Part shown: positions 1-64,000 of the stretch, in pieces
Layout of the letters: every line of letters starts with the position of its first letter
Position numbering within the stretch: the stretch's first letter is position 1
DNA from: Giardia intestinalis
Lineage: Eukaryota
Length of the DNA: 64,000 bases
Strand: one strand, 5' to 3'
Assembly: GCA_000002435.2 (NCBI GenBank)
Contig: CM018792.1
Notes under the pieces: generated by a model
The model's input: the letters and a program-made list of their open reading frames with translations, nothing else
Databases searched by the model: none
Told to the model about the DNA's origin: nothing
Program-made: the position numbers and the translations under genes

Positions 1-3000
1 ATTCTCACAGTTCTCCTGAGACTCCAGAACAACCACTTTCGTCGTTTCCAACTCCTTCCGCATCTCCTCGACAGTCTCGCGCGTCTCCATGAGCTTATTG
101 ATACCGCCCTTAAGTTTGTTTATATCATTGGTAATCTTGTGGCGCTGCTGAAGAAGGATATCTCTATATAATCGGACAAGGGACAGGTATCCTGCTGGAG
201 TAACGTGGACCTTGCGTTTAGAAGCCAGCTCCATTTCCAGGGCTGTCTTGTGGGATACGTCGTGTGCCGTAACAAAGGCTTTCGCCAGCTTCCTGCGGAG
301 CGACATGCGTGTCGGGTCTGTAGTGTCTGACTCGTCTCTGCTGCTGTTTTGAGAACTTCCTCCTCGCGCAGTAGTTGCAGGTGGCTGAGCCTTTTCTTCA
401 ACGATATTTCCATTCTCATCGATCTCCAATACGCGCTGCATGTTCTCAAATTCATCCAATTCCTTGAAATCTGAGAGGAAGTAGAGCGCGACTTCCTCTA
501 ACGCCGAAGTGGGCCAGTCTCCGAAAAGATCGAGGGTACACGAGCCAACCAATGACGGAAACATGCGCAGACGGCGCCGAAACACCTCTCCTGATGGTGA
601 GAAAGCTAAAACTATGTGAAGGTTGACCTTCGATCTCTGCAGGAGCATCTGATAACAATTCTCCATTGTCTCGCTCATGCCATACTGCTTGCATACAGGA
701 GACAAAGCGTCGCGTATCTGGCTCATTTCGTCTTGCGTAAACAGACCAGGTATCTCTCCAGAAGACAATATTGAATTGACATCCTCTAGAAACGCCTCGT
801 CGGCGATTTGCTGGTCGGAAAGGAGGAAGCACACTGCTTGGTTATCAACGCCGGCCATGAGAAAGAGCTTCTTCATATCTTCGCGGAATTGGGCAACCCC
901 GTAGTTCTTTGCTAGGTCTATAGAAAAGACAGTTTGCCGCTGGAGATGCGCTGCAAGCCGTGTCATACTACTGCGTCCTGATCCACCTGATCCAATCAGC
1001 AGTGCGTGACCAGACGGAGAGGAGAGAATTCTGGCAATCCGACAGCAATGATCAATCGCGTCATTGAAGAGAACAAGATTCATGGATGCTGCACCGGAGT
1101 TGTTGTATTCTCTGAGCTTTTCCTCCATGAAGGTCTTGAGCATCTTCTTGCTGGTTATCTCCTGGAAGACGCCTACTTCTGTGTCAGGATCCTGATTGTT
1201 AGGAATTGTCGAGATCCACTTTGTCTCCAAGAAGTCTACAAATAGCGGAGGCTGCTTTTCATAGAACACACGGCTGAGGGTTGTATTGAAATGGTTTCCG
1301 AGCTTTGAGCTGAGCAGGTCAAAGAACCAGGGGCGGTCCGTTTCAACCAGCCGGTCGTGATAAACGCGGAGGCACTCGTGTGTCCAAAGCCGAACAATGG
1401 AGTCCTGCGTTGTTTGCTGCTGCGGGTCGGCCTTCATAAGGCTCAAGAAGAACTTGGACAAGTCACGTAAATTGAACACGTAATGCGGCTTCAGTGGTGT
1501 CGGCAGAAGAGAAGAAGAGACCTGAGCGTAGATCTCTATGCCAGACGTCACTAGGGTATCAACCATCTGCCTTATTTGCTCGTCAAAGCCAAGTGCAAAA
1601 TGGGCGTTCAGGAGGGTGTGGAAGATGCCCTTCAGGACATTTTCACTGGGTGAATCTATTCCAAAGATGCTAAACAAGGAGAGGTTACGCGCACAGATGG
1701 GGTTCCGCCCGCCACCGGGGACAGCCATAGCAGGTACAATATCCACGTCTAGAATAGAGGACAAATAGTACTTATCCTTCTTCTGTCTGTACATTGTCCC
1801 GCGATCCATAACCTGACGCATAAACTCCAGAGGCGGCTGGGAACCGAATGCATCGCGCTGTGGAAGGTTATAGTCATCGAAGAAGGCCAAAAGCCGCTTA
1901 CCACCGACCGGTCCCATGGAGGTCGTCGAGCGCGGCTGCAATCGAGATTCCAAGACAGCCTGAAGGCGCTGCGGAGATGTTTGCGCAGAAAGACCTAGCG
2001 ACACTATGTTGTACTTTCCAATATTTCCACCAACAAACATCTTCTCCAGATTTGTGGCCCCATCGCAGGCTACTTGGAGAGTGGAATAGTACTCATAGGC
2101 AGAGTTTGTGATCAGGCCCTGCTCGAGTGCGGGAATGATGATGTTTTTAAAGATAGACGTCTTCCCAGTTCCGCTGACTCCATAGAGCATTACCCCGTAC
2201 GAAGTGGTGTAGCTATTGGCAGGCCCGACTGTGTGGTAGTTCCTGATCTCGATAGACTCTATCGCTGCGTGAAGGATTGCTGTTTTAACCACGTATTCGG
2301 TGCGGAGAGTATCCACCGTGGGAACAAGAGTTGAGTACAGGGGAATGGCTGGATTGGGTCGCCACCCTCTCGGCAAGACCTCGTTCCAGTGTACCCAGCT
2401 GCGACGGCCGTGGTCCACCTTATAATCCCAAACGGTGTCTGCCACTGGAAGAGCACCCTCAACTTCACGGATAATCAAGTCGAAGTGTTGTCTGCCGTCC
2501 GAATCCAGACTGCCACCGAACGCCCAGACCAGTGAGAAGACGATATACATTTCAACAACGCGTTGTACCATCCCATCATTATCAAAAATGTCAATCCACA
2601 CACCATTATGGGGCTGCGCAAGGGCCTCAAACATGTTGAAGAATGTCCGCATCATGGAGTATACAGAATAGTCGATGGACTGGGTCAGGATGCCTTGCTC
2701 TTTTGCATCGAACACCTTATTAAATAGCTTCATTCCATAACCCTCCAGAGTATCTATTATCAACTGGTTAGTCTCCGCTGGTACATCATGCTTTATGAGC
2801 TCCTTATAGTTGGAACTATCGCCCTCGTTTTCCTTGACCTTGGCTATTGCTCGCTCCAAATTAAACTGAAACGTCCCATAGCGCTCTCTAACCAGCTCAT
2901 TCCTTGTCCTCGAGCGATAAAACTTGTCTATTCCGTGCCTATAGAGCCATCTCCACTCTATGTCCGAGAGATCACAGTAAATCATTCCTGCACGGGAGAC

Positions 3001-6000
3001 AGTAGCAGGAGAGGCTTGTGAGAGATCATTTGCCTCAAACAAGAAGTTGACGGCCTTAGGGAACGAGATACGCTCACCGTTGACAAGTGTTAGTATCTTT
3101 GAATCGTCAAGCACTGAGTTGAGGGACTCTATCCACAGTGTGTCCACAGGGCCATCGAAAAGCGTAGTGTAGTAGGTCTTATTGTTGGGATCATTACCCA
3201 GTGCTGAGCTGCTGCGGATACAATTGGAGACAACGCCATCAACCCATTCTTGGGTCGCCATGTCAAACGCCCCATACAGCTGGTTGATGTTGAGGGCTTT
3301 GGGATTTATGTAGTCTATCACAACGTCGTAGGCGTCATCGTATGGGGTGCGGACCTTCTCATCATAGACTGGCTCCACCAACACGTCACCGACGGTGGTG
3401 TCCTTCTGATCTCGTGCGGGAGTAAAGGCATACGCACCTGTGTTAGAGTCATATTTGTAGACATCCTTCATGTAATGGATACATTTAGCTAGGTAAACTG
3501 TTTCTTGTATATGCTTAGACGTTCCTGTTTCGTCTTTGTACAACTTTTGCAGAAGGTAAAGGTATGGGGAGACAGCCTTGAATGGAATTTCCTGTGAGTC
3601 GACGACGTGTTTGATCATTATGCAATAGGGGTTCTTAAGAAAGGCCTTGGCCTGTACAGCCCCCTTGGGCTGAGTTGCTTCAAGATACTCTGTATATGCT
3701 TTCTTAGCGCGAGCGCGAGCAGCCGCAAGCACCTCGTAACAGGTTGTTTTGCCGGAGCCAGAATTCCCAATGACCATAACTCCGTGCCGGGACTCTTGTG
3801 TTTCTAGAAACTGGAAGATCTTGTCGCGCTGCTTAGTGTTGATATGAATGTTCCGTACTGCCATCTCGATATCCACGCCTGCTTCCACAAGCCCGTACGA
3901 AACGTCCTGCAGCTCTACACCCGGAAAGAGATCGCTAATTAGGCCTGTGAATAGAAGTGTGTCCTGGCGAACAAGTTTCGGCTCCGTGCTGTACTTGAGG
4001 CTCCTCATCATGATCATATCCTCCGGATACTCTGGATGGCTGCGCTTCAACATGCCTGCGGTCAGAAGAACCGCCTTCATTGCGCGCAGACCGAAGTCAT
4101 AGTGGCCTTGCTTGGAAAGCTGAAGGTTAGAAAGTTCAAATAGAGTCTTTGCCTTCATTCCTAAGGACTTGGCTGTGGCGAAGCCCTCGGAAAGGATCAT
4201 GATTTCACAAATGAGTTGCATCTGTGGCACACACATTGAAATGGGGCGGAAAAGGGCCTTGAGGTTGTCAGGCAGCTCCGAGCGGCCGGCATAGCCTGGA
4301 TTCATGGTTATGAAAACGCCGCACGTGCGCTTTAAACTGATTTCACGTCCCTCAAAAACAAATCTAGACGCATTTTTAGAGATAGCTGCAAGGATGGTTC
4401 CGACTTGCTGTGCAACAACTGAGAGAACATCGACGTAGAGACGATTGAACTCGTCAAAGCAGCTCCAGGCGCCTGTCTGGCAAAGACCCGAAAACATCCG
4501 ACCCAAAGACTTGTAGTCCAGACCCTCGGAGCAGTTGAAGATGAGACATTGGATGCTTATGGCCTTGGCAAGGTCCTTCGTGGTCTCGGTTTTTCCAGTA
4601 CCAGCAGGTCCTTGTGGCGCACCGCCCTTACGCAACTGTAGAGCAGAGGTCAGAGTAACGTAGCACCGATCTGTCAGAGGTGTGCAAACAAGTCGGCCAG
4701 TGTTTGCCAGGTACTCGTACTGATAGGCAAGAATTGATGTGGTTTGGCGAATGACTATACACATAGTCATGTCCTCGCGCTTCTCCTCCTTCTTTTTTTT
4801 CTTGTTGCTCGGCTGGTCAAAGTCACTGCCCACCAACTCCAGGTAATACTTTAGTTGGCTGAACCACTCAAAGCATTGGTCGTTGTAAACCTTAGCATGG
4901 TAGAGCTCTTCTATTATGTCACGATTATGGACTTCTAGGGTAATGTGGGAACGCACCTTGTTCTGAATAAGGGAGCCCTGGAAGTTGCATGGGTACGGCG
5001 CTGCTTGTGGCACTACAAACTCCGACCGTTGCTTGCGGACGATTTCAGTTAGCTTGCTGAGGAAGATCATAGAGCGTTTGCGGGAGTTTTTAAGGTTACG
5101 CCGAACAGTGTCAAGGCAGTCCTGGAACCCAGGTGTTTGCATGAGTTGTTGCATAAGAAAGGCCTCGTCATCCAATTCTTCCTGAGGCTCCTCTGCTGCT
5201 GTCTCGTCTCCACCATCAAGGCCATCCTCTCCAGGTCTGTCGAAAGTATCTTTTTTATTCCTCAATGTGGGAGCTTCTAGCTTGGTTTTGTCAAGGAACT
5301 TTGCCCCGCTAGAGAGTGCGTGTGCAACGTGCTGCGTCCATCTGATCTGGTTGCTTGCTATAGTAAGTTGACCCGGCCACTTTCCAAGCAATATCTCTAA
5401 CGGCAGCTTTCCGTTGACCATGTCCAAGAGGCAACGCGGCGCCATGTCTTTTAGAGTTGCGCGCATACAATCTTCCACCTGTCCGAGCCAGACTTCAACG
5501 GGAACTCCTGTGCAGATGATATTTCGAAGAAATGGCACCAACTCTCCGCAGTCCCCCCTCATGCCCGAAGCAATAACGACAGTATTTGGCTTAAGCTGGC
5601 TGACGTCGGTGTACTGACTGATATTTGTCCCAGCTTTGTCTGTGACGTCAAGAGACTTCATTGCATCAAAGCACTTGCGTATGTGTGGCTGCACAGCAAG
5701 TGGATTCTTCGACTGAGCCAAAATCTCAAGCAACTCGTCGTTGGAAAGGAAGTAGAACCGTGGGAAGGAAACGCGCTTTCGCTCAAGATAATCCTCCAAC
5801 CTCTTTTGGATCTGATCGAGCGTCTGAGAAATCTCTAGCATTGATTTAATAATCACAGAGGATCGTCGTAGATTAATCTTAGAGCCGATATTTGTTTGCA
5901 GCAGCTCTAGAATATCGAAACAAACGAGGACCCGTTTCTCACGGTGAATGCGTGTCATGGACTTCTTCCAAAGTTCATTGGCCTCGTCGAAAAGCTGGGA

Positions 6001-9000
6001 CTCTGCCGGAAGCTGCTTACGGATATCATCAGAGGCGGCAAAAATGGTCTCCAAGTACATCCAGGCACGCTGAGAGTTCAGGATAATCTCGATTCCTTCA
6101 GAGACCTGGGAGAGCACCGCGTCCCACGTGTCCAGCTCCTGCTCAAATGCCCGTGCATACTTGGATCCCTTCATTGTTGATATGGACAAGGAGTGCTCCT
6201 CTAAGTTTGCAAAAAGGTCCTCCAGGCCCTTCAAAATGTAATAGGTGGGTTTGTTTCGTACATCCCCGCCGTACGACTTGCTCTGATACGTTGCAACATT
6301 AAGCTCAAGCATGTGCCACTTCTTGACGATGTCACGCATTCCCTCTTCAATGAAGAGCTCCTGCGTGGCGCCGCTAGATATCGCAGCAATGGATTCAGCG
6401 TGCACCATGAGTCCGGAACTTATGATAAAATGTAGAGTGAAGTGCATCGAGTCCGGATCAATGATGACTTTGTCGTAGGCTTCATTGTTCACGGCAGAGG
6501 AGGAAAGCCCAGCCGATGTTGTGGAAGAATCAAGGTTGACCCCGCTTGAGACAAGGTTAGATAGTTTGGCAATTGGCTCTCCTCCTGAGGCAGGTCCCAG
6601 AATATTGGGAGTGTCTTTCGGGATCAGCAGGTAGATGCCAGTTATTTCTGAGATCTGTGCCCAATGGCGCGGACGCATAGCGGTGTTTTTGAGGTCCTGG
6701 CTAACAGCGGGAACAGGTCGGTACTCCTCAAGCTGCAGAGCAAGAGTCTTCGAAACAGGAAATGCTTTTGTATCGTTGGGAAGCTTTCTTACCGAGATTT
6801 GGTTTTTCTTAATTTCAGCATCGAGCTGCTCGTGATCAATGTGGCGCATCTGAGTTCGCTTCACGCTGCTGTAGTAATTGTTCCAAGCGGAAGCAATAGA
6901 CCATATGCTCTTGAGCTGCTTGATCATTCCTTGTATTATGCTCAGCTCTTTTACGTCCTTGAATTCAGCTTGGAAAATCCTCAACCCATGCTCAACCTGT
7001 TCTTTCAGCTGGAGCAAGTCGTCATACTTGTTCTCAAAGCGATGAAGTATCCGCTCCGCCTGCTGTATGTCCTCGGCCGTCAGAGCAACACCCTCGATTG
7101 CCTTGGTTACAACATTGGGAGAATATGGTCCTTCGCTCTGGACTAACGTCTTCAGATCCATACACGCTTGGGTGAGATTGGCCTGGTCTCTCGTAACCTG
7201 GTCTCTGAATTTGGTTCGTTCCACAGCCACCTTCAATTGCGCAGAGTCGATGGCGCCCTTCGCCTTTGTAATAAGATCTGTAAGACCGTTTAAGATAACA
7301 AGCTTATCTGCAGACACGTTCGCTTCTAAGGTCATAAGCAGTTGGAACTTCTGCCCTATAGGTTGGCAGCGCTCATTAATGCTGCCAATAAGTACCTTTG
7401 CACTGTCTAGGTTTGTAATCTGACGCTGGAGGTCATCCAGGTCGCGAGACTCTTTGTCCAAGAGCAGGATCATCTCGTTAAGATCGTTAGTGACCAATTT
7501 GAGCTCGGAAAACGCCTTCTCTTGGAGAACGTCAATAAGATAACTCTGGAAGTCGGCGCTCTTGCGCGCAAGTTCTGTCTTGAGATTGGTACAGTCAAGC
7601 TGGATGACAGACAAGTGTATGTGTGACTCCTCTTGCTGCAGGTCAGCTTCTAAGCGCTGGAAGCTTTTGAGCGTATCTTCATAGACAGACAGAGGCTGCG
7701 ATAAGAGGTTATGGCGTATTTCGTACCCTCGCATATCCTCCAGCCAAAGCTCGGAATAGCGAGCAAAGTTCCCGGCGTAGGTTGTCGCTTGCTTGCAAAC
7801 CGCATCTAAGCTATAGCGTATCCAGGCTATGGCATGCCCCAGTGCATTGGTGTTGATTCCCTTGGCCTGCTGGTCTGTAGCCTCATCGGGACAGCTGCTG
7901 GGCGAATAGACTGTGACGGTATTAGCTGGCTGATCCAAAATGTTAATTGCAAATCTAAAGAGATCTAGATACGGAATTCGAACCTTGTATTCTGGCATCT
8001 TCAGAGACGCCCATTCATCTATGTCCGCACGCAGCACGGCTATCTCAGCAGGAGATGTTTGCAGGCCCTCTCTCTCCCGCTGATCTATCTTCTCCTGAAA
8101 GATACGTTCTGCCTCTGCAATCCGCATTTCCCGCAAACGGCGCTCCTTCGCTGAAAGGGATATGTGGAAGCGTTCTATACGTTCAACGATACCCAGAATG
8201 GCGGATCTCAGGACAGTGACAACAGCGCCATTCAGCTCGTCAACAGATGGGCTAATAATGGGATGCTTAGTGAGAACCAAGAAGAGTTTAAAGATCGGGA
8301 TGGCCTCTGGCTTATAGGCAGACATGTCTAACGGCCTGGAACGACGTCCAGTCATGATGAAGGCCAGCTCCTCAAAGCTCTGGACAAAAAGAGCGAGCAG
8401 CGACACCTCAATCCGGGATTCTATTTGAGAAACAAACTGGATCCACTCTGCTTGTACTGAAGGGCCATCTTTCCGGAAGATATTATAGCAGCTTACAAGA
8501 GAATCTTCCGCTAGGTTAAGGGTCTCAAAGAATTGGCGTGTGGCTGAATCCAAAGTAACACGTTGGTTAGACACAAATTCAGAAAGCTGAAGTGGCCCAC
8601 TAGTGGACGATCTCTCACCAAGTTGGGCGTCGTCGTCATCTGCAAGGCTTTGCTCCATCGATTGGGCATGGCTCAAGGAACTGGATGACGATGTATCCGC
8701 GCAAAGCTTGCAATTGATGAGAGAAATGGAGCTTAGAGACCTGATGCAGTCCTCGATAGTCTTCCGTTTGTTGTGGAATAGGCACGTCAGTGCAAACGCT
8801 TCAATAGCCAGCTTTCGCGCCTTCATAATGAACTGGAGAAGACCACGGGTATTCCAGCCTATTTTTGTCCACGCATCCGAGAGATAGTTAGACAGCTCGG
8901 AGAGGCGCGAGCGGAACAAAAGGATCTCATCAGGCGCTAGGTTATCCACAACACGATTGACCTCAGAGACACAGAGAGATACAAGCTCCTTTTTCTGATG

Positions 9001-12000
9001 GAGCGCAGTTCGGCGCGAGTACAGTTGCTTGGCGTTTTCAGGGATGTCGTATCCTAACTTGCTCCAGTACATGACTTCCTGCAAGCAGTTCTTGATAGAG
9101 ACAGGGTACTGAAGGCTAACCCGATTCAGAAGAAGGATTGTGTTCGTCGTCTCCTCGTGGGGCTCGTCCTTTGCTTGGGGTGCTTTCTTAGCTTTGTCAC
9201 TTGATGTCCCCATGTCCAGGGCGTTAAGTGCCGAGTCGACGTTTAGTTTTTCCTTAAGAGCATCTGGAATGGGCGTGAGAGCCATGATCGGCTTCTCTAG
9301 CTCTGCCTCGAAATTGTACGACTTGATGCTCGAAACCCATTCGCGGAAGTTTCTGTCTATGTAGCTTTCAAAAAGAGCTTTAGTTTTGGCGTAAATCTCA
9401 ATGGCCTCGCGTTCGTCGCGGGAGTAGTTGACTAATAGTTCGACTGCCTGCCTGCTATCATTGGTTCCAACACCAGATGCCGCGGCTGCAGCATTCCTCC
9501 GCTCCCTGTTTAGGAGTTCTGAGGCAACTTGGCGAGCACCTGGGGAAAGCCATATGACAAGGGCATCCCAGTCACGCTCCAAAGCGCTGAGTAACCGTTT
9601 AATATTCACCGAATTCATAGCGATGCGCGGCTGGAATGAAGCAAATGTCAACACCGTAGAGTGTGCCACCGTCGTCGCCATACTGGCCGAGGCCTGGTCA
9701 ACGTCCAGTTTGCGCTCGGGTTGAGCATGCTCGTCTGTGCCACTGAGTGCCACCTTTGCTGATGCCTTTGCAGTTCCAGAATTAGCTCCACTGACAGCCT
9801 TCGTCGACCTGGCTTTTGTCCCCAGTGGGGCTTTTGCAGCTGCCAGCTTGGTAGTCCTTTTAGTGTCCCTAGCCTCTGACGGTTTGCTTTCAACATTGGT
9901 AGTGTTAGACGCTGTCCTTAAAAGCTCAAACTGGCTTTTTATCTGTCCTGCCTTCTCAATGAAAAGGCGCACAGTATCGAGAGTTTTCTTTTCCACAGAG
10001 CGTCTGAACGCTGGGCGACTAGATAAATGGCTAAACGCCTCAAGGATAGCGCAGGTTTCAACAACGGAGTGGCTAGATTGGGAAAAGTTTGTTGAGATAA
10101 TGTTCTCAGTGAAGATAGTGAGCGCCTTGATCCCCTGACGGTAGGCTGCGACAGACTCGTGCCACGAGTTTGATCGCACGTCAAAGTGATTGTATGGAAC
10201 ACGAGAAAGAAGGGCGAGATGGCGTAAGAATGTGCGCTGAATCTCCCTAAAGGACCGCCGGATCATTTGGCCTAAACTTCCTCCAAATTTAGGAAGAAGA
10301 TACTCAGCAGAGTTAATGTCTGCAAGTGATGCCGTGTTAAGGTTATCGTAAGGTGGCTTTCCAATCTGAGAGAGGAGACTCATGTCGACTGTCAATCCAT
10401 TAGGAAGCTCTATTGTTTCTGTTTTAGGTGTGGCAGAGAACGTGTTCTCCTTAATATGTTGCTTCCCATTTTGCTCTGCACCCGCATTGGAATTAGTGTG
10501 GCGCTGTAAGAATCCATCCTTCGAGGCAATTAACGTGTCTGCACGAGAAAACTGGAGCCTATCCTGACATATTTCGCACAGGTCAATGCATCTCTGGCCA
10601 AACGCCTCTGCAGAGGAGACCACTGAAGAATCGAAGGACCACTCCATGAACGGCTGGTCAGGTCTTTGTTTCCGCAGAAGCAGGCAATAGACCGTTTTGT
10701 GATACTGTGGAGGAATATGGTTAAGTGCAGCAGGGTTATCGTAGCTATCCTCTGTCCCTTCGCCTTCTTCAGTTCTCTCATCGGGCTCGGGAACTGGCTC
10801 CGGCTCAGGAGGAGGCAGCGCGCCCATCTGTGCCTCTGCCTCAATGGCTGCCTTTTTGGCCGTTTCTATTTCTGTAACAAGGTCCTCGTGCTCCTTTGTA
10901 TTGTCACACGCCTGCTTATATAGCAATATCCACGAATTGATGATTGCATTGCATCCAATAAGATCGTGAATAGACCGGAGACTGTCCCCGACAAAGATAT
11001 CATACAGGCTAACCATGGATACCAGGCTATTAACCACAAGCGACGAGACACGCCGCAACAGCCCAGACAAGTTAGCCACGTTAGAATAGTATGCTGACTG
11101 GGCACTTATTAGCTTTATTTGGCAGAGAAGATCCGGAAGAACTGATGCGATATCGTTTAGATCTTTTGTGGTCATCAGGGATCTACAGGCGCCCTCAATA
11201 GTCCCCAAAAACTTTAGGTTTGACATGCTTTCATTTGTGCGCTCCTTGATAACTGCAGCAAGCTCGTCGAAGGTGTCAGCGTACTGTGAGTGTGCCAGCT
11301 TCAAGGTCTCAATTACATTACACAGCGCCCTTGAGCGTAGCTGGTCCAGAACCGCTGTGAGGTCTGCAGCCCTAGTCTTCCAGTAACACAGCTCGTCCAG
11401 AGGGTCCTGCAAGCGAGGAAACGGGTGATACTTCGTTGCACAGGCATTGAGCCCTCGTGCTGCCTTTTTGCTAAACTGAGTGATGGGCCGAGATGCATCA
11501 TCAGTCTTTGGAGCCGTCCCTGGCGTTATTGCTTGTTGAGCAGTCATTGAGGTCCGTGCCATGGAGTGCACACCCGAAAGCAGCTCTTTGATTTGGCGTG
11601 TCCAATGGACAACGAGAGATTCTAACCGAGGTATGAGCTCTTTGTTGCGCGAGCCCTCTACTGGGTCTAGATCCTCAAAGCTAGGGATATACAGAACGGT
11701 TCTCCCCTTTGCAAGATAAGTCGTCTCAGTCAAGCTGGCCATATACCGCTCAATTTGGCTTAGAAAGTCGTCTCTAACACTAGATGGCCAAGTGTTGAAG
11801 GAACGAATCCAGGGAGAGTAAACAGAATTCATGGCATTCAGTAAGGACTCTGTGACGCAAGGAGACACCGTCCCCATCTGAATGTGATTTCTCCAGTCGG
11901 TGAAGTCGGCCGGCATTGTTTCAAGTCGGACGAAGTAGTAGATACTGAAGGCTAGCGTCGGCTGAGAAGTGTCCGACTTTGCCGCTGAAAAGTCTGTTGT

Positions 12001-12246
12001 ATTGGATAGAGAGTGAACAACCTCGAGTTTGTGTAGTTTCTCATTGAACCATAAAAAGAGTGAGCAGTGAGCGGAGTCTGTCGGATTGGTAAACTCTAAA
12101 AACAGCTCGTGGTATGGATCCATGTCCGTGAGCTCGATCCTATAGCCCCCGGAGGCACGCATGATATCGAGAATGAAATACAAGAACTCCTGGTCGACCG
12201 GCACCAAGTTTGTGCCCTCGACGCCACCACTCATGACCGAGTCCAT
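1..12246 (-). CDS. Dynein heavy chain, axonemal type (N-terminal tail through AAA4 and the start of the stalk; the 3' end runs off the window start)
   Basis: The minus-strand ATG at 12246-12244 is preceded by an in-frame TAA 6 nt upstream. The N-terminus translates as MDSVMSGGVEGTNLVPVDQEFLYFILDIMRASGGYRIELTDMDPYHELFLEF. The minus-strand frame with codon starts congruent to 1 mod 3 contains AAA1 P-loop GPAGTGKTETTKDLAKA (~4588-4611), AAA2 GNSGSGKTT (~3742-3765), AAA3 GVSGTGKTS (~2140-2163) and AAA4 GSGGSGRSS (~985-1015). Near position 1 there is stalk-like coiled coil (LKGGINKLMETRETVEEMRKELETTKV). The ORF track lists no ORF ending in this frame, so the reading frame is inferred to be open across the whole interval. 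The TETTKDLAKA context after the AAA1 P-loop is the axonemal-type signature. Confidence 0.93.
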   Translation of the reverse strand, partial: MDSVMSGGVEGTNLVPVDQEFLYFILDIMRASGGYRIELTDMDPYHELFLEFTNPTDSAHCSLFLWFNEKLHKLEVVHSLSNTTDFSAAKSDTSQPTLAFSIYYFVRLETMPADFTDWRNHIQMGTVSPCVTESLLNAMNSVYSPWIRSFNTWPSSVRDDFLSQIERYMASLTETTYLAKGRTVLYIPSFEDLDPVEGSRNKELIPRLESLVVHWTRQIKELLSGVHSMARTSMTAQQAITPGTAPKTDDASRPITQFSKKAARGLNACATKYHPFPRLQDPLDELCYWKTRAADLTAVLDQLRSRALCNVIETLKLAHSQYADTFDELAAVIKERTNESMSNLKFLGTIEGACRSLMTTKDLNDIASVLPDLLCQIKLISAQSAYYSNVANLSGLLRRVSSLVVNSLVSMVSLYDIFVGDSLRSIHDLIGCNAIINSWILLYKQACDNTKEHEDLVTEIETAKKAAIEAEAQMGALPPPEPEPVPEPDERTEEGEGTEDSYDNPAALNHIPPQYHKTVYCLLLRKQRPDQPFMEWSFDSSVVSSAEAFGQRCIDLCEICQDRLQFSRADTLIASKDGFLQRHTNSNAGAEQNGKQHIKENTFSATPKTETIELPNGLTVDMSLLSQIGKPPYDNLNTASLADINSAEYLLPKFGGSLGQMIRRSFREIQRTFLRHLALLSRVPYNHFDVRSNSWHESVAAYRQGIKALTIFTENIISTNFSQSSHSVVETCAILEAFSHLSSRPAFRRSVEKKTLDTVRLFIEKAGQIKSQFELLRTASNTTNVESKPSEARDTKRTTKLAAAKAPLGTKARSTKAVSGANSGTAKASAKVALSGTDEHAQPERKLDVDQASASMATTVAHSTVLTFASFQPRIAMNSVNIKRLLSALERDWDALVIWLSPGARQVASELLNRERRNAAAAASGVGTNDSRQAVELLVNYSRDEREAIEIYAKTKALFESYIDRNFREWVSSIKSYNFEAELEKPIMALTPIPDALKEKLNVDSALNALDMGTSSDKAKKAPQAKDEPHEETTNTILLLNRVSLQYPVSIKNCLQEVMYWSKLGYDIPENAKQLYSRRTALHQKKELVSLCVSEVNRVVDNLAPDEILLFRSRLSELSNYLSDAWTKIGWNTRGLLQFIMKARKLAIEAFALTCLFHNKRKTIEDCIRSLSSISLINCKLCADTSSSSSLSHAQSMEQSLADDDDAQLGERSSTSGPLQLSEFVSNQRVTLDSATRQFFETLNLAEDSLVSCYNIFRKDGPSVQAEWIQFVSQIESRIEVSLLALFVQSFEELAFIMTGRRSRPLDMSAYKPEAIPIFKLFLVLTKHPIISPSVDELNGAVVTVLRSAILGIVERIERFHISLSAKERRLREMRIAEAERIFQEKIDQREREGLQTSPAEIAVLRADIDEWASLKMPEYKVRIPYLDLFRFAINILDQPANTVTVYSPSSCPDEATDQQAKGINTNALGHAIAWIRYSLDAVCKQATTYAGNFARYSELWLEDMRGYEIRHNLLSQPLSVYEDTLKSFQRLEADLQQEESHIHLSVIQLDCTNLKTELARKSADFQSYLIDVLQEKAFSELKLVTNDLNEMILLLDKESRDLDDLQRQITNLDSAKVLIGSINERCQPIGQKFQLLMTLEANVSADKLVILNGLTDLITKAKGAIDSAQLKVAVERTKFRDQVTRDQANLTQACMDLKTLVQSEGPYSPNVVTKAIEGVALTAEDIQQAERILHRFENKYDDLLQLKEQVEHGLRIFQAEFKDVKELSIIQGMIKQLKSIWSIASAWNNYYSSVKRTQMRHIDHEQLDAEIKKNQISVRKLPNDTKAFPVSKTLALQLEEYRPVPAVSQDLKNTAMRPRHWAQISEITGIYLLIPKDTPNILGPASGGEPIAKLSNLVSSGVNLDSSTTSAGLSSSAVNNEAYDKVIIDPDSMHFTLHFIISSGLMVHAESIAAISSGATQELFIEEGMRDIVKKWHMLELNVATYQSKSYGGDVRNKPTYYILKGLEDLFANLEEHSLSISTMKGSKYARAFEQELDTWDAVLSQVSEGIEIILNSQRAWMYLETIFAASDDIRKQLPAESQLFDEANELWKKSMTRIHREKRVLVCFDILELLQTNIGSKINLRRSSVIIKSMLEISQTLDQIQKRLEDYLERKRVSFPRFYFLSNDELLEILAQSKNPLAVQPHIRKCFDAMKSLDVTDKAGTNISQYTDVSQLKPNTVVIASGMRGDCGELVPFLRNIICTGVPVEVWLGQVEDCMRATLKDMAPRCLLDMVNGKLPLEILLGKWPGQLTIASNQIRWTQHVAHALSSGAKFLDKTKLEAPTLRNKKDTFDRPGEDGLDGGDETAAEEPQEELDDEAFLMQQLMQTPGFQDCLDTVRRNLKNSRKRSMIFLSKLTEIVRKQRSEFVVPQAAPYPCNFQGSLIQNKVRSHITLEVHNRDIIEELYHAKVYNDQCFEWFSQLKYYLELVGSDFDQPSNKKKKKEEKREDMTMCIVIRQTTSILAYQYEYLANTGRLVCTPLTDRCYVTLTSALQLRKGGAPQGPAGTGKTETTKDLAKAISIQCLIFNCSEGLDYKSLGRMFSGLCQTGAWSCFDEFNRLYVDVLSVVAQQVGTILAAISKNASRFVFEGREISLKRTCGVFITMNPGYAGRSELPDNLKALFRPISMCVPQMQLICEIMILSEGFATAKSLGMKAKTLFELSNLQLSKQGHYDFGLRAMKAVLLTAGMLKRSHPEYPEDMIMMRSLKYSTEPKLVRQDTLLFTGLISDLFPGVELQDVSYGLVEAGVDIEMAVRNIHINTKQRDKIFQFLETQESRHGVMVIGNSGSGKTTCYEVLAAARARAKKAYTEYLEATQPKGAVQAKAFLKNPYCIMIKHVVDSQEIPFKAVSPYLYLLQKLYKDETGTSKHIQETVYLAKCIHYMKDVYKYDSNTGAYAFTPARDQKDTTVGDVLVEPVYDEKVRTPYDDAYDVVIDYINPKALNINQLYGAFDMATQEWVDGVVSNCIRSSSALGNDPNNKTYYTTLFDGPVDTLWIESLNSVLDDSKILTLVNGERISFPKAVNFLFEANDLSQASPATVSRAGMIYCDLSDIEWRWLYRHGIDKFYRSRTRNELVRERYGTFQFNLERAIAKVKENEGDSSNYKELIKHDVPAETNQLIIDTLEGYGMKLFNKVFDAKEQGILTQSIDYSVYSMMRTFFNMFEALAQPHNGVWIDIFDNDGMVQRVVEMYIVFSLVWAFGGSLDSDGRQHFDLIIREVEGALPVADTVWDYKVDHGRRSWVHWNEVLPRGWRPNPAIPLYSTLVPTVDTLRTEYVVKTAILHAAIESIEIRNYHTVGPANSYTTSYGVMLYGVSGTGKTSIFKNIIIPALEQGLITNSAYEYYSTLQVACDGATNLEKMFVGGNIGKYNIVSLGLSAQTSPQRLQAVLESRLQPRSTTSMGPVGGKRLLAFFDDYNLPQRDAFGSQPPLEFMRQVMDRGTMYRQKKDKYYLSSILDVDIVPAMAVPGGGRNPICARNLSLFSIFGIDSPSENVLKGIFHTLLNAHFALGFDEQIRQMVDTLVTSGIEIYAQVSSSLLPTPLKPHYVFNLRDLSKFFLSLMKADPQQQTTQDSIVRLWTHECLRVYHDRLVETDRPWFFDLLSSKLGNHFNTTLSRVFYEKQPPLFVDFLETKWISTIPNNQDPDTEVGVFQEITSKKMLKTFMEEKLREYNNSGAASMNLVLFNDAIDHCCRIARILSSPSGHALLIGSGGSGRSSMTRLAAHLQRQTVFSIDLAKNYGVAQFREDMKKLFLMAGVDNQAVCFLLSDQQIADEAFLEDVNSILSSGEIPGLFTQDEMSQIRDALSPVCKQYGMSETMENCYQMLLQRSKVNLHIVLAFSPSGEVFRRRLRMFPSLVGSCTLDLFGDWPTSALEEVALYFLSDFKELDEFENMQRVLEIDENGNIVEEKAQPPATTARGGSSQNSSRDESDTTDPTRMSLRRKLAKAFVTAHDVSHKTALEMELASKRKVHVTPAGYLSLVRLYRDILLQQRHKITNDINKLKGGINKLMETRETVEEMRKELETTKVVVLESQENCEN

Positions 12247-12363
12247 TTTTTACTTTCAATATTTACTTTCCACTTCCAGCACTTGGGCTTCATGGTAAAC
12301 CCAGAGCTGCCATGAGAAAATATTTACCAACAGGATATAGTGATCAGCAAGAGAGGTTGTCCA

Positions 12364-12750
12364 TCAAAGGGTCTCTGGCCAAGGCCGGAGAATACAGGGC
12401 GTGCTCACGGTAAGGACCTCACATATCAAGTAGGTACCGGACCTGGCTATCGTGTGCAGTGCAGTTCCTGGAGAGACCCCTGCGTCCTTATACCGGATTA
12501 CTCCATATGTGGCGTCTAAACGTAGCCCATCATCGACACAGAGTACCCTGAGGGCTATGGATGACTCTGAGACATGGATTGCTTGGGCAAGAACCCTGTC
12601 ACCAGAGCGTACGACTTGCAAACGCTTATGCGTGGGCCCGTGAGGCTCGGTTATGCCTTCATTGAAGCCTTTACGCAAGCAGCCCTCCACAGCGCTATTC
12701 ATTTTATGAAAGAGACTTAGAAGAGGCGGTCCAAGCGTCTGCCCTGGCAT
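12364..12750 (-). CDS. hypothetical small protein (128 aa from the first ATG; the track ORF starts at a GTG at 12762)
   Basis: This is an ORF between the dynein start and the syntaxin stop, reading MPGQTLGPPLLSLFHKMNSAVEGCLRKGFNEGITEPHG.... No family could be recognised with any confidence. A plus-strand ORF at 12452..12643 overlaps it. It may be spurious. Confidence 0.25.
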   Translation of the reverse strand: MPGQTLGPPLLSLFHKMNSAVEGCLRKGFNEGITEPHGPTHKRLQVVRSGDRVLAQAIHVSESSIALRVLCVDDGLRLDATYGVIRYKDAGVSPGTALHTIARSGTYLICEVLTVSTPCILRPWPETL

Positions 12751-12789
12751 GGCAGCCCTCACCGGCCCAGGAAGAGAGCTTGCAAAGGT

Positions 12790-13671
12790 TTACTTAAAGA
12801 TTGTGCTCAGGACGGAGATGACAATGATAGCAATGACTGCTATTATGACGCCCCAGATGATAAGGCACTTCTTCGAGCATTTGTGGTGCTTCTCTGCCTT
12901 TTTGAGATGTTCCACGCCAGCCTCCACGTCGTCATCCGCGGCTTTCACATTGGCCTCGATCCGGTTGATCGTCTCCTGGTTCGCATGCACCTCCTCTGCC
13001 ATTAGGCCCATCATGGCCAGTACCTCTGCTACATCGCGGTGGATATTCTGGATCAGCTCTCCTTCACGCTCGTCCACGAGCTCCATCTCCTGAAGCTCTT
13101 GGCGGAGCATCTGCTCCTCGGCCTTCTCATTCTCTGCCTCGCCTGCGGGTCTCTGTGCGTCATACTGGGCGGCGCGGATTTTGTTTCCGATGTTATCCAA
13201 GAGATGGGTAAGCTTCTTCATAATGCTGTCCAGCTGGGTCTCCTTGTTAGCCACGGTCTGCTGGTAGGATCTCTTCTTCCCAGCAATGATTACTGACTGG
13301 GCATCGTCTAGAGCCCCTTTGCGCTGGAGCGCTGCCTGCTGTTTCCCAAGATCTTTAATCGACTCTGTAACCTCTCTGAGCATTCTGCCCTTTATCTCCG
13401 CGACCTTACCATTTATCGTGTTCTTAAATTCTTTCAGCTCTACTTCGGTGTTGATAGACTCTGCCTTGCGTGTCGCTTCTGACAGGGAAACGATTGCATC
13501 GTCAACCCGCTTAATGGCGCTATTAATGGCCTCGTAGGCAGTGAGTATTTCCTTAGGGACAGGACTCGTTCCGGAACTAGTGGCCGTTTTGCCTGTAGCG
13601 GGCTTTTCAACCGGCAGGAGACTCTGACTGTCGTTGGGTTCGTCTATAAAGTCGTCATACATGTTCTCCAT
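12790..13671 (-). CDS. Syntaxin-like Qa-SNARE (t-SNARE) with a C-terminal transmembrane anchor
   Basis: 293 aa, with an ATG start verified at 13671-13669. There is an N-terminal helical region, a SNARE motif (EREGELIQNIHRDVAEVLAMMGLMAEEVHANQETINRIEANV) with the zero-layer Gln, and then a basic stretch plus hydrophobic tail (CLIIWGVIIAVIAIIVISVLSTIFK). AAGTAAACC overlaps the stop codon, which fits a polyadenylation signal. Confidence 0.85.
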   Translation of the reverse strand: MENMYDDFIDEPNDSQSLLPVEKPATGKTATSSGTSPVPKEILTAYEAINSAIKRVDDAIVSLSEATRKAESINTEVELKEFKNTINGKVAEIKGRMLREVTESIKDLGKQQAALQRKGALDDAQSVIIAGKKRSYQQTVANKETQLDSIMKKLTHLLDNIGNKIRAAQYDAQRPAGEAENEKAEEQMLRQELQEMELVDEREGELIQNIHRDVAEVLAMMGLMAEEVHANQETINRIEANVKAADDDVEAGVEHLKKAEKHHKCSKKCLIIWGVIIAVIAIIVISVLSTIFK

Positions 13672-14032
13672 CGGTGAGCAATGCCAATTACCGTTTCAAA
13701 GATTTACTTTTTAGTCTAACTTTTTTCAAATTTGCTACTAACTTTTACTCTCTCCAAGCAGTTGCACTTACACAGCGCGTCAGTTGGTGCCCATTTTCTT
13801 GTATCTGGTTGCTACCTTCAACATTCTCTAAGCCTTACTAAACCTCCTGAGAACTATGATGGAGCACATACAACGCTCAATGCTATTCTCTGTGTGCTGT
13901 TCCGCAATTAGTATATCTCAGTTCAGAACAAAGTAGTTCACAACCTACTCTCTTGTAAGGCATGTTCATGACCAAAATTGTGCATGAGTGAACCTTAAGA
14001 TAAATCATCTGCTTGGTTTAACGGTGGACACC

Positions 14033-16603
14033 ATGTTTCCAGGGGCGCTCAGTTCTTTGTCGGTAGACTTCGAAACTGCAGAAACAGAATTCGAGACCAA
14101 ACTGGAGCAATTTGTGATGGGACTCAATAGAGATACAGCGGACCTTCAGCAAGCATCATTCCTTGTAAGGGCGTCAGGCTACGAACATAAGTTGCCAGTG
14201 GTGTTTTCGCGAAAAGTATATGCACTAGCATTACAATTGAAAGAGAAGAATCTTGGCAACGCTAGGGAAATTATTCTCCAGTTTCTCAAGAATGTGGTTA
14301 TCTCCTCCACTTATATTCCGCGCCTGGAGCATGCTGCGCTTGGTTACCTGGAAAGGTGCATCAGCTCCTTCGGAATTTATGTTTACTCCGCTAAAGAAGC
14401 TATCGTGCAGCTACTCGTCGATGTGCTTTTGGGTGTCTATAATCTACCAGGAAAGGCTCCACACGACTTACTGATTCATAAGATACCCCACAAAGTAGCA
14501 TGGGGAATCGTCGGGGCTATCTCCATGGTGTCATTCGAGACCGACGATGACATGTCTGCACTTGCCACCGGCATCCGATTGTCGCTGCAGGCGTACAAGA
14601 AGGATACCCCACTGACTAAGACCCGGCTCAACCAGCTGGTTATGTTATTCCGCGTTTCACTTGAGGTTGAGAACTTGTTTAAAATACAATCTTCTCTCTA
14701 TTGTTCTCCCACGATATTTTCACAGGTGTATGGAGATATTTTCTTTTCTGCTCAGAAGGACCCACTGGTACGCTTGGTGCAGGATGACGTCACAGCAATC
14801 CAGGGATACGTAGAGCTCTTAGTGATTCCATCTACCAACATCGCCCATCTTGTGCATCTGTGTCGCGAGATCTCTTTGGCCTCAGTATCTGATGAGGACC
14901 TTCCTAGCCTAGTGCGTGATCGAGACACTAACCAGGAGCTGGGATGCACAACGATTGCTACTCTATGCGCATTTTACAAGCAGGTCATTTTCTCCGGGCA
15001 TCAGGTGGGCAAGGAGATTCTAGAAAACATCCGGATTGCTGCCAATAAGCAGCTAGCAAAGGGCCCTCTGTACGAGTTTCTTTCTCCGGTGGCTGACATT
15101 CGTTCCATCTTGCCTTTTCTCTTCTTGAATCATCCACCTACCTTTTTGATTGACATGATAGAACTTTCGCTTTCGTTGACATATAGGAATATACTACGTG
15201 TTCTACGTGACCCACTGTCTGACCAAAACGAAGTTGATGACGCAGAAACTTCTGCAGGACAGCTGATCGGTTTTCTAGTGCAGGCAATCATTCAGCTTGG
15301 AGGATCCTTTGTTATCGAGTGTGCTGAAGCCAAGCAGTTGGCAGAACGTTGTCTCGAGAGGGTAGGCAGGGTTCTAGCTATTATCTTTGATCAGTGGCAG
15401 AGACACAAGGAGTCTGAGGCCCCAGTGAAGACGCACGCGTTGCAAACACTGCACAGACAGGCAGATATGATTGCTTTTATGTTAGGAACTGAGATTGATC
15501 TCTTGGAAGCCCTAAAGCTTCTCTGCAAGGGCAATATGTTGGCGACTGATAAGCTTCTGCAGTGTATTCAAGAGCTGAGGCTTTGCTATCGAGCCATGAT
15601 AGATGACAACAGCACAAGTGATACACCTCTTTCCCTTGTCTGTCCATACGTAACACTGGTTAGACATAGGAGTGAGTCGAGTACGGGGGCTTTCCCCATG
15701 ATCCGCTACGAGCTGCTCACATCAAATGTAATGCTCTGCATCAGCACACTCTATACCGCACGCCTGGAGGAAGTTTTCAGAGGAAGAAACATACTTATCG
15801 ATACAGGCTCCAGGGTGATATTCGAGTACGCTCTGAACTCCTTCAGCGTCAACATCAGCACATATACCATTGTGATGCTTCTTCTCCTGTTCCTTCAGTC
15901 GGCTGACTTTGCGCCTCCCTTGCGGTTTAACAAGTTCGTGAGCAAGTTCTTTACATCATTTGCCATGGAAAGTACCCTTAGCTCGCGCGTACTTATTACC
16001 AGATTGATTTTGGGATTGGTATTTGATGTGCCGTTTATTTGCTTAAGCAAGACCGGCCATTCTGTCTCAGCTAAGCAAGTGGACTACACAGACGGCTTCA
16101 TCACCTCCTTCACAGACATATCTGGGATCTTGAATTGTAGCACAATATCAGAGATTGGTATAAGAGGAGATTCTATCGATCGTTTAGCAACCCTATTCGT
16201 TTATGCCAATCCTTACGTTACAGATGTGCTTACGGTTCTTATTGAGCAAGGCTTTGATCTCTATGACCCTGAGAGGCACCTGATCAATATGCATTTCCCT
16301 GAATATATCTTTCAGTCTGACCCTCGCTCACCGCCAGGCGTCCCGTCACAGTGCAACAGTGATTCCTTTGCTGATGTCCACACTCCTCAAAGTCGAAAGT
16401 ACATCGCTCAACACCATCTTTCTCTAAAGGCGGCAATAGCTCAATGTGTCAAAAGATCCAAGAGTTCACTTTTAAAAATACACAGCGAAATAAGTAGGAA
16501 GTGGTCAATAGAATTGGATACTCTAAAGATTATTCTTGGGGAGCTAGTGGACACTGGGGTCCTTGAGATTGATGAGCAAGGTTTGTATACATTTGAGATA
16601 TAA
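14033..16603 (+). CDS. hypothetical protein (~856 aa, helical-repeat-like, no recognised domain)
   Basis: The track ORF starts at a GTG at 13988, and the first in-frame ATG is at 14033 (MFPGALSSLSVDFETAETEF...). It is a long uninterrupted ORF with coding-like composition. No motif was recognised. Confidence 0.55.
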   Translation: MFPGALSSLSVDFETAETEFETKLEQFVMGLNRDTADLQQASFLVRASGYEHKLPVVFSRKVYALALQLKEKNLGNAREIILQFLKNVVISSTYIPRLEHAALGYLERCISSFGIYVYSAKEAIVQLLVDVLLGVYNLPGKAPHDLLIHKIPHKVAWGIVGAISMVSFETDDDMSALATGIRLSLQAYKKDTPLTKTRLNQLVMLFRVSLEVENLFKIQSSLYCSPTIFSQVYGDIFFSAQKDPLVRLVQDDVTAIQGYVELLVIPSTNIAHLVHLCREISLASVSDEDLPSLVRDRDTNQELGCTTIATLCAFYKQVIFSGHQVGKEILENIRIAANKQLAKGPLYEFLSPVADIRSILPFLFLNHPPTFLIDMIELSLSLTYRNILRVLRDPLSDQNEVDDAETSAGQLIGFLVQAIIQLGGSFVIECAEAKQLAERCLERVGRVLAIIFDQWQRHKESEAPVKTHALQTLHRQADMIAFMLGTEIDLLEALKLLCKGNMLATDKLLQCIQELRLCYRAMIDDNSTSDTPLSLVCPYVTLVRHRSESSTGAFPMIRYELLTSNVMLCISTLYTARLEEVFRGRNILIDTGSRVIFEYALNSFSVNISTYTIVMLLLLFLQSADFAPPLRFNKFVSKFFTSFAMESTLSSRVLITRLILGLVFDVPFICLSKTGHSVSAKQVDYTDGFITSFTDISGILNCSTISEIGIRGDSIDRLATLFVYANPYVTDVLTVLIEQGFDLYDPERHLINMHFPEYIFQSDPRSPPGVPSQCNSDSFADVHTPQSRKYIAQHHLSLKAAIAQCVKRSKSSLLKIHSEISRKWSIELDTLKIILGELVDTGVLEIDEQGLYTFEI

Positions 16604-16701
16604 TTGTCCGCGGAATCTATCTTGACGTACTAGCCACATTTCGCCGACACTGGACAGGGAAACCTTTTAGAACCTTTTGACAAAAGGTAGCCAACAGATG
16701 C

Positions 16702-17349
16702 TCATAGAACAGCACATAGTCTGCAGTTTGTCTTCTTGGCTTCTTTGAGAAACATTTTGGACGCTGCAGACAGGTCATCGGACTTCTTCATGACCTCATC
16801 AAGACTCCTCCCACGCTCAACAATCTTCTCTAGATTTGCATACGCCATGTCTCGCACTTCATCGATATCTTTGGCCAGCTTAGAAAGCTGATCGTTCTCT
16901 TCTGGCCTCTGAGCTCTCTTTAAAAGAGGAACTAAGTCTACAAGACCACCATCCTCTTTTGGCCCTACAGCATCTTTGGAGACATTGAGCTTGTTGGGCG
17001 GTAAATTCATCGCTAGAGAAAGCATCTCCTTAAGGTAATGGTTTGCGAAGCGGATGGCATACGAAGTATTGGCTACTAGGATTGCAGTTGTACCGCTTGA
17101 ATTCTTAAGTCCATAGACGCAGTACGCAAAGTCATTGTTTGCTGACGCCTTTATCATGTTCCCAGGCTGCAGAGCAAGGGCGACGGACCGAGCTGAGAAA
17201 CGCATGATCTCTTTGGCAGATCCCCGGGTCACCAAAGAGAGAGACGAGACGTCGTGTGCGGCTGCAACTATGGCAACGGTTTTCTCCTCCCCATTGACAG
17301 GAGGCAGGTCCTGGATCAGGGCCACGTACATGACCGGAGAAGAGGTCAT
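16702..17349 (-). CDS. YKT6: R-SNARE Ykt6 (longin domain, SNARE motif and a C-terminal lipidation box)
   Basis: The C-terminus (ANLEKIVERGRSLDEVMKKSDDLSAASKMFLKEAKKTNCRLCAVL) aligns with yeast and human Ykt6 (..[36 protein letters not shown]). The N-terminal AHDVSSLSLVTRGSAKEIMRFSA matches the Ykt6 longin domain. There is no TM domain, and the protein ends in a CaaX-like CAVL. The longest ORF reaches an ATG at 17367, but the ATGs at 17349 (inside the palindromic initiator) or at 17331 (the homology-supported MYVALIQ start) are more likely the true start. Confidence 0.88.
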   Translation of the reverse strand: MTSSPVMYVALIQDLPPVNGEEKTVAIVAAAHDVSSLSLVTRGSAKEIMRFSARSVALALQPGNMIKASANNDFAYCVYGLKNSSGTTAILVANTSYAIRFANHYLKEMLSLAMNLPPNKLNVSKDAVGPKEDGGLVDLVPLLKRAQRPEENDQLSKLAKDIDEVRDMAYANLEKIVERGRSLDEVMKKSDDLSAASKMFLKEAKKTNCRLCAVL

Positions 17350-17360
17350 TTTTAAAAATG
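17347..17360. promoter_or_regulatory. Palindromic bidirectional AT-rich initiator CATTTTTAAAAATG shared by the Ykt6 and Rpt4 genes
   Basis: This is a perfect 14-nt palindrome. On the plus strand it ends in the ATG of Rpt4 (17358). On the minus strand it ends in an ATG at 17349, which is Met7 of the longest Ykt6 ORF. Each start codon is preceded by five A residues, as in Giardia-type initiators. Confidence 0.5.
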
Positions 17361-18563
17361 CCCCCATCGCAAGCGAAGCTGCAGGAGTATCGTAACGTTG
17401 TGAGGGAGCACAACAAAATAGACGCCGACCTGAAGGCTATACGGGCCAAGGAAAAGGAGATAACGCAGACCCTTGAGGACAGCAACGAGCTGCTGTTGAG
17501 TCTGCATGCATACGGTGAACAGCTGGCCACTGTCATCCAGGTTATCGACGCAGATAACATCTTAATTAGGCTCCTCTCTGGGCCCCGCTATTTGGTCAAC
17601 AGGCGGTCTGGAATTAATCCTCGCTACATTAAGTCAGGGACCCGTGTCTCTGTGTCTCTCTCAACCTACTCCATAATGCACATCCTCCCACCTCAGATGG
17701 ACGAGTCTATCTATTCCATGTCGGACGCAGGGACAACCGGTGTGTCACCAGAGGATGCAGTTACCTATGCTGACATCGGCGGTTTACACGATGAAATTAA
17801 ACTGATTAAGGAGAGCATAGAGCTGCCACTCCGCAACCCAGACATCTTTAAACGCGTAGGCATTAAGCCCCCCAAGTCCATTCTCCTCTATGGAGCCCCG
17901 GGAACTGGCAAAAGCCTTATCTGTAAGTGCCTAGCCAACTCCTTGGGAATTTCTTACATCAAGTGTGTCGGCTCACAGCTTATTAGAAAGTACATCGGAG
18001 AGTCTGCGAGATTGGTGAGAGACCTTTTTGCATATGCCAAACTCAAGAAACCATGCCTTCTAATGATTGACGAAGTTGACGCCATTGCGACCAAGCGCTC
18101 AGATGACGGAACTCATAACGACCGTGAGGTCGACCGCGCACTCCTCCAGCTCCTGACTGAGATAGATGGGTTCACGGGCCTAGATGAGAGCATAAAAATA
18201 GTCTTTTGCACTAACAGGCCAGAGGCTCTCGACCCCGCGCTAATGCGCCCTGGAAGATGCGACGTGAAAATAGAAATAAGACTTCCAGATCCCACAGGCC
18301 GATACGAAATACTCAAGATCCACAGCAAGGGGCTTTCTCTTGGGGAGGACGTGGACTTCGCTGGGATCGTAAAGTCGACGGATGGGTTTAACGGTGCAGA
18401 TCTGCGAAATGTGATAACAGAGGCAGGGCTCGGTGCTCTCAGGGCAGAGCGGGGCGAGATACATCAAGAGGATCTGCTTGCAGCTGTGGCAGTCATACGC
18501 AGTAATAAGTCTATAGAATCCGAGACACATTCTTACACCCTGAAGGGTCACAATAGTAAATAA
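17358..18563 (+). CDS. RPT4: 26S proteasome regulatory subunit Rpt4 (PSMC6/S10b-like AAA ATPase)
   Basis: 401 aa. It has an N-terminal coiled coil, Walker A GAPGTGKS and an AAA core. KYIGESARLVRDLFAYAKLKKPCLLMIDEVDAIATKRSDDGTHNDREVDRALLQLLTEIDGF and DGFNGADLRNVITEAGLGALRAERGEIHQEDLLAAV match Rpt4/PSMC6 more closely than the other Rpt paralogs. The ATG directly abuts the AT-rich TTTTTAAAAATG, and AGTAAAT overlaps the stop. Confidence 0.92.
   Translation: MPPSQAKLQEYRNVVREHNKIDADLKAIRAKEKEITQTLEDSNELLLSLHAYGEQLATVIQVIDADNILIRLLSGPRYLVNRRSGINPRYIKSGTRVSVSLSTYSIMHILPPQMDESIYSMSDAGTTGVSPEDAVTYADIGGLHDEIKLIKESIELPLRNPDIFKRVGIKPPKSILLYGAPGTGKSLICKCLANSLGISYIKCVGSQLIRKYIGESARLVRDLFAYAKLKKPCLLMIDEVDAIATKRSDDGTHNDREVDRALLQLLTEIDGFTGLDESIKIVFCTNRPEALDPALMRPGRCDVKIEIRLPDPTGRYEILKIHSKGLSLGEDVDFAGIVKSTDGFNGADLRNVITEAGLGALRAERGEIHQEDLLAAVAVIRSNKSIESETHSYTLKGHNSK
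18555..18561 (+). terminator. putative polyadenylation signal AGTAAAT overlapping the Rpt4 stop codon (AGTAAATAA)
   Basis: The motif overlaps the TAA at 18561-18563. The same arrangement recurs at 27781-27787 (coiled-coil gene), 30078-30084 (480-aa gene), 12788-12794 on the minus strand (syntaxin) and 21222-21228 on the minus strand (Notchless, 36 nt after its stop). Confidence 0.45.
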
Positions 18564-18586
18564 CGCCGCCATTCTATGCTTGTGTC

Positions 18587-21217
18587 TTAGGCGAGGTCAG
18601 CGATTATTCCATTCAGTTCAGAGATGCACAGTTTGGCGTTTGCTAGGACTTGTAGCCCCGTTGCATATTGAGAAAGAAAGGCTTCTATCACTGATCTACA
18701 TGCTGCCAGCTCGCTTGCACTTGCTATTACTTTAATGGAATCCAACAGGGGATAGCCCCTACCCTCTTTAAAAGGTGTGTAGGGCCGAATGAGCACACGG
18801 CACGCAAAGATGATTCCATGCAAACTATTGAGAGTTATGGATCGCACAGACTCCAGTTCAGTGAAGAGGCATGACAGGGCGCTGGATCCCGTGCCGAAAA
18901 TGGGCGATGTGGCCCGTGCAGCTGAAACACGAAGGTGAATATTTGGAGAAGAAAGACATGTAATGACTGTGGATAGTACGTGTGGGTGAGAGGATCGCAA
19001 AAAGGAGGCCGTTGTGTGTGAAGGAGCACAGCTAGCAAGAATTTGAAGAAGGGCGAAGAGCCCAGGATCTGACCTCACTATGTATGTACTGCTACGGAAT
19101 ACTCTGCTAAGAAAGAGATCCTCGATGTGGTACCGCTTCTGGTGTTTCGATGTTTGCCTGGCAACCCTCGTTGCGAGTCCCATCAGTGCAGAGAATGCCG
19201 CGCATCTAAATAAGTAGTGCTTAGATCCATATCTTTCTAACAGCACAATTACTTCCCCTGCTATTCTAGAGAAAATTCTGAACTCAAATGGCGTAGTGGC
19301 CTCCAACAACAATACGTGGAGAACAAGCATGGAGTGAAGCCCAGACCGAAGATCTGATTCATGTCCTAATAGCCTGAGAGTGGCCAGGTTCCGCAAGAGA
19401 GCGTTGAGAATACTACCTACCGATTTGTTCAAATACAGATACCAATCTTCCTGGAGCAAGTTGGGTCCTTGTCCACGAAGCGCACGTTGTCTATGTCCCT
19501 TATCCTCTCTGGTAGCTACAGGGTCATTCGGTGATTTGGAGGCAAAGCTGTTGTCGACGCTATCTGGAGCAAGGGTGCTCTGCGCAAGAAACTCGTAAGC
19601 TATTATATCGTTGGAGGCATACTTTTGCTGAAGTTGTGAGACAATACCGTTAACATAGCTCAAAATAAGTGATGGTAGAGAGCCTCCGCCGCGGGAAATA
19701 GGTACCTGTTGGCTTCCTATCAAGCTGAGAAGAGTTCTGTTGATAGCGGTTAGAACAATACGAGATGATTCCGCTTCTTGGTGGTTGCATGGGTGTCTAG
19801 CCAAATGTGCAATTAGGCTTTGAAATGATGTCCTGCACGAACCGATAACTTCTTTGTGGAATATTGGTGCAAGGGTACATACCATTGTGGTGATGTCTTT
19901 AGTGAGCATGTGTGTCTTAACTAGGCTCAACGATTGACTGCTTATCAGCTGAGAGGTACTCCAAAAGAGCTCAGCAGAGGAGATGACAAAGGACCAGGAT
20001 GCAATGTGGTAGATGTCTCGGCTGGAAATAAATCCATGCTCACTGAAAACTCCAGCACACAGATCGCTATATAAGTTGGTAGTTGTATCCTCTGGCTCGC
20101 TGACGTGTATCTTGCCCGATGACAAATCAACGTGTTCCTCTGTATTCACGTATCTAAAGATGTGTGGATTGTCTGTCATTCCGCGGATGGCCATCTGAAC
20201 ATAATATGTAAATCTGGAAGATAGTTGGCGACAGTCTCGTAGATATTTCTGAATGAAGCACGGAATGCTAGGCTTGGTGTGCGGCACATCAGCATGAGGA
20301 GAGGTTAGGCTCGAAAGTTCCTTCATGTAAAATAGCATGCTGAGAACCATGACTTCTATCAGCAGCATGCAGTCAGTGAGGCACCTTATTGTTTCTTTGT
20401 TAACGAGCTCAGCGGGGCCTCGTGAAAGAGACTGAAGAAAGTTATCCAAACTGGTCGAGTCCAGGACAGACGTTAGAGAATAAAAGACTGATGCTCCTAA
20501 TGGGAGCTCCTCCGCTACCGCCAGTACAAGAAATAGTGTACTGGCAAAGGATTTGATTGAGCTTTGAGAAGAGGGGAGCAGCTCAACATATTGTGATGTA
20601 AGCTTTGCTTGGACTTCGTGAAGCACTGAATTATCGCGCTGGCTTGTGGAGAACGAGATGCGGATAAAGTCAAACAGCACGGGCAATAGTGCCACATGCG
20701 CTGAGGCTTTAGAGAGAATCGTCAACTCTAGCATAAGATCAAGAGAGGAAATGGGCAAGGAAACGCCTGCGTGCTTAATGTTCTCCACGACTGCGTGTAA
20801 TACCTTGAGCCCAAAGACAGGAAGAGTCTTAGAACTAAAGTCGTATCTATGAATAATCTCTGTCACTGTCCGTTCAAAGAGGGTCACAAGGGTGGCTTGA
20901 AGCAGCTGTTTCTCCATGCCAATCTTGAAAATCAGGCTACCCAATTTGCTTTCATCTTCAGAGGATAGTGTTGAGACAGTCTGCTTTAGATGAAGCGATC
21001 GAAGCTTATTGTGAAGCGTGGCGATTCTATACGCTACTAACTTGGTCCCTAAGGAGGCAATAAGCTGTGCTTCAGCTTGTTGGCCACGGGGGCAAGAAAC
21101 CAGCGTACTAAGAAGGATGAGCTTATCTGCAACTTCAGGGGTGTACTCTCTGTTACAATATTTACATGAGCCTATTGCAGCAGGGCTTAAGCCCCACAGC
21201 ACATCCCGGTTCAGCAT
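18587..21217 (-). CDS. hypothetical protein (876 aa, predicted alpha-helical, no recognised domain)
   Basis: The ATG at 21217-21215 was verified. It is a long ORF with coding-like composition. The AGTAAAT polyadenylation motif of the upstream Notchless gene lies 5 nt before this ATG. Confidence 0.5.
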   Translation of the reverse strand: MLNRDVLWGLSPAAIGSCKYCNREYTPEVADKLILLSTLVSCPRGQQAEAQLIASLGTKLVAYRIATLHNKLRSLHLKQTVSTLSSEDESKLGSLIFKIGMEKQLLQATLVTLFERTVTEIIHRYDFSSKTLPVFGLKVLHAVVENIKHAGVSLPISSLDLMLELTILSKASAHVALLPVLFDFIRISFSTSQRDNSVLHEVQAKLTSQYVELLPSSQSSIKSFASTLFLVLAVAEELPLGASVFYSLTSVLDSTSLDNFLQSLSRGPAELVNKETIRCLTDCMLLIEVMVLSMLFYMKELSSLTSPHADVPHTKPSIPCFIQKYLRDCRQLSSRFTYYVQMAIRGMTDNPHIFRYVNTEEHVDLSSGKIHVSEPEDTTTNLYSDLCAGVFSEHGFISSRDIYHIASWSFVISSAELFWSTSQLISSQSLSLVKTHMLTKDITTMVCTLAPIFHKEVIGSCRTSFQSLIAHLARHPCNHQEAESSRIVLTAINRTLLSLIGSQQVPISRGGGSLPSLILSYVNGIVSQLQQKYASNDIIAYEFLAQSTLAPDSVDNSFASKSPNDPVATREDKGHRQRALRGQGPNLLQEDWYLYLNKSVGSILNALLRNLATLRLLGHESDLRSGLHSMLVLHVLLLEATTPFEFRIFSRIAGEVIVLLERYGSKHYLFRCAAFSALMGLATRVARQTSKHQKRYHIEDLFLSRVFRSSTYIVRSDPGLFALLQILASCAPSHTTASFLRSSHPHVLSTVITCLSSPNIHLRVSAARATSPIFGTGSSALSCLFTELESVRSITLNSLHGIIFACRVLIRPYTPFKEGRGYPLLDSIKVIASASELAACRSVIEAFLSQYATGLQVLANAKLCISELNGIIADLA

Positions 21218-21266
21218 GATTATTTACTTTTCCCGGCACGTTTCTCTTAACACGTCTCTTAGCGCA

Positions 21267-22805
21267 CTAGTTTCTCCACACGCGCACTGTTCGGTCTTTG
21301 CTCCCGCTTATGGCGATGTCTCCGTCGAGGGCCCAATCAATTGCATAGACCTCATCCTCATGGCCGGGTAGGTCCCGGAGCATTGTGCGCTTGGACAGGG
21401 AGTAGAGCTTGCAAGTGCTGTCCTTTCCGCAGCTGATGAGGAACCGGCTGTCAGAGCTAAAGCTAACCCTGTAGCACTGATTGACATGATTTCGAAAGAT
21501 ACTAATGTGCTTGCCAGTAACTCCATCCCAGAGGCGCACCGTTCGATCAAAGGATGCACTTGCTATATATTGTCCATTTGGGCTGAAACAGACATGATTC
21601 ACTGGCTTTGCATGGCCAGTCAGTCGCGTAAGAGGCTTGCAGCTTAGTGCAATAAAGTGTCTATCTGTGCCATCTGCTCTGTCAAGAATTGCCCTTCGAG
21701 CATCATCCAAAAGAATAGCTAGATCATAGAGATTAATGGTCTGGTCATCTGAGCACGTGAGGACCATCTCCCGCTGCGTAAGCATTTGCTTGTAGTAAGC
21801 CGGCCCCATTACGAGACAGATACGAGGCCCATAGCGCTGCAGATAGTCTGTGTTTAGCGCCAGGCTGTTAACCCAATGACCATGGTTCTTCAAGACAGCT
21901 AGACAACAATACTGCGCTTGTAATGAAGAGGAGTCGGTCTTTACCAAGGGGTGTTTGACGTAGGGCGTGGAATAGAGATATGTCTGCGTGTCCTCGCTGC
22001 TTACTAGCAAATAGTTGTCACGCGTCCATCGAACATCTGTAACGCACTTGGTTCCAGAGTGTACCACATGTTCCACAACTCCCGCGTCAGTGTTCCACAC
22101 CCGCACGGTTCCATCCTTTGACCCCGTTGCAAGCCGCAGTGAGGTGTTCGTGGAGATCAGATCACTCATCTTGGAATTCTTCGGAATGTTCTCGACGGGT
22201 AGTAAAGGAAGCGGCTGCCAAGCTAAGCTGCTGATGAACCTCTTGTGACCAATCAGCGCGCGTGAATGGAGTGCCCGGTTTGTCACCGGGTCCCAAATCC
22301 GAAGTTCCCCATCGACACCAGCAGAGGCCAATCGAGTGGCGCACGGGGAATATGCAACCCTAAGCACCCAATTCTTGTGTCCTCGTAGCACGTGTTTGCA
22401 TGTAAGGGTCAGCGAGTCCCATATCCGAATGGTCGTATCTCCACTAGCACTGGCGAATGTTAGACCATCAGGATTGAAGGAAACGTCAAGAACGCCTTCT
22501 GTGTGTCCTTCTAGAGTAGCGACCGATCGTGATACAGGTTTTACAGCAAAGAGAGCCAGTGGCCGGCACGTGATTATTACTGTCGTTTCCGTGGATACAG
22601 CGGCAGCCTCAATAGCTTGCTTGAGGGATCCACGCACCTCAGTTGTACCTATAAAGAAGGAGTACTTGATGGGGACATCGTCCGGATCGGTTGCTCGAAA
22701 AGTCCGCAGAACTTCTTGCAGGTCTGCCCCTGTTGTATCCTCGGGGATTTCCAATGTCTCTGCCAAGGCGTCTCCTGTGTCTGTGACAAGCTGAGCTATA
22801 ATCAT
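21267..22805 (-). CDS. NLE1: Notchless/Rsa4 (NLE1) WD40 ribosome-assembly protein
   Basis: An N-terminal ubiquitin-like Nle region is followed by 8 WD40 repeats. GHTEGVLDVSFNPDG..SGDTTIRIWD, GHKNWVLRVAYSP, GHGHWVNSLALNTDY, SASFDRTVRLWDGVTGK, DLPGHEDEVYAIDW and SGSKDRTVRVWRN line up with Notchless. The track start at 22811 is a TTG, and the first ATG is at 22805 (MIIAQLV...). Confidence 0.88.
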   Translation of the reverse strand: MIIAQLVTDTGDALAETLEIPEDTTGADLQEVLRTFRATDPDDVPIKYSFFIGTTEVRGSLKQAIEAAAVSTETTVIITCRPLALFAVKPVSRSVATLEGHTEGVLDVSFNPDGLTFASASGDTTIRIWDSLTLTCKHVLRGHKNWVLRVAYSPCATRLASAGVDGELRIWDPVTNRALHSRALIGHKRFISSLAWQPLPLLPVENIPKNSKMSDLISTNTSLRLATGSKDGTVRVWNTDAGVVEHVVHSGTKCVTDVRWTRDNYLLVSSEDTQTYLYSTPYVKHPLVKTDSSSLQAQYCCLAVLKNHGHWVNSLALNTDYLQRYGPRICLVMGPAYYKQMLTQREMVLTCSDDQTINLYDLAILLDDARRAILDRADGTDRHFIALSCKPLTRLTGHAKPVNHVCFSPNGQYIASASFDRTVRLWDGVTGKHISIFRNHVNQCYRVSFSSDSRFLISCGKDSTCKLYSLSKRTMLRDLPGHEDEVYAIDWALDGDIAISGSKDRTVRVWRN

Positions 22806-23357
22806 ATGCAATTAATTTAAAGCAGGGGTTCCTACCCGTCAGCCAATCTCGACAGCTGTGTATGAAAATTGTCTCCTCATGAATTTAGACTGAATTGTGA
22901 AAGAGTGGACCATGCAAAATACTGTGGTTGGGGCTTTTTGAAGAAGTTGGCACACAAAAAGCGAGACAATCCCCCGTACTTTCTTCCAGTTTGCCTCTAT
23001 ACAAGCTTTCTCGCTTGTCCTTGTTATGAACTACGGTACAAGAAGCGGGGATTACCTTGCAGACACCGGCCATTGGGAGTAGGCAGTGTTAAGAGTGAAA
23101 TGATCACAACGATAATCTGCTTCCACCGTTGAGCAAGTGGGTAATGCACATCTTTGCATAGTTTCCGGTTCCTGGATCAATGCAGCTGTAAACAGGTCAG
23201 TGGGATAGGCCAATGACTTGTCGGCTTGTGGAAAGTATTGATCATACTTGAAAAGCAGAGGAACCATATTACCATCTACCAGTAGGTGCAGTACATGCGC
23301 TGACAACTCAACCAAATCTGGGCAAAGGTCCGAGCCAAAAGAGGTTTAAAACTAAAG

Positions 23358-24257
23358 ATGTTTGCTATTCTTCTAGTGCTGGGGATCTCTTTGTACATTT
23401 TCTCCCGCCACAGAGGAAGAGGGCTTCTACGCAGATATCCGGGCCGCTATGCAATCGTCCTGGGTGCCACAGGCGGTCTTGGAACGTCATTTTGCAAGCG
23501 TCTCCTAGACGAGGGATACTCCCTCATCGTATCTGGCAGGTCTCTTCAGTCTATCAGTGGCTTGAAAAGCCGACTCGACGTGCCTGATAATAAGCTTGTT
23601 CCTTTTCCGTACGATGCAAGTTCTGCCACGATTGGGGATTTTTCTACAAAGCTTAATGAGTTGCTGACTATTCATGCCATCGATCAAGATGACATTGCCG
23701 TGGTCGTCATGGCTGCTGGATTTGGGGAGTACTCCTCTTTCGAGGACACGACCCTCGAGCACAAGTTATCTTTGCTCAATTGCGATTTTGTCTTTCCGGT
23801 TGAAGTCTCAGACTACTTTTACAAACAGTTCTGCGCTAGGAATAAAAAGCCCCGTGACCGCACTGCACTGATCTACATCTCATCCTGTCTCGCTGTGCAC
23901 CCTGGCCCCAACTTTGCTCTCTATCACGCCTCGAAGGCCGGTGTCTCTGCCTTGGCATCGTCCCTCTACATGGAGGCAGCAAGGCACCGCATTGATGTTC
24001 TAGCGGTACACCCAGGGACAATCAAGGACTCTAACTTCTTCCAGAGGCCAGAAATGCACTTCGGCGACCTTCCTCGCACGCGAAAACTCGGTCACACTAA
24101 GCTTTTATCACTCACCACGAAGCAAATTGTTGACGAGACCTTTAAGTACTTAGGTCTATGTGCCCATCTTCATGTTGGCTTGACGTCCTGCATGACAGTT
24201 GCTCTCTACTCCTTGGTACCGCGTTCCATCATATGTTGGCTTATCAGACATAAATAG
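23358..24257 (+). CDS. Short-chain dehydrogenase/reductase (3-ketoacyl reductase / HSD17B12-like) with an N-terminal membrane anchor
   Basis: 299 aa. There is an N-terminal hydrophobic segment (FAILLVLGISLYIF), a Rossmann motif GATGGLG, and the catalytic YHASK (YxxxK). The overall architecture is that of ER-anchored ketoreductases. The ATG is preceded by the AT-rich TTTAAAACTAAAG. Confidence 0.7.
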   Translation: MFAILLVLGISLYIFSRHRGRGLLRRYPGRYAIVLGATGGLGTSFCKRLLDEGYSLIVSGRSLQSISGLKSRLDVPDNKLVPFPYDASSATIGDFSTKLNELLTIHAIDQDDIAVVVMAAGFGEYSSFEDTTLEHKLSLLNCDFVFPVEVSDYFYKQFCARNKKPRDRTALIYISSCLAVHPGPNFALYHASKAGVSALASSLYMEAARHRIDVLAVHPGTIKDSNFFQRPEMHFGDLPRTRKLGHTKLLSLTTKQIVDETFKYLGLCAHLHVGLTSCMTVALYSLVPRSIICWLIRHK

Positions 24258-24325
24258 AGTTTACTACATTTACTGGTATTCACTAACGCGCAAAGCTACG
24301 TCTCACAAGGCTTGACGTGGCACTA

Positions 24326-25411
24326 TCATGCATATGGCCCGGAGCTGTATGAGTCTGCTTCTGTGAAGAGATGCGATACTTCGTTTTTATCTAGCGTACC
24401 CATACCATGATGAGCTGCCACGGGGTCTGACGTCCTGTAGAGTAAGTTAATAATAGTGCAGGAGGAGCAGTGGAGAGCGAAAAACCCAACTATCCCAAGC
24501 GTCACTGCAATTAGTATCACTTCCCATCGCAACAGTGACCCCTCAGAGGTCAGATTGAGAGACAGCATGACTCCATTATCAAACTGATTGGCTGCTATTG
24601 AATCCTTAAATAGAATAAAAGAAGCATCAGCATTGTTACTTTCGTCCTCGTCTGAGCTTAGGTCTTGGAGGGTCAAAGACACAGGCGCTCTGATCCGTTT
24701 GTTATCCGCACACAGAGTCTCCACAGTGGCAAGGAGAGAGCAGCCTGCAGACTTTATCGTTGGGATGTTAGTTATATCTACGGTCACTGATCGCGTTGCC
24801 GACGATAGCACAACCCCAGAATAGGCAGAGTAGTCCACATAGATCGAGCCTGACACAGGAATTTGCTGCTCTAACGCCAGGTCGCCGCTTGGAGACAGCC
24901 CCCGGAGAACAATCTCCTCAGAACCTACGTTAGTAAATCCCAATAGAATAGCTTCGGTACTATCGTATCCGTCAATCTGTGTGCCACGTGTACTGTGGAG
25001 TATGTACTCCAGCACTCGAGGATCCTCCCAGAAATCGATTTCATACTGGGCTTGTCGCCGGCCAGAAAAGCGCATTGTCCTGGGGGCGTCAAGAATAGCG
25101 TCAGAAAAATTACACCGGTAAACACTATAGCATACTGTGTGGCGCGTAACACCGTGGCAATTCACCTCGTAATACAGAGGTGCGTTGGGCGAAACGGAAT
25201 CTGACTCAGGTGGGATGCTAGAAGAATCGAGGTAAGAAAAGGTATGGTCTGATGGAAGAAGGTGACGGTGTCGTGTGAAAGCAAATCTCGTCTGGTGTGT
25301 CTTGGAGAGAGTGCCACCAACGACTCCTCCTATTAGTAGACCCAGAAGAATAGGTCCAACAAAAAATGTAAGCAGGGTCTGTATCTTGATGAGAGTAGGG
25401 TGACAGCTCAT
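24326..25411 (-). CDS. hypothetical membrane protein (N-terminal and C-terminal TM segments)
   Basis: The track start at 25417 is a TTG, and the first ATG is at 25411 (MSCHPTLIKIQTLLTFFVGPILLGLLIGGVVGG). A second hydrophobic segment (WEVILIAVTLGIVGFFAL) lies near the C-terminus. No family was assigned. Confidence 0.5.
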   Translation of the reverse strand: MSCHPTLIKIQTLLTFFVGPILLGLLIGGVVGGTLSKTHQTRFAFTRHRHLLPSDHTFSYLDSSSIPPESDSVSPNAPLYYEVNCHGVTRHTVCYSVYRCNFSDAILDAPRTMRFSGRRQAQYEIDFWEDPRVLEYILHSTRGTQIDGYDSTEAILLGFTNVGSEEIVLRGLSPSGDLALEQQIPVSGSIYVDYSAYSGVVLSSATRSVTVDITNIPTIKSAGCSLLATVETLCADNKRIRAPVSLTLQDLSSDEDESNNADASFILFKDSIAANQFDNGVMLSLNLTSEGSLLRWEVILIAVTLGIVGFFALHCSSCTIINLLYRTSDPVAAHHGMGTLDKNEVSHLFTEADSYSSGPYA

Positions 25412-25450
25412 GCTCAAGTGAGGAGGGTGTTTTTTGTTACCTTAACGGAT

Positions 25451-25747
25451 TTAAGTTGCATTGGCGCTTTGTGAAGAGCATGACAGGGTATAAACGGCGG
25501 GGGACTGAATTTTCCGCAGGGTAAGGTATATTAATAAGCATCCAAAAAGCTCCAGCACAGTGATCGAGCTTATGAATAGAAGCACAAGGACGCAGATCAG
25601 ATCGATTCGAGACATGAAAGAAGAAAGGCCGTAGTATGCTCCGATCAGTACAGCCGCAGTAAGCGCTAGAGGCAAGACGGCGAGGCACGTCAAACTAACT
25701 AGCCATACACCCCTCGAGTTCATTTTTGTTTTATCGCTCTTTGCCAA
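25451..25747 (-). CDS. small hypothetical two-TM protein (~90-98 aa)
   Basis: A short ORF with two hydrophobic segments (WLVSLTCLAVLPLALTAAVLIGAYY and ICVLVLLFISSITVLELFGCLLIYL). The track start is a non-ATG codon, and an internal ATG (MNSRGVW..) is the probable start if the gene is real. A homopolymer run at 25738-25742 left the exact frame ambiguous when I checked it by hand. Confidence 0.25.
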   Translation of the reverse strand: MAKSDKTKMNSRGVWLVSLTCLAVLPLALTAAVLIGAYYGLSSFMSRIDLICVLVLLFISSITVLELFGCLLIYLTLRKIQSPAVYTLSCSSQSANAT

Positions 25748-25895
25748 GACCTCTCCGTTTGCTTCCGGAAGACATGGGAGCAGCTTACAGGCTTTGTCTA
25801 CAGCTGTACGATGCGTGGCACTTCAGAGGCGCGCGGATCAAGTAAAAAATCAAAAAGTGGATTCTGACGCCCTTCTCTTCGTGGGTTGCTGAGAC

Positions 25896-27785
25896 ATGCC
25901 GCGATTGCCCAGACCTCCACCAAATCCCAACGCAACGCTGAGCAAGACTACGCCACAAGAGAGCGTTTTACTGCCAGGGTATAAGACCCCAAGAGTTAAC
26001 GAAACTAGCCAACCACTCACCGCAGCAGATCCGAATACGGAGCTCCCAGCCATAGGAAACACCGCCGCATCCCTGCAGGCTGCTCGAGCTCAAGTGCCGG
26101 CCAGTGCCGTCGAAAAGGAATTCATATACAATCTTCAACAGCAGGTCTATTTCTTGGAGCTCCAGTCAAAGCTGCTCCGCGACAAACTCGTTGACGCAGG
26201 GCCAAAACTAAAGTCACGCTCAGTAGAGGCAAACCCTGCATTTGACAAGTCTCTTGATGCAGCTCTTCCTCTTCAGGAATACATAGAAGGCTTACGTAAC
26301 GCTTATTCAGAGTTGGAGTCTAAGTATCAAGCAGATTCCAAGGAGTTGAAAAGTAAGTATGAGGCTGCACAGCATGATCTAGCCGCTGCCACCGCTGAAA
26401 TTGCTTATTTGAAGAAGAAGACGGAAGACTTCCCGAAGGAGTTAGCACGAGCATCTAACCAGATGGTTGCACAACTTCAAAAGCTAAATGAGGAGCGTGA
26501 GGCATTGGATGCCCAGTTGAAGGAGGCGAACCTTGACATAGATCATCTCCGTGATGAACTCGCAGTGACCAAGTCTCAGCTTGAGCTGCGGACAGCAGAG
26601 CTTGCAGATACCTGTCGGGAAAAGCAGATTCTGGAGCAGCAGGTCCATGACGTAGAGCGTAACTTTCTTTCTGCTTCTAAAGCTGAAGAGCGAGAGCGAT
26701 GTCTTGCTGAAGCACTTGCAGATCTGAAGAAGCTCAAGGCAGACATGGGCTACCTCCAAACGGAGCTTAACGATACACGAGCGTCTGAGAAAAAGGCATC
26801 AGATATGCGCTGGGAAATGGATCGAACAATCGAGGAGCACAAACTAACAATCAGCGAGCTTAATTCCTCTGTTAAGCATCTACGGGAAGAAAATAAGCTA
26901 CTTTCTAATTCTTTATCAGAGGCTCGGAGAAAGCTTGAGGAGCTCGCCACTAAGGAATCCCTCAGTCGAAAGAAGTATGATGAGTTGAATAACGAATCCA
27001 CAGACCTCTTGCGGGATGCACGGACCCAGGCAGAGCTGCATAAGCGACAGATAGGTGAGGCAGAGTCTCGAAGGAAATTCTACGAGGCACAGAATCTTGA
27101 CCTGCTGAGAGATAAAGAGTACCTGGAGAAGACTAATGACTCAATCAAGAGCATGCAAGAACTTCTGTCTCGCAAGCTAGATGAGTGCCGAGCAGAGCTG
27201 GCTGCCTCACAGGAAGCAGCTCACACACACGCAGCGTCCCTCAAGACCCTGGAGCAGAGGCTGGCTATGGCATTGGAGGAGAACCAGATGAGCGCAAACC
27301 AGATAGACGGATTCAAGCGGATCATTGAGCGGAGCTGTGCCGAACTAGATCTCAAGGATAGGGAGATAGATGCTTACAAGGCTTTAGTTTCTATAGACCC
27401 AGAAGAATTTATGCGACTTCAGCAAACAAACCATGAGTTGGCCCTCAAGCTCAACGGCTTCAACACAAGGTTCTCCAGGCTGGGGAGCGATGCCAGGGAA
27501 TTCATTCAAAGCGGCTGGAAGCTGTCACGGAACCAAGAGCTGGCCAAGGCCAGCGCCGGCTTCCATGAGATAGAGCCAGGACCGGACTCTTGCTCCCCAG
27601 ACAGCTTTGACGCCCGGGCAGCAAGTGAAAAGATGCGGACGGACAAAGATAGACAAGGAAGACGCACCGAACTCTCTATGGGTGATCAGATGCGTCAGCT
27701 TGCGGCAGACATGCTTCAAGAAACCCGAGGACAGCTGGGCTTCAACAGCGAAAACGACCAGAATGTCGAAGACTTTCGCAAGTAA
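25896..27785 (+). CDS. coiled-coil protein (629 aa)
   Basis: The ATG at 25896 was verified. A Pro-rich N-terminus is followed by ~450 aa of heptad-like repeats rich in E, L, K, Q and A (LQQQVYFLELQSKLLRDKL, ...AELADTCREKQILEQQVHDVERN...). AGTAAAT overlaps the stop at 27781-27787. Confidence 0.6.
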   Translation: MPRLPRPPPNPNATLSKTTPQESVLLPGYKTPRVNETSQPLTAADPNTELPAIGNTAASLQAARAQVPASAVEKEFIYNLQQQVYFLELQSKLLRDKLVDAGPKLKSRSVEANPAFDKSLDAALPLQEYIEGLRNAYSELESKYQADSKELKSKYEAAQHDLAAATAEIAYLKKKTEDFPKELARASNQMVAQLQKLNEEREALDAQLKEANLDIDHLRDELAVTKSQLELRTAELADTCREKQILEQQVHDVERNFLSASKAEERERCLAEALADLKKLKADMGYLQTELNDTRASEKKASDMRWEMDRTIEEHKLTISELNSSVKHLREENKLLSNSLSEARRKLEELATKESLSRKKYDELNNESTDLLRDARTQAELHKRQIGEAESRRKFYEAQNLDLLRDKEYLEKTNDSIKSMQELLSRKLDECRAELAASQEAAHTHAASLKTLEQRLAMALEENQMSANQIDGFKRIIERSCAELDLKDREIDAYKALVSIDPEEFMRLQQTNHELALKLNGFNTRFSRLGSDAREFIQSGWKLSRNQELAKASAGFHEIEPGPDSCSPDSFDARAASEKMRTDKDRQGRRTELSMGDQMRQLAADMLQETRGQLGFNSENDQNVEDFRK

Positions 27786-27811
27786 ATTCACTCGTTACTG
27801 GCTCTGTCAGC

Positions 27812-28519
27812 TCATCCAATGTGAGACCCGTCAGGAACCTCGACGAAAACAGGGCCGTACTCGTCAGCCACAAGTGTTAAGTCACCTAGCATGACAATAT
27901 TATCCTTAGAGGTAAGGTGCTCGGCCATACGGCTGAAGTTCTTCTTGGGGTCTGTAGCAGGGGCTGGTGCGAGAGGCCTTGGGTCCTTATCTGTGTAGCC
28001 TGAAGGCACTATTCGAGTCCCTGGCGGCGCTGTCTGAGGCGGAAGGCATAGCTTGACAAGTTCCTTCTCGTCTTCCGTGCCGCATGATCCGCAAAAGAGC
28101 ATGGCGTTCGAGACGATGGCACCTCCTGCCATAGGCCGGGGCTTCAAGTTCAAGATTGTCATGATTCGCTTGCCGACGAGCTCCTCTGGAGTGTAGTATT
28201 TGGCGATTCCTGCAGCAAACTCACGCGTTTCACCACCCCCGATATCAATGGTCAGGACTAGAAGCTTCTCAGAGTAGTCTGGAATTGCACACGTGAGGAT
28301 TTGAGACACACGAATGTCACACTTTTCAAAGGCCGCAACAGACGGTGGCAGCTCTGCTGCAGGTGGCTCAGACGGGGCTGCGCCCTTCTTCTTCCCCTCT
28401 CCTTTCTTCTTGGTCACTGGGGCAGAAGCCTCTCCCAGGTGAGCCCCGAGCTTATCGATAAGGGACTCCACCGCCAAGATATCGCTGCTCAGGGGTCCTG
28501 TCTGGCCAGACTCTGCCAT
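27812..28519 (-). CDS. tRNA-binding-domain protein (Arc1p/EMAP-II/AIMP1 family OB fold)
   Basis: 235 aa. FEKCDIRVSQILTCAIPDYSEKLLVLTIDIGGGETREFAAGIAKYYTPEELVGKRIMTILNLKPRPMAGGAIVSNAMLFCGS matches the Myf/EMAP-II tRNA-binding domain (LDLRVGKI..HPDADSLYV..IDVGE..RTVVSGL....L.GR.VVVL.NLKP.KMRGV.SQGMLLCAS). The N-terminus is Lys-rich. Confidence 0.75.
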   Translation of the reverse strand: MAESGQTGPLSSDILAVESLIDKLGAHLGEASAPVTKKKGEGKKKGAAPSEPPAAELPPSVAAFEKCDIRVSQILTCAIPDYSEKLLVLTIDIGGGETREFAAGIAKYYTPEELVGKRIMTILNLKPRPMAGGAIVSNAMLFCGSCGTEDEKELVKLCLPPQTAPPGTRIVPSGYTDKDPRPLAPAPATDPKKNFSRMAEHLTSKDNIVMLGDLTLVADEYGPVFVEVPDGSHIG

Positions 28520-28639
28520 GGCAATCAGTAATCTAAACTATATCGTATAATTTTACGCCTGCTTAATTTTATTCGTGCCAAGCGGCTAATGAATATTGAA
28601 TTGTAATTCCACTTCCGCAATTTCGTGTTGAGTAAAGGG

Positions 28640-30082
28640 ATGACAGCCGTTGAATACAAGGAGAAACTCTGCGAAACCGTCCTCTACTACAAGAATAAGA
28701 ACTTCAAGCTTGTCTTTTACAACGACAAGTGCACCAAGTTTGATCTCTACGATGCTATTGGCCGCAAGAGCTACACTTACGAATTCAAGGACACGATCTT
28801 CAACGGGATCTACGCGTTTCCAGGCCCCTGCGGAACGTATTTCGTAACACGCAACTCTTACCTCTTTGTCCTCAAGTATCCGGCTTGCCGTGGATTCAAA
28901 CCAATCCTTCTCGACAACACGATCATCCGCATCCGTAACCCCGAGAAGAATGTGGAGTCTGTCTTCTACTACGGTGACCACAGCTTCGCGTATGTCCGCA
29001 AGGTCTTCAACGCGAAGTCCAATATGCACCACTATGTCTGCTTCCACTGCAACCACAACACACTCGTCAGGTCCATCGCTAAGTCCACCCCAGAGAAGGA
29101 GGACAGGCTAGGGAAGCTCCAGTCCCTCTACTCGAACGAGCACGTGCTCTGCATCACGTCTCTCAAGAAGGCCGAGACGAAGCTTACCCGTGTCACCTTC
29201 CACGTTGACCCCGTCAAGCCCTATCGCTCGTGGTATCTTGCAAATCTTAGCAGTCTTCCTATGGCTTTCAGCGCCAAGAAGAACGCGGCAGATGGCTCTG
29301 ATCCCGTGCTTATGGAGTCTGAGAAGGAACTTGTTATAATTCAACCAGGGACGAGCATCTGCTGGAGGATGACCAAAGAGTCGGGTGGTGTCTCATCGGT
29401 CAACGAGGACAATAGCATAGATATGAGAAAGATCGAGCTCCCTAATGAGACTCATAAGAAGGTTGCTGAAAAGCACTTAGTAGCGAACTTCTCGCATGAG
29501 AATGCCCTCTACATGACAGACAACGAAGGATCTGTGTATAAACTCGACCTGAAGACCCTAAGCATTGAACCAGTCGGTGAGAACGAGGATGTCTCTTCGA
29601 TGGAGTATGTCTCTAAACTTCGCTCCTCCGTCTTTACTAATGATAGAGCGGAAGCGATGCAGCAGTCTGCCGTCGTCTCCTCGCTCACTTCTATCCTTGA
29701 TACCCAGGCGATGTCTGCCAGTAGGTCAAGTTCTACACAACAACCTGTCCTTCGCAAGGTTGAGATGGATGTTGGGACGACGCAGGACGAGCAGCTAAAG
29801 CACCTTGAGGCTGAGCCCAAGGCACCCAAGTCGATCTCTATCACCATAAAGAAGGGATCTAAGGAGCAGCCGCAACCAGCCGAAGAGGTCCTACAACCAT
29901 TAGCTACCGAAAACCAGACAGACGCTGCTGCCCTCATGATTGGGGCGGTCTCTGCTGCTGGCCTAGAAACCACCCCCGCTGTCGCGGCGGAGGAATCTTC
30001 TGCTAAGAGCGACGATGCCCCAGTTGCCTGCGACGCAGCTGCACTCTTGATCGGCGTTGTAGCGTCTGCGGGTCTCGAGTAA
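28640..30082 (+). CDS. hypothetical protein (480 aa) with a duplicated hydrophobic C-terminal motif
   Basis: The track start at 28625 is a GTG, and the first ATG is at 28640 (MTAVEYKEKL...). The C-terminus contains two copies of DAAAL(M/L)IG(A/V)V(S/A)(A/S)AGLE, and the stop lies inside GAGTAAATGA (an AGTAAAT motif). No family was assigned. Confidence 0.55.
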   Translation: MTAVEYKEKLCETVLYYKNKNFKLVFYNDKCTKFDLYDAIGRKSYTYEFKDTIFNGIYAFPGPCGTYFVTRNSYLFVLKYPACRGFKPILLDNTIIRIRNPEKNVESVFYYGDHSFAYVRKVFNAKSNMHHYVCFHCNHNTLVRSIAKSTPEKEDRLGKLQSLYSNEHVLCITSLKKAETKLTRVTFHVDPVKPYRSWYLANLSSLPMAFSAKKNAADGSDPVLMESEKELVIIQPGTSICWRMTKESGGVSSVNEDNSIDMRKIELPNETHKKVAEKHLVANFSHENALYMTDNEGSVYKLDLKTLSIEPVGENEDVSSMEYVSKLRSSVFTNDRAEAMQQSAVVSSLTSILDTQAMSASRSSSTQQPVLRKVEMDVGTTQDEQLKHLEAEPKAPKSISITIKKGSKEQPQPAEEVLQPLATENQTDAAALMIGAVSAAGLETTPAVAAEESSAKSDDAPVACDAAALLIGVVASAGLE

Positions 30083-30102
30083 ATGAGGACTTGCAAAAAT
30101 AA

Positions 30103-31122
30103 ATGGCCGTCGTCACCTTCGGGGCGCTCCTCTCTCAGGCCTTGAACTGCTACTTCTACTGCCCCATCCATTGCTATCACAATCCTCTTGGCCACTTTGA
30201 GCCTCTCTTCAATGACATCGAGGCGGTTCCAGAGCTTAAGCGAACATTCTTCCTGGCACTAACCGAAGATCCCAATTACAGTGAAAAGTCTCTTGATCAA
30301 ATCAGGGCAAACTATAAAGCCAAGGTAAAGCGGATCATGGCGCTTCAAATGATTAAGAAGGCACTCTTACAGACCAACAAGTCACAGTACGTTCTCACTG
30401 CGGACGTGTACGCAGACTTTTTTGTAATACCCGATAACTGCCGATTCTTCATCAAAGAGACAAAGCAAGATGACAGCTTTCTTCGGTATTCAGACGAGTT
30501 CGAGGAAAAAGTTAATCTATTTCTTATCAAGACTGTTCAAGCCTATGCCCTTCAGCAATATGATCAGCTCGTTGCCCTCAGTAAGCGGTACGAAGACGCA
30601 CTTCCCATTGAGGACCCATTTGCAATATGTCTACGAGAGGCTGTTTCAGCTCCACCCGGAGCTGCACATGCACCTCTTGTGCGGTCCCATACCATCGCCG
30701 TGGAGGACGCTGAGATCCGTACCTTGTTGACTATGGACCCCAGCAAGCTTCTAGGGAACGAAACTGTCAGAAAGACTCTTGCAGAAGCTAAGGAAAGCAC
30801 AAAGGCCTTCTATCCGCTAACACAGACCTACCGTGAACCCAGTGACTATCATCTATTTCTGTTATCAAGCGCTCTCCATAGCATGCCGAGTGATAGCTAC
30901 AAAAGCCTTATTACTCATGCTTCTGAGTTTATGACGAAGAAGGCGGTTAAGTGCAACTCTTCTAGCCTAGATTTAGCCGCCCTTCCTTATCGTAATCTCT
31001 GGCTCTTCTTCACAAAGTCACTAGACTATGCGAAAAATCCGTATATTTTAGACATTGTAGCTGCTGTAGACAAGCATAATGAACGGCCATCCTCCGCATT
31101 AAAAAACCCTACTAGGACATAG
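30103..31122 (+). CDS. hypothetical protein (339 aa)
   Basis: The ATG at 30103 was verified and is preceded by TTGCAAAAATAA. It lies 20 bp after the previous stop and 17 bp before the ABC transporter ATG. No motif was recognised. Confidence 0.5.
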   Translation: MAVVTFGALLSQALNCYFYCPIHCYHNPLGHFEPLFNDIEAVPELKRTFFLALTEDPNYSEKSLDQIRANYKAKVKRIMALQMIKKALLQTNKSQYVLTADVYADFFVIPDNCRFFIKETKQDDSFLRYSDEFEEKVNLFLIKTVQAYALQQYDQLVALSKRYEDALPIEDPFAICLREAVSAPPGAAHAPLVRSHTIAVEDAEIRTLLTMDPSKLLGNETVRKTLAEAKESTKAFYPLTQTYREPSDYHLFLLSSALHSMPSDSYKSLITHASEFMTKKAVKCNSSSLDLAALPYRNLWLFFTKSLDYAKNPYILDIVAAVDKHNERPSSALKNPTRT

Positions 31123-31139
31123 CCAACTCACGGCACAGC

Positions 31140-34100
31140 ATGCCAGATAGTAAGGTCAAGCTCAGGCATAGCTTTAAGACAGTATTTGCTTATGAGAGTA
31201 TTTCGTTGAAGCGTGATCCGGTTATTCTTGCTGTTGTACTTCTTACTCCCGCACTGATGGCTTTGGTTTTACATTGGCTTCTGTTTTACATTTTGAACGC
31301 CAATCTTATAGCAAGTGAGGTTGCTCTTCCGGTCTACCTTCCTCTAGAAAAGCTCAACCTTTCGCTGGAACGGTTTCGGTTGGGTGCGTCTTACACAGCC
31401 CCCGTTCTCTTCTATTATTCTCCTGCTACAGAGAAAGCGGAACGTTTGGCTTTTGAGATTATTGATTCTATTTCTACCTACAACAGAGGCCTTTTGGCGA
31501 GGCGAAGCATCAAGGATACAGCAGGTTTCTATTCCACCCTGACCGAGGCACACTACCCTATGTTCTACAGGGCGTTCGACAGCCCAGAAGAGATGAGCAA
31601 GTACTTTTCAGTGCCAATCTTTCATTCGACAAACTGTAGCTATAGGAGCTACGATGCTACAACGCTAGAGGATCTTATTGCTCAGCACGCTGCTCTTAAT
31701 TGTACAGGGACAATGATAGTGACCCCAGACACATACGCTAGATACAATCTCACAGAAGAATATGTTCAGGAGCATCCAGCCGAGCTGTTCCAGCCTGCCC
31801 TCTTTGCGCTAGACTTCTCTGAGATAGATGCGGGTGGAAATGTTATTATTTACTATAATAGTACGCTATTTTCTCAGTTAAAAGATCCTCTTACAAAATA
31901 CCTAGCAAAAGACTTTTACTCTACCACAGGAACAGTGTTTTACTTGGCTGTCCAGCGCGCAGTCTACGTCCTTAACGTCTATGGAGACATGGGACTGCGC
32001 CAAAACGCATCCTCTTCCTCATATGATCTTCCCCTGTTGACCTCTGTTCCTGTGCCGGAAAGAATAATTCCACAGATATACCCATCCCAATCAGGTACCT
32101 TTATCACAGTGCTTTCTGTGGTTGCTCTGAGCGTGGTGTCAACCACGTTTGCAGCTCGTGATAGAGGTAAAGGCCACTCTACCTTGCGCCTCCTGGGGGT
32201 CTCTGAAGGCGTATACTGGTTTGTACGATGGATAAGCACTGTAGTGATGTCTTTTTTTTCCTCCGTAATTCTTGTCCTCACTTGCTACTGTTCTCACATC
32301 TTGCCCCTTGCTGGCTTCACGGTAGGATTTTTGCTTCTGCTAGCATTTTTACTAACGCTCCACACTGCAGGTTTTTCTCTGTTTCTCTCTGCACTGTTGG
32401 GTCGCAGTGGAATTATCATGCCTCTAGTAGCTTCCCTCTTGATTGGGATTCTTTGCGGGGCTGTGGTTACGGCGACCTTCCGACTCACATACAACACCGG
32501 CAGTGTCCTTGACCCTACAATTATGCCTTCTCCTCTAACGTGGATCCTTTCTTTGCTGTTTCCTTCGTTCAATATTCAGCATATTTTTGACTTCATGATG
32601 CTTGTTCTGGATGATTCCTTGCGTGGAAAATTCGTCTCAATAACCAGTTCGACGCGGAAAGATCCAGCATCACTCCTGGCCTGTGGTATGAAGTGTTACG
32701 CGGACCCAGAATATGCCAATTCAGTCTACTTGGGCGAGCTTGTCGGAGCAAAACAGAGCGCACTAGATTCATCAGTTACTGGCTTCTCAGTCAGGACGTA
32801 CACCGTGCCGTCTGCGGCTATTTTTTGCATGCTTCTAGCCATTCAGTGCATTGCTTACACATTACTAGCAGTAGTTCTGGGTTATTCTCTCTCTGAGCCC
32901 ATGTATAGAGGCATAAATCTTATTAAAGTGCTTCATCAAGCGTTGCGCTACAAGAGGTACCGCAGAAAGCATATGAGAAGCGAGTCAAGCAATACATCAT
33001 CCGCTGTATCTGTGGCATGTCAGAATCTGCAAGTGGCATACGGTTTTGGGAGGCGTAAGCTTATTGCTGTCGATAACTTTACGTTCATTGCACGTAAAGG
33101 TTCGATCCTTGCGTTGCTGGGAACAAATGGGGCGGGGAAGTCATCGGTGATGGCTGTTTTCGCTGGAGAAAAGGCACCTACAAAGACGTCTGAGCCAGTG
33201 CTTGTTAATGACTATGATATGCGTTCTGACTATGAAGCACTTCTAGCACGGGGCTGTATTGGGAAATGCCCCCAGCACAATCAGAACGTTTTCGAATCCT
33301 TCACGGTCTTGGACAACATCTACCTTTGTGCACTTTATCGTGGAGCACTAGATACTACTCGCGCTTGTATGAAGCATAGCGAGCCTAAAATGGGTAGCGA
33401 GAACGTTATAAACTCATCATCCCCAGCAATACTTGACGATGAGATCCAAAGTCGCTTCGCTGGTACCAATGCCCGGCTGGAGCTCTTCTCTAACTATGCA
33501 GCCATGCTGAATCTTGACAGTTCGGCTCTCAGAAAGCGTGCAGAAGCCTTATCTGGAGGCATGAGACGGCGCCTCAGCCTTCTCAATGCCACGATTGGCC
33601 TCTGCGACGGGGTTGTGTTCATGGACGAGGTATCGACCGGCCTTGACCCACTGACATGTAGAAGCCTTCATGATTACATACGTTATGTGGCCAATCAGCA
33701 ACGAAATACAATCATTTTGACCACCCATAATATGGCAGATGTTGAGGCCTTGGCAAGTGGTGTAGTGTTAATGAAGCATGGGGTCACAGTTGCTCAGGGG
33801 ACTGTGGATGAGATTTGCTCCACGTTAGACTGCTATAACATTACCCTCTACGCCTCCAGTGTGACCTCTTCGCGGCCTGGGCCCGTCATCGCACATCCCT
33901 GCTTTCCCCAGCAATGCAAGGAGGTGTCTCACAAGGTAAGTGTCAAGATAACTGAGATTATACCAGATTCAGATTGCTCCTGTGTCGATCTTGTTCTGAA
34001 TTCACGAACGCTGTACACGTTCCGTCTCTCGGGAAAAGCCATGCCCTATCTTCCTTGTGTTTCTCAGTATCTGGATAGTATCCTCGGGTTCTTTGACGCG

Positions 34101-37100
34101 ATATCCTCTTTTAGCATTGAAACTGCCACTCTTGATGACACATTTGTGGAGCTTGCTGCTGATAAGGACGTCACGGAATACTCTAGCTCTGCTCCTGTTA
34201 CTCTTTACAAAAGCAATGCTAAGCATTTGCACCCTAGGGTCTCGTACAGTGGTGCCTCTGGTCGTGTGACTATTGATGACGTGAGAGAAGAAGACTCGAA
34301 GAACTTCCTTTCGACAAAATCATCGTTTTGGCGAACGGTCGCTGCGGGTCTTCTTCGCCTGTGTATTCTAGAGGTTCGCATGCTCAAGTTGGGATTTCTT
34401 CCCTCCATTGTGATTTTCTTTGTCGCTGCTATGGCTGTAGTTGCCGTCAGCAAGGGGTTGATTGTATCATTGAGTAGTTTTGCAGACTCATCCATGCAAA
34501 CACTTCTTGAGAAGCAAAAACTAGAAACACTGATGGAGTGTCTTTCTTGTTGTAACCCTCTTTATCGTGATACAGTGGTCTCTGGGCTTATTGCAGCCGG
34601 ACGGAGCGACCTAGCACAAAATGACACATATGTCGATGGAATCGTTTTCATTTCTTGTTCTGCTACACGGCCATCAGGATGCTTTTCGGACTCGACCGAT
34701 AGTTTCTATGTGCCATCATCATGCCAATCTTTCTTAATGTTGTATGGCTGGGATGTTATGAACCCACGCACCCGGACTACAGGTACCAGTGCGCTGTGGC
34801 CATACTTCACCAACAATGAAGTGCCTCATTATCTCATTGCTAGCAACGAGCCATTAGTGGAGGCAACGTTGCACGCATCTTCTCAGAACGCAGTCGTTGA
34901 GCTAAGCACTTATAATACGTTTTCACCTACATGCTTGGAGTTTCTTCAAATATGTGCCAATGGTTGCAAGGTTGCTGCTGCTCTTTTAGATTCAGAGTCC
35001 AGCGGGCTTTATAACACAACTCTCTGCCAAAAACTGTGTGATGAAATTGGTTATGGAATTGCACCAGCAAGCGGCTCGCAAAACCGCGACCATGCCAGCC
35101 CTTATACTGGCGTTTGTAGCTCAATGAAGACGTGCTCAGGGGTTGTACTCAATCAATCATTACATGCTGAGGATGTTTTTCTCCGAAACCTCCAGTTACA
35201 GAAAGAGAGCCTCAGGTTCAGCTACCTTGATCTCCAGGACCACTCCACTACTTCCCCATTGGCTGAGGAGAGAAACCGTGCATATTATATGCATCTTGCA
35301 CATGAAAAATACGCTCAGCAGAGCCCTTTTCTATTCTTCAACTGGACACCTGGTGGTCTTACAACTTATGGAATACTCCCCGATACGGCAGGTGGAGACT
35401 ACAGCTACAGCTCAATGGAGGCCCAGGTTCAATTGCCATATGGGCTGACTCAAAATATAAGTCTTTATCCCAAAGAGCTTGCTGGGCTCTACCCGGACAA
35501 TGCTAACTTTGTGCAACTAGCTAACGTAACAGAGCCTGTCGGTGATGAGTACCTTCGAATGCGGGGCTTCCAAAGCCAGAATGACTTTACGTCTTTGTTG
35601 TCCACGGCTTTCCCTGATCGCTATCTTACAGAACCCGTCAATGCTTATACGTCGATAGTCAGCCTAGTTCTGCATATGCGTTTCGAAACGCAAAGAATCA
35701 ACTCTATTAACAATGCCACAGAGTATGTCTTCAGGGATCAATCGGTTCCTTTCTTTTCCTCGACAGTCCAGGCGATGCCATACGTTGCGGACACACACAT
35801 CAATTTCTTCGGTGCTCAGCTCATTTCTTCTATTAGCTTTCTCCTTCTCCCTCCTGTTTTCATGGCGCCGATTCTTTATGTCTCAATAAGTATATTACGG
35901 GAACAAGAGAGCCAGATGGCTAAGATGCTCAAGCTTCATTCTATAAGCAAAGAACTGCAGGTTTTTACAATCATACTCTACTATCTAGTTGCATCTCTCC
36001 TCTCAGTCATCTTGGCCGTTGTAGTTGGTCTCATTCTCAACATTTCGTCCTTTAGAAAGACTGGAGGATACATGGCCAGCATGCTTATCGGCTTGAGCTA
36101 TTCGTCGGCCGTCGTTGGAGCATGGATTGCACGAATTCTCAGGGATCCAAAGGTTGCAGCATTTGTTGCTTGCTGTTTCATTCTTATCTGCTTCATGATC
36201 TCGGTCTTTCTCACAGATATTAATCCCATTTGCATTGTCATTAGCCCCCTCTACTTTCTCGTTTTCCTACAAAAGGGCACAATACTCACGAATCTATCCA
36301 CAAGCTGGCTGGACTTTGTGATTGGCTTTTTTATCACAACCACGCAATTGATCATTGTGCTTAACAAGGGTTGGCTTAGCTATGTAGATGGTATATCAGA
36401 GTCGTCTGTAGTAGATTCTGAATCAGAAGTCTTAGACTCCTCGACCGGCGTTGCTATTCGTACTCCTTTGGAAGGTGTGGGTGGTGAATCTACCCTGACC
36501 CAGCTGATCACAGATCCGTCTAAAATGGACAAGCCGTGTCCCAGTCTCTACGAGAGTCATTTGATGGATGCAGATGTTGCACTAGAAACGCTCTTTCAGG
36601 CACACAGCACAGACGAGATAAAGCTTCACGTCGCCAACCTTTCCCATCACTATGGGAAACAGCATGTTCTCAAACGGGTTGGACTAGACATACGTAACGG
36701 CGAGATCTCTGGACTCGTTGGGCTTTCTGGATCCGGAAAGACGACTCTGATCAACTGTCTTGCGGATATCGTGGTTCCCGATACTGGTACAGCCCTTCTG
36801 CGTCACGCTTCAGGAACAGCAGATTTGCTCTCAACCGGAAAGGCCTCTGGTTCTGATAAACTCCCTGCTCCCCTGTCTTTGATACCCCAAGACGATCTAC
36901 TATATCCGGGACTAACCATCATGGACCACTTACGACTCTTTGCGCCGCTTTATGGATATAAGCACAGCGGAATATATGTTAACGGACTCCTTACTACGCT
37001 ATCCCTCTTCGCACACCGGCACAAGCGCATTCGCGAGCTATCTGGCGGTATGCGCAGACGAGCGAGCTTAATCATTGCGCTTCTCGGCTGTCGACATATT

Positions 37101-37682
37101 CTCTGCCTGGACGAATTTACTACGGGGCTCTCCGTTAACATCAAGCGAGCCGTATGGCAATCTGTGCTGGCAGTCATCACCGACATGCAGCTATCGGTTA
37201 TCTTGACCTCTCATGACATGCATGAGCTAGAATTCTTTTGCATGAACGTGTCTGTCTTGCATAGGGGAAGCATGGTGTATTCTGGGGAAACCCGTAAGTT
37301 GGGCTACAATTCTAAAAATGATGTCAGGAAGCACTCCACTCCTGCTTCCCAGTGTATTGTTCAACTACGATGTACAGAGGAGGAAGCACCACGACTCTTG
37401 CATCTCTTTTTCCAGCAGTTCGAGAGCAGTGTCCGTGGAACCAGCATGTCTAAGAAAGAGCACTCGATGGATAAAGAAGAGGCTGTTCTTCTTTGCATTC
37501 GCGTTTCTCTTACAAGCGCATTGTCACTAACAGATGTGCTTAGCGTTTTATGCACAACCCTGTCTTCCTACAAGTGGCTCATTGGGTTCTCTAAGCTGGA
37601 AGACAGCTTTCTACACACAGTGTCTGCGGACGCAATCGATGTGCCGGCAGTGAAACAGATCTGCAGTACAGAACAACACTGA
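31140..37682 (+). CDS. ABC transporter, ABCA-like full transporter (TMD-NBD-TMD-NBD)
   Basis: 2180 aa. There are two nucleotide-binding domains: NBD1 has Walker A LLGTNGAGKSS, signature LSGGMRRRLSL and Walker B VVFMDEVSTGLD, and NBD2 has Walker A GLSGSGKTT, signature LSGGMRRRASL and Walker B ILCLDEFTTGLS. Each follows a block of multiple hydrophobic helices with a large extracytoplasmic loop after the first TM, which is typical of the ABCA subfamily. Confidence 0.9.
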   Translation: MPDSKVKLRHSFKTVFAYESISLKRDPVILAVVLLTPALMALVLHWLLFYILNANLIASEVALPVYLPLEKLNLSLERFRLGASYTAPVLFYYSPATEKAERLAFEIIDSISTYNRGLLARRSIKDTAGFYSTLTEAHYPMFYRAFDSPEEMSKYFSVPIFHSTNCSYRSYDATTLEDLIAQHAALNCTGTMIVTPDTYARYNLTEEYVQEHPAELFQPALFALDFSEIDAGGNVIIYYNSTLFSQLKDPLTKYLAKDFYSTTGTVFYLAVQRAVYVLNVYGDMGLRQNASSSSYDLPLLTSVPVPERIIPQIYPSQSGTFITVLSVVALSVVSTTFAARDRGKGHSTLRLLGVSEGVYWFVRWISTVVMSFFSSVILVLTCYCSHILPLAGFTVGFLLLLAFLLTLHTAGFSLFLSALLGRSGIIMPLVASLLIGILCGAVVTATFRLTYNTGSVLDPTIMPSPLTWILSLLFPSFNIQHIFDFMMLVLDDSLRGKFVSITSSTRKDPASLLACGMKCYADPEYANSVYLGELVGAKQSALDSSVTGFSVRTYTVPSAAIFCMLLAIQCIAYTLLAVVLGYSLSEPMYRGINLIKVLHQALRYKRYRRKHMRSESSNTSSAVSVACQNLQVAYGFGRRKLIAVDNFTFIARKGSILALLGTNGAGKSSVMAVFAGEKAPTKTSEPVLVNDYDMRSDYEALLARGCIGKCPQHNQNVFESFTVLDNIYLCALYRGALDTTRACMKHSEPKMGSENVINSSSPAILDDEIQSRFAGTNARLELFSNYAAMLNLDSSALRKRAEALSGGMRRRLSLLNATIGLCDGVVFMDEVSTGLDPLTCRSLHDYIRYVANQQRNTIILTTHNMADVEALASGVVLMKHGVTVAQGTVDEICSTLDCYNITLYASSVTSSRPGPVIAHPCFPQQCKEVSHKVSVKITEIIPDSDCSCVDLVLNSRTLYTFRLSGKAMPYLPCVSQYLDSILGFFDAISSFSIETATLDDTFVELAADKDVTEYSSSAPVTLYKSNAKHLHPRVSYSGASGRVTIDDVREEDSKNFLSTKSSFWRTVAAGLLRLCILEVRMLKLGFLPSIVIFFVAAMAVVAVSKGLIVSLSSFADSSMQTLLEKQKLETLMECLSCCNPLYRDTVVSGLIAAGRSDLAQNDTYVDGIVFISCSATRPSGCFSDSTDSFYVPSSCQSFLMLYGWDVMNPRTRTTGTSALWPYFTNNEVPHYLIASNEPLVEATLHASSQNAVVELSTYNTFSPTCLEFLQICANGCKVAAALLDSESSGLYNTTLCQKLCDEIGYGIAPASGSQNRDHASPYTGVCSSMKTCSGVVLNQSLHAEDVFLRNLQLQKESLRFSYLDLQDHSTTSPLAEERNRAYYMHLAHEKYAQQSPFLFFNWTPGGLTTYGILPDTAGGDYSYSSMEAQVQLPYGLTQNISLYPKELAGLYPDNANFVQLANVTEPVGDEYLRMRGFQSQNDFTSLLSTAFPDRYLTEPVNAYTSIVSLVLHMRFETQRINSINNATEYVFRDQSVPFFSSTVQAMPYVADTHINFFGAQLISSISFLLLPPVFMAPILYVSISILREQESQMAKMLKLHSISKELQVFTIILYYLVASLLSVILAVVVGLILNISSFRKTGGYMASMLIGLSYSSAVVGAWIARILRDPKVAAFVACCFILICFMISVFLTDINPICIVISPLYFLVFLQKGTILTNLSTSWLDFVIGFFITTTQLIIVLNKGWLSYVDGISESSVVDSESEVLDSSTGVAIRTPLEGVGGESTLTQLITDPSKMDKPCPSLYESHLMDADVALETLFQAHSTDEIKLHVANLSHHYGKQHVLKRVGLDIRNGEISGLVGLSGSGKTTLINCLADIVVPDTGTALLRHASGTADLLSTGKASGSDKLPAPLSLIPQDDLLYPGLTIMDHLRLFAPLYGYKHSGIYVNGLLTTLSLFAHRHKRIRELSGGMRRRASLIIALLGCRHILCLDEFTTGLSVNIKRAVWQSVLAVITDMQLSVILTSHDMHELEFFCMNVSVLHRGSMVYSGETRKLGYNSKNDVRKHSTPASQCIVQLRCTEEEAPRLLHLFFQQFESSVRGTSMSKKEHSMDKEEAVLLCIRVSLTSALSLTDVLSVLCTTLSSYKWLIGFSKLEDSFLHTVSADAIDVPAVKQICSTEQH

Positions 37683-37684
37683 GT

Positions 37685-40600
37685 CTAAACAAACACCGGA
37701 GGCACCTTAGTCACTCCCTTTTTGTCTTGCCATGCTGGAGACACCAAGACCTTGTCACTATCAGTTGAGCTCCTTTCATAGCCTTCGTAAAACTCCTTGT
37801 TAGAGTCTGGAACAATGTGTAGCTGGTGAACAAATAGATGCATGTACTGAAGGCACGATAGCCAGATGACATCCATGTACTCATAGGAGGACGGGACGTT
37901 CAGAGCTTGACTGGCGTAGCTTGTGTTGCGAGTAAACACACGCGGAAACACTGTGAAAAACAGGGGCTTCATGAGCTTAATTATGTACAGTTCCAGCTTC
38001 TTGCTCCACTTCATGAGGATTTGAGAGTACGCTATTTCTAGAAACTGTATCATCTTTTCGGCCGGTATCTGCTTTATAAATGGATTGGCTCTCAGAAAAC
38101 GCAGGACGATGGGATTTACCAGCCCGCTTGTTACAATCTTCTCGTGTATCGTATCGATACCATCCTCACAGAGAAGCTCAGTAAGACAGTTGGTCTCACG
38201 CACGAAGATATTCTCGAGAGACAGCGGTTCCTCGTCCTCATCTACTACGCTGTTTTTTCGACAGACACTCGCGGTACTTACAGACTGCTGCATAATAGAG
38301 AGAAACGAGTAGCCATCAATATCAAGATTCAGGCCTGCAGTGTTGTCAAATAGGATGTCGAAGATGTTCAACTTGAAAAACTGTGTGATGAAGTCCACAA
38401 CGCTGATAAACATGGTTAAGAGAGTAGGGTAGTCATCACGGGTCAGCGTTCGGTAGTTGTCTGGACGTGTACTGAAGGCGTGCAATGTATCGTTGTTAAC
38501 AAATGCCTGGGGGACTTTCTCTGCAGACATGTAGCATCCAGAGTTTAGTAAAGAAAAGAGTGTGGACAAGTATGTGCTTGTCTTTTGAAGTGATGGAATA
38601 GACGGAGAGGCGATTATGGGCCCCGAAAAGGAAAAGGTCTTGATAAAATGGTCTAGTGAGGTATTGAAGCTTGCCATGTTTGGCACCTGTGGCTGTCTGG
38701 GTACTTTGGCTTTAGTGGTACGAGGAGACAGTGACACCGGGAGGCTAGCAGAAAGATCCCCGCACGACGAGCTGGGTTTGAGAGACGACGGGGCTCGTGG
38801 AGGCTGTGCATGTATTGCTGCTGATTTGGGCCTAGGAGGTAAGGGCGGCATACTAGACGTCATGGGATTCCGAGCGGGGAGCGGCGAGACCCCACTTGGA
38901 GCTGGGATGCTATCAGAAAGAATAGATGTCTTTGGCTGCGCTTGTCGACTAAGAGCACTGGTCAGCATCTTCCTTATCTCGTCACGAACACTTTTAATTT
39001 CATCCACCGCATCTGTGCGATCTCTTGAAGCACCGTCGATGAAAGAGTCACAAATCCTCAGCTCTTTGAGCTCGCGTATCTCCTTGAGCTCGCGTGAATC
39101 CTGGATTCGGCGAATCTTTGGCGGCTCTGCTGGATCAGCTGGATCATAGAGTCCATCTGTAGGAACAAATGCAGCTGGTATCCCACTCAGCGGATCTACT
39201 CCCAGACCTTCTGTTGCGCAGAGAGCTTCCACCATCGACTCTAGACGTGCAAACCGCAAATCAAAGTACTCATATGCATGCCGATAGGTCGATAGTTCCT
39301 GTAGTATGACCGTTTCAACATATGTTTGGCGCTCCAGAAGGTTGTGCAGGGTTGTGGAGATATCGGTGATTGCTGAGCCGAGACCCTGGCTGAGACCAAG
39401 GTGCTGCACAGATGCATTCAGACTATCTGTATCAATGGACCGTTTTAACTGGTGGATGGTCAGTGATTTCTGCTGGTCATTCTGTGGAGTTTGAATCCGA
39501 CCTATGCTTTCAGAAAGTATGTGTTCATTCACGGTGTGACTATCGCAGTAAGAAATCTGCATCTGAGGTGGCATCTGTAGGTCCGACCCTGTAATGCTCG
39601 GCACAGTCCCTGCCAACGCGACATTTGTGCTGATAGATATACCAAGACTGTCATCCCCTGGAGGCACAGATGCCTGGGAATCAAGCTCTAGGGCGACAGA
39701 CGGTCTCAGCGTGGATGCTGTACCTTCTAGAGGCGTGATAGCTGGAAGAACGTCGCTTGCAAGGGTGTCAACACTCCCAGTGGCTATGACATTAGATGAA
39801 TCTATATCTGCTGCCAACTGGAGATGAGGCTCAAAGTCTAGGGTACGCACCCGCTCCTTAAACACACTAATATCTGGGCCCTCGGTGTTTGCCAAGAAGC
39901 TCTGAACGGTAATGGCAGAAGCGTCCATATCGACCTCTGATAGACCAGAGATAAGCTCTGCCACGGGCAGGTCCTTGTAGATTTCGTATCTAGTGAAATC
40001 GGAAAAGACGACTTCGTTTCTGCTGAAGAAGTACGGCATGCCTCTCCTCTTGCTATTGTTGAAGAGCACATTGTTTATCCGTGCGCTCAGATCCTTAACG
40101 AGATATTTGCTATATTTGTAATTGCGACAATCTAGGTCAATTATGTAATTATTAAAAATAAATCTTATAAGAATAGGCATTTCTCTTAGACTTCCCTTGT
40201 ATGGAGACGTTCCTGTCAAGCTGGACCTGTCAACGGCTGTTGAATAGATGAGTGTCAATGGTACCTTGGTGGAGAAGGAAAACTTAGGGATAAGGGTGTA
40301 CTCCCCGAGTATCTTTTCAAGAAGAAACACGGTGTGAACTTCAGCTAAGCCACTGAGAGCTTCAGAGGGATCTGCGGTGTCTTCATTCAAGCAGACCTTA
40401 TATTTCACTGTTTGAATTAAATAGATGCATTCGTTGCATGCCAGGAGTTTTGCAGAAATAGGCGCGTCGGTGAGCTTCATGTTTTTCGGTATAACAAAGC
40501 CTTGTGCGTGCAGGCTGCCAGTGGAAACAGCCTGCACGTTACTTAGCATCGGCTTCCGGTCTTTGCCAAATTTCCACTCAAAAATAGTGAGCTTTGAGTC

Positions 40601-40915
40601 TGCGTTTAGAACACCGACGAGATGATTCGTGTGGCAGGCATCTAACCACTGTTCATTGAAGCGAGGAACAGCGAGCTCGCGGACAATAATAGAGTCCAGA
40701 GGCTCCTCCATTCTGCATGTGATCAGATAGAGACGTTGCTGCCTCTTATCGACTATGAAAACCATGGTCAATCCGTGAGACACTAAAACGTCGTTGATGG
40801 AGATCCGGACTTCGTTCTCAAAGGAGTAGTTGAAGATACCGGGTGCTCGGGTCTTCAGACGCAGGACGCCTAAGTGCTCCTTGACAACCAGGATCTCATT
40901 CCTTAAAACAAACAT
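37685..40915 (-). CDS. hypothetical large protein (~1076 aa)
   Basis: The track start at 40930 is a TTG, and the first ATG is at 40915 (MFVLRNEILVV...). It has a Ser/Pro-rich low-complexity middle and a structured C-terminal region. No family was assigned. Its stop codon (plus-strand cta at 37685-37687) lies 2 nt from the ABC transporter stop. Confidence 0.55.
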   Translation of the reverse strand: MFVLRNEILVVKEHLGVLRLKTRAPGIFNYSFENEVRISINDVLVSHGLTMVFIVDKRQQRLYLITCRMEEPLDSIIVRELAVPRFNEQWLDACHTNHLVGVLNADSKLTIFEWKFGKDRKPMLSNVQAVSTGSLHAQGFVIPKNMKLTDAPISAKLLACNECIYLIQTVKYKVCLNEDTADPSEALSGLAEVHTVFLLEKILGEYTLIPKFSFSTKVPLTLIYSTAVDRSSLTGTSPYKGSLREMPILIRFIFNNYIIDLDCRNYKYSKYLVKDLSARINNVLFNNSKRRGMPYFFSRNEVVFSDFTRYEIYKDLPVAELISGLSEVDMDASAITVQSFLANTEGPDISVFKERVRTLDFEPHLQLAADIDSSNVIATGSVDTLASDVLPAITPLEGTASTLRPSVALELDSQASVPPGDDSLGISISTNVALAGTVPSITGSDLQMPPQMQISYCDSHTVNEHILSESIGRIQTPQNDQQKSLTIHQLKRSIDTDSLNASVQHLGLSQGLGSAITDISTTLHNLLERQTYVETVILQELSTYRHAYEYFDLRFARLESMVEALCATEGLGVDPLSGIPAAFVPTDGLYDPADPAEPPKIRRIQDSRELKEIRELKELRICDSFIDGASRDRTDAVDEIKSVRDEIRKMLTSALSRQAQPKTSILSDSIPAPSGVSPLPARNPMTSSMPPLPPRPKSAAIHAQPPRAPSSLKPSSSCGDLSASLPVSLSPRTTKAKVPRQPQVPNMASFNTSLDHFIKTFSFSGPIIASPSIPSLQKTSTYLSTLFSLLNSGCYMSAEKVPQAFVNNDTLHAFSTRPDNYRTLTRDDYPTLLTMFISVVDFITQFFKLNIFDILFDNTAGLNLDIDGYSFLSIMQQSVSTASVCRKNSVVDEDEEPLSLENIFVRETNCLTELLCEDGIDTIHEKIVTSGLVNPIVLRFLRANPFIKQIPAEKMIQFLEIAYSQILMKWSKKLELYIIKLMKPLFFTVFPRVFTRNTSYASQALNVPSSYEYMDVIWLSCLQYMHLFVHQLHIVPDSNKEFYEGYERSSTDSDKVLVSPAWQDKKGVTKVPPVFV

Positions 40916-40965
40916 TGTCTTGAAATTCAATGTTCCAATTTTTTGAATTTATTCTTTCTATGAGG

Positions 40966-41529
40966 CTATGGCTTGGTGAACGATATGTGAAATGTGATGT
41001 TTGGGTTTGGTTCATCAAGCACATTGTACGCCAAGATCTTGGTCCTGAAGCCACAGCAAGTCAAAAAGCCTTCAACGAGCCCCGCCACGAACATAGAGGG
41101 AAGCGCCCCGCCGTAGTTGGGGGGATAGGACGTATAGTATTCCAAAACTGGCCACTCGTCGACAAGGTAGTACTCCAAATCCTCTGTTGCTGGCTTTTTA
41201 ATGTCTGCTGCCGGCTTCCCAAAAAGAATGGGCCACACGGTCTCCTTAAGATAGTAAAGAACCGTGTCCGGTCGTGTAAGCTTGCAAACGGTGTCCTGGG
41301 TCTTTGAGCGCATTCTGTCCAGCATGCGGACGTATGTCCAGAGTGGGCGCCCAGCATCTACGCCAAGCTTGGACATCTTGTTCTCTATCTCCTCCACGGT
41401 TTTGCAGGTCCGCTGCGCATATTGAAAGTACTCGTTTAGTAGACACACCATAGAGGACAGCGGAACCGTTGCAGGGGACTCTGCAACTCCCTGCTCCAAT
41501 GCCCGCGTGAAGGTGTCTTGGAGAGCCAT
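40966..41529 (-). CDS. TRAPPC5: TRAPP complex subunit Trs31/TRAPPC5 (Bet3-fold)
   Basis: 187 aa. VWPILFGKPAADIKKPATEDLEYYLVDEWPVLEYYTSYPPNYGGALPSMFVAGLVEGFLTCCGFRTKILAYNVLDEPNPNITFHISF aligns with TRAPPC5 (LWKTLFGKEADKLE...YIIEREPLINTYISVPKE...CASFTAGIVEAVLTHSGFPAKVTAHW....TLMIKF). Confidence 0.72.
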   Translation of the reverse strand: MALQDTFTRALEQGVAESPATVPLSSMVCLLNEYFQYAQRTCKTVEEIENKMSKLGVDAGRPLWTYVRMLDRMRSKTQDTVCKLTRPDTVLYYLKETVWPILFGKPAADIKKPATEDLEYYLVDEWPVLEYYTSYPPNYGGALPSMFVAGLVEGFLTCCGFRTKILAYNVLDEPNPNITFHISFTKP

Positions 41530-41562
41530 GTATTTTTACCGGGTTGGAGTTGGATTGAAGAG

Positions 41563-43065
41563 TCACAAAACCTTGCCCCGTAGGACAAGAAGAAGTCCAG
41601 AAAGCGATGCTGATAATACGCTCAGCATATTAACAGCTGTGTTAGATAATCGCAGTTTGCCCTGCCTCAGAGAAACGGCGCCACGGATACCCTCATTCCT
41701 ACCCAGCCTTCCATCTTGTAAGACACGGTTTTCTTGAAAGAGTGACCCTAGAAGAGAATCTGTAAGAGATCCTTGTATCCCTAGACAAAAGATATAGACG
41801 GCTTCGGGAAATGGTCTTCCTCCCTGCAGGCACCAAAGATATGCAATGGCTCCCGCACCAATAATAGATGCAACAGTCCCACAAAGAGACATGCCGCCGT
41901 CTGTGCCTGGAGGTGCAAGCTTGAGTCTTCCCAGGACAAAGACTCTGGACTCAGGCTTCGCTAGGCCCAGGCCAACCTCAGATGCCAAGGTATCAGCAAA
42001 TGCTTCTGCATAGTTAATGAACGTGAGAAAGAGAAAAGTCTGACGGTGTTGTCTCGGATATATGCGGGATATTAAGGAGCAAACCAGCCCTACATAGGAG
42101 TTGGAAAGAACCTGATATGCATTTCTGATAAATACATCAGCCACGAAGGTGGAGATGCGGTGCTTAAAAACTTTAGAGGCAAATAGGCTGCCGATGACAA
42201 AAAGAAATAGAGGGGTTAAGAATTCATAGCCGGCCAGCGCATGTGCAAAGAACACAAGGATTCCAGCCCGAGCCCCGTGAACAGTCAGATAATGTCTGGC
42301 TACACACAGCTCACCCATCAGGATAATAGCCCAAATAACACAGAACTTATAATAAGAATCAGCGATAATGTAATATCGCAGAACAAAGATCCCTATGAAG
42401 ACAGTTGTATTATCCCACTCGCCAGATATACGCAGAGCCTCAATGATCCCGGCAGAGACGGCGATAATGATCATCTGTGTCACGTTGAGGCCCAAATTAA
42501 GACCGAGAAAACTTTGAGATAGATAAAGACCAAGCATTGCTCCGCCGCATCCTACAAGCATACCTACAACTGTTTTTGCAGAGTCAGGCGCTCGGTAGCG
42601 CCGCCACCCAGAGGGGAAGAATGCAACTAATGAGGACAGCCCATCTCCAAACACGAGGCAAATCAAGCCCACGACACACACACGCCCGATGCTTCTGTTC
42701 CTTGTGTAGAGGAAGTTTGTTACTCCAGACCAGATCCCATATTCCAGTAAGGCGTGCTGTTTGATGATATTTTTCTTGTTCAAGCCCACTGAAACAGATC
42801 GGAGCCATGAGGTGTTCGCAAAGATGTAGAGTAAAATCCCAAATGCTATTGGCAACGCTGCTGATACCGAGGCTGCACCGATAGTCTGTGGGAGCACTGC
42901 AAGATGACATAGGTTCCCTGCCCCCGCCATCACGTGCAGACACCGCCTAGGTAATCCGCGAGGCATGACCTTCTGCAAGAGCACTAAAGTGCTGAGTAAT
43001 AAGCATACAAATGCCAGAAGAAGAGCGAGTGGTCTAACCGCCCCTTCTACGGGGAAACCCCCCAT
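41563..43065 (-). CDS. polytopic membrane protein with a CTP-dependent polyprenol-kinase-like motif (candidate dolichol kinase or DUF92/TMEM19-like)
   Basis: The track start at 43083 is a GTG, and the first ATG at 43065 is preceded by AAATTAAAA (MGGFPVEG...). There are about 10-12 hydrophobic helices. The motif VFGDGLSSLVAFFPSG...(13 aa)...SAKTVVGMLVG resembles the GD..AS..G...KT.EG signature of dolichol kinase, phytol kinase and CDS-family enzymes. The later Gly-rich motifs DGGMSLCGTVASIIGAG and RGAVSLRQG are reminiscent of DUF92. Confidence 0.55.
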   Translation of the reverse strand: MGGFPVEGAVRPLALLLAFVCLLLSTLVLLQKVMPRGLPRRCLHVMAGAGNLCHLAVLPQTIGAASVSAALPIAFGILLYIFANTSWLRSVSVGLNKKNIIKQHALLEYGIWSGVTNFLYTRNRSIGRVCVVGLICLVFGDGLSSLVAFFPSGWRRYRAPDSAKTVVGMLVGCGGAMLGLYLSQSFLGLNLGLNVTQMIIIAVSAGIIEALRISGEWDNTTVFIGIFVLRYYIIADSYYKFCVIWAIILMGELCVARHYLTVHGARAGILVFFAHALAGYEFLTPLFLFVIGSLFASKVFKHRISTFVADVFIRNAYQVLSNSYVGLVCSLISRIYPRQHRQTFLFLTFINYAEAFADTLASEVGLGLAKPESRVFVLGRLKLAPPGTDGGMSLCGTVASIIGAGAIAYLWCLQGGRPFPEAVYIFCLGIQGSLTDSLLGSLFQENRVLQDGRLGRNEGIRGAVSLRQGKLRLSNTAVNMLSVLSASLSGLLLVLRGKVL

Positions 43066-43204
43066 TTTTAATTTCAGTTCCACCGTACCACTTGTGGGTG
43101 CCTAGGTGGACGCCAACTTCTGAGGGTCCCACAGCAGAAACACTATGCTAGAATTATTCGTTGAACGAGGAGAAATAAAAAACTCATTCACATAGGACTT
43201 CGTG

Positions 43205-45721
43205 ATGATCTTCGTTTTGCTTTTTCTTTTAGGCGGAGTCTTCTTCGAGTGCACCACAGATAATGAATGTGGTGGTGATGGAGGAGTTTGTGACGTTGCA
43301 ATAAATGGGAAAAGATACTGTTCCAAGTGCGCAGGTAGCGATGCGGGAGCACGAGTGCCCATCAATGGAAAATGCAGACTGCTGAGCCTCTCACGGAGCA
43401 TATGCACAGTGCCCACGGGCAATAACCCTAATCCAGGCACGTGTACGGGCTGCATCCGTGACTTCCTCTTCTACAGGGGCGGGTGCTACCGCACGGCATC
43501 CCTGATCAACGCCATATGCAAGGAGAAGCACATCGTCGAGGAGGGGATGTACTGCGGGGCGTGCGCCATAGAGGGCGACGTCCCGATCGACGGGGTGTGC
43601 GTATCAGCAAGCACAGATAGCTCTGGAAACACGTGCGACAAGGGCGTGTGCACGACATGCGCAAGCGGATACTTCTTCCACTACGGGTCATGCTACAAAT
43701 TCGGAGGATCTCCAGGCAGCACTGTGTGTCCTAAGCCAACTAGCACTACTGGCTCTGTCTGTGATTCTTGCGGGTCGAAGTTCGTCAAGAACCCCAGTGC
43801 GAGCCCATCTGCCACCTCCTGCCTCGCGTGCTACGGCCTGGACGGGACCCTCTTCTGCGAGCGCTGCCGGATGAACGTGCTCACGAGCGCAGACGTGAAG
43901 CCCACTCTGTGCACACAGTGCAAAATAGGCTACGTGCCCGTGGATGGTCGTTGTGTGTCAACTTACTCTGCCACCTCGGCTCTTGCAGGGTGCTCTACCT
44001 ATAGCGGTAATGAGAATACAAAGGGACTTTGCGAAACGTGCTCCTCCGGCTACATGCTCTTCTACGGGAGCTGCTACTCTGTCAACGGCCCCCTCGCCCA
44101 GGCCATCTGCAAGACCGAGAACCAGATCTACCTTGGGGGAAGGGTCTTCTGCAAGCAGTGCGCCCAGGCAGACCACTACCCCATCAACGGCTTATGCATT
44201 GCTGATAAGGGATCACATACGTGCGAGGCGGGTATCTGCACAATATGCGACACCAGCACAACCCCCGTCGACAACTCCAAGGTTTTCCCGTTCTATAACG
44301 GCTGCTATGATGCAAACTCTGCAATCGGAAAGCTAATATGCCAGGAGGCGTCTAATGGAGCGTGCTCAACTTGCAATACAAACGAGACATCGAATATAAT
44401 AGCTAATCCTAATTCTGCAGATGGCCAACCAAAATGTCTTGGATGTTGGGACGAGGCAGCTACTGGGGTGGCCAACTGCGGAGGGTGTGCGACCGGCACA
44501 GACGGCGATTCCAAGATCGTCTGCAGCAAGTGCACCGACTCGACGGAACCCAAAGACAACACGTGCCCTCAGGCCCTCCCGCCCACAACGCCTGAAGGAT
44601 GCGCCGTGCAGGGCTGCCAGGCGTGCTCGAAGGACTCCCCCACGACGTGCGACGCCTGCTTCGAGCCTCTCATCATGAAAGAGGACAAGACGAAGTGCTT
44701 CGGGAGTTGCCTGGCGCTGGGCCCGGGCTACTACAACAACTCTGGGATATGCAGCCCATGCATAGAGAACTGTCTCCTTTGTACAGACGGGGCCACGTGC
44801 TCCCAGTGCGACGAAGGATATTATCTTGAACTATCGTCTGCTAATTCATCACAAGGTACTTGTAAGAAATGCGCTGCTGGCTGTTCTGCATGTAATGATG
44901 GCACTGACACTAGTTGTACAGCGTGCCTTCCTGGGTATTACATTGCAAGTGAGTCAAAAGCAAATAGAGCTGCAAAGTGTGTTCTATGTAACACTACTGA
45001 AAGCGACTACACTGGAATTCCAAATTGTATCGCTTGCTTTAGTACCGTAGGAAACAATGGGGCAAAGAATGTTAGGTGCAGTCAGTGCGAAGAAGGATAT
45101 ATTAAAAAACACAATGGATCTCAAGTTGTTTGTGAGCCTCCAACTCCAGAATGTAATGCCGCAATGTGCTCGGTTTGTGTTGAAAATAACCCAGATCGTT
45201 GTGAGCACTGCACGACCGGCGCGTACCTCTGCCCGCGGACGGCGGCGTGCACGAAGGACTGCGCCAGCTGCGGGGGCTCGATGTACCCCGACGAGGACCT
45301 CGGGGAGTGCCAGCCGTGCGACATCGCGAACTGCCGGGTCTGCGCGACGGGGCTCAAGTGCGAGAGCTGCGCGGAGAGCGCCGTCCCCATCTCCCCGGAC
45401 GTCTACCACACGGCGTGCATGGGCTGCAGCGACACCGGGGGCATGGACGGCTGGGTGGGCCTCGCGGGGTGCACGACCTGCGAGCTGACCGACAAGGGCG
45501 GCGGGAGCGTCAACTGCCTCGACCCTGGCTACTACCGGCGGGGCGGGCTCGGCGGGGGAGCAATCGCCGCCATCGTCATCGTCGTCCTCCTCGTCCTGGC
45601 CGTCGCCGGCTTCCTCGTCTGGTGGTTCGTCTTCAGGAGGGGCGGCCGGCCCAAGCGCGGGGCGAAGTACACATCGCTCATGCGGGGCGAGTCCTACGAC
45701 TACCGCCAGTCTCTAATATGA
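43205..45721 (+). CDS. High cysteine membrane protein (VSP-like cysteine-rich type I surface protein)
   Basis: The track start at 43202 is a GTG, and the ATG is at 43205. There is a signal peptide (MIFVLLFLLGGVFFEC), about 11% Cys with dozens of CxxC/CxC pairs, recurrent GGCY-like motifs (RGGCYR, YGSCYK, YGSCYS, NGCYD), and a single TM near the C-terminus (GAIAAIVIVVLLVLAVAGFLVWWFVF). The cytoplasmic tail is RRGGRPKRGAKYTSLMRGESYDYRQSLI, which is not the VSP CRGKA tail. AGTAAAC lies 7 nt after the stop. Confidence 0.85.
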   Translation: MIFVLLFLLGGVFFECTTDNECGGDGGVCDVAINGKRYCSKCAGSDAGARVPINGKCRLLSLSRSICTVPTGNNPNPGTCTGCIRDFLFYRGGCYRTASLINAICKEKHIVEEGMYCGACAIEGDVPIDGVCVSASTDSSGNTCDKGVCTTCASGYFFHYGSCYKFGGSPGSTVCPKPTSTTGSVCDSCGSKFVKNPSASPSATSCLACYGLDGTLFCERCRMNVLTSADVKPTLCTQCKIGYVPVDGRCVSTYSATSALAGCSTYSGNENTKGLCETCSSGYMLFYGSCYSVNGPLAQAICKTENQIYLGGRVFCKQCAQADHYPINGLCIADKGSHTCEAGICTICDTSTTPVDNSKVFPFYNGCYDANSAIGKLICQEASNGACSTCNTNETSNIIANPNSADGQPKCLGCWDEAATGVANCGGCATGTDGDSKIVCSKCTDSTEPKDNTCPQALPPTTPEGCAVQGCQACSKDSPTTCDACFEPLIMKEDKTKCFGSCLALGPGYYNNSGICSPCIENCLLCTDGATCSQCDEGYYLELSSANSSQGTCKKCAAGCSACNDGTDTSCTACLPGYYIASESKANRAAKCVLCNTTESDYTGIPNCIACFSTVGNNGAKNVRCSQCEEGYIKKHNGSQVVCEPPTPECNAAMCSVCVENNPDRCEHCTTGAYLCPRTAACTKDCASCGGSMYPDEDLGECQPCDIANCRVCATGLKCESCAESAVPISPDVYHTACMGCSDTGGMDGWVGLAGCTTCELTDKGGGSVNCLDPGYYRRGGLGGGAIAAIVIVVLLVLAVAGFLVWWFVFRRGGRPKRGAKYTSLMRGESYDYRQSLI

Positions 45722-47371
45722 TTCCCCAGTAAACGGAGCTATCGCCTGCCGGTGCCTGTCTCTGAACGCGCATATCCCGGAGATGTCGACGGAGCCGAGG
45801 AGCCTCCGCACCCGCAAGCGCTCCCCCGGAAAGGGCTCGGTGTCCGCCGTCTTCGAGATCGACACGCTGCACTCTGCGGCATCCGACGCGACGCAGGAGA
45901 GGCCGTTGTGGAGCACCACCCGGGAGATCTCGCTGACGTGGACGGACAGCATGGGCCGCAGGATGCACACTCGATGCCTGGCCCTGCTGGCAAAGTCCCT
46001 GACCTCGCAGTTGTAGTACCCCCGGAGCCCGAAGAAGGAGGCCCCGTGGACCCCGGTGATCGCCAGGGTCTCCAGGTCGTCCAGCAGGTGGTGGCCGAGG
46101 GCCAGGGCGTCGTAGCCGCCGGCGGACACAAAGCTCGCCAGTGTTCCGCGGCGGCAGCGAGAGCAGACGCTGCACGCAGACGCCTTCCTGGCCTCCTGCC
46201 CCGATGCATCCAGGCGGGCGATCTTGGCCGAGACGTCCATCCCAACCACCTGCTGCTCGAACGTCATGGCTCCCTCTGCGGCGTCGTCGATCGACAGCGC
46301 GCACGGGCAGAGGCTCCGTATCGTGTCCAGGATGAAGCCGGGTATCTTTGGGTCGAAGGTCACAGGGGTCACTTCCAGCGCCCCCAGGTCTCCTAGGCCG
46401 ATGGGGTCGAGCAATCCTCGTCTGGCCATTAGAGACAAAAGGGAAAGGTGAAGAAGAAGGCAGAGGCTGTCTTTTCCTCCTGAAAAGGCCACAGCTACTC
46501 GACGCAGGTTGCGAACGCGCTTTTCTCCAACCATAAAGGCAGCAATAGCGGACAGGACAGAGGTTGATGGACAAAAGGACTTGTGGACCACGTCCCCTTT
46601 ATCAGTTCTAAAGATAATCTTGACCGAAGCTAACTTATCTTGAATTGACGCCGAGGCAAAATACTCTGGAGAGCAATTGACCCTAAAATCACTGTTTGCC
46701 TGCAGCGTATGTCCTCGAAGCAACGCAGCAAAGGCTGAAGTAATATTTCTCAGGGCATGAGGGTTTATCTCTAGACTACTTGTGAGATACGACATAATCT
46801 TCAACGAATCACCAGGAGGTTCGGTAAAGCGCTTCCTGGCGGGCTGTGGGACAGTATGAGCTTCACCTGTGCATCCACTGATAAAAGAATCGAAATCCGG
46901 AGCGCATTGGAGCGAGTCAAGCTGGGTATCAGCTATGTAGAGGTACACATACATGATGCTATTTCGTGATGGCCCAGCCACGGTCGTTGCTGAAAACATT
47001 TCTAGGAACCAGTTTCTTCCCAACGTACTGTTTCTTGACCAATCTACCTCGAGGAAAAGCTTCTTATCTGGAAAGCAGGTAGAAAGCTCTTCGAGATCAG
47101 AGCAAGTCGTTAGCCCAAACGCTTGGCTAAGGCGATTTGTTATCTCCAGTGACCCGATGAGGCAGAGAGGAAAGAGTCCTCTTATCTTTCTCGCTGTGTG
47201 ATAAAGAAGTACTACGGCGAAGGCATAGTCGCGAATGGCTTTGTCGTCAGACAAGGGCTTGAGGAAATAAAAGACGGCCTTCTCCAGGACAGCTGTATCA
47301 TAGAGGATGTAAAGAGCCTGCTGAACGTGGCCGAGAGCGCTTTTCGGGGGTCTAAGAGAACGCTCGTGCAT
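45713..47371 (-). CDS. PP-loop ATP pyrophosphatase of the TtcA type (tRNA 2-thiolation family) with a ~220 aa N-terminal extension
   Basis: 552 aa, with an ATG verified at 47371. The C-terminal half has the PP-loop VAVAFSGGKDSLCLL, then CSVCSRCRRG (TtcA CSLCSRLRRG), ALGHHLLDDLETLAI (TtcA ALGHHRDDILQTLFL) and VCILRPML...LSCVASDAAECS (TtcA VIRPLAYC...IPCNLCGS). It lacks the flanking CxxC zinc fingers of Ncs6/Ctu1/TtuA. The first ~220 residues have no recognised homolog. The catalytic half is encoded by >70% GC DNA. Confidence 0.72.
   Translation of the reverse strand: MHERSLRPPKSALGHVQQALYILYDTAVLEKAVFYFLKPLSDDKAIRDYAFAVVLLYHTARKIRGLFPLCLIGSLEITNRLSQAFGLTTCSDLEELSTCFPDKKLFLEVDWSRNSTLGRNWFLEMFSATTVAGPSRNSIMYVYLYIADTQLDSLQCAPDFDSFISGCTGEAHTVPQPARKRFTEPPGDSLKIMSYLTSSLEINPHALRNITSAFAALLRGHTLQANSDFRVNCSPEYFASASIQDKLASVKIIFRTDKGDVVHKSFCPSTSVLSAIAAFMVGEKRVRNLRRVAVAFSGGKDSLCLLLHLSLLSLMARRGLLDPIGLGDLGALEVTPVTFDPKIPGFILDTIRSLCPCALSIDDAAEGAMTFEQQVVGMDVSAKIARLDASGQEARKASACSVCSRCRRGTLASFVSAGGYDALALGHHLLDDLETLAITGVHGASFFGLRGYYNCEVRDFASRARHRVCILRPMLSVHVSEISRVVLHNGLSCVASDAAECSVSISKTADTEPFPGERLRVRRLLGSVDISGICAFRDRHRQAIAPFTGESY
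45728..45734 (+). terminator. putative polyadenylation signal AGTAAAC (AGTRAAY) 7 nt after the HCMP stop codon
   Basis: It matches the AGTRAAY motif described for Giardia mRNAs and lies directly after the TGA at 45719-45721. Confidence 0.45.
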
Positions 47372-47379
47372 AGAGGGTG

Positions 47380-49407
47380 TTAAATTTTGAAAAGATTCGC
47401 CATCTCCAGCAATAGCGGCAACAGTGGTTCGAGGTGTGAAGCACCTTTATTACTCTGCAATCTGGAGTGCAGGCTTTCGTACAATGCACTTGTCTGAGGC
47501 TGTTTTTTAACGGCTTCTGGAAGAAGGGAATATGCCTTAAAAGCAAGGCTGTCCTCTGGGATTGCTGGTGGAGAAGCCTGGACTTGTGGTGTCACAAGTG
47601 TCGCCTCCACTTGCTCGGTTTTTGGTGTCTGTTGATCAGCTGTGCAACTATCTATAAGTCCACCTGAAACACTAGCTCTGAGCTCCTCAACCAGACGTGG
47701 AGCATCTGGAGTCCCAAGTGCCATCAGTATGGATTCTGAAAGCCCAACGTCACACTGAGGTGATTGTAAAAAGCGCCCTGGATACGCGGCCCGGGGATCA
47801 GCCAGTCCCGAAATGGCAGAAACGGTAAGCCTATCGCGAATGCCTGTGTGCCCTCTCTCGTTACCTGCAGGCATTCCAGATGTGGAGAGGCCCAAGTTCA
47901 CGTTCACTCCAACGCTTCCAGCTAGGGAGCGAGTGAAGGCGTACTTGGAATGTGATAAGCTCTGGCCGGTATCGATGCCCGTGACTGTCTGAGATGCTGA
48001 GGTGACCGATGCAATTGTGTCCTCCAGAAGGCTCAGATTCCCCATAGACGCTTGCGAGAGGTCAAGGCCCCCGGAGTCCTCCTTGTCTAGAACAACGGTG
48101 ATGTCACCATGTGTATTCTTCATGATCATTGGCTTGTATGCCAAGACGATGTTGACCGTGTTCTCAGTAGCAGGCGGCTGTGCAGCCTCCGGGGCTGCGT
48201 GAAGAATGCTTACACGGGTGCTTCGAGCAAGAGAGTTCGGGTGTCCGATGGCCGTAAAGATATTAGTCTCAATAAATCCTAGATTGCGTACTTCGTCACG
48301 CACAAGCTTGTGCACCTCGAATATGCTGACACGGTCCTTGGGGCGCTGGACAAGACACAGGGAAATAATGTTCTTGAGTGCGTCTGAATACTTGACACGC
48401 TTGTCCTGAAAGCTGAACTCTGCGCGATAGTTATAGCGAAGATCGTTGTCTGGAAATGGCAACCGTCTATACATCAGTCGATACAGCAATATTCCGAAGG
48501 CAAAGACATCAACAGCAGTGCCCAGGGGAAATTCAGGGTCGATCTTGATCTGCTCGGGGGCCCGGAAGCACGGGGTTGTCTTCAGCTCCAAGGACCTCAT
48601 CAAATCCTTCATCCCCTGCTCATTGTTCTTCATTAGATCTTGAAGCCTCTCGGAATCGTAAGACTCTGTGGTGCAGGATCCAAAGTCACAAAGCCTAAGA
48701 AGCTCTGGAAACTTGGTTGTGCAGCCATTATTGGCCAGTATATCGTCCAAATCATATGGCTCCAAGATCAGAATATTTTCTAACTTGAGGTCTCGATGTG
48801 AGCACCCCTTGCTGTGCAGACAGAGAATAGCAAGGGTGATGTTGTATGCAAACCTCCATATGAGTGGTTCTGGAAGAAAGACCTTGCGCTCTGAACATTT
48901 AATAAGGAGTTTGACGCAGTTCCCGCCCGAGCAATATTCAAGCAGTAGGCGGATAGTGGTGCAAGGAAGCCTTTTCATGCTATGCTTTCCCCCGTCCTGG
49001 ACTCCATGTCCCACACCGGGGACGGGGAGCGCGGAGGATGACAGCTTTAGTTCACGTTCCTGGGGCGCAAATTGTGATGATGTGATACTTGATGCTAGAT
49101 AGGACTGGGAACTGTGCATGCCATTTACGGTTAAATACTCATCAAAACACGCAAAATCTGCAGGGATATAAGTATCATCTAGAAGTAATCCGTGGAATCT
49201 AACAACACACTTTTCGTTGTTGAATCGGAGATGGAAGTAGATCTCTGTTATTGCATCATCATAAACCTTCAGGTCTGACACAGAAAGATGCTTCAATACA
49301 TACTGTTCTCCCGCACAGGATGCAGAATAAATGCGTGCAGATCCGCCCCTTGCAATCTCTTGGCCCACAATGATCTCCTTGTCTCCGAAACGCAAAATGC
49401 TATCCAT
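47380..49407 (-). CDS. Ser/Thr protein kinase, NEK-like (Giardia-type expanded NEK family)
   Basis: 675 aa, with an ATG verified at 49407. It has a Gly-rich loop GQEIARGGSARIYSA, lysine VLKHL, catalytic loop HRDLKLENILI, DFGS, and APE (FRAPEQ). An ~80 aa insertion lies between subdomains II and VI. There is a ~300 aa Ser/Thr/Gly-rich C-terminal tail without ankyrin repeats. Confidence 0.85.
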   Translation of the reverse strand: MDSILRFGDKEIIVGQEIARGGSARIYSASCAGEQYVLKHLSVSDLKVYDDAITEIYFHLRFNNEKCVVRFHGLLLDDTYIPADFACFDEYLTVNGMHSSQSYLASSITSSQFAPQERELKLSSSALPVPGVGHGVQDGGKHSMKRLPCTTIRLLLEYCSGGNCVKLLIKCSERKVFLPEPLIWRFAYNITLAILCLHSKGCSHRDLKLENILILEPYDLDDILANNGCTTKFPELLRLCDFGSCTTESYDSERLQDLMKNNEQGMKDLMRSLELKTTPCFRAPEQIKIDPEFPLGTAVDVFAFGILLYRLMYRRLPFPDNDLRYNYRAEFSFQDKRVKYSDALKNIISLCLVQRPKDRVSIFEVHKLVRDEVRNLGFIETNIFTAIGHPNSLARSTRVSILHAAPEAAQPPATENTVNIVLAYKPMIMKNTHGDITVVLDKEDSGGLDLSQASMGNLSLLEDTIASVTSASQTVTGIDTGQSLSHSKYAFTRSLAGSVGVNVNLGLSTSGMPAGNERGHTGIRDRLTVSAISGLADPRAAYPGRFLQSPQCDVGLSESILMALGTPDAPRLVEELRASVSGGLIDSCTADQQTPKTEQVEATLVTPQVQASPPAIPEDSLAFKAYSLLPEAVKKQPQTSALYESLHSRLQSNKGASHLEPLLPLLLEMANLFKI

Positions 49408-49424
49408 TCAAGAGTTTTGTCAAC

Positions 49425-49437
49425 GAAAATAAAAATG
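49425..49437 (+). promoter_or_regulatory. AT-rich initiator-like element abutting the PME-1 start codon (AAAATAAAAATG)
   Basis: The A/T-rich run lies immediately 5' of the ATG at 49435. Similar elements are seen at 30091-30105 (TTGCAAAAATAAATG), 43063-43080 on the minus strand (AAATTAAAAATG) and 12244-12258 on the minus strand (AAAGTAAAAAATG). Confidence 0.4.
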
Positions 49438-50547
49438 GGCCATCCACTGCTTCTCAAAACAGCCAACCTGGACCCTGTTCCTGAGGATAGACCAGGGACA
49501 GAAGCTCCTCCAGCACCTGCCTCTGCGGCCATCACTTTCTCTACTTCATATACAGAATGTTATGATAGCAGACTTTTCGTTGAGGCAAACGGACAAAAAG
49601 TCAACGTATACACTAAGGGGGTTTTTGATGACGTGCCTCTAATTTTCTTCGTCCACGGGGCAGGCTTTTCTGGTCTTTCCTTTGGGCCTCTAGTTAAGCG
49701 TGTGCACACAGAAGGATTCTGTGCAGCCCTGGATTTGCGCGGCCACGGTCTTACGGTCAATGAGGATGGTACTACTGCACTAGGAGATAGCATGACAATC
49801 GAGAATTTTGTAGCTGACTGTAAAGCAGTTTTGGACCATCTTTTCACACATATGTACAAGCCTGCAAATGAAAATGCCCAGAAAAAGTCTATTCTGCTGT
49901 GTGGTCACTCTCTTGGCGGGAGTATCGTTGCGCGGCTTGCAGTTGAGCTCCAGGAGTCCTATGACATCCAGCTCTGCTGCCTGATTGATATCAATGAGAC
50001 GGTGGCAATAGGTGCAATTCCCAACATGATGTCTGTTTTGAGGAAGAAGCCGCTTGCATTCTCCTCTGAGGAGGCCCTGGTGAGTTGGCTACTGTCGTCC
50101 CACACACTCTACAGCAGGTCTTCTGCGCTTTTCCAGGCTCCTGGGTTGATTCACGGGTCGCAGCATCCAAACTCCGGAAGGGTCATTGCAGATCTGATCA
50201 ACTCCGACGATAACTGGCGGGACTGGTTCATCGGATTGAATGACAACTTTCTTGGCAAATACCCTGGCTACAAGCTGCTCTTTATAGGTGGAATGGAGAA
50301 GCTTGACAAAGAGACGGAAATAGCGCATATGCAGGGCAAGCTTTCGATTGAGGTGGTACCCAACAGTGGTCACAATCTCCATGAAGATGACCCCAATACC
50401 GTGGCCTTTTACTTCATCAAGTACTTACGCCGAATGCATCTCTCGAAGAAGCTGATTCACAAACCCTTCGACTTCAAGAAGAAAGACCCCGATGAGGATC
50501 CAATTCCCCTGGAAGAAATCAAGCGTCTCTACGGCAGTGGGCAATGA
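49435..50547 (+). CDS. PPME1: Protein phosphatase methylesterase 1 (PME-1, PP2A methylesterase; alpha/beta hydrolase)
   Basis: 370 aa from the ATG at 49435, preceded by AAAATAAAA. The longer track ORF from 49288 overlaps the kinase. ALDLRGHGLTVN (PME-1 ALDLRSHGETKV), the nucleophile elbow GHSLGG, WRDWFIGLNDNFL (PME-1 WDGWFRGLSNLFL) and LLFIGGMEKLDKETEIAHMQGKLSIEVVPNSGHNLHEDDPNTVA (PME-1 [43 protein letters not shown]) all align. Confidence 0.85.
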   Translation: MGHPLLLKTANLDPVPEDRPGTEAPPAPASAAITFSTSYTECYDSRLFVEANGQKVNVYTKGVFDDVPLIFFVHGAGFSGLSFGPLVKRVHTEGFCAALDLRGHGLTVNEDGTTALGDSMTIENFVADCKAVLDHLFTHMYKPANENAQKKSILLCGHSLGGSIVARLAVELQESYDIQLCCLIDINETVAIGAIPNMMSVLRKKPLAFSSEEALVSWLLSSHTLYSRSSALFQAPGLIHGSQHPNSGRVIADLINSDDNWRDWFIGLNDNFLGKYPGYKLLFIGGMEKLDKETEIAHMQGKLSIEVVPNSGHNLHEDDPNTVAFYFIKYLRRMHLSKKLIHKPFDFKKKDPDEDPIPLEEIKRLYGSGQ

Positions 50548-50603
50548 GCAGAGGTAAACTTAAGCAATGCACATAGTTTAAAGGAATTTACAATCGAAGG
50601 AAA

Positions 50604-52067
50604 TTACTTAAGCTCTAAAGGAGTTGCATGCTCGCGCATCCTCCTCTCGTCGTGGGCCCACACACGAGCGATGGGCCTTGTCGACTTCAGGTTAACCTCT
50701 CTAAGCATGAAGTAGGTGTATGTTTCGTGCAATGCACGCGAAACGTTTGCCATGTGCTTAACCGTCAGTCCGTACTTGTTATAAAAGCCAATATTCGCGA
50801 GCTTTGAATTTTCTAAATACAGATAAGCCTTGCAAAGATCTGTCACCGCACATGCCCAGTCCATGAGGTAGCCACCAAGCCCGTAGCCTTTGAATGCGAC
50901 AGATGCTGCAATCCAACAGATGTAGAAGTGGTTCTCAAGACTGCCGCAGTGGAGGCTGTGCATTTTTTCTCCCGCTGAAAGACAACCAAGGTTTTTGGTA
51001 GAAATGCCCGCCGACGTGTATATCTTAACGAGATTTGCCGTGTTTCCCCAATATCCAGACTCTTGGCCCGGTGGATTGCCGATCATGCAGGCTGAAAAGG
51101 AATCATAGTCTACTTGATTGGGATATTGCTCTGCAACCTCAGACCTCGCCATCTGCAGCACCTGGCGGCCCTTGTTGTCACAACTCACAGTAGCAACGCA
51201 GAGACCGCGGTAGGAAGACACTGAGAACAGGTATCTAGTCAAATCGAAGAGCAGCGGAGCCAGGTGCTGGCTCTGGGGTTGAATAACTATTTTCAACGGG
51301 TCATCGAGGAACGCGCGGCTCAGCATAGTCGCCCCCATGTTGAACTCTAATGGACGGTCCACCTGGAGCATGCGGTGGAGACTTCCGAACTTGTCGAGAG
51401 TGGGGGCGATTGTGGCGCAGCGTGGATTGTTTATCAAAATGAGATCTTCTATATCCTCATATAGATTGAGGAGTAGGTTTTCGGGCCACAGGACATAGCC
51501 CGTGTGTGTAGGATGGCTGTTGATTTTAGTAAACCCTATCCCCTTGAGGTGCCGCTTGAAACTCGGACTGACAGCAAGTTCGTGGGCAAAAAGAGGAACG
51601 CCCTTCAGACAGGCCTGGAGAAGCGGTTGGTAAAGAAGGGCGTAGACCTTGCTCACTTCCATGTCTGCCTCGCTACATGCCAGGAAGGTGATGACCAGGT
51701 AGTCAGAGTACTCGACTCCTGTAACCTTTGAGATCAAGGGTACTACGTCGGATTTGAAGGGGTAGACCAGGTTGATATTGGCGTCCTTGAGCTCTCCTGT
51801 GAGCTTGACCTGAGAGCGAAGGTAAGTTGGCAGGTACAGACAGGCGCCCTCGATATGGGTGGTGTTGACACTAAGGTGAAAAGACTCGGTGGGAGGAAGA
51901 GAGTGGGAGCCCACGAGAACGGTGCGGTGGAAAGACGATTGGCAAAGCAGATAGTAGATTGACTTGGTGTAGTCCAAAACCCGCGGCCTGTTGCTTGCCA
52001 CGAGGTTATTTACCATTCTTCGGATGTTCTTCTCGTATATCTTCTCGGGTAATAGCGTTGCAAACAT
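50604..52067 (-). CDS. GNAT-fold acetyltransferase-like protein (apparently two tandem GNAT-like modules)
   Basis: The track start at 52076 is a GTG, and the first ATG is at 52067 (MFATLLPEK...). The C-terminal module has motif A-like HFYICWIAASVAFKGYGLGGYLMDWA and motif B-like NIGFYNKYGL. An earlier segment, HELAVSPSFKRHLKGIGFTKI, also resembles motif A. Which acetyltransferase subfamily it belongs to is unresolved. Confidence 0.5.
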   Translation of the reverse strand: MFATLLPEKIYEKNIRRMVNNLVASNRPRVLDYTKSIYYLLCQSSFHRTVLVGSHSLPPTESFHLSVNTTHIEGACLYLPTYLRSQVKLTGELKDANINLVYPFKSDVVPLISKVTGVEYSDYLVITFLACSEADMEVSKVYALLYQPLLQACLKGVPLFAHELAVSPSFKRHLKGIGFTKINSHPTHTGYVLWPENLLLNLYEDIEDLILINNPRCATIAPTLDKFGSLHRMLQVDRPLEFNMGATMLSRAFLDDPLKIVIQPQSQHLAPLLFDLTRYLFSVSSYRGLCVATVSCDNKGRQVLQMARSEVAEQYPNQVDYDSFSACMIGNPPGQESGYWGNTANLVKIYTSAGISTKNLGCLSAGEKMHSLHCGSLENHFYICWIAASVAFKGYGLGGYLMDWACAVTDLCKAYLYLENSKLANIGFYNKYGLTVKHMANVSRALHETYTYFMLREVNLKSTRPIARVWAHDERRMREHATPLELK

Positions 52068-52224
52068 GGTTACCACGGACTGTTAAAAAGCGGTTTGTAT
52101 ATTTCACTGGATATGGCATATCGGAAATTGCGCCACATTCAGCTAAAAGTGTCTCAAAAAATCCGCAGTCAAGTGCTTTCTTGCATTTTTATTCATCTGG
52201 AACGGCGAGCAACGAAAAAACAGG

Positions 52225-53643
52225 ATGGCCGGGAAGAAGGAGAAGTACTCTGTAAAGGCAATCATTGGGATCGTCGGCATGCTTGTTTTCGGCACGGGCA
52301 CGATGGTCAGCTCGAAGCTCATGCTCGATACAAGCGCTTGCCCCATTTACTATGAGTGGGAATACGGCAAGGACTACGAGCCCTGGGCCCACGGGGAGTG
52401 CCCTCCAGAGGTTGTCAAGAAATTCGAGAAGCCCTGGTTCCAGACTGCGTGCATGTTCATGGCCATGCTTGTCTGTATTATTGCGCATGGGATCATCGAG
52501 GCAGTGTCCCACACGAAGGCAAAGAAGAAGGCCGCTAGCCTGGCCGTGAAGAGTGCTGTCAGTGAGGGCAATGACACCGAGACGCACAGCGTTACGCAGC
52601 CGGCAGAAGCCGCGGCCAAGTCCAAGTTCAGAACCTGGCAGTATTGGAAGCCCTACGTTCTCATTGCAGTCCCTTCGATCTTCGATATGGTCGCCACCTC
52701 TGTCATGACCATGGGGCTGGTCTACATCGATGTTTCTGTCATGCAGATGCTTCGAGGGACGATGGTCGTCTTCGCTACGATCATGAACATCCTCTTTCTT
52801 CGTAGAAGAGTCCGACTCTACCAGTGGATTGCCATCATTGGGACTGTCTCCGCGTGCGCACTTGTCGGAGCCTCCTGCATCCTCGGCTCCATGGGGTCAA
52901 CCACCGCGAAGCCGTGGAACCTACAGATCTTCGGGTGCTTCCTTGTCGTTATTTCGCAGCTCATTCAGTCTGGTCAGATAGTCGCTGAAGACTTCCTCCT
53001 CAGCGACGTTGACGCAGCCCCGCTCCAAGTTGTTGGGATGGAGGGCTTCTGGGGTCTGCTCATCACGGTCTTCATCGTTTCTCCCTTGCTCATGTGGGGT
53101 GTTTCTGGCCCTGATCACGGAGCTAACGAGGATTTTGTTGACACCTTCTACATGGTTGCCGACAATCCGCTCATCCTTGTGTTTGTCTTAATTTATTTTG
53201 TGTCTATCTTGTTCCTCAACTGGGCAGGGATGACAGTCACCGCAGAGACGTCTTCAGTTGTCCGCACTATCTTTGAAGCCATCAGAACGGCTGCCATCTG
53301 GGTCACCGACCTCCTGATTTACTACCTCTTTGCCCCGAACTCTGTCTACGGAGAGTCCTGGACGACGTATAGCTGGATGCAACTGGCTGGTTTCCTCCTC
53401 TTGATCTACTCCTCTCAGGTGTATAACGGCTATTGTAAGTATCCCAAGATTTTCCGTTACAAGTTCGACGACGATGGAAGATGCAAGGGTGTTTTCGCTT
53501 GCTGTCCGAAGATCTTAGCAAAGAGCGACGAAAAGTTTGCTGCTGAGCAGAAGAAGGAGCAGGAGAAGGCCGCAGTCCTGGCTGCGCCCACCAAGCAGAC
53601 TCACCCAGAGCCTGATCTGGACGGGAGCACAGACAGTGTGTAA
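52225..53643 (+). CDS. SLC35F6-like transporter (drug/metabolite transporter superfamily, ~10 TM)
   Basis: 472 aa, with an ATG at 52225 after GAAAAAACAGG. LIAVPSIFDMVATSVMTMGLVYIDVSVMQMLRGTMVVFATIMNILFLRRRVRLYQWIAIIGTVSACALVG aligns with human SLC35F6 (LFLPPALCDMTGTSLMYVALNMTSASSFQMLRGAVIIFTGLFSVAFLGRRLVLSQWLGILATIAGLVVVG), and the later helices and a Lys/Glu-rich C-tail are consistent with it. Confidence 0.78.
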   Translation: MAGKKEKYSVKAIIGIVGMLVFGTGTMVSSKLMLDTSACPIYYEWEYGKDYEPWAHGECPPEVVKKFEKPWFQTACMFMAMLVCIIAHGIIEAVSHTKAKKKAASLAVKSAVSEGNDTETHSVTQPAEAAAKSKFRTWQYWKPYVLIAVPSIFDMVATSVMTMGLVYIDVSVMQMLRGTMVVFATIMNILFLRRRVRLYQWIAIIGTVSACALVGASCILGSMGSTTAKPWNLQIFGCFLVVISQLIQSGQIVAEDFLLSDVDAAPLQVVGMEGFWGLLITVFIVSPLLMWGVSGPDHGANEDFVDTFYMVADNPLILVFVLIYFVSILFLNWAGMTVTAETSSVVRTIFEAIRTAAIWVTDLLIYYLFAPNSVYGESWTTYSWMQLAGFLLLIYSSQVYNGYCKYPKIFRYKFDDDGRCKGVFACCPKILAKSDEKFAAEQKKEQEKAAVLAAPTKQTHPEPDLDGSTDSV

Positions 53644-53663
53644 ATCTGCTATTCTATAATTTA

Positions 53664-56600
53664 CTAGGGCGCACGCATGTACTTTTGTATTGCAGCGGTG
53701 ATCTCTGCACGCTGGCTCTCAGAATGTATCTTGCTGTTCTGCAGAACCTTCAGCGCAGCCTCTCCATATGTCTGCGCCTCATAGGCCGCTAATGCACTAA
53801 CGCACTTGGCATTTCCGCTGGCCACGGCAAACGATAGGCCCGTCCACGGCTCTCCTGTCACGGGGCAATGTCTAACAACCACTCCTGTTTCTTTCTCGGC
53901 CAAAAGAGCAGCACACTCCTGGAAGCCACGCTCGCATGCAATCATCAGCGCGGTGAAGCCATTGGAATCAATCATGCTGTGCTCGTATGGGATGAGCTCC
54001 CGTACAACCGCCACTTGGTTTTCCCTTGTTGCAATCATCAAAGCCGTTGTCCCAAATCTCGTTTGCATCCGCCCCTCACAGGAAAGAAGGAATCGCACCA
54101 CCTGCAAATGGCCACAAAAGGCGGCCGCCATAAGCGCTGTCTTCCCGATATTGTCCTTCAGCTTCTTCTCTAGATTGACAAGGAGCTTCACGCAGTCAAT
54201 ACTTCCGTTCATTGCTGCGATCATCATAGCGGTTGCTGGGGCCATCTTCCAGTAGCTTATTTCGTAAGAAGTGCAGACTTGACCGTATTCCTGCTCCATG
54301 AGTAGAGATGCAATGGCAGCGTTGTTTCTTTCGCAAGCGATCATTAGAGCCGTTTGCTTTAATCTGTTGACGAGTCCTGCCTGCGAAGTGGCGAGCTCTG
54401 CAGCTCGTTCGTTGTTTCCGTCGATGATTGCCTGCATTAGCTCGCTATTCTTGTTGATATTCCTTGCCGATTTACGCCTTTCTTCGGGACCTGAAATTTT
54501 CTGCACAGTAGTAGCACTGGGTAAAACAGAGGAAGACGACCCTTCTTGATGATGCACACCTGTGCTCGGATGATTACTGACTGTGCGCAAGTGATGCTGC
54601 TCAATAGACGCGAATGCATTTGCCGAATTAGGGGTCGATTCCACAAGTGTGCTGTATTGGCTACTGGGCAGCTCTTTTTGAGAGTCAGTAGGCCGCAAGT
54701 GTACAGCGTGAGGAGTACCTTCTGCATCAGGTTGCCCAATCGGCGAACCGGGAGAATTAATAGTGAGGTTACTTATATTTTCAGGCAGTAAGCTTGCGTT
54801 GGCACTGGGTGCATTACTAGAGTGGTTGCTAGGTCCTGGAATAGATACCACAGACGGCTTATTCGAGGAGAGTGATGTCGAATACTGCCGAGTGACAGTG
54901 TCGGCCAACACGTGTCTTTGTTTCGCGACGTCAGGCAGCGTGGGCTCGAGCCTATGTTGCATCCCATAAAGGCTGCGACGAGTTGGCATTGGGGCTGGGA
55001 CAGGACATTCTGACGAATCCTGAACATTTTGAATGGACACAACATTGTAATTATTTGCTGATCCGCGCGTAGTAGCGTGCCCACTGTTGTGGCGACTACT
55101 TGCTCCACTTGTACTATTACGTGCGCTAGATGCCTTCGAAGATTTATCGTTAGATTTAGATGTAAAGGAAATAGACTGATAGCTATTCTCTGAGGCTGTC
55201 ATATCAGATTCATAGAGTGCCATATTATCTTTATCAGGAAGCTTCTGCACGACTTGAGCACGAGAATGAGTATCTCTCCTGACATCCTCACGAAAATCGG
55301 CGTCAGGAGCAGGGGGAACATAGTCGTCTTGGTCGCTTTGCTCTTCCTCTAAAGCATTCTGTTCGTCACAACGTCTAGCCACATCCCACGAAGCAGCTTC
55401 TTGATTGAATAGCTCTTGAAGCATGCTCACGATATCTGTGTAGCCTCTGTTCGCAGCTATCGTTAGTGGTGTCATCCCATTGATATTTGAAGAATAGTAC
55501 TGATCCTTGAAACAATATGCTGCAACAATGTCCCCTTGATCACAGGCTTGCATAAGCTCCGTGTACTTCTCTGAGTCTGCTTGCACAGCCTCTCGAGTGT
55601 CTGGAGAACCGCAATATTGCATTATGGATACCCCTTCCTTCGGGATTAGAATCTCTGCAATAGCATAATTGTGGCATCTGATGGCTACTTCAATGGCCAT
55701 CAGTCCGTTTGCGTTGACAAACCCGCCTTCAAAGGCAACAAGGACCTGGGCGACCGCAGGGTTGTCCATAACCTCCGCTACCTGCATCAAGCACGTGTAA
55801 TCGTCATTATCTGTGATGTTGCACTCGTGAGGGAGAATCACGTTTGCGGCCTCCATGCTGTTCTTTTCGACGGCTAGCATGAGGGCTGTCCGGCCGTCCT
55901 TAGTCTTTATGCCAGCCTCTTTACTTACCAGGACGAACGCGGCCTCTGCCTGGTTGTGCACAGCTGCAATATGCAGGGCGGTGTAGCCACCCTCGTCCAG
56001 CAAAGTGCCCTCAGTATCCAGTAGCATCGCTGCGCTCTGAGGCTGGTTACACCGTGCAGCTAACATGAGCGCGGTCCGTCCTCCCAGTGAACGCATACCA
56101 GCTTCCTCAGCAATGAGTTTCTGGATGATATCAAGATTGCTTACTCTTGACGCTATCATGAGAGCAGTGATTCCAACAGTGTCGCTGTATCTGGATTCAT
56201 AAGGAATAAGCGCGTTTGCGGCAGCGGTGAACCCCTCTTCGATTGCGTACATAAGAGCGGTTTTTCCGACAATGTTCTGAAGTCCAGCCTGTTCTGGGAT
56301 AAGGGATAGAACCGCCTCTATGTCATTGGCCAAAACAGCATTCATGAGCTCGCTATTGGAGCGTAGGATTTCGTCGTCAGTGTATGACTGGAATAAGTCA
56401 TCATTAGCGTCATCTAAAGAGCGCTCTACATTATTTAGAACACCTACTCCAGTGTAAGTCTCAGATTGAGGGGTTTCAAAACGAAATGAATCGCTTACCA
56501 GAGGGTAAGATTGCTCCATTGCTGATGAATTATCATAAGAGTTGCCTGGCATGCCTCTTGCATCAGTGATACTGGCGTGCTTTTGATGACCAGTATCGGG

Positions 56601-58100
56601 AGGAGGTATGCTAGAAAGTAAAACACTATCTACTTGTGTGTCTACAAATGCAGAAAAAGCGCTATCGCCGACCTGTGGGAGACTAGGGTTGTCCATAATC
56701 TCTTGTTGTGCCAAGTATACATGCGTGTCAGCGAAGTTCTGACTGTCAAGGTGGTGGTCTCCTGTACCGACGGTTGGCGAGAGCATGTATCTTTGGTTAT
56801 GAACAACTGTATTGGGAAGCATAGTTCCCTGGAGGACTCCTGCATTGAATCCATCGCTGTCTCCAAAATTGGAAAAATTAGCATTATAGTCGTCTGTGCC
56901 TGTGCCTGGTTCGTTAACTCGTAGATTGATAGAATCATCGGGGATGTTCCTGGGGACCTTCTCAAAGTCTTGCGAGTATAGTGTCTCCTCATCAATCCGT
57001 TGAAGCACAGGAGGCTCGCGTGGACGAGAAATTGTTCGGCGATCTGCTGGGGTAGCCGATCGAGAAATCGGAAGCGATTTCATCACTTGGAGCTGGCGGC
57101 GAAGGCATTCTATTTCCTCGCTATTGTGCTGGAGCTTTCTAAAGAGTAGTTCTATGACATTTTCCCTCATTACCTCAGGGCCTGAGGGGACGGAATGCTT
57201 TCCATAGTCGTCCCTGTCGTAATGTGAGGGCCTCACTGAAGTGAAGCTTGCATTGTAGGCCGCATATACAGGCTCAGTCGCAGTATCTAGTGGCGGATGA
57301 GGGTTGACTCGTACACTTGCTGAGACAGATCTGGGGAGCAAACCAGTTAAGCAACTGGCCCGGCTTGCTGAGGCTTTAATGTTGGCCGATGAGACAGTAG
57401 GATCCACCCCTGGGGTGTGTGCCGATGAGGAGCTGGCACCAATAAACTCCGGGATATACTCCGAGATGACGTTGGGAGGAGAAGCATCTGCCCGTCTTCC
57501 AACAGAACTGCCTTTTGATAACCTTGCCCTCTCAGGCTTTGGCTTGGATGATCGGTCGCGAAGCTCAATAAGACGCTCTGCCAGCAAGTCGTTATGCAAG
57601 CTCCGAGATATCATAATCGCCTGATTCAAACAGTTCTCCTTCACTTGGGGAAGCCCAACCAGATAATTGACTATCGCACTATGACCGGACTGGATGGCGT
57701 AGTCCAGCGCTGACCGATTAAACGCGTCTCTGTGTGCTGGGTTATTGTCCTTGAGAATATGGACGCACTTTAGATGACCGGCCTGTGCAGCGAGGATGAG
57801 CGGGGTCCTTTTGTTCTGCAAACTTAATTTCGCTTCGCGAGCGTAAAGAAGCTCACAAGCTGCGGCATTTCCCATTGTGGCAGCAATAGACAGTGCTGTA
57901 GAGCCATCCCGCGAAATGACCCCGGCCTCGTGGTCCAGAAGAAGCTGAACGAGATGCTTGTCAAAGAGGCGTACAGATTGCATTAGCGCCGTTTCCCCGA
58001 GGTCATTGTAGCTTCTGGCATTATTTTGGAGAAGAAAGCGCACCATCTTAGTGTCTCCCTTCTCTACGGCGTCAAACCACGCCTTGCTACTCGTCATCAT
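53664..58100 (-). CDS. Ankyrin-repeat protein of the Giardia 'Protein 21.1' type (1478 aa)
   Basis: An ATG pair (MM) at 58100 was verified. Three blocks of ~33-aa ankyrin repeats are recognisable by recurring G.TALM.AA....(L/V)..LL motifs. They lie at the N-terminus (res ~20-180), in the middle (res ~590-860) and at the C-terminus (res ~1190-1470). Low-complexity Ser/Pro/Asn-rich linkers separate them. Confidence 0.85.
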   Translation of the reverse strand: MMTSSKAWFDAVEKGDTKMVRFLLQNNARSYNDLGETALMQSVRLFDKHLVQLLLDHEAGVISRDGSTALSIAATMGNAAACELLYAREAKLSLQNKRTPLILAAQAGHLKCVHILKDNNPAHRDAFNRSALDYAIQSGHSAIVNYLVGLPQVKENCLNQAIMISRSLHNDLLAERLIELRDRSSKPKPERARLSKGSSVGRRADASPPNVISEYIPEFIGASSSSAHTPGVDPTVSSANIKASASRASCLTGLLPRSVSASVRVNPHPPLDTATEPVYAAYNASFTSVRPSHYDRDDYGKHSVPSGPEVMRENVIELLFRKLQHNSEEIECLRRQLQVMKSLPISRSATPADRRTISRPREPPVLQRIDEETLYSQDFEKVPRNIPDDSINLRVNEPGTGTDDYNANFSNFGDSDGFNAGVLQGTMLPNTVVHNQRYMLSPTVGTGDHHLDSQNFADTHVYLAQQEIMDNPSLPQVGDSAFSAFVDTQVDSVLLSSIPPPDTGHQKHASITDARGMPGNSYDNSSAMEQSYPLVSDSFRFETPQSETYTGVGVLNNVERSLDDANDDLFQSYTDDEILRSNSELMNAVLANDIEAVLSLIPEQAGLQNIVGKTALMYAIEEGFTAAANALIPYESRYSDTVGITALMIASRVSNLDIIQKLIAEEAGMRSLGGRTALMLAARCNQPQSAAMLLDTEGTLLDEGGYTALHIAAVHNQAEAAFVLVSKEAGIKTKDGRTALMLAVEKNSMEAANVILPHECNITDNDDYTCLMQVAEVMDNPAVAQVLVAFEGGFVNANGLMAIEVAIRCHNYAIAEILIPKEGVSIMQYCGSPDTREAVQADSEKYTELMQACDQGDIVAAYCFKDQYYSSNINGMTPLTIAANRGYTDIVSMLQELFNQEAASWDVARRCDEQNALEEEQSDQDDYVPPAPDADFREDVRRDTHSRAQVVQKLPDKDNMALYESDMTASENSYQSISFTSKSNDKSSKASSARNSTSGASSRHNSGHATTRGSANNYNVVSIQNVQDSSECPVPAPMPTRRSLYGMQHRLEPTLPDVAKQRHVLADTVTRQYSTSLSSNKPSVVSIPGPSNHSSNAPSANASLLPENISNLTINSPGSPIGQPDAEGTPHAVHLRPTDSQKELPSSQYSTLVESTPNSANAFASIEQHHLRTVSNHPSTGVHHQEGSSSSVLPSATTVQKISGPEERRKSARNINKNSELMQAIIDGNNERAAELATSQAGLVNRLKQTALMIACERNNAAIASLLMEQEYGQVCTSYEISYWKMAPATAMMIAAMNGSIDCVKLLVNLEKKLKDNIGKTALMAAAFCGHLQVVRFLLSCEGRMQTRFGTTALMIATRENQVAVVRELIPYEHSMIDSNGFTALMIACERGFQECAALLAEKETGVVVRHCPVTGEPWTGLSFAVASGNAKCVSALAAYEAQTYGEAALKVLQNSKIHSESQRAEITAAIQKYMRAP

Positions 58101-58223
58101 CAGAGATTCTAGCTCGTTTTACATAAATTTGCAACCATTAGTGTTATTACGCAATGATGACTTGAACGTAAATGAAGGTAAAAAGTGCACTTAAACTTAG
58201 CACTACAAATTCGCGACCTGGTG

Positions 58224-59666
58224 ATGAGCCTCAAGGTGAAGGTGGCTTCCGATCTTAACACCTTGCCTGAGGAGTGTGTGGTGCCGTTGAAGCCGGCAGA
58301 TGCGCCATCTACGGGAACCGTCAAACTACGGCTCAAGGCTTGCGATGCGGCCCCAGTCAGTTCTACCCCGGTGAAGATCACAATCAACGACTGCCTGATG
58401 TGCAGCGGGTGCGTGACCTCTGCTGAGGAAGTCTTTTTCCGAGAGCTGAACACCACAGCTTTGCAAAATGCAATTACTTCAGGACCAAAGGCAGGGCGTC
58501 CCATCGTTCTTTCGCTCTCCCAGTCAGCCATTCTATCCTTGTCCAGAGTCTTGCTAGACATCACGTCAGTAGAGCCTTGTACAGTGGACACCCTCTTCAA
58601 GCAACTTGAGTACGCTTTGCGAACCCGCGTTGCTGGCCTCCGGCATTGCACATATGAAGACGCACCGCCTGTCTATGTTGTTTCAGAGGCCCAGCACCAG
58701 GAGCAATCTGTACTTATGAACGTCCGCCAGATCTCATTTCTCATGCAATCTTCCGAGCCGCGTTCAAACATTGCTATCATCACCCACTGTCCAGCTGTGC
58801 GACTCTTTATTACGAAGAGGAACAGAGAGCTGATCTCATACATTGTCTCAACAGCCTCCCCAATGGAGCTCTTTGGTGCCAGCTACTGTGGTATAGACGC
58901 ATCGCCACTTCTGGTCTCAATCCAACCGTGTCAAGACAGGAAGCTGGAGCAGTTTCGGGGCGCTGCGGTGGACGTCTGCCTGACCGCTCAGGAGGTGCAT
59001 AGCTTCCTTGCAGGGACCCCTCAGGGCTCATCACCCCCTGCTTTCTGTTCTTCCTACACACCCTCTCCCACATCCTTCTGGCAGTATGCACTAGGCCCCC
59101 TTCTAGTTCTGTACCTTCGGGCCAAAGAATGGATATCAGATGAAGGTCTGTCGCGTCTTTTGGTACAACGCGCCGATGGAGTTGACCTTCACTGGACTAA
59201 GATTGGTAACGAGCTTTTTTCTTGTACAATTGAGCTTTCACAAAATCAATCTCCCTACTCTTGCGTCATAATATACAAGTCCACCGGATATCACAATCTG
59301 CAGAACCTCGTCCGGCGAATTCACGCTCTGTGCCCCAACAAGAGCGCCCTTTATATACTTGATCTCCATGCTTGTCCCTACGGGTGCTATGGCGGGGCCT
59401 GCATTGCAGGGGATGACAGACACCCGGTCAGCTCTGTCGCATCTGCGTCTCATGCAGCAACGATGAGCGCCGATAAGGCTGTGCTCTCCCACATCCTTGC
59501 AGCGGACACTTGCGCAGGTTTGCTTGAAGGACTGGTGCAGGCTGTGGACAGAATCACCCTCCAGGAGACTGTCATCAGAACGGATGGCGAGGTCGTCAGT
59601 CCCGAGGAGATCGCAGCGCGCAAAGGCATCCAGAGCGGCGTCCGGATCCAGGACCTTGCATGGTGA
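58224..59666 (+). CDS. NAR1: Nar1/NARFL-like protein ([FeFe]-hydrogenase-like cytosolic Fe-S assembly factor), divergent
   Basis: The track start at 58185 is a GTG, and the first ATG is at 58224. The N-terminus ASDLNTLPEECVVPLKP...VKITINDCLMCSGCVTSAEEVF matches the NARFL N-terminal cluster motif ([20 protein letters not shown]...VSLNDCLACSGCITSAETV). The C-terminal GYHNLQNLVRRI...LDLHACPYGCYGGA matches GFRNIQNVV...VMACPSGCLNGGG. The middle H-cluster-like motifs are degenerate (ITHCPAV in place of TSCCP/SACPGW, and no MPC..K). Confidence 0.72.
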   Translation: MSLKVKVASDLNTLPEECVVPLKPADAPSTGTVKLRLKACDAAPVSSTPVKITINDCLMCSGCVTSAEEVFFRELNTTALQNAITSGPKAGRPIVLSLSQSAILSLSRVLLDITSVEPCTVDTLFKQLEYALRTRVAGLRHCTYEDAPPVYVVSEAQHQEQSVLMNVRQISFLMQSSEPRSNIAIITHCPAVRLFITKRNRELISYIVSTASPMELFGASYCGIDASPLLVSIQPCQDRKLEQFRGAAVDVCLTAQEVHSFLAGTPQGSSPPAFCSSYTPSPTSFWQYALGPLLVLYLRAKEWISDEGLSRLLVQRADGVDLHWTKIGNELFSCTIELSQNQSPYSCVIIYKSTGYHNLQNLVRRIHALCPNKSALYILDLHACPYGCYGGACIAGDDRHPVSSVASASHAATMSADKAVLSHILAADTCAGLLEGLVQAVDRITLQETVIRTDGEVVSPEEIAARKGIQSGVRIQDLAW

Positions 59667-59695
59667 GTAAAGAAGCTTATTTACACAGACCGAAG

Positions 59696-60505
59696 TTAGT
59701 CAGACTTCCTGCAGCAGCCGCCGGAAGTTATGCATGTGCACAGGAAGAACATAAGTACATAATCTGCGGCGACAAACGCCGCGACAATGAGGGCGGGGTA
59801 TAACCGCTCCTTGATACCAGTAGGGGTAGTACCATTGGTAGTGCCGGTATTAAGATTTGGAACCTTCTTGGGATCAACGAGCACCACAGCACAGTATACA
59901 CCAGCTGCGACAGCCAGCCCGATGACCATGCAAACTATTTTCAAGCACGTCGAGTTGTTACGGGTCATGACAGGCCCTATGAGGCACGTTATCAGCCACG
60001 CGGCGGCCAGGGAAACGCCCACGTACCCAGAGTAGGTACCGGCAATATTAAGTGCGTTCTTAGCTAGGTTATTATTACTTATAGCACCAATCTTCAAGAG
60101 CAACACCGAACCGATGTAACAAACCCCATCGAGGAGGGCCGGAAGTGCTAGGCCGAGCATGATATTCTCAAGAATGGCAAGACAGGAGCTTCCGTGGCAG
60201 CAGCAGCAGTTCAGGATAATAAAGACGATGGCGAGAACGAGGAAGACACAACCGAAAGTGACCATCACGATGAACAGGATGTTGATCAAAAGGGGGTTCT
60301 TGACACTGTTAGTACCACCACTGCCACCATTGCCATTGCCCTTCACACAATCGATAAAACCCTTGGGATTCTTGGCTACGCACTCAACCATATTTTTAAC
60401 AGTATCAGCACTCCTGGGAAGAAAACCGAACACCGCACCATATGCGATTGCGGCCAGACCCATCGTGAAGATGAGACGGGCCACGTCGTGACAACAAGCA
60501 GACAT
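59696..60505 (-). CDS. multi-pass membrane protein with juxtamembrane poly-Cys clusters (hypothetical)
   Basis: 269 aa, with an ATG at 60505 preceded on the minus strand by AAAAAAAATTTCGCA. There are 5-6 hydrophobic helices. Cys clusters (NCCCCHGSSC and the C-terminal SGGCCRKSD) are candidate palmitoylation sites. A Gly/Asn-rich loop, GNGNGGSGGTNS, is also present. Confidence 0.5.
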   Translation of the reverse strand: MSACCHDVARLIFTMGLAAIAYGAVFGFLPRSADTVKNMVECVAKNPKGFIDCVKGNGNGGSGGTNSVKNPLLINILFIVMVTFGCVFLVLAIVFIILNCCCCHGSSCLAILENIMLGLALPALLDGVCYIGSVLLLKIGAISNNNLAKNALNIAGTYSGYVGVSLAAAWLITCLIGPVMTRNNSTCLKIVCMVIGLAVAAGVYCAVVLVDPKKVPNLNTGTTNGTTPTGIKERLYPALIVAAFVAADYVLMFFLCTCITSGGCCRKSD

Positions 60506-61081
60506 TGCGAAATTTTTTTTAAGAGACTGTTCATGTTCAGCATTACAGGGATCGTGTTACTTGTTATTCTTGTATTGATTTTTGTCTATTAAACATAGGC
60601 GCCACGAGCACGCAGAGTGTCTGTCTGATGACTTAGGGTCGCGATGTTTCTAAACGTTGTCAATTAGGCACGTCTAATTTAGAAGAAATTGTGCCAATAA
60701 CAATTATGTGTATTGCCGTGTCCTATTATGTTCTCCTGTGGCAGCTGCGCCTCCCTGGTACCCCAGTGGCTCATCAGATTGACTCCTAACACAAACAGTA
60801 TTTGATAGAGAGCAATTGAAACGGGATCTTCTTGTTTCCCCAGCAATCACTCTGGAAGCACCTCTGCATTTCTGTTGCAGGCAGAGATGCATCTGAGACA
60901 TCTTGCGTTGCAACTTCAGAGGCAAGCAAAATTCTGACCTCGAATGTTTTGGAAATTTTTAAAAACGTGATTGTTCCGTTCTCTCAATCTGGCACTTGCA
61001 ATAGCCGTTGTCTTCTTGCTTGCGTGTGTGCTCCAGGCATCCCTCTCCACTTCCTGCAACTATGGAATAAGTGAGCTGACA

Positions 61082-64000
61082 ATGGAGGTATTTAAAAACG
61101 TGACTCTGTTTCTCCGTGAGCTGAGCTCGGCAGATGTCCTCCAGAAGAGCATATTGGCTGCGAACCCTATCCCTGCGACATTTCTCTTCGACGTCGAGGA
61201 GAAGCTCAGTGAGGCTGTGGAGCGTGTTGACAGGATCATCAAGGAAAAGGCTACCGCTCTGCGCTCTGCGATTAACTATCTGGAGAAGCTCTATGCCGAC
61301 CTAATGCACACGAACGAGCCCATTTTCATCTGCGAACCGCCCATTGACACGCCCACGTTCTTCCAGTCAATCTTCTACCAAAATGCGTTTGTCGACCCGA
61401 CCTCTGTATCGGCTGTGCCACTGAGGCCTCTTCCACAGTCGTCCTGCATCAATGTCAACCTGGCGAGCATATTTGATAACTTGGTCTTCACCGATTCATT
61501 TCCCAAATCTGACTTTTACGAGGAACCAACGCAAAAGATATATTCATCCTTGGATGAAGATGGATACATTATCGGCAACGCATCGGCAACGACGCGCGAG
61601 GCAAATGTTTATCCCCGCGCTAGCTTTCAATCCTATTTAGATTTGGCTGTGTTCTCCTACCCTCGTGTTAGCAGTTTTGCCACCACGAGTAGCATAATAG
61701 ACCAGGAGAAGAAGAAGTTTGCCCAAACATACAACCAAATAACATCCACAGACACTAGCGTTCCGGCGGGGATCATGCGGTCAAAGATTCATTCTGCACA
61801 CTACAATCTTGCAGACACCTTTTTCATAGTGTTGCTGAGTGACTGTGAAGACACCTATACACAGACCATCTACCCTAATCCAGATATCTTGCATGAGCAA
61901 TTGGTAGACTTTCCAGAGATGTTCACAAGAGGTCAGCTGAAGTTCTCCTACAACTTGCTTGGCGAGCAGGAGATCTACCGCTACGATGATGTCGACTACC
62001 CCGGAATAGATCTGGTCGCCGAGACACTATATGTGAATGTGTCGGCGCAGCAGAAACTATTGAAGACCTCCCTCCAGATCTCGGTAGACATTGCCCAGTC
62101 GATAATAGAGGCCAAGTCGGGCTTCTCGTCCACCGGCGTCGTCTTTGTGGGTTGGAATAGCCTCTTCCCTCTAAAGTCCTCCTACAAGGTGTTTACAGGG
62201 CCTTCTGACGTCTATCTAGACTTCATGAACAGCGTTGTCCGCAACATCTCGGCAGCCAACCACTGTCTCATTCCAACACTCTTTGATCTCTATGAAGCGC
62301 TGCACAATGTGTATATGGAGCGTGTCGAGTACCTGTCCAAGGTGTACCAGCGGCGCAATCCTCTGTACACTGAGTTCGAGTCACACTACAGGGCTCTCGA
62401 CAATTCGGCCCAAACATCGCCCCAGCAAACCACTAGGATCCGTCCCCTGGTAGTCTACATCTTGGGATCCGGAATAAGCACGAATAACCAAAGCATTGTG
62501 AAGTCCACGTCGTCTCTTAAACTCATCTCTGAACTGCTGAGAAAGATGAAGAAGATCAACATACAAATAATCATCATCGCAATTCCTCCGGACAAAGACT
62601 CGAGAAAGGAAAAGAGTGTGTTCAACAAGCGCATGCTCCACTACGAGCAGTTCTGCTGGCTCCGCCGTCTTCTTCTTCCCCGTGCCTTTCATGTTTTTGA
62701 TATCGATGATTACGTGAGCTACATGACTCAGCACTTTTCATCCACAAGCATCTGGTTTCATCACAGGGACATCTACTTCCGTCACATCGTGGAACGGTAC
62801 CTCTCCCCTCTCAGAAGCAAGGACAGTGATATCTACTTCTCTGCCCCATACCTGAATCTGCACGGCAGCTCTATGGTTTCGTTTTGCGGCAACGTGTTTG
62901 TAGACCTAGTCAATCTCCCCAAGAATCAGCACCCTACCTTTAATCACACACTGCTGGTCAACACCACCCAGACATCTAGCAAATTTATCATTGGGTCTGT
63001 TTGTGTCGAGCTACCCATGGGCTCGCTGGTAGCTATGCACGGCTTGGCCCACAAAACATATAGATCTTTTCTTCTCGACAGAAACAGCTTGTCGATCCTG
63101 GGATCTACGTCGCGGTATAAGCCCTTCTGGCAGTACTTTCAGTGGTCTGTGATGGAGTCTCTTCCGAAGAATGCTGCAGATATAATACTTCTGCGCGAGC
63201 AAGGACTAATCGAGCTGGACTTGCATACAGGATATATAGTGCATTATAAAGGCCGCCCGTATAACAATAGCTTTACGCTCGATGCAGATCTTCCGACTGA
63301 CACGAGTCCCTATCCCCTGATAAATAGAACGCGCTATCTTTTCTTCCAACAGATCCCTAACCGCAACGATCTTGTGCTATTGGTCTCACTTAATTTCCAC
63401 GTGTGGGATTATCCACTCGCCCCCAGAAAAACAATTAACCCACCTCTGGGTATAGAGTACCTACTCTGTGGAAATGACTCACCTGATTCTGCCACATTTT
63501 ACACGGTACAGACCGTCTTCTCAAAGGCATACAAGAATACCGGCAAATACACACAAGGGTTGAGCCAATCCTGGTACTCAACTTCAGCACTGTGTAGCTC
63601 TATGTCGCAGTTAGTGCGTGCCTCACCAGAAGTATTTGAGATGAAGTACAATGCTAGTCTGGTGGGCGCCCTGGGACTGAATCCTAGTGTCTTGCGCTTC
63701 GCACGATTTGCTGCGGACAATTCAGGCACCTTGAGAGACTGCTACAACGCGTTCAACGCAGAAGCTACTGGCGTGCCGGGTTCAGTCTCCCAATGCATCT
63801 TTCTTGACCTTTCTGGAAACGTCCTTGCATATCCGTCTTTCAGATGTACAAACACATACAACAAGCTCATCCAGAACTTGCTCAACCAGCCTGTGGCTAG
63901 AAGGATCTCCTTCCATCGCTCCTCCTGCATGTGCTCCACGCTTTTCTACGATAGTGGGGACCCTGTCATTTTGGACGATTATGACACCTACCTTTACAAC
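61082..64000 (+). CDS. hypothetical protein, 5' portion (>970 aa; continues past the window end)
   Basis: The ATG at 61082 is the first ATG after an in-frame TGA at 60968 (MEVFKNVTLFLRELSSADVLQKS...). I translated it by hand to the window end without meeting a stop. The composition is coding-like and no domain was recognised. Confidence 0.55.
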   Translation, partial: MEVFKNVTLFLRELSSADVLQKSILAANPIPATFLFDVEEKLSEAVERVDRIIKEKATALRSAINYLEKLYADLMHTNEPIFICEPPIDTPTFFQSIFYQNAFVDPTSVSAVPLRPLPQSSCINVNLASIFDNLVFTDSFPKSDFYEEPTQKIYSSLDEDGYIIGNASATTREANVYPRASFQSYLDLAVFSYPRVSSFATTSSIIDQEKKKFAQTYNQITSTDTSVPAGIMRSKIHSAHYNLADTFFIVLLSDCEDTYTQTIYPNPDILHEQLVDFPEMFTRGQLKFSYNLLGEQEIYRYDDVDYPGIDLVAETLYVNVSAQQKLLKTSLQISVDIAQSIIEAKSGFSSTGVVFVGWNSLFPLKSSYKVFTGPSDVYLDFMNSVVRNISAANHCLIPTLFDLYEALHNVYMERVEYLSKVYQRRNPLYTEFESHYRALDNSAQTSPQQTTRIRPLVVYILGSGISTNNQSIVKSTSSLKLISELLRKMKKINIQIIIIAIPPDKDSRKEKSVFNKRMLHYEQFCWLRRLLLPRAFHVFDIDDYVSYMTQHFSSTSIWFHHRDIYFRHIVERYLSPLRSKDSDIYFSAPYLNLHGSSMVSFCGNVFVDLVNLPKNQHPTFNHTLLVNTTQTSSKFIIGSVCVELPMGSLVAMHGLAHKTYRSFLLDRNSLSILGSTSRYKPFWQYFQWSVMESLPKNAADIILLREQGLIELDLHTGYIVHYKGRPYNNSFTLDADLPTDTSPYPLINRTRYLFFQQIPNRNDLVLLVSLNFHVWDYPLAPRKTINPPLGIEYLLCGNDSPDSATFYTVQTVFSKAYKNTGKYTQGLSQSWYSTSALCSSMSQLVRASPEVFEMKYNASLVGALGLNPSVLRFARFAADNSGTLRDCYNAFNAEATGVPGSVSQCIFLDLSGNVLAYPSFRCTNTYNKLIQNLLNQPVARRISFHRSSCMCSTLFYDSGDPVILDDYDTYLYN

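Follow-up and report, generated by a model that had tools for sequence, protein, structure and literature searches.

Edges of a GC-rich island over two convergent Giardia genes lie at paralogy boundaries, consistent with GC-biased ectopic gene conversion

Introduction

Segmental gene conversion among VSP genes of Giardia has already been reported (PMC7641422, citing Adam et al. 2010), and segmental conversion and duplication of VSP and HCMP (high cysteine membrane protein) genes are also covered in PMC4570179. In assemblage A, gene-conversion tracts, whose median length is 3.3 kb, are enriched in GC and in VSP genes (PMC12669663). As far as the available excerpts of these reports go, the locus described here shares with them the organism, the gene superfamily, mosaic paralogs and GC-enriched converted genes, and its repeat unit of ~3.2 kb matches the median tract length. 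The reports give genome-wide statistics, whereas a single locus is considered here. The excerpts contain no mention of a link between GC3 and paralog identity within a gene, of a co-duplicated PP-loop fragment or of a lineage-specific gain of GC3 in a PP-loop gene.

The 3' ends of VSP genes encode a TM segment and the CRGKA tail of the VSP signature definition, and carry an extended polyA signal (excerpted text of PMC1762436). The HCMP Group 3 gene studied here is similar in having a constant C-terminal TM and tail after a variable cysteine-rich ectodomain, with a putative polyA signal directly 3' of the stop codon. Unlike VSPs, HCMP Group 3 proteins have a tail that ends ...YDYRQSLI and lacks CRGKA. 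The constant block is also longer (175 aa), and conservation does not end with the stop codon but continues for about 690 bp within the adjacent gene.

Outside Giardia, Galtier in 2003 and Kudla et al. in 2004 are said to have described GC-biased conversion in concertedly evolving families (mammalian histone and Hsp70 paralogs, rDNA). The likeness to our locus lies in the homogenisation of paralogs within a genome, a GC3 raised specifically in converted tracts, sharp composition edges at the limits of homology, and a conserved protein whose silent sites move to G or C. Here, unlike in those families, the tract drags along part of an unrelated single-copy gene, presumably functional, that is encoded on the other strand, and the GC bias is read from its footprint. 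To our knowledge, meiosis has not been demonstrated in Giardia, which is a further difference, and asexuality has been reported for sub-assemblage AI.

Results and discussion

A compositional island over two convergent genes

The window (the whole 64,000-nucleotide stretch analysed) is from chromosome 4 of Giardia intestinalis WB. The preliminary description had noted an abrupt GC-rich island in it, and sliding-window GC confirms that the discontinuity is real. GC is 0.683 (68%) at 45195-46408 compared with a window mean of 49%. Windows of 200 bp from 45200 to 46400 have GC of 0.635-0.725; the 627 windows outside the region average 0.491 (sd 0.041), and none exceeds 0.62. The left edge at ~45195 is abrupt (30-bp GC rises from 0.37 to 0.73 between 45175 and 45205), and the right edge is between about 46405 and 46435 (30-bp GC of 0.63-0.73 gives way to 0.43-0.57). 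Under the island are the C-terminal 175 aa of the HCMP with its TM, both stop codons and the C-terminal 231 aa of the PP-loop protein. The two genes are convergent and overlap by 9 bp (45713-45721). Coordinates are collected in Table 1.

Table 1. Positions of the features discussed, numbered from the first letter of the window.
Feature	Position	Strand	Details
HCMP Group 3 gene	43205..45721	+	838 aa; identical to WB KAE8303553.1 / XP_001708333.2
Paralog-specific variable patch of HCMP	44800..45194	+	GC3 0.2-0.35
Constant 3' block of HCMP Group 3	45195..45721	+	aa about 664-838, TM and cytoplasmic tail; GC3 0.94
AGTAAAC, candidate polyA signal	45728..45734	+	7 bp 3' of HCMP stop; kept in all lineages aligned
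Repeat unit of ~3.2 kb	43224..46408	.	HCMP gene and 3' 696 bp of PP-loop gene
PP-loop family gene	45713..47371	-	552 aa; identical to KAE8303554.1 / XP_001708332.1
Duplicated 3' part of PP-loop gene	45713..46408	-	aa 322-552; GC3 0.82-1.0; copies beside other HCMP Group 3 genes
Paralogy breakpoint, right edge of GC island	46408..46409	.	Three-way alignment of WB, DH orthologue and DH paralog

The GC excess is almost all at third codon positions of both convergent genes. GC3, computed across the region, is 0.85-1.0 in the island, and GC1 and GC2 are nearly unchanged. Well-expressed Giardia genes prefer G/C-ending codons, and conserved residues use optimal codons most. Codon-usage or mRNA selection could in this way render a conserved block GC3-rich, and other genes of the window reach GC3 of 0.65-0.70 overall. 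In the GC3-rich genes elsewhere in the window, however, fourfold sites are enriched in C only (G 0.18-0.24), whereas in the island G rises as much as C (C 0.41-0.54, G 0.39-0.46). The shift is compositional rather than codon-specific. Selection on the mRNA is also difficult to reconcile with the PP-loop part of the island, which is on the opposite strand and beyond the putative HCMP polyA signal.

Stop codons are few in the non-coding frames of the island (1-10 per frame in 1214 bp versus 9-24 in a control stretch), which explains the spurious ORFs of 141-298 aa found there. It had been stated that every frame is open; the non-coding frames do contain stops, but few enough for such ORFs to arise. 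G-quadruplex potential had also been proposed, and no canonical motif was found in the island.

The constant block of HCMP Group 3

The protein encoded on the plus strand is 100% identical to P0033, which is annotated as Group 3. The ectodomain is cysteine-rich with many CxxC motifs and matches the Pfam VSP family (PF03302, E=2e-39) in six stretches. A single C-terminal TM (aa 786-810, at 45560-45634) is followed by the short tail RRGGRPKRGAKYTSLMRGESYDYRQSLI, without CRGKA. By sequence, the product is a member of HCMP Group 3 in the VSP superfamily. The consensus of the Giardia polyadenylation signal is AGTRAAY, and the AGTAAAC that matches it 3' of the gene is presumably the HCMP polyA signal.

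All six HCMP Group 3 paralogs of WB are near-identical from aa 664-665 (window 45194-45197) on, and their proteins have 96-100% identity from 'RCEHCT' onwards. These WB comparisons are at the protein level, and DNA-level paralog data are from DH and P15. Immediately upstream is the variable patch, which is replaced in the DH orthologue (54-70% identity, whereas its flanks reach about 99%). The low GC3 of this patch accounts for the abrupt look of the left edge.

The PP-loop gene and its truncated copies

The minus-strand gene encodes a protein with a match to PF01171 (E=3e-9, 37.2 bits versus a gathering cut-off of 27). Its other matches are weak and to TilS structures (E=4e-4 over 76 residues), the only solved relative. 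A CSVCSRC motif is present. We found no specific support for the earlier label TtcA-like, and the sequence places the protein in the PF01171 family. The copy at this locus is full-length and presumably functional. The island had been thought to cover its catalytic half, but the SGGKDS PP-loop motif (aa 297-302, at 46466-46483) is just outside.

Truncated PP-loop copies (P0057, P0058 and P0059; 272/271 aa) are near-identical from 'DPIGLGDLG' to the end, and homology stops exactly at 46408/46409. Their position beside HCMP paralogs is seen directly in DH only; in WB it is deduced from consecutive accession numbers and shared contigs. The whole repeat unit also occurs at a paralogous locus with different neighbours, on DH contig AHGT01000047 (L006, 6124-9293). 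By blastn, identity to this copy is 88.8% over 3194 bp with a mosaic profile, and the alignment ends exactly at 46408. P15 has the island but yielded no truncated PP-loop copy from an assembly that is broken up around these loci.

Both edges of the island thus coincide with paralogy boundaries, and the premise that no single protein family accounts for it fails. The island consists of the HCMP Group 3 constant 3' block and the co-duplicated piece of the PP-loop gene. The preliminary description had counted against its own reading the case of identical GC-rich 3' flanks at all HCMP/VSP loci whatever their neighbours. Something close to this was found: HCMP Group 3 3' ends are near-identical and GC-rich irrespective of the genes beside them, and at least three assemblage A loci carry the same PP-loop-derived flank.

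Concerted evolution by ectopic conversion

Nucleotide identity in the constant block is 0.979-0.99 among assemblage A copies and 0.968 between P15 paralogs, and 0.92-0.94 between A and E. The two P15 paralogs are 73% identical in their bodies and 96.8% in the constant block, and each is 92-94% identical to assemblage A copies there. Gene bodies group by subfamily (WB is 0.82 to L003 and 0.71 to L008), whereas the constant block groups by lineage. The subfamilies predate the A/E split, because both exist in A and in E. Sliding identity profiles of WB and DH orthologues show patches replaced wholesale, with discrete boundaries, and WB-DH divergence is 1.57% in the island versus 0.6% in unique flanks (p=0.001). 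Variant sharing is reticulate: 13 sites fit orthology, at 12 WB equals the DH paralog and 6 variants are common to the two DH copies only. HCMP Group 3 copies have been homogenised within lineages, in concerted evolution by ectopic gene conversion, and conversion at this locus is ongoing.

Recent duplication of an already GC-rich source, with no continuing conversion, would also yield island copies that are 97-100% identical in assemblage A, which is of the same order as A1-A2 orthologues. Yet identity between these copies falls to 50-70% in patches of the HCMP body adjoining the constant block, and the grouping of the block by lineage in subfamilies older than the A/E split, the reticulate sharing of variants between WB and the two DH copies, and PP-loop orthologues in B and L002 that are not GC-rich make this explanation very improbable. 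GC-biased gene conversion, which the preliminary description had raised for a recombination hotspot, is still the best explanation of the composition, and the replaced patches and reticulate variants do show recombination and conversion at the locus. The conversion is ectopic among dispersed copies, however, rather than allelic at a hotspot in one site.

GC3 among paralogs and lineages

Along the HCMP gene, GC3 follows paralog identity (Spearman rho 0.87, and 0.81 without the island), whereas for GC1+2 rho is only 0.37. Comparison of orthologous PP-loop loci, which had been proposed as a check, reveals a difference between lineages. GC3 of the segment is 0.82-1.0 in WB and DH and 0.73-0.90 in P15, with the same start. 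It is lower in assemblage B (0.33-0.76) and in the more distant lineage L002 (0.30-0.52). The assemblage B paralog L004 has only ~66 bp of PP-loop flank, and the assemblage B cluster of PP-loop proteins contains no truncated copies. Amino-acid identity of the segment across lineages is equal to or above that of the rest of the gene.

These data bear on codon selection, for which the correlation of GC3 with amino-acid conservation among paralogs could be claimed. In B and L002, however, the PP-loop segment has GC3 of 0.3-0.76 despite equal conservation of its protein sequence, and within a single gene GC3 goes from about 0.45 to about 0.9 exactly at the duplication breakpoint. Together with the fourfold sites, this makes codon selection an improbable source of the island.

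Regional GC-biased mutation could result from error-prone repair where recombination or breakage is frequent, or from transcription-associated mutagenesis where convergent transcripts collide. The island does straddle overlapping convergent 3' ends, and the locus is recombinationally active, with raised WB-DH divergence. The same convergent layout in B and L002, however, is accompanied by little or no rise in PP-loop GC. The edges fit paralogy limits rather than transcript ends, GC3 also goes with paralog identity in parts of the HCMP body that lie far from where the genes converge, and G4 motifs are absent from the island. We consider regional mutation unlikely.

An abrupt change of composition could also indicate foreign or introgressed DNA, or a misassembly in which a collapsed repeat consensus was pasted at the locus, and a 2007 gene model (XP_001708333.1, 185 aa) spanned only the GC-rich part. 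Both ORFs nevertheless cross the junctions and have full-length orthologues in DH, P15 and GS, with the same structure in independent assemblies. Phylogenetic distances at the amino-acid level are equal inside and outside the island. A different evolutionary origin, which had been suggested, is not supported: the PP-loop protein encoded in the island is orthologous and equally conserved across assemblages, and the gene differs in its silent sites alone. Foreign origin or artefact is hardly credible.

On the A/E stem, third-position changes are 36 S : 4 W in the island versus 20 : 11 outside (Fisher p=0.017, from an unrooted quartet with saturated sites). The GS and L002 branches appear S-to-W biased in the island by parsimony, which is unreliable at saturated third positions. 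On that unreliable polarisation, the GC-rich state might instead be ancestral and have been lost gradually in B and in L002. Part of the correlation between GC3 and identity may reflect stronger codon selection at conserved residues.

A model for the island

The island probably corresponds to the constant part of a ~3.2-kb repeat whose dispersed copies were homogenised by ectopic conversion, with GC-biased conversion driving synonymous sites to G or C. In the A/E ancestor, an HCMP Group 3 gene would have been duplicated to other loci, together with the adjoining ~700 bp at the 3' end of the PP-loop gene, which converges on it with a 9-bp overlap. The copies have since traded sequence through ectopic (non-allelic) gene conversion, and along the extracellular HCMP body shared patches alternate with copy-specific ones in a mosaic. 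The 45195-45721 block and the PP-loop-derived flank (to 46408) are held 97-100% identical among copies. Because that flank is kept identical, the 3' 231 codons of the presumably functional PP-loop gene are part of the conversion network.

The composition would follow if heteroduplex repair favours G/C over A/T. With frequent conversion, selection-free sites, mainly third positions, would drift to G or C, and such a bias would account for GC3 of 0.85-1.0 with sharp edges at paralogy limits. We infer the bias from its expected footprint: GC enrichment is confined to converted tracts and to selection-free sites, and both G and C are raised there.

Implications

The locus is a new example of a known phenomenon, a gene family homogenised by conversion, and an apparent compositional anomaly becomes a concrete, testable mechanism in which conversion reaches into an unrelated housekeeping-type gene. 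In HCMP Group 3 genes, GC3 near 1.0 can be read as marking tracts that paralogs exchange, and low GC3 as marking copy-specific sequence; this rule probably extends to related cysteine-rich families. For annotation, 272-aa 'PP-loop family proteins' without SGGKDS are repeat-borne fragments. For typing and SNP calling, reads from the constant block are effectively multi-copy. Footprints of GC-biased conversion also offer a separate line of evidence on recombination in lineages said to be asexual, and thus bear on the debate about sex in Giardia.

More speculatively, the retained convergent PP-loop fragment ORFs could be antisense modules that regulate HCMP Group 3 expression. It is possible, if doubtful, that the 3' 231 codons of this single-copy, tRNA-modification-type gene are continuously rewritten by conversion with pseudogene fragments that travel with a surface-antigen-like family, with a GC bias that saturates silent sites and begins to shift amino-acid composition. 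If so, Giardia recombination that is GC-biased and non-meiotic (or cryptically sexual) would have a natural reporter in this locus. The GARP fraction of the PP-loop segment is 0.32 in WB, compared with 0.24-0.28 in lineages without the full island.

Composition and edges of the GC-rich block

Across the convergent 3' ends of the HCMP Group 3 and PP-loop genes, which overlap by 9 bp, lies a GC-rich island (45195-46408) with an overall GC of 0.683 (0.635-0.725 per 200-bp window, 45200-46400). The rest of the 64-kb sequence has a mean of 0.491 (sd 0.041, maximum at most 0.62; n=627 200-bp windows), and the abrupt island noted in the preliminary description is thus confirmed. The left edge is sharp, with 30-bp GC passing from 0.37 at 45175 to 0.73 at 45205; it seems so abrupt because GC3 is low (~0.25) in the patch immediately upstream, 44800-45194. 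On the same 30-bp scale, the right edge falls between ~46405 and ~46435. Nearly all of the rise is at third codon positions in both genes, and GC1 and GC2 scarcely shift. GC3 is 0.85-1.00 in the final 175 codons of the HCMP gene (+ strand) and 0.82-1.00 in the final ~230 codons of the PP-loop gene (- strand). The non-coding frames are stop-poor (1-10 stops per frame in the 1214-bp island versus 9-24 in a control stretch), giving rise to spurious ORFs of 141-298 aa; the earlier statement that every frame is open was overstated, as these stops remain. Neither a second copy of the island nor another HCMP is present inside the window. The identities of the two genes place the window on WB chromosome 4 (the 2.76-Mb contig).

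Features of the window and truncated PP-loop copies elsewhere in WB
Feature	Location	Strand	Basis or value
HCMP Group 3 gene	43205-45721	+	Pfam VSP, E=2e-39
PP-loop family gene, KAE8303554.1	45713-47371	-	Exact look-up; PF01171
AGTAAAC, 3' of HCMP stop codon	45728-45734	+	Direct sequence reading
SGGKDS motif of PP-loop protein	46466-46483	-	Just beyond island
Replaced patch, WB versus DH orthologue (L007)	43600-43699	+	Identity 0.66-0.86
Replaced patch, WB versus DH orthologue (L007)	44800-45150	+	Identity 0.54-0.70
Truncated PP-loop copy KAE8303704.1	WB chromosome 4		Cluster look-up
Truncated PP-loop copy KAE8302203.1	WB 1.54-Mb chromosome		Cluster look-up

The island as part of a dispersed repeat

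The island begins and ends at paralogy limits. Compared at the protein level, the six WB Group 3 proteins (the window protein and paralogs P0005, P0006, P0020, P0026 and P0027) are divergent just before the left edge, and past 'RCEHCT' (aa 665, window 45197) they stay 96-100% identical up to their C-termini. The six Group 3 loci of WB have the accessions KAE8302202, KAE8303703, KAE8301266, KAE8304798, KAE8304727 and KAE8303553. At the other side, a three-way alignment places the paralogy breakpoint at 46408/46409, where the island also stops. In addition to the full-length gene, cluster look-ups recovered two 272-aa 'PP-loop family proteins' in WB. These lack SGGKDS and are near-identical to the window PP-loop protein over its whole C-terminal part, starting at 'DPIGLGDLG' (aa 322), and their accessions (KAE8303704.1 and KAE8302203.1) are consecutive with those of HCMP Group 3 paralogs (KAE8303703.1 and KAE8302202.1). 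The pairing was observed directly at a paralogous locus in the assemblage A2 isolate DH (L006), where a 271-aa PP-loop fragment is convergent with an 834-aa HCMP Group 3 gene, again with a 9-bp overlap. The neighbours of this pair are quite unlike those in the window, and blastn homology is confined to window 43224-46408. The assemblage E (P15) assembly, which is fragmented, yielded no truncated PP-loop copy; the P15 PP-loop orthologue was also recovered via the neighbouring kinase.

An HCMP Group 3 gene and ~700 bp from the 3' end of the PP-loop gene, duplicated along with it, make up a dispersed ~3.2-kb repeat, and the island is the constant, multi-copy part of this repeat. The suggestion that the island is tied to no gene family was therefore wrong, and GC-rich 3' flanks common to family loci, an outcome named beforehand as contrary to that suggestion, are essentially what HCMP Group 3 presents.

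An N-terminal extension of ~40 aa (MAFPSNAERFDPLVPMARPDDF...) is common to the truncated proteins P0057 and P0058 (WB) and P0059 (DH; L006 6001-6123) and is lacking in the full-length gene. Its presence at different truncated loci implies that these were copied from one another, flank included. All three are annotated 'PP-loop family protein' although they lack SGGKDS.

Selection on codon usage could in principle raise GC3, but several features argue against it as the source of the island. Fourfold sites in the island are enriched in both C (0.41-0.54) and G (0.39-0.46), whereas other GC3-rich genes in the window are enriched in C only (G 0.18-0.24). Further, a single gene switches codon usage at the duplication breakpoint, and the PP-loop part lies on the opposite strand, past the AGTAAAC that we take to be the HCMP polyA signal. 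Foreign origin, also raised in the preliminary description, was ruled out, as protein distances within the island agree with those beyond it. An assembly artefact was ruled out as well, given that independent DH, P15 and GS (assemblage B) assemblies show the same contiguous orthologous ORFs and gene structures.

Concerted evolution and continuing exchange

The three assemblage A copies compared (WB and the orthologue and paralog in DH) have nucleotide identities of 0.979-0.987 to one another in the constant block. Two P15 paralogs reach 0.968, and comparisons of A with E give only 0.922-0.937. The HCMP bodies group otherwise: identity is 0.82 for WB versus one P15 gene (L003), 0.71 for WB versus the other (L008) and 0.73 between the two. 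Thus the bodies cluster by subfamily and the constant block by lineage; such a split between segments is a textbook sign of concerted evolution.

Within each lineage the copies have been homogenised, and they still exchange sequence. Unique flanks of WB and the DH orthologue are ~99.4% identical; the island is more divergent (1.57%) than these flanks (0.6%; Fisher p=0.001). Sharing of variable sites within the island is reticulate, with 13 consistent with orthology, 12 at which WB matches the DH paralog and six common to the two DH copies only. The DH form of the replaced patch at the 3' side of the HCMP body is similar to WB paralog P0020. The replaced patches in the HCMP gene are 14-46% divergent between WB and DH (A1 versus A2), against a background of ~0.6%.

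Along the HCMP gene, GC3 tracks homogenisation. In 20-codon windows it correlates with mean amino acid identity to the five WB paralogs (Spearman rho 0.87, p=8e-14; 0.81 without the island), and the corresponding rho for GC1+2 is 0.37. Shared patches have a GC3 of 0.8-1.0 and copy-specific patches 0.2-0.5.

P15 encodes two distinct HCMP Group 3 genes, both of which align with the single WB gene (window 42948-45739 with L003 1-2787; 43345-57380 with L008 1-14063). The L003 gene lies towards DUF92, with a further HCMP and unrelated genes after it; the L008 gene is on the PP-loop side, at a contig end. The WB and DH arrangement may be the product of deletion or unequal recombination, or that of P15 may be an insertion. 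Two GS assemblies (L001 11654-12777 and L004 ~2050-3185) show 100% identity across the stretch corresponding to window 44600-45599, even in the variable region, and split abruptly at the equivalent of ~45600, where GC of L001 also falls. Either conversion in the very recent past or a chimeric assembly accounts for this.

Lineage-specific recoding of the PP-loop gene

The convergent HCMP/PP-loop arrangement is ancestral: GS (assemblage B, L001) has it, as does the more distant L002 lineage (run ERR3333382). The gain of GC3 in the PP-loop gene is confined to certain lineages. In the segment homologous to aa 322-552, GC3 is 0.82-1.00 in WB and DH and 0.73-0.90 in P15, where the rise has the same start point, versus 0.33-0.76 in GS and 0.30-0.52 in L002; the 5' part of the gene has a GC3 of 0.2-0.67 in every lineage. 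Amino acid identity in the segment equals or exceeds that in the rest of the gene, so the lineage difference resides in silent sites. GARP residues in the island are slightly more frequent in A and E (0.30-0.33) than in B (0.28) and L002 (0.24).

Third-position differences on the A/E stem are 36 to G/C and 4 to A/T in the island versus 20 and 11 outside (Fisher p=0.017; parsimony polarity is weak, as third positions are saturated). A three-taxon parsimony polarisation has a supporting role only, and we judge it saturation-biased because the GS and L002 branches look strongly S->W (G/C to A/T).

An assemblage B paralog (L004) has only ~66 bp of PP-loop sequence past the HCMP stop codon, and no truncated PP-loop copies occur in the assemblage B protein cluster. 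GC3 of the HCMP constant block in L005 (run ERR3333383) is only 0.43, and no GC island was found in the HCMP constant block or PP-loop gene of L005 and L002. Both Logan runs (L005 1758-4292; L002 7871-9535) represent divergent Giardia lineages with a locus GC of ~0.44.

Several features argue against a process linked to convergent transcription or R-loops. Assemblage B and L002 have the same gene arrangement without the effect, and patches distant from the 3' ends follow the same relationship between GC3 and paralog identity. The island also contains no G-quadruplex motif, a check that the preliminary description had proposed.

GC-biased gene conversion (gBGC) raises GC3 in concertedly evolving paralogs of other eukaryotes. 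Here, repair favouring G/C during ectopic gene conversion among the repeat copies would enrich them in G/C, and we infer that gBGC in this form caused the enrichment. GC-biased conversion, as proposed earlier, is thus plausible, although not as a local process: it would be ectopic, among members of the repeat family.

For the VSP and HCMP families, both segmental gene conversion and isolate-specific duplication are well documented (PMC7641422; PMC4570179). In a 2025 population genomics study, assemblage A conversion tracts are GC-enriched (median gene GC 0.541 versus 0.488) and VSP-enriched, their median length being 3.3 kb (PMC12669663). As conversion in these families and gBGC are already known, the locus is a clear further example of a known phenomenon. 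In the portions of the literature covered by our search, we found no earlier account of a PP-loop fragment in the HCMP Group 3 repeat, of GC3 following paralog identity within a gene, or of lineage-specific recoding of the PP-loop gene after capture. The 3' part of this housekeeping-type gene was captured into the repeat unit, with lineage-specific recoding as the probable result.

Gene models

The label 'TtcA-like' given earlier to the PP-loop protein lacks specific support; the nearest solved structure is TilS, a weak match (E=4e-4). The 9-bp stop-end overlap of the two genes (window 45713-45721) is kept in WB, DH, P15, GS and the DH paralogous locus. Relative to DH, WB has a 3-bp insertion (TTC, ~45722-45724) and its PP-loop protein ends in GESY as a result, where that of DH ends in GSY. 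The 2020 HCMP model (KAE8303553.1) has 838 aa. XP_001708333.1, a 2007 model of 185 aa named 'High cysteine protein', starts at M654 and spans only the GC-rich constant block (window 45164-45721); there was probably a break at the repeat in the older assembly or annotation.

What the first reader, a model, noticed from the sequence alone, without database searches (positions are those of the whole stretch)
45713..47371. Bacterial-type TtcA-like tRNA thiolase fused to a ~220 aa novel N-terminal domain
The C-terminal ~300 aa carry the full TtcA motif set: the SGGKDS PP-loop, CSVCSRCRRG, GHHxDD and the distal Cys pair. They lack the N- and C-terminal CxxC zinc fingers that mark the eukaryotic Ncs6/Ctu1 and archaeal TtuA/NcsA branches, so the enzyme resembles the [4Fe-4S]-dependent bacterial s2C32 thiolase more than the canonical eukaryotic cytosolic U34 thiolase. 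It is preceded in the same ORF by ~220 residues with no recognisable homology. The catalytic half sits in the GC-rich island, whereas the N-terminal half has host-like composition. Possible explanations are an anciently acquired bacterial-type gene that gained a lineage-specific targeting or regulatory domain, or a divergent eukaryotic TtcA. In either case the architecture is unusual, and its tRNA substrate in this organism is unknown.
Basis: partly seen in the sequence, partly recalled or inferred. Interest (0 to 1): 0.62.

Follow-up and report, generated by a model that had tools for sequence, protein, structure and literature searches.

The report
Giardia TtcA-like thiolase, dead twin domain
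This Giardia gene encodes a divergent, probably iron-sulfur-dependent tRNA-thiolating enzyme of the bacterial TtcA type; its "novel" front end looks like a decayed copy of the same ATP-binding fold, and its GC-rich back end is a repeated, gene-converted DNA segment, not a sign of foreign origin.

Summary
The ORF is real. It is Giardia intestinalis WB XP_001708332 ("PP-loop family protein", 552 aa). It is full length in assemblage B and two other Giardia lineages and under purifying selection throughout (omega 0.08-0.26).

- **Catalytic domain.** Residues ~269-552 form a very divergent TtcA-type PP-loop domain. It carries SGGKDS, FDPKIPGF, CSVCSRCRRG and GHHLLDD, plus one invariant distal Cys (C501), which is not a CxxC pair. 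The three invariant cysteines match the E. coli TtcA [4Fe-4S] ligands C122, C125 and C222. There are no terminal zinc fingers. It falls far below the TtcA equivalog cut-off (53-55 vs 272 bits), so C32 specificity is an inference.
- **N-terminal extension.** It is ~268 aa, not 220, and not Giardia-specific: Spironucleus and Barthelona orthologs have one too. Its first ~110 residues give a modest but in-register profile match to the first half of PP-loop domains. The motif relics are SDGGIES and DGSLQS. This suggests a dead/active tandem, though the evidence is suggestive rather than conclusive.
- **GC island.** It starts at codon 322, after the PP-loop motif, and is mainly a third-codon-position effect (GC3 0.86 in WB vs 0.54 in assemblage B). 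It coincides exactly with a segment shared at 97-99% with truncated paralogs. The best reading is concerted evolution with GC-biased gene conversion, not horizontal transfer.

Interest is moderate.

The parts
45713..47371 (-). Complete ORF, 552 aa plus TAG stop (45713-45715). It is the G. intestinalis WB 'PP-loop family protein' XP_001708332.1.
   Evidence: Full-length orthologs are 66-68% identical in two other G. intestinalis-group lineages and 28% identical in a more distant Giardia-like organism. Omega is 0.08-0.26 in all segments against assemblage B.
47036..47362 (-). Residues 4-112: predicted alpha/beta (beta-alpha-beta-alpha) subdomain, interpreted as a degenerate, catalytically dead PP-loop-like domain. 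The SGGxDS position is occupied by LKPLSDDKAIRDY.
46568..47035 (-). Residues 113-268: faster-evolving region of unknown fold between the two domains.
   Evidence: pLDDT is below 50. Omega is 0.26, the highest of the gene. No profile signal to PP-loop domains: score 15.1 against shuffles of 13.2 +/- 2.4. No hits beyond Giardia.
45716..46567 (-). Residues 269-552: TtcA-type PP-loop ATP-pyrophosphatase (tRNA sulfurtransferase) domain.
   Evidence: Pfam PF01171. NCBIfam TtcA at 52.7-55.5 bits is the best family. BLASTP against E. coli TtcA gives E = 3e-12. The deep search found 1421 PP-loop proteins with E <= 1e-3, all matching this part only.
46466..46483 (-). [quoted passage not shown]
   Evidence: Invariant in all 7 family members. 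It lies outside the duplicated segment.
46334..46357 (-). FDPKIPGF (residues 339-346), matching E. coli TtcA NLDQKQPGF.
46145..46174 (-). CSVCSRCRRG (residues 400-409). C400 and C403 align with E. coli TtcA C122 and C125, two of the [4Fe-4S] ligands.
   Evidence: Alignment to E. coli CSLCSRLRRG. Invariant in the family and in 63 homologs. Ligand assignment comes from PMC4081106.
46076..46096 (-). GHHLLDD (residues 426-432), the conserved LGHHxDD helix of TtcA, TilS and TtuA enzymes.
45869..45886 (-). SDAAEC (residues 496-501). C501 is the proposed third cluster ligand, equivalent to E. coli C222. The non-essential E. coli C219 position is Ala here.
   Evidence: C501 is invariant in all 7 family members and nearly invariant in 63 homologs. 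The essential E. coli cysteines are C122, C125 and C222. The C501-to-C222 register is my manual adjustment of a MAFFT alignment that was two residues out.
45685..46408 (.). GC-rich repeated segment: the last 231 codons of the gene plus a few bases beyond the stop. It is shared with truncated paralogs that lack the PP-loop motif, and is read as a gene-conversion tract.
   Evidence: Two WB paralogs of 272 aa are ~99% identical from residue 322 on. DNA matches: 99.6% (L006, L007), 97-99% (L008, assemblage A2), 88.9% (L005, assemblage E), all ending at 46408. GC3 is 0.86 here against 0.54 in the assemblage B ortholog. The A2 and E truncated-copy loci are collinear orthologs.
43202..45721 (+). Convergent VSP-family / high-cysteine membrane protein gene (839 aa) overlapping the thiolase gene by 9 bp. 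Its 3' end (45200-45721) forms the other half of the GC island, and the gene belongs to the larger duplicated block 43224-46408.
   Evidence: Pfam PF03302 VSP, 136 bits. The same convergent 9-bp overlap occurs in assemblage B (L004) and beside the truncated copy in assemblage A2 (L008). Identity to L008 is mosaic.
47372..47389 (-). Intergenic spacer of 8 bp and an AT-rich initiator-like stretch (caaaatttaa) that contains the stop codon of the upstream kinase gene (47380-49407).
   Evidence: Sequence. The same kinase-thiolase order with a 9-bp spacer occurs in assemblage B. Promoter function is inferred, not tested.

Best explanation
This is a single, vertically inherited metamonad gene for a two-module PP-loop protein.

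**C-terminal module (residues ~269-552).** It is a highly divergent member of the TtcA branch of [4Fe-4S]-dependent tRNA sulfurtransferases.
- The SGGKDS loop binds ATP and adenylates the C2 oxygen of a target pyrimidine.
- A [4Fe-4S] cluster held by only three cysteines (C400, C403, C501) carries the sulfur on its free iron and delivers it, releasing AMP.
- By analogy with TtcA the product would be 2-thiocytidine at position 32 of cytosolic tRNAs.

**N-terminal module (~110 residues).** It is a decayed PP-loop-type alpha/beta domain that has lost the ATP-binding motif. Most likely it acts as a built-in pseudo-partner or tRNA-binding platform, as inactive Ctu2 serves active Ctu1, or as the second protomer serves dimeric TtcA. 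The ~155 residues between the modules are a fast-evolving region of unknown fold.

**GC-rich 3' third of the WB gene.** This is a separate, genomic phenomenon. That segment and the adjacent convergent VSP-family gene were duplicated before assemblages A and E split. The copies are kept nearly identical by ectopic gene conversion, which has driven third-position GC to 0.86.

**Shown:** gene integrity, motifs, conservation, family affinity, repeat structure and composition.

**Inferred:** cluster binding, thiolation chemistry, the C32 target, the role of the N-terminal module and the GC-biased conversion mechanism.
For: **One gene**
- The ORF is full length in four Giardia lineages.
- Omega is 0.08-0.26 in all four segments against assemblage B.
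- Kinase / thiolase / convergent VSP synteny is conserved.

**TtcA type**
- NCBIfam scores: TtcA 52.7-55.5 bits, TilS_N 46-49, NcsA 17.8, TtuA 14.2.
- BLASTP against E. coli TtcA gives 53.5 bits, E = 3e-12, with CS(V/L)CSR(C/L)RRG, D-K-PGF and ALGHH aligned.
- PDB hits to TilS and TtuA reach only 14-22 bits.
- C400, C403 and C501 are invariant in the 7-member family and correspond to the essential E. coli C122, C125 and C222.
- There are no terminal CxxC pairs.
- NJ tree: the family is monophyletic in 83% of bootstraps and NcsA+TtuA in 94%. The family plus E. coli TtcA separates from NcsA, TtuA and TilS in the best tree and in 55% of bootstraps.
- The Spironucleus ortholog is already annotated 'tRNA 2-thiocytidine biosynthesis protein'.

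**N-terminal module**
- Two AF2 runs give a confident beta-alpha-beta-alpha unit for residues 10-112.
- hhalign against PP-loop profiles gives P = 2e-4 to 4e-5, in register with the motif. The score of 34.5 is about 8 SD above block shuffles.
- Motif relics are SDGGIES (P0003), DGSLQS and DGSIQS (Barthelona), and NGEHTNS (Spironucleus).
- The top Foldseek hit is NAD synthetase, and about a third of the top 50 are NAD synthetases.

**GC island**
-, as detailed under parts.
Against: - The domain scores only 53-55 bits against a TtcA equivalog cut-off of 272. The TilS_N model scores almost as well. Family membership in the strict sense fails, and the target nucleotide cannot be read from sequence.
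- Tree support for placing the family with TtcA rather than NcsA/TtuA is weak (55%). The tree is a distance tree on very divergent sequences.
- The full-length AF2 model was poor for the catalytic domain (pLDDT below 50), so the spatial clustering of the three cysteines was not checked.
- The PP-loop-like reading of the N-terminus rests on P-values around 1e-4 from small profiles.
  - G. intestinalis sequences alone give no signal.
  - No Foldseek hit reaches E <= 0.001.
  - My shuffle controls destroy secondary-structure periodicity and are therefore lenient.
- Eukaryotic s2C32 is so far reported only in one 2026 preprint on Aplysia. Nothing is known about Giardia tRNA thiolation.
- GC-biased conversion is inferred from pattern, not measured.
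Confidence: 0.6

Rival explanations
1. The protein is the metamonad functional equivalent of the cytosolic wobble-uridine (U34) 2-thiolase. Its dead N-terminal module plays Ctu2/Ncs2 and its active C-terminal module plays Ctu1/Ncs6, fused in one chain and fed by the Urm1/Uba4 sulfur relay. The product would be mcm5s2U34 rather than s2C32.
For: - Giardia has URM1, UBA4 and Elp3, so a U34 thiolation pathway is expected.
- I could not find a described Giardia Ncs6/Ctu1 in the literature, nor in the 40-protein Fe-S inventory.
- The dead-plus-active PP-loop arrangement mirrors Ctu2-Ctu1.
- NcsA, TtuA and TtcA share the same three-Cys [4Fe-4S] chemistry.
Against: - The signature motifs CSxCSRxRRG and DxxxPGF are of TtcA type.
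- The NcsA and TtuA models score only 14-18 bits.
- The zinc fingers that define the Ncs6/TtuA group are absent.
- The family does not group with NcsA/TtuA in the tree.
- I could not search the Giardia proteome for a canonical Ctu1, so its absence is unproven.
Confidence: 0.15
2. The PP-loop domain was recently acquired from bacteria and fused to a host-derived N-terminal domain. On this reading, the first reader's, the GC-rich island is the compositional footprint of the transfer.
For: - The nearest characterised enzyme is bacterial TtcA.
- Many of the top deep-search hits are ~250-aa proteins of bacterial TtcA size, some named TtcA by IMG.
- WB composition changes sharply inside the gene.
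Against: - The GC step sits inside the catalytic domain at codon 322, not at the domain boundary.
- It is mainly a GC3 effect: 0.86 against 0.48 at third positions, with GC at positions 1+2 rising only from 0.48 to 0.56. It is weak in the assemblage B ortholog.
- It equals a repeat shared with truncated paralogs.
- The two-module gene is shared by Giardia, Spironucleus and Barthelona, so any transfer predates the divergence of these metamonad lineages.
- No bacterial hit exceeds 69 bits.
- In two of three tree subsamples the sister group is the eukaryotic cysteine-desulfurase-TtcA fusions.
Confidence: 0.1
3. The protein is a PP-loop enzyme with another chemistry, or a non-catalytic relic. It could be TilS-like lysidine formation or another adenylation-dependent base modification, and the N-terminal region is simply a novel domain unrelated to PP-loop folds.
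For: - TilS_N scores nearly as well as TtcA: 46-49 against 53-55 bits.
- The best PDB sequence hit is TilS.
- Every family cut-off is missed.
- The N-terminal structural matches are generic Rossmann-like folds.
Against: - TilS has no CxxC...C triad, whereas here the triad is invariant from Giardia to Barthelona.
- TilS substrate-binding C-terminal domains are absent.
- Giardia has no organellar bacterial-type tRNA-Ile(CAU) that would need lysidine (general knowledge).
- Purifying selection (omega 0.08-0.17) acts on the motif-bearing parts.
- The in-register PP-loop relics in the N-termini are hard to explain by chance.
Confidence: 0.1

Closest known systems
Bacterial TtcA (tRNA cytosine(32) 2-sulfurtransferase; E. 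coli b1344; 'group I' TtcA family; NCBIfam NF007972)
   Same: - SGGKDS PP-loop.
- D-x-K-x-PGF, CSxCSRxRRG and ALGHHxDD motifs.
- Three-Cys set matching the [4Fe-4S] ligands C122, C125 and C222.
- No terminal zinc fingers.
- It is the best-scoring characterised relative.
   Different: - Only 29% identity over 179 aa, and 53-55 bits against an equivalog cut-off of 272.
- Several insertions, for example residues 347-395.
- The CxxC at the third ligand is reduced to a single Cys.
- A ~268-aa N-terminal extension is present.
- It is eukaryotic and presumably cytosolic.
- TtcA works as a homodimer; here a dead domain is fused instead.
Eukaryotic cysteine-desulfurase(CsdA/SufS-like)-TtcA fusion proteins (e.g. 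Aplysia LOC101861551, Cimex LOC106664088), linked to s2C32 in Aplysia tRNA-Lys(UUU)
   Same: - A TtcA-type PP-loop domain sits at the C-terminus of a longer eukaryotic protein.
- These proteins are among the best deep-search hits (57-66 bits).
- They are the sister group in two of three NJ subsamples.
   Different: - The N-terminal partner there is a PLP-dependent aminotransferase class V domain (Pfam PF00266). It is not a degenerate PP-loop domain.
- The metamonad proteins have no desulfurase domain.
Ctu1/Ncs6-Ctu2/Ncs2 heterodimer, archaeal NcsA and TtuA ('group II' TtcA family)
   Same: - The same ATP plus three-Cys [4Fe-4S] thiolation chemistry.
- Ctu2 is an inactive PP-loop-fold partner of active Ctu1, the logic proposed here for the N-terminal module.
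   Different: - The defining N- and C-terminal CxxC zinc fingers are absent.
- The NcsA and TtuA models score 14-18 bits.
- The family sits on a separate branch in the tree.
- Here the two modules are in one polypeptide.
- No sequence link to Ctu2 was detected.
TilS (tRNA-Ile lysidine synthetase) N-terminal PP-loop domain (TIGR02432)
   Same: - The PP-loop domain fold and the LGHHxDD helix.
- The second-best NCBIfam hit (46-49 bits) and the best PDB sequence hit.
   Different: - TilS has no Fe-S cysteine triad.
- It carries C-terminal tRNA-binding domains.
- The score is below the cut-off of 93.6.

Membership tests
TtcA (group I, bacterial-type s2C32 synthetase) | PP-loop ATP-binding motif SGGxDS | tested here: met
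   SGGKDS at residues 297-302, invariant in the 7-member family.
TtcA (group I, bacterial-type s2C32 synthetase) | Central CxxC plus a distal Cys, the three [4Fe-4S] ligands (E. coli C122, C125, C222) | tested here: met
   C400, C403 and C501 are invariant in the family and conserved in 63 homologs. The ligand identities come from PMC4081106. Cluster binding itself is not testable here.
TtcA (group I, bacterial-type s2C32 synthetase) | Absence of the N- and C-terminal CxxC zinc-finger pairs that mark group II | tested here: met
   The only CxxC motifs are 400-403 and 403-406.
TtcA (group I, bacterial-type s2C32 synthetase) | Score at or above the curated equivalog cut-off (NCBIfam NF007972, 272 bits) | tested here: not met
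   52.7 bits for the full protein and 55.5 bits for the domain.
TtcA (group I, bacterial-type s2C32 synthetase) | Phylogenetic placement with TtcA, apart from NcsA, TtuA and TilS | tested here: inconclusive
   The NJ tree separates the family plus E. coli TtcA from NcsA, TtuA and TilS, but in only 55% of 200 bootstraps.
TtcA (group I, bacterial-type s2C32 synthetase) | Forms 2-thiocytidine at position 32 of tRNA | not testable with these tools
   This needs tRNA mass spectrometry and genetics. No Giardia data were found.
Ncs6/Ctu1/NcsA/TtuA (group II) | N-terminal and C-terminal CxxC...CxxC zinc fingers flanking the PP-loop domain | tested here: not met
   No such motifs are present.
Ncs6/Ctu1/NcsA/TtuA (group II) | Match to the NcsA or TtuA equivalog models | tested here: not met
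   NcsA scores 17.8 bits (cut-off 500) and TtuA 14.2 bits (cut-off 450). PDB TtuA hits reach 14-16 bits.
TilS | TilS N-domain model at or above cut-off, C-terminal substrate-binding domains, and no Fe-S cysteines | tested here: not met
   TIGR02432 scores 46-49 bits against a cut-off of 93.6. The Cys triad is present. No extra C-terminal domains are present.
PP-loop / adenine-nucleotide alpha-hydrolase fold (for the N-terminal module, residues 4-112) | Profile similarity in register with the strand / PP-loop / helix unit | tested here: met
   hhalign P = 2.3e-4, 3e-4 without family sequences in the target, and 3.8e-5 with only the non-intestinalis N-termini. Shuffle and reversal controls score 10-19 against 34.5. 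The significance is modest.
PP-loop / adenine-nucleotide alpha-hydrolase fold (for the N-terminal module, residues 4-112) | Structural match specific to PP-loop enzymes | tested here: inconclusive
PP-loop / adenine-nucleotide alpha-hydrolase fold (for the N-terminal module, residues 4-112) | Functional SGGxDS motif | tested here: not met
   The motif is replaced by LKPLSDDKAIRDY in G. intestinalis. Relics in relatives are SDGGIES, DGSLQS, DGSIQS and NGEHTNS. The module is therefore predicted inactive.

The most novel reading that the evidence does not exclude
Metamonads (Giardia, Spironucleus, Barthelona) carry a previously undescribed single-chain 'pseudo-heterodimeric' tRNA thiolase. It consists of a dead PP-loop domain fused upstream of an active TtcA-type [4Fe-4S] domain. 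This would reinvent the Ctu2-Ctu1 dead/active logic inside the TtcA lineage. It would install s2C32, or take over U34 thiolation, on cytosolic tRNAs of organisms that have no organellar translation. It would also be an overlooked cytosolic [4Fe-4S] client missing from the published Giardia Fe-S inventory.
Probability: 0.3. Interest if true: 0.6.

Novelty: new variant of a known kind. Interest (0 to 1): 0.4.

Why it matters
- **Eukaryotic s2C32.** If the enzyme is active, Giardia and its relatives would add a protist case of TtcA-type thiolation acting on cytosolic tRNA. Eukaryotic s2C32 has only just been reported, in one animal.
- **Giardia Fe-S biology.** The protein would add a [4Fe-4S] client to Giardia's small Fe-S proteome. 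That matters for the open question of what the mitosomal and CIA cluster machinery actually serves; the protein is absent from the 40-protein inventory.
- **Domain evolution.** A dead-plus-active tandem would be a neat case of a homodimeric enzyme turning into a fused pseudo-dimer.
- **Compositional caution.** The GC island is a clean warning example. A sharp compositional step inside a gene was produced by ectopic gene conversion with truncated paralogs next to VSP-family genes, not by horizontal transfer.
- **Annotation.** The two WB 272-aa 'PP-loop family proteins' lack the PP-loop and are probably gene fragments.

Tried and rejected
1. **Word-indexed searches.** Single-sequence and profile searches of the 5.8-billion-protein set returned only Giardia proteins. 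They added nothing for the N-terminal region.
2. **Exhaustive profile search.** The search of 1.84 billion representatives found no protein matching the N-terminal 270 residues outside Giardia. Homology to the Spironucleus and Barthelona extensions only emerged after re-aligning the N-termini separately.
3. **Pfam on the extensions.** No hits for the N-terminal extensions of P0003 and P0030-32.
4. **Family N-terminus against family C-terminus.** hhalign gave only P = 0.094, so an internal duplication of this gene's own catalytic domain is not shown. The signal needs a broad PP-loop profile.
5. **Residues 100-268 against the PP-loop profile.** No signal.
6. **Full-length AF2 with 4 sequences.** pLDDT 39, so the catalytic domain was unusable. 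The N-terminus-only run reached pLDDT 52. The AFDB50 fold library was unavailable.
8. **DNA of the two WB truncated paralogs.** The exact-protein look-up did not hold them. I used the assemblage A2, assemblage E and Logan copies instead.
9. **Literature.** Searches for this protein, for Giardia Ncs6/Ctu1 and for Giardia tRNA thiolation found nothing specific. Jager et al. 2004 is not held.
10. **Mitosomal targeting role for the N-terminus.** No supporting evidence. The protein does not occur in the held parts of the mitosomal interactome tables (some files were cut when stored). The extreme N-terminus aligns with helix alpha-1 of PP-loop domains rather than looking like a presequence.
11. **First NJ attempt.** The run with 144 taxa timed out. 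It was repeated with subsamples.

Full report
**What the window is.** The window is Giardia intestinalis assemblage A, isolate WB. The 552-aa product of ORF 45713-47371 (-) is identical to XP_001708332.1 / KAE8303554.1 / UniProt A8BA86, annotated 'PP-loop family protein'. Upstream on the same strand, 8 bp away, is a protein-kinase gene (47380-49407). Downstream, convergent and overlapping by 9 bp, is an 839-aa VSP-family high-cysteine membrane protein gene (43202-45721). The same kinase / thiolase / convergent VSP order is found in assemblage B isolate GS (L004).

**Observation check.**
- The motifs are all present: SGGKDS (297-302), FDPKIPGF (339-346), CSVCSRCRRG (400-409), GHHLLDD (426-432) and SDAAEC (496-501).
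- Pfam finds only PF01171 (37 bits).
- The best NCBIfam family is TtcA at 52.7 bits, then TilS_N at 46.3, NcsA at 17.8 and TtuA at 14.2. All are far below their cut-offs.
- The only CxxC motifs are 400-403 and 403-406, so the terminal zinc fingers of the Ncs6/TtuA group are absent.
- The 'distal Cys pair' is not a pair in the TtcA sense. Only C501 is conserved beyond G. intestinalis.
- The N-terminal extension is about 268 residues.

**It is one gene.**
- Full-length orthologs exist in assemblage B (P0002, 68% identity), in another G. intestinalis-group lineage (P0001, 66%) and in a distant Giardia-like organism known only from sequencing reads (P0003, 685 aa, 28%).
- Nei-Gojobori estimates for WB against GS give omega of 0.08 (codons 1-112), 0.26 (113-268), 0.17 (269-320) and 0.12 (321-552). 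The N-terminal part is therefore coding and constrained.
- An AT-rich initiator-like stretch lies directly upstream of the ATG and overlaps the kinase stop codon.
- Transcript structure itself could not be tested.

**What the catalytic domain is.**
- BLASTP against authentic E. coli TtcA (fetched from NC_000913) gives 29% identity over 179 residues, E = 3e-12. SGGKDS, D-K-PGF, CS(V/L)CSR(C/L)RRG and ALGHH align.
- Bouvier et al. showed that E. coli TtcA is a dimer whose essential [4Fe-4S] cluster is held by C122, C125 and C222, while C219 is dispensable (PMC4081106).
- In a seven-member family alignment C400, C403 and C501 are invariant, and they remain conserved in a 63-sequence alignment. 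SDAAEC aligns with E. coli PCNLCG with C501 on C222. This register is my manual adjustment of a MAFFT alignment that was two residues out.
- As a benchmark, E. coli TtcA itself hits archaeal NcsA at 52 bits and TtuA at 41-44 bits in the PDB. The Giardia protein hits TtuA at only 14-16 bits and TilS at 22.
- I built a distance tree of the domain core from 56 taxa: the family, E. coli TtcA, E. coli TilS, and the aligned portions of M. maripaludis NcsA and two TtuA sequences copied by hand from the HMMER alignments printed.
  - The metamonad family is monophyletic in 83% of bootstraps.
  - NcsA+TtuA are monophyletic in 94%.
  - The family plus TtcA separates from NcsA, TtuA and TilS in the best tree but in only 55% of bootstraps.
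- The protein therefore works like TtcA and belongs to the TtcA-like branch. It fails the strict equivalog test, so assigning C32 as the target is an inference.

**Relatives elsewhere.** The exhaustive profile search found 1421 proteins at E <= 1e-3, all through the PP-loop domain.
- After the Giardia sequences, the best hits are P0030 (Spironucleus salmonicida, 409 aa, already annotated 'tRNA 2-thiocytidine biosynthesis protein'), P0031 (Barthelona sp. PCE, 596 aa) and P0032 (Barthelona PAP020, 564 aa). Each has its own 190-320-aa N-terminal extension.
- The two-module architecture is thus shared by diplomonads and barthelonids. By general knowledge of metamonad phylogeny, this makes it old rather than a Giardia innovation.
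- Many further hits are 900-1400-aa eukaryotic proteins with an N-terminal aminotransferase class V (cysteine desulfurase-like) domain and a C-terminal TtcA-like domain, for example from Cimex.
- This is the fusion that a 2026 preprint links to the first reported eukaryotic s2C32, in Aplysia.
- In two of three tree subsamples these fusions are the sister group of the metamonad family, with roughly 60% support. That hints at a common eukaryotic TtcA-like lineage, but it may be long-branch attraction.

**The N-terminal extension.**
- Single-sequence and Pfam searches see nothing.
- Aligning the seven N-termini on their own reveals a common pattern: a conserved basic start (RSLKPPK), a helix, a hydrophobic strand, a short loop and a long helix.
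- The loop reads SDGGIES in P0003, DGSLQS and DGSIQS in Barthelona and NGEHTNS in Spironucleus. It is expanded to LKPLSDDKAIRDY in G. intestinalis. These look like relics of SGGxDS.
- Profile-profile comparison of this alignment with a 63-sequence PP-loop domain profile aligns residues 4-105 with the first half of the domain, in register with SGGKDS. The score is 34.5, P = 2.3e-4.
  - Reversing the query gives 10.5, and 40 block shuffles give 13.8 +/- 2.4 with a maximum of 19.2.
  - The signal persists without any family sequence in the target (P = 3e-4).
  - It is stronger with the non-intestinalis N-termini alone (P = 3.8e-5).
  - G. intestinalis sequences alone give nothing. They are linked to the others at P = 2.7e-4.
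- AlphaFold2 predicts a beta-alpha-beta-alpha unit for residues 10-112 with pLDDT 62-89 in two runs.
- The best Foldseek PDB hit is NAD synthetase, a PP-loop enzyme, at E = 0.023. About a third of the top 50 are NAD synthetases.
- Residues 113-268 have no detectable relatives or confident structure.
- I conclude, with moderate confidence, that the first ~110 residues are a degenerate, catalytically dead PP-loop-type domain.
- Its role as a built-in pseudo-partner is inference. The analogies are to Ctu2 with Ctu1 and to the second protomer of dimeric TtcA.

**The GC-rich island.**
- WB has two further 'PP-loop family proteins' of 272 aa (XP_001709625, XP_001707151). One is on the same chromosome-sized contig as the full gene and one is on another.
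- They are about 99% identical to residues 322-552, start with an unrelated 40-residue leader and lack SGGKDS.
- At the DNA level, truncated-copy loci from other isolates match the window up to exactly nt 46408:
  - L006 and L007 match at 99.6%.
  - L008 (assemblage A2) matches 43224-46408.
  - L005 (assemblage E) matches 45709-46408 at 88.9%.
- In L008 the truncated copy is again followed by a convergent VSP-family gene with a 9-bp overlap.
- Identity along the L008 match is mosaic. It is 97-99% over 45200-46400 and mostly 93-100% in the other GC-rich blocks. It is only 49-64% in the low-GC block 44800-45200 and random beyond 46408.
- The A2 and E truncated-copy loci are collinear at 86% up to the end of the copy, so the truncation predates the A/E split. 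Yet within assemblage A the full and truncated copies differ by only 1-3%. That is concerted evolution.
- Codon-position composition:

| Genome | Codons | GC3 | GC at positions 1+2 |
|---|---|---|---|
| WB | 1-320 | 0.48 | 0.48 |
| WB | 321-552 | 0.86 | 0.56 |
| GS ortholog | 1-320 | 0.42 | 0.47 |
| GS ortholog | 321-552 | 0.54 | 0.52 |

- The compositional step is therefore mainly a synonymous-site effect, specific to the lineage with paralogs, and it coincides with the conversion tract. GC-biased gene conversion is the natural, though inferred, explanation. It says nothing about bacterial origin.

**Context in Giardia biology.**
- Giardia has URM1, UBA4 (PMC7029713) and Elp3.
- The published inventory of 40 predicted Fe-S proteins lists neither this protein nor a Ctu1/Ncs6 (PMC10578589 S2 table).
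- I found no paper dealing with this protein or with Giardia tRNA thiolation.
- Whether Giardia has a canonical Ctu1/Ctu2 could not be checked with the tools available. That keeps alive the rival that this protein is the U34 thiolase.

**Verdict.**
- The TtcA-like reading is supported at the level of 'works like', and strict family membership is not met.
- The 'novel domain' is probably a decayed PP-loop module shared by several metamonads.
- The GC island is a gene-conversion artefact of segmental duplication.
- The gene is already annotated generically, and its Spironucleus ortholog is already called a TtcA. Novelty is therefore limited to the tandem dead/active architecture and the missed Fe-S candidate.
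- Interest is moderate (0.4).

Noticed in passing
window 58185-59666 (+): A 493-aa ORF with an iron-only hydrogenase large-subunit C-terminal domain (PF02906). It probably corresponds to Nar1 of the cytosolic Fe-S assembly pathway (KAE8303560.1 in the Fe-S inventory, six accession numbers from the thiolase). It lies about 11 kb from a candidate [4Fe-4S] client, which is probably coincidence.
   Followed up: partly
window 43224-45721 (+) against L008 6808-9312: The VSP-family gene is a mosaic relative to its assemblage A2 paralog. GC-rich blocks are mostly 93-100% identical, while the low-GC block 44800-45200 is only 49-64% identical. Identity and GC content rise and fall together, as expected for patchy GC-biased conversion among cysteine-rich surface-protein genes.
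   Followed up: partly
WB paralogs P0005 / P0006 (XP_001709625, XP_001707151); L005 6001-6777; L008 6001-6816: The 258-272-aa 'PP-loop family protein' annotations lack the PP-loop motif itself. They start with an unrelated leader (MAFPSNAERFDP...). They keep an open frame and omega of 0.15-0.23 against the full gene, probably through conversion rather than function.
   Followed up: partly
window 45678-46574 (-) and other frames within 45200-46400: Several long ORFs of 140-300 aa in alternative frames overlap the GC-rich island on both strands. They are typical stop-poor artefacts of high GC content, not genes.
   Followed up: no
window 47372-47389; L004 5992-6000: Only 8-9 bp separate the kinase stop codon from the thiolase ATG in both assemblages A and B. 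Any initiator element must therefore overlap the upstream coding sequence.
   Followed up: no
L002 1828-3885 (Logan SRR14944320): A 685-aa ortholog comes from an unidentified, GC-rich Giardia-like organism. It keeps the most PP-loop-like relic (SDGGIES) in its N-terminal module and carries large insertions in the catalytic domain. Its flanking genes differ from those in G. intestinalis.
   Followed up: partly
L005 beyond 6781 (assemblage E, P15): In P15 the similarity to the assemblage A2 truncated-copy locus stops right after the truncated gene. No VSP-family match follows, so the neighbouring surface-protein gene has been replaced or lost there. The region stays 58-65% GC.
   Followed up: no

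What the first reader, a model, noticed from the sequence alone, without database searches (positions are those of the whole stretch)
43205..45721. Compositional mosaic inside the High Cysteine Membrane Protein gene (three blocks with different codon usage)
The HCMP ORF is ~58-65% GC for its first ~1.6 kb. It then contains a sharply AT-rich block at ~44810-45190 (~40% GC; codons such as tgt aaa gaa aat; peptide ...YYLELSSANSSQGTCKKCAAGCSACNDGTDTSC...VCEPPTPECNAAMCSVCVENNPDRC). It switches within a few bases at ~45190 to >70% GC for the last ~530 nt, which encode the final Cys repeats, the TM helix and the cytoplasmic tail. All three blocks encode the same kind of CxxC-repeat modules. The pattern is what segmental gene conversion or recombination between paralogous cysteine-rich surface protein genes with different codon usage would produce.
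Basis: seen in the sequence. Interest (0 to 1): 0.5.

Follow-up and report, generated by a model that had tools for sequence, protein, structure and literature searches.

The report
Gene-conversion mosaic in Giardia surface-protein gene
The patchy base composition of this Giardia surface-protein gene is real: GC-rich patches are the stretches kept nearly identical to sister copies elsewhere in the genome by copy-and-paste repair, AT-rich patches are unique to this copy, and the last GC-rich patch spills into the end of the neighbouring housekeeping gene.

Summary
The window is Giardia intestinalis WB. The ORF at 43205-45721 is 100% identical to HCMP Group 3 protein XP_001708333.2. GC3 swings from 0.2 to 1.0 inside the gene. 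The AT-rich block is 44815-45204 (41.5% GC). GC then jumps to about 70% at 45205.

Two corrections apply. The first 1.6 kb is itself patchy. The GC-rich tract also does not stop at the stop codon. It runs to 46409, through the last ~690 nt of the convergent PP-loop ATPase gene.

WB carries at least six Group 3 paralogs. Local GC3 tracks identity to the other five (Spearman 0.93). The GC-rich tract starts where all copies become about 98-100% identical (~45203). It ends where homology to a paralogous locus carrying a truncated PP-loop copy ends (46408). The C-terminal block clusters by assemblage rather than by orthology, which is concerted evolution. The AT-rich block is a locus-specific cassette. 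It is shared with the P15 ortholog but was swapped out in the A2 (DH) ortholog.

Best reading: repeated ectopic gene conversion, probably GC-biased, produced the mosaic. Paralog conversion is supported. Donors with different codon usage are not needed. This is a clean example of a known kind of process and of moderate interest.

The parts
43205..45721 (+). HCMP Group 3 gene (838 aa, stop included). Cys-rich type I membrane protein. One of at least 6 Group 3 paralogs in WB.
   Evidence: 100% identical to XP_001708333.2.
43205..43430 (+). Locus-specific 5' end (signal peptide plus first ~75 aa). GC3 0.3-0.6 in 30-codon windows (0.46 overall). Not shared with paralogs.
   Evidence: 100% to the DH ortholog, 87-90% to P15_a, 47-67% to other paralogs; 0 differences between WB and DH.
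43431..44814 (+). Patchy middle region. GC3 peaks of 0.8-0.93 alternate with troughs of 0.23-0.5. It is 97-100% aa identical to WB paralog P0067 over aa 91-525. The peaks are the sub-blocks shared by all six copies.
44815..45204 (+). AT-rich block (41.5% GC, GC3 0.26). Its core, 44811-45161, is the 'alpha' variable cassette. In WB it occurs only in this copy. P15 P0001/P0088 share it, and the syntenic DH ortholog carries the 'beta' cassette instead.
   Evidence: 39.9% nt divergence from the A2 ortholog, against 0.6-0.7% in the flanks.
45205..45721 (+). GC-rich 3' block of the HCMP gene (70.6% GC, GC3 0.96). It encodes the last Cys repeats, the TM helix (45554-45634) and the cytoplasmic tail. 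It is homogenised across all assemblage-A paralogs.
   Evidence: pS 0.04-0.07 to DH paralogs, against 0.16 to P15 and 0.40 to GS_B; clustering by assemblage; family-wide identity starts at ~45203.
45713..47371 (-). Convergent PP-loop ATPase-family gene (552 aa). It overlaps the HCMP ORF by 9 nt. The SGGKDS motif lies at 46483-46466.
   Evidence: The arrangement is conserved in GS (L005), DH (L007) and L006.
45722..46408 (-). 3' ~690 nt of the PP-loop gene, which belongs to the duplicated and converted unit. 67% GC, GC3 0.83-1.0. It is 96-100% nt identical in 60-nt windows to a truncated PP-loop copy next to a paralogous HCMP in DH (L008).
   Evidence: blastn of 43224-46408 against L008 1195-4364; sliding 60-nt identity; homology ends at 46408. 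GC change-point at 46409/46410. GC3 is 0.30-0.79 in GS and 0.30-0.50 in L006 for the same codons.

Best explanation
The gene is one member of a dispersed multigene family: HCMP Group 3, with at least 6 copies in G. intestinalis WB. Its members repeatedly exchange segments by non-allelic (ectopic) gene conversion.

Segments that are exchanged are kept near-identical among copies. Above all this is the 3' ~520 nt encoding the membrane-proximal repeats, TM helix and tail. At a subset of loci it also includes ~690 nt of a co-duplicated fragment of the neighbouring PP-loop gene. These segments have been driven to very high GC (GC3 0.9-1.0), most plausibly by GC-biased repair of conversion heteroduplexes (gBGC).

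Segments that have no partner stay at, or drift to, the AT-richer background composition. These are the 5' end and the 'alpha' cassette at 44811-45161.

The compositional mosaic is therefore a map of conversion history. The AT-rich block is the unconverted, locus-specific part, and the GC-rich remainder is the derived state.

Shown here: the identity mosaic, the concerted evolution of block C, the cassette swap between A1 and A2, and the coincidence of GC edges with homology edges. Inferred: that conversion causes the GC rise (gBGC).
For: (1) Family. Six WB proteins of 832-838 aa are annotated HCMP Group 3, plus DH, P15 and B copies.

(2) GC3 of 27 non-overlapping 30-codon windows against mean identity to the other five WB paralogs gives Spearman 0.925, p=5e-12. 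Against the number of paralogs at least 90% identical, rho is 0.87. At nt level, GC against identity to DH paralog L008 gives rho 0.64, p=3e-7.

(3) Edges coincide to within 5 nt. The GC change-points are 45205 and 46409/10. Family-wide identity starts at ~45203, and L008 homology ends at 46408.

(4) Concerted evolution. In block A, P15_d (P0072) is 86% identical to WB_d and 70% to WB_a. In block C it is 97% identical to P15_a but 92% to WB_d, while WB_a and WB_d are 98% identical. Synonymous pS in block C is 0.04-0.07 between assemblage-A paralogs, against 0.16 (A-E) and 0.40 (A-B) between orthologs.

(5) Recent events. WB versus the syntenic DH ortholog differs by 0.55-0.74% in the flanks and 0% in the locus-specific 5' end. 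It differs by 5.4%, 39.9%, 2.1% and 1.6% in the paralog-shared segments. Many of these sites match another paralog.

(6) Direction of causation. The PP-loop gene is GC3 0.83-1.0 only inside the duplicated part. The same codons are 0.30-0.79 in GS and 0.30-0.50 in L006, and the gene's own 5' part is 0.37-0.63. WB-lineage third-position changes are W>S:S>W = 43:5 inside against 40:17 outside (Fisher p=0.017).

(7) Distant HCMP orthologs (L003, L004) are flat, with block GC3 of 0.24-0.43.

(8) The alpha cassette is a singleton in WB (GC3 0.26) but present in two copies in P15 (GC3 0.60). Synonymous differences are 43 W(WB)/S(P15) against 2 the other way. Polarised, they mostly fall as W>S on the P15 lineage (18, against 4 S>W in WB).

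(9) Literature. Recombination among vsp 3' ends is reported in PMC2996952. Gene-conversion tracts between AI and AII are reported as GC-enriched and VSP-enriched in PMC12669663.
Against: - gBGC has not been demonstrated mechanistically in Giardia.
- The correlation between GC3 and paralog identity could also arise if conserved modules are under stronger codon selection, or if conversion prefers DNA that is already GC-rich.
- One shared sub-block is AT-rich (about 44330-44460: GC3 0.23-0.37, yet 100% aa identity to WB_b and WB_c). Sharing alone therefore does not guarantee high GC.
- Parsimony polarisation is unreliable at this divergence and with AT-rich outgroups.
- DNA of the other five WB paralogs could not be retrieved. 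Within-WB comparisons are at protein level only, and the paralog DNA comes from DH.
- GS shows a modest GC3 rise (0.5-0.79 in patches) in the PP-loop domain, although its paralogous fragment appears decayed.
Confidence: 0.62

Rival explanations
1. Codon-usage (translational) selection. Conserved, functionally constrained modules use preferred G/C-ending codons. Fast-evolving variable cassettes are under relaxed or diversifying selection and drift to AT. On this view conversion is incidental to composition.
For: GC3 correlates with amino-acid conservation. In GS the conserved PP-loop domain has a somewhat higher GC3 (0.5-0.79) than the N-terminal extension. G/C-ending codons are reported as favoured in highly expressed Giardia genes (from my own knowledge of Lafay & Sharp 1999; not checked here).
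Against: - Within one gene (PP-loop), GC3 jumps from ~0.45 to ~0.9 exactly at the duplication edge at 46408. It does not jump at the domain start (SGGKDS at 46483).
- First and second codon positions also shift W>S inside the tract (21:7 against 27:23).
- Distant orthologs encoding the same conserved modules are flat at GC3 0.24-0.43.
- Synonymous identity among paralogs (pS 0.04-0.07) is far below the orthologous A-E/A-B values. Protein-level constraint does not explain that.
Confidence: 0.13
2. The three blocks were imported from different donor paralogs, each with its own codon usage. The AT-rich block came from an AT-rich donor gene.
For: The blocks have discordant nearest relatives. The A1/A2 cassette swap shows that ~350-bp cassettes do move.
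Against: - No family member in WB or DH carries the alpha cassette; all are 50-58% identical.
- Upstream of the gene, the P15 locus is syntenic with the window, and its HCMP has alpha in the same position. Alpha is therefore old at this locus and DH is the replaced one.
- The same cassette type has GC3 0.26 in WB and 0.60 in P15. Composition is therefore not a fixed donor property.
- The GC-rich tract crosses into a different gene.
Confidence: 0.08
3. Reverse causation. Pre-existing GC-rich DNA is a preferred substrate or initiation site for conversion. GC-rich segments are therefore homogenised because they are GC-rich, not the other way round.
For: PMC12669663 argues that non-reciprocal conversion occurs in GC-rich regions. 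The correlation itself has no direction.
Against: The PP-loop fragment is AT-richer in GS and L006 and in the gene's own unduplicated part, so the GC-rich state is derived and bounded by the duplication edge. The alpha cassette gained GC on the lineage where it is duplicated.
Confidence: 0.14
4. Assembly artefact. The WB locus is a chimera of collapsed or mis-joined paralogs.
For: Near-identical paralogs are difficult to assemble. The exact-protein look-up found no other record for this product.
Against: The protein is identical to the RefSeq/GenBank WB model. The independent P15 assembly has the same 5' end + alpha cassette + C-block architecture. DH has the same flanks and the same GC-rich tract. 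GS and L006 show the same HCMP/PP-loop tail-to-tail arrangement.
Confidence: 0.03

Closest known systems
Recombination/gene conversion among Giardia vsp genes (Adam et al. 2010, PMC2996952) and AI-AII gene-conversion tracts (PMC12669663)
   Same: The same organism and the same Cys-rich PF03302 superfamily. Conserved 3' ends are exchanged among family members. Conversion tracts of kb scale are reported, enriched in GC-rich genes and in VSPs.
   Different: This is an HCMP Group 3 gene, not a VSP (no CRGKA tail). The main HCMP paper read here does not mention conversion or recombination. Here the intragenic GC3 profile maps one-to-one onto paralog sharing, and the tract edge lies inside a non-family housekeeping gene. 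I did not find these details in the papers read.
GC-biased gene conversion in concertedly evolving multigene families (rDNA, histones, Hsp70; e.g. Escobar, Glemin & Galtier 2011 as cited in PMC10123126)
   Same: Multi-copy sequences homogenised by conversion become GC-rich relative to single-copy DNA. GC3 approaches 1. The effect ignores coding function and extends to adjacent sequence.
   Different: The process is ectopic, among dispersed copies, in a diplomonad whose AI lineage is argued to be asexual. The GC bias of repair in Giardia is inferred here, not measured.
Mosaic surface-antigen genes built by segmental conversion (Trypanosoma VSG, Plasmodium var, Giardia muris pVSP arrays, PMC7641422)
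   Same: Variable cassettes are swapped between family members on a conserved C-terminal scaffold. Here the alpha/beta cassette exchange between A1 and A2 at 44811-45161 is the example.
   Different: There is no evidence here of programmed or expression-linked switching. HCMPs are not known to undergo antigenic variation. The event is seen between isolates, not within a clone.

Membership tests
Giardia VSP/HCMP Cys-rich protein superfamily (Pfam PF03302) | Significant match to the PF03302 profile above the gathering score | tested here: met
   E=2e-39, 136 bits against a cut-off of 31.4.
HCMP Group 3 (GiardiaDB/NCBI annotation class) | Identity or close similarity to proteins annotated HCMP Group 3 | tested here: met
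   100% identical to XP_001708333.2/KAE8303553.1. 72-88% identical to five further WB Group 3 proteins.
HCMP (as opposed to VSP) | Many CxxC motifs, a C-terminal TM helix, and a cytoplasmic tail that is longer than and different from the VSP CRGKA tail (definition recalled from Davids et al. 2006; not re-read here) | tested here: met
   33 CxxC motifs, TM helix at aa 784-810, and a 28-aa tail ...RRGGRPKRGAKYTSLMRGESYDYRQSLI with no CRGKA.
Concerted evolution by interparalog gene conversion | Paralogs within a genome are more similar than orthologs between lineages for the same segment, including at synonymous sites | tested here: met
   block C clusters by assemblage while block A clusters by subfamily; pS 0.04-0.07 for paralogs, against 0.16-0.40 for orthologs.
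Concerted evolution by interparalog gene conversion | Phylogenetic discordance or breakpoints along the gene | tested here: met
   The permutation run test gave 0/5000 for WB-par1, par1-par2 and DHorth-par1. No formal GARD/RDP analysis was run.
GC-biased gene conversion (gBGC) | GC enrichment confined to converted tracts and independent of coding function | tested here: met
   the tract spans two convergent genes and ends at the duplication edge. GC3 against paralog sharing gives rho 0.93.
GC-biased gene conversion (gBGC) | Excess of W>S over S>W substitutions in tracts relative to controls, with reliable polarisation | tested here: inconclusive
   43:5 against 40:17 (p=0.017); 18 against 4. 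Parsimony was used with divergent, AT-rich outgroups.
GC-biased gene conversion (gBGC) | Biased mismatch repair or transmission demonstrated in the organism | not testable with these tools
   Needs crosses, mutation-accumulation lines or heteroduplex repair assays.
PP-loop ATPase family (neighbouring gene) | PF01171 match and the SGGxDS PP-motif | tested here: met
   37.2 bits against a cut-off of 27. SGGKDS at aa 297.

The most novel reading that the evidence does not exclude
Local GC3 in Giardia Cys-rich gene families is set quantitatively by the number of ectopic conversion partners. That would make this GC-biased gene conversion operating in a lineage (assemblage AI) argued to be asexual. 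At this locus, spill-over of a surface-protein family's conversion tract has recoded the catalytic 3' half of a single-copy PP-loop ATPase gene. GC3 there went from about 0.4 to 0.9, with W>S-biased amino-acid changes. An antigen-family process would thus be driving collateral evolution of a housekeeping gene. The base-pair-sharp edges at 45203/45205 and 46408/46409 would make this a natural experiment for measuring gBGC strength in a diplomonad.
Probability: 0.5. Interest if true: 0.6.

Novelty: new member of a known kind. Interest (0 to 1): 0.45.

Why it matters
The result turns an odd-looking composition profile into a readable record of which parts of a Giardia surface-protein gene are exchanged among paralogs and which are locus-specific.

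It gives locus-level, near base-pair evidence linking gene conversion to GC enrichment in Giardia. That bears on three things. The first is the debate about sex, recombination and conversion in assemblage A. The second is why VSP/HCMP regions and rDNA are GC-rich. The third is how to interpret 'recombination' signals and SNP hot spots between AI and AII at multigene loci.

It is also a practical warning. Apparent orthologous divergence is inflated in paralog-shared segments (about 2-10x the flanks; ~40% nt divergence, ~60x, at the swapped cassette). A neighbouring housekeeping gene can be dragged along too.

Tried and rejected
- The exact-protein look-up of the window product and of P0002/P0003 found no record. 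DNA of the other WB paralogs could therefore not be obtained. I used DH, P15, GS and GS_B loci instead.
- No paralog, internal repeat, tandem repeat or Rfam family lies in or near the region. This rules out an rDNA fragment or a structured-RNA gene as the source of the GC-rich tract.
- The second VSP-like gene downstream of the HCMP in P15 (L001 3222-5696) is only 25% identical. It is not a conversion partner.
- The GENECONV-like longest-run test is uninformative for WB against par2 in block C. All four sequences agree there, so almost no variable sites remain. I used pS and difference densities instead.
- The homolog search with the PP-loop protein returned only GS and one Logan ortholog because of the candidate cap. 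P15 PP-loop composition is therefore unknown.
- I could not confirm that runs ERR3333379/82/83 are the assemblage C/D data of PMC6939161. The paper lists only the project and GCA accessions. These loci are used only as 'distant Giardia lineages'.
- Horizontal transfer of the GC-rich tract was rejected. Both halves have Giardia orthologs in conserved synteny.
Full report
**1. What is there**

The window is Giardia intestinalis (syn. duodenalis/lamblia) isolate WB, assemblage A1. The ORF at 43205-45721 (+, 838 aa) matches Pfam VSP PF03302 at E=2e-39. [quoted passage not shown]

Upstream lies a DUF92 membrane-protein gene (41563-43083, -). Downstream, convergent and overlapping the HCMP ORF by 9 nt, lies a 552-aa PP-loop ATPase-family gene (45713-47371, -). 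The same DUF92 / HCMP / PP-loop / kinase order is found in locus L007. L007 comes from GCA_000498715.1, which I take from memory to be isolate DH, assemblage A2. The HCMP/PP-loop tail-to-tail arrangement is also found in GS (L005) and in a distant Giardia lineage (L006).

**2. The observation**

The compositional mosaic is real and extreme.

- A change-point fit puts the edges at 44815, 45205 and 46410.
- GC is 0.562 (43205-44814), 0.415 (44815-45204), 0.706 (45205-45721) and 0.670 (45722-46409). The rest of the window is at 0.49-0.50.
- GC3 in 30-codon windows is 0.20-0.37 in the AT-rich block and 0.90-1.00 in the last block.
- The within-gene SD of GC3 is 0.248. Twenty-two other ORFs in the window have 0.07-0.13, and only 1 of 1177 windows in other genes reaches 0.9.

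Two corrections apply. The first 1.6 kb is itself a series of GC3 peaks (0.8-0.93) and troughs (0.23-0.5). The GC-rich tract also does not end with the gene. It runs on through the last ~690 nt of the PP-loop gene, whose GC3 is 0.83-1.0 there and 0.37-0.63 further upstream.

No Rfam family, tandem repeat or internal repeat accounts for the tract.

**3. A multigene family with a mosaic history**

WB encodes at least six HCMP Group 3 proteins of 832-838 aa on four chromosomes. DH, P15 (assemblage E) and assemblage B have further copies.

Identity of the window protein to these copies is strongly block-dependent.

- aa 1-75 are locus-specific: 100% to the DH ortholog, 87-90% to P15 P0001, and 47-67% to other paralogs.
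- aa 91-525 are 97-100% identical to WB paralog P0067.
- aa ~540-630, the AT-rich block, are 37-57% identical to every assemblage-A copy but 77-97% to P15 P0001/P0088.
- aa 646-838 are about 100% identical to all assemblage-A copies.

Block B falls into four cassette types.

| Cassette | Carried by |
|---|---|
| alpha | the window gene, P15_a, P15_a2 |
| beta | WB_b, the DH syntenic ortholog |
| gamma | WB_c, DH_p1, DH_c |
| delta | WB_d/e/f, DH_d, P15_d |

**4. Concerted evolution**

In block A the family splits into subfamilies that predate the A/E split. P15_d is 86% identical to WB_d but 70% to WB_a.

In block C the copies cluster by assemblage instead. P15_d is 97% identical to P15_a but 92% to WB_d, while WB_a and WB_d are 98% identical.

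Synonymous differences in block C are pS 0.04-0.07 between WB and two DH paralogs. Orthologous comparisons give 0.16 (A-E) and 0.40 (A-B). For blocks A and B, the paralog pS values are 0.21-0.40 and 0.89-0.99. This is the classical signature of homogenisation by gene conversion.

**5. Recent events between A1 and A2**

Alignment of the window with the syntenic DH locus gives the following divergences.

| Segment | Divergence |
|---|---|
| Flanks | 0.55-0.74% |
| Locus-specific 5' end | 0% |
| Block A | 5.4% |
| 44811-45161 (cassette) | 39.9% |
| Block C | 2.1% |
| PP-loop fragment | 1.6% |

Many of the differing sites match another paralog. In block A there are 54 sites where DH equals par1 and 15 where WB equals par1.

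The ~350-bp alpha cassette of WB is replaced in DH by the beta cassette, which in WB belongs to paralog P0067. Upstream of the gene, the P15 locus is syntenic with the window, and its HCMP carries alpha. Alpha is therefore most likely ancestral at this locus, and DH is the converted one (inference).

**6. The GC-rich tract is bounded by homology edges**

A paralogous DH locus (L008, protein P0086) aligns to window 43224-46408 at 88.8% over 3194 nt. In L008 the HCMP is followed by a truncated 271-aa PP-loop ORF.

The homology ends at 46408, which is the GC change-point (46409/10). This lies downstream of the SGGKDS motif (46483-46466), so the truncated copy lacks the PP-motif. Inside 45232-46400 the window is 95-100% identical at nt level to L008. 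A more distant paralog (L009, 80% overall) is 95-100% identical over 45232-45650.

Family-wide identity begins at ~45203, which is the other GC change-point (45205).

A GS_B paralogous locus (L002) retains only a decayed PP-loop remnant: 70% identity over 143 nt, or 42% over aa 307-349. This suggests the co-duplication is old. The 96-100% identity in assemblage A would then be maintained by conversion rather than by recent duplication (inference).

**7. Composition follows sharing**

Across 27 non-overlapping 30-codon windows, GC3 of the window gene correlates with mean identity to the five other WB paralogs at Spearman 0.925 (p=5e-12). It correlates with the number of paralogs at least 90% identical at 0.87.

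The direction of causation is indicated by the PP-loop gene. The same codons have GC3 0.83-1.0 in WB, 0.30-0.79 in GS and 0.30-0.50 in L006, and the gene's unduplicated 5' part is ~0.45 in WB. WB-lineage third-position changes are W>S:S>W = 43:5 inside the tract and 40:17 outside (p=0.017). First and second positions give 21:7 against 27:23.

Distant HCMP orthologs (L003, L004) have block GC3 values that stay flat at 0.24-0.43.

The alpha cassette is a singleton in WB (GC3 0.26) but duplicated in P15 (GC3 0.60). Synonymous differences are 43 W(WB)/S(P15) against 2 the other way. They polarise mainly as W>S on the P15 lineage (18) rather than S>W in WB (4).

Block-B GC3 across the copies for which I have DNA rises with the apparent number of partners.

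| Copy | Partners | GC3 |
|---|---|---|
| WB alpha | singleton | 0.26 |
| GS_B | no conversion partner seen for this block | 0.32 |
| DH beta | - | 0.39 |
| P15 alpha | x2 | 0.60 |
| DH gamma | - | 0.65 |
| DH delta | x3 or more | 0.81 |
| Block C | shared by all | 0.96 |

There are few points, so this trend is only suggestive.

**8. Interpretation**

The best explanation is repeated ectopic gene conversion among HCMP Group 3 paralogs, with GC-biased outcome. Converted tracts become GC-rich and near-identical. Unshared segments remain AT-richer and divergent. The AT-rich block is thus the 'default' state and the GC-rich remainder is derived.

The identity mosaic, the concerted evolution, the cassette swap and the coincidence of edges are shown. 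The GC bias of conversion is inferred.

Rivals:
- Codon selection on conserved modules. It is contradicted by the jump inside the PP-loop gene at the duplication edge, by the flat distant orthologs, and by the very low paralog pS.
- Donors with different codon usage. No AT-rich donor was found, and the same cassette has a different GC3 in WB and P15.
- Conversion preferring pre-existing GC-rich DNA. It is contradicted by the derived state of the PP-loop fragment.
- Assembly artefact. It is contradicted by the P15, DH and GS assemblies.

One caveat remains. The sub-block at about 44330-44460 is shared with two paralogs yet is AT-rich.

**9. Relation to what is known**

- Recombination among vsp 3' ends was shown with GENECONV by Adam et al. 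2010 (PMC2996952).
- VSP regions are reported to be GC-richer (bioRxiv 10.1101/2022.03.07.483299).
- A 2025 study reports kb-scale gene-conversion tracts between AI and AII in GC-enriched, VSP-enriched genes (PMC12669663).
- gBGC has been invoked for Giardia's GC-rich rDNA (PMC10123126).
- The main HCMP paper read here does not discuss conversion (PMC7461913).

This locus is therefore a new, unusually clean example of a known kind of process. The added points are that intragenic GC3 tracks paralog sharing almost perfectly, and that the tract spills into and recodes part of a neighbouring housekeeping gene.

**10. Verdict**

Novelty: new member of a known kind. Interest: moderate (0.45).

Noticed in passing
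window 45713-45721: The HCMP ORF and the convergent PP-loop ORF overlap tail-to-tail by 9 nt, stop codons included, so there is no intergenic spacer. The DH (L007: 6506-6514) and GS (L005: 9651-9659) annotations show the same overlap.
   Followed up: partly
L008 3672-4487 (DH paralogous locus): An annotated 271-aa ORF is a truncated copy of the PP-loop gene's C-terminal 239 aa, at 95% aa identity. It lacks the SGGKDS motif, and its first ~41 codons come from unrelated sequence. It is probably a non-functional by-product of the segmental duplication, kept intact by conversion.
   Followed up: partly
window 45205-46600, both strands: Several long overlapping ORFs in other frames (for example 45678-46574 -, 298 aa; 45752-46396 +, 214 aa; 45247-45732 +, 161 aa) sit in the GC-rich tract. 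They are what stop-codon depletion at ~70% GC produces and should not be taken as genes.
   Followed up: no
window 47380-49407 (-) and 49288-50547 (+): The kinase gene and the divergent alpha/beta-hydrolase gene have ORFs that overlap by ~120 nt at their 5' ends. The DH annotation has the same overlap (L007 8170-10197 and 10078 onward). This is either a real head-to-head overlap or an over-extended start codon.
   Followed up: no
L001 3222-5696 (P15): In P15 the HCMP ortholog is followed by another VSP-family gene (824 aa, 25% identical), not by the PP-loop gene. That gene also ends in a ~600-nt block of 71-73% GC. This suggests GC-rich 3' ends are general in the family, and that synteny breaks at the HCMP 3' end in P15 (or that there is a contig problem).
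   Followed up: partly
L003, L004, L006 (Logan runs ERR3333383, ERR3333379, ERR3333382): Distant Giardia lineages have HCMP orthologs at 56-59% aa identity. Their loci are markedly AT-richer (37-44% GC) and show no intragenic GC mosaic. They may be assemblages C/D, but I could not verify that.
   Followed up: partly
L002 3409-3544 (GS_B): A decayed remnant of the PP-loop gene (70% nt identity to window 46324-46466) lies ~225 nt downstream of a second assemblage-B HCMP copy. That copy is 96.5% identical to the GS copy (L005) over its last 1157 nt and diverges after it.
   Followed up: partly
window 1-12246 (-): A very long ORF of at least 4082 codons runs off the start of the window. I did not examine it.
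   Followed up: no
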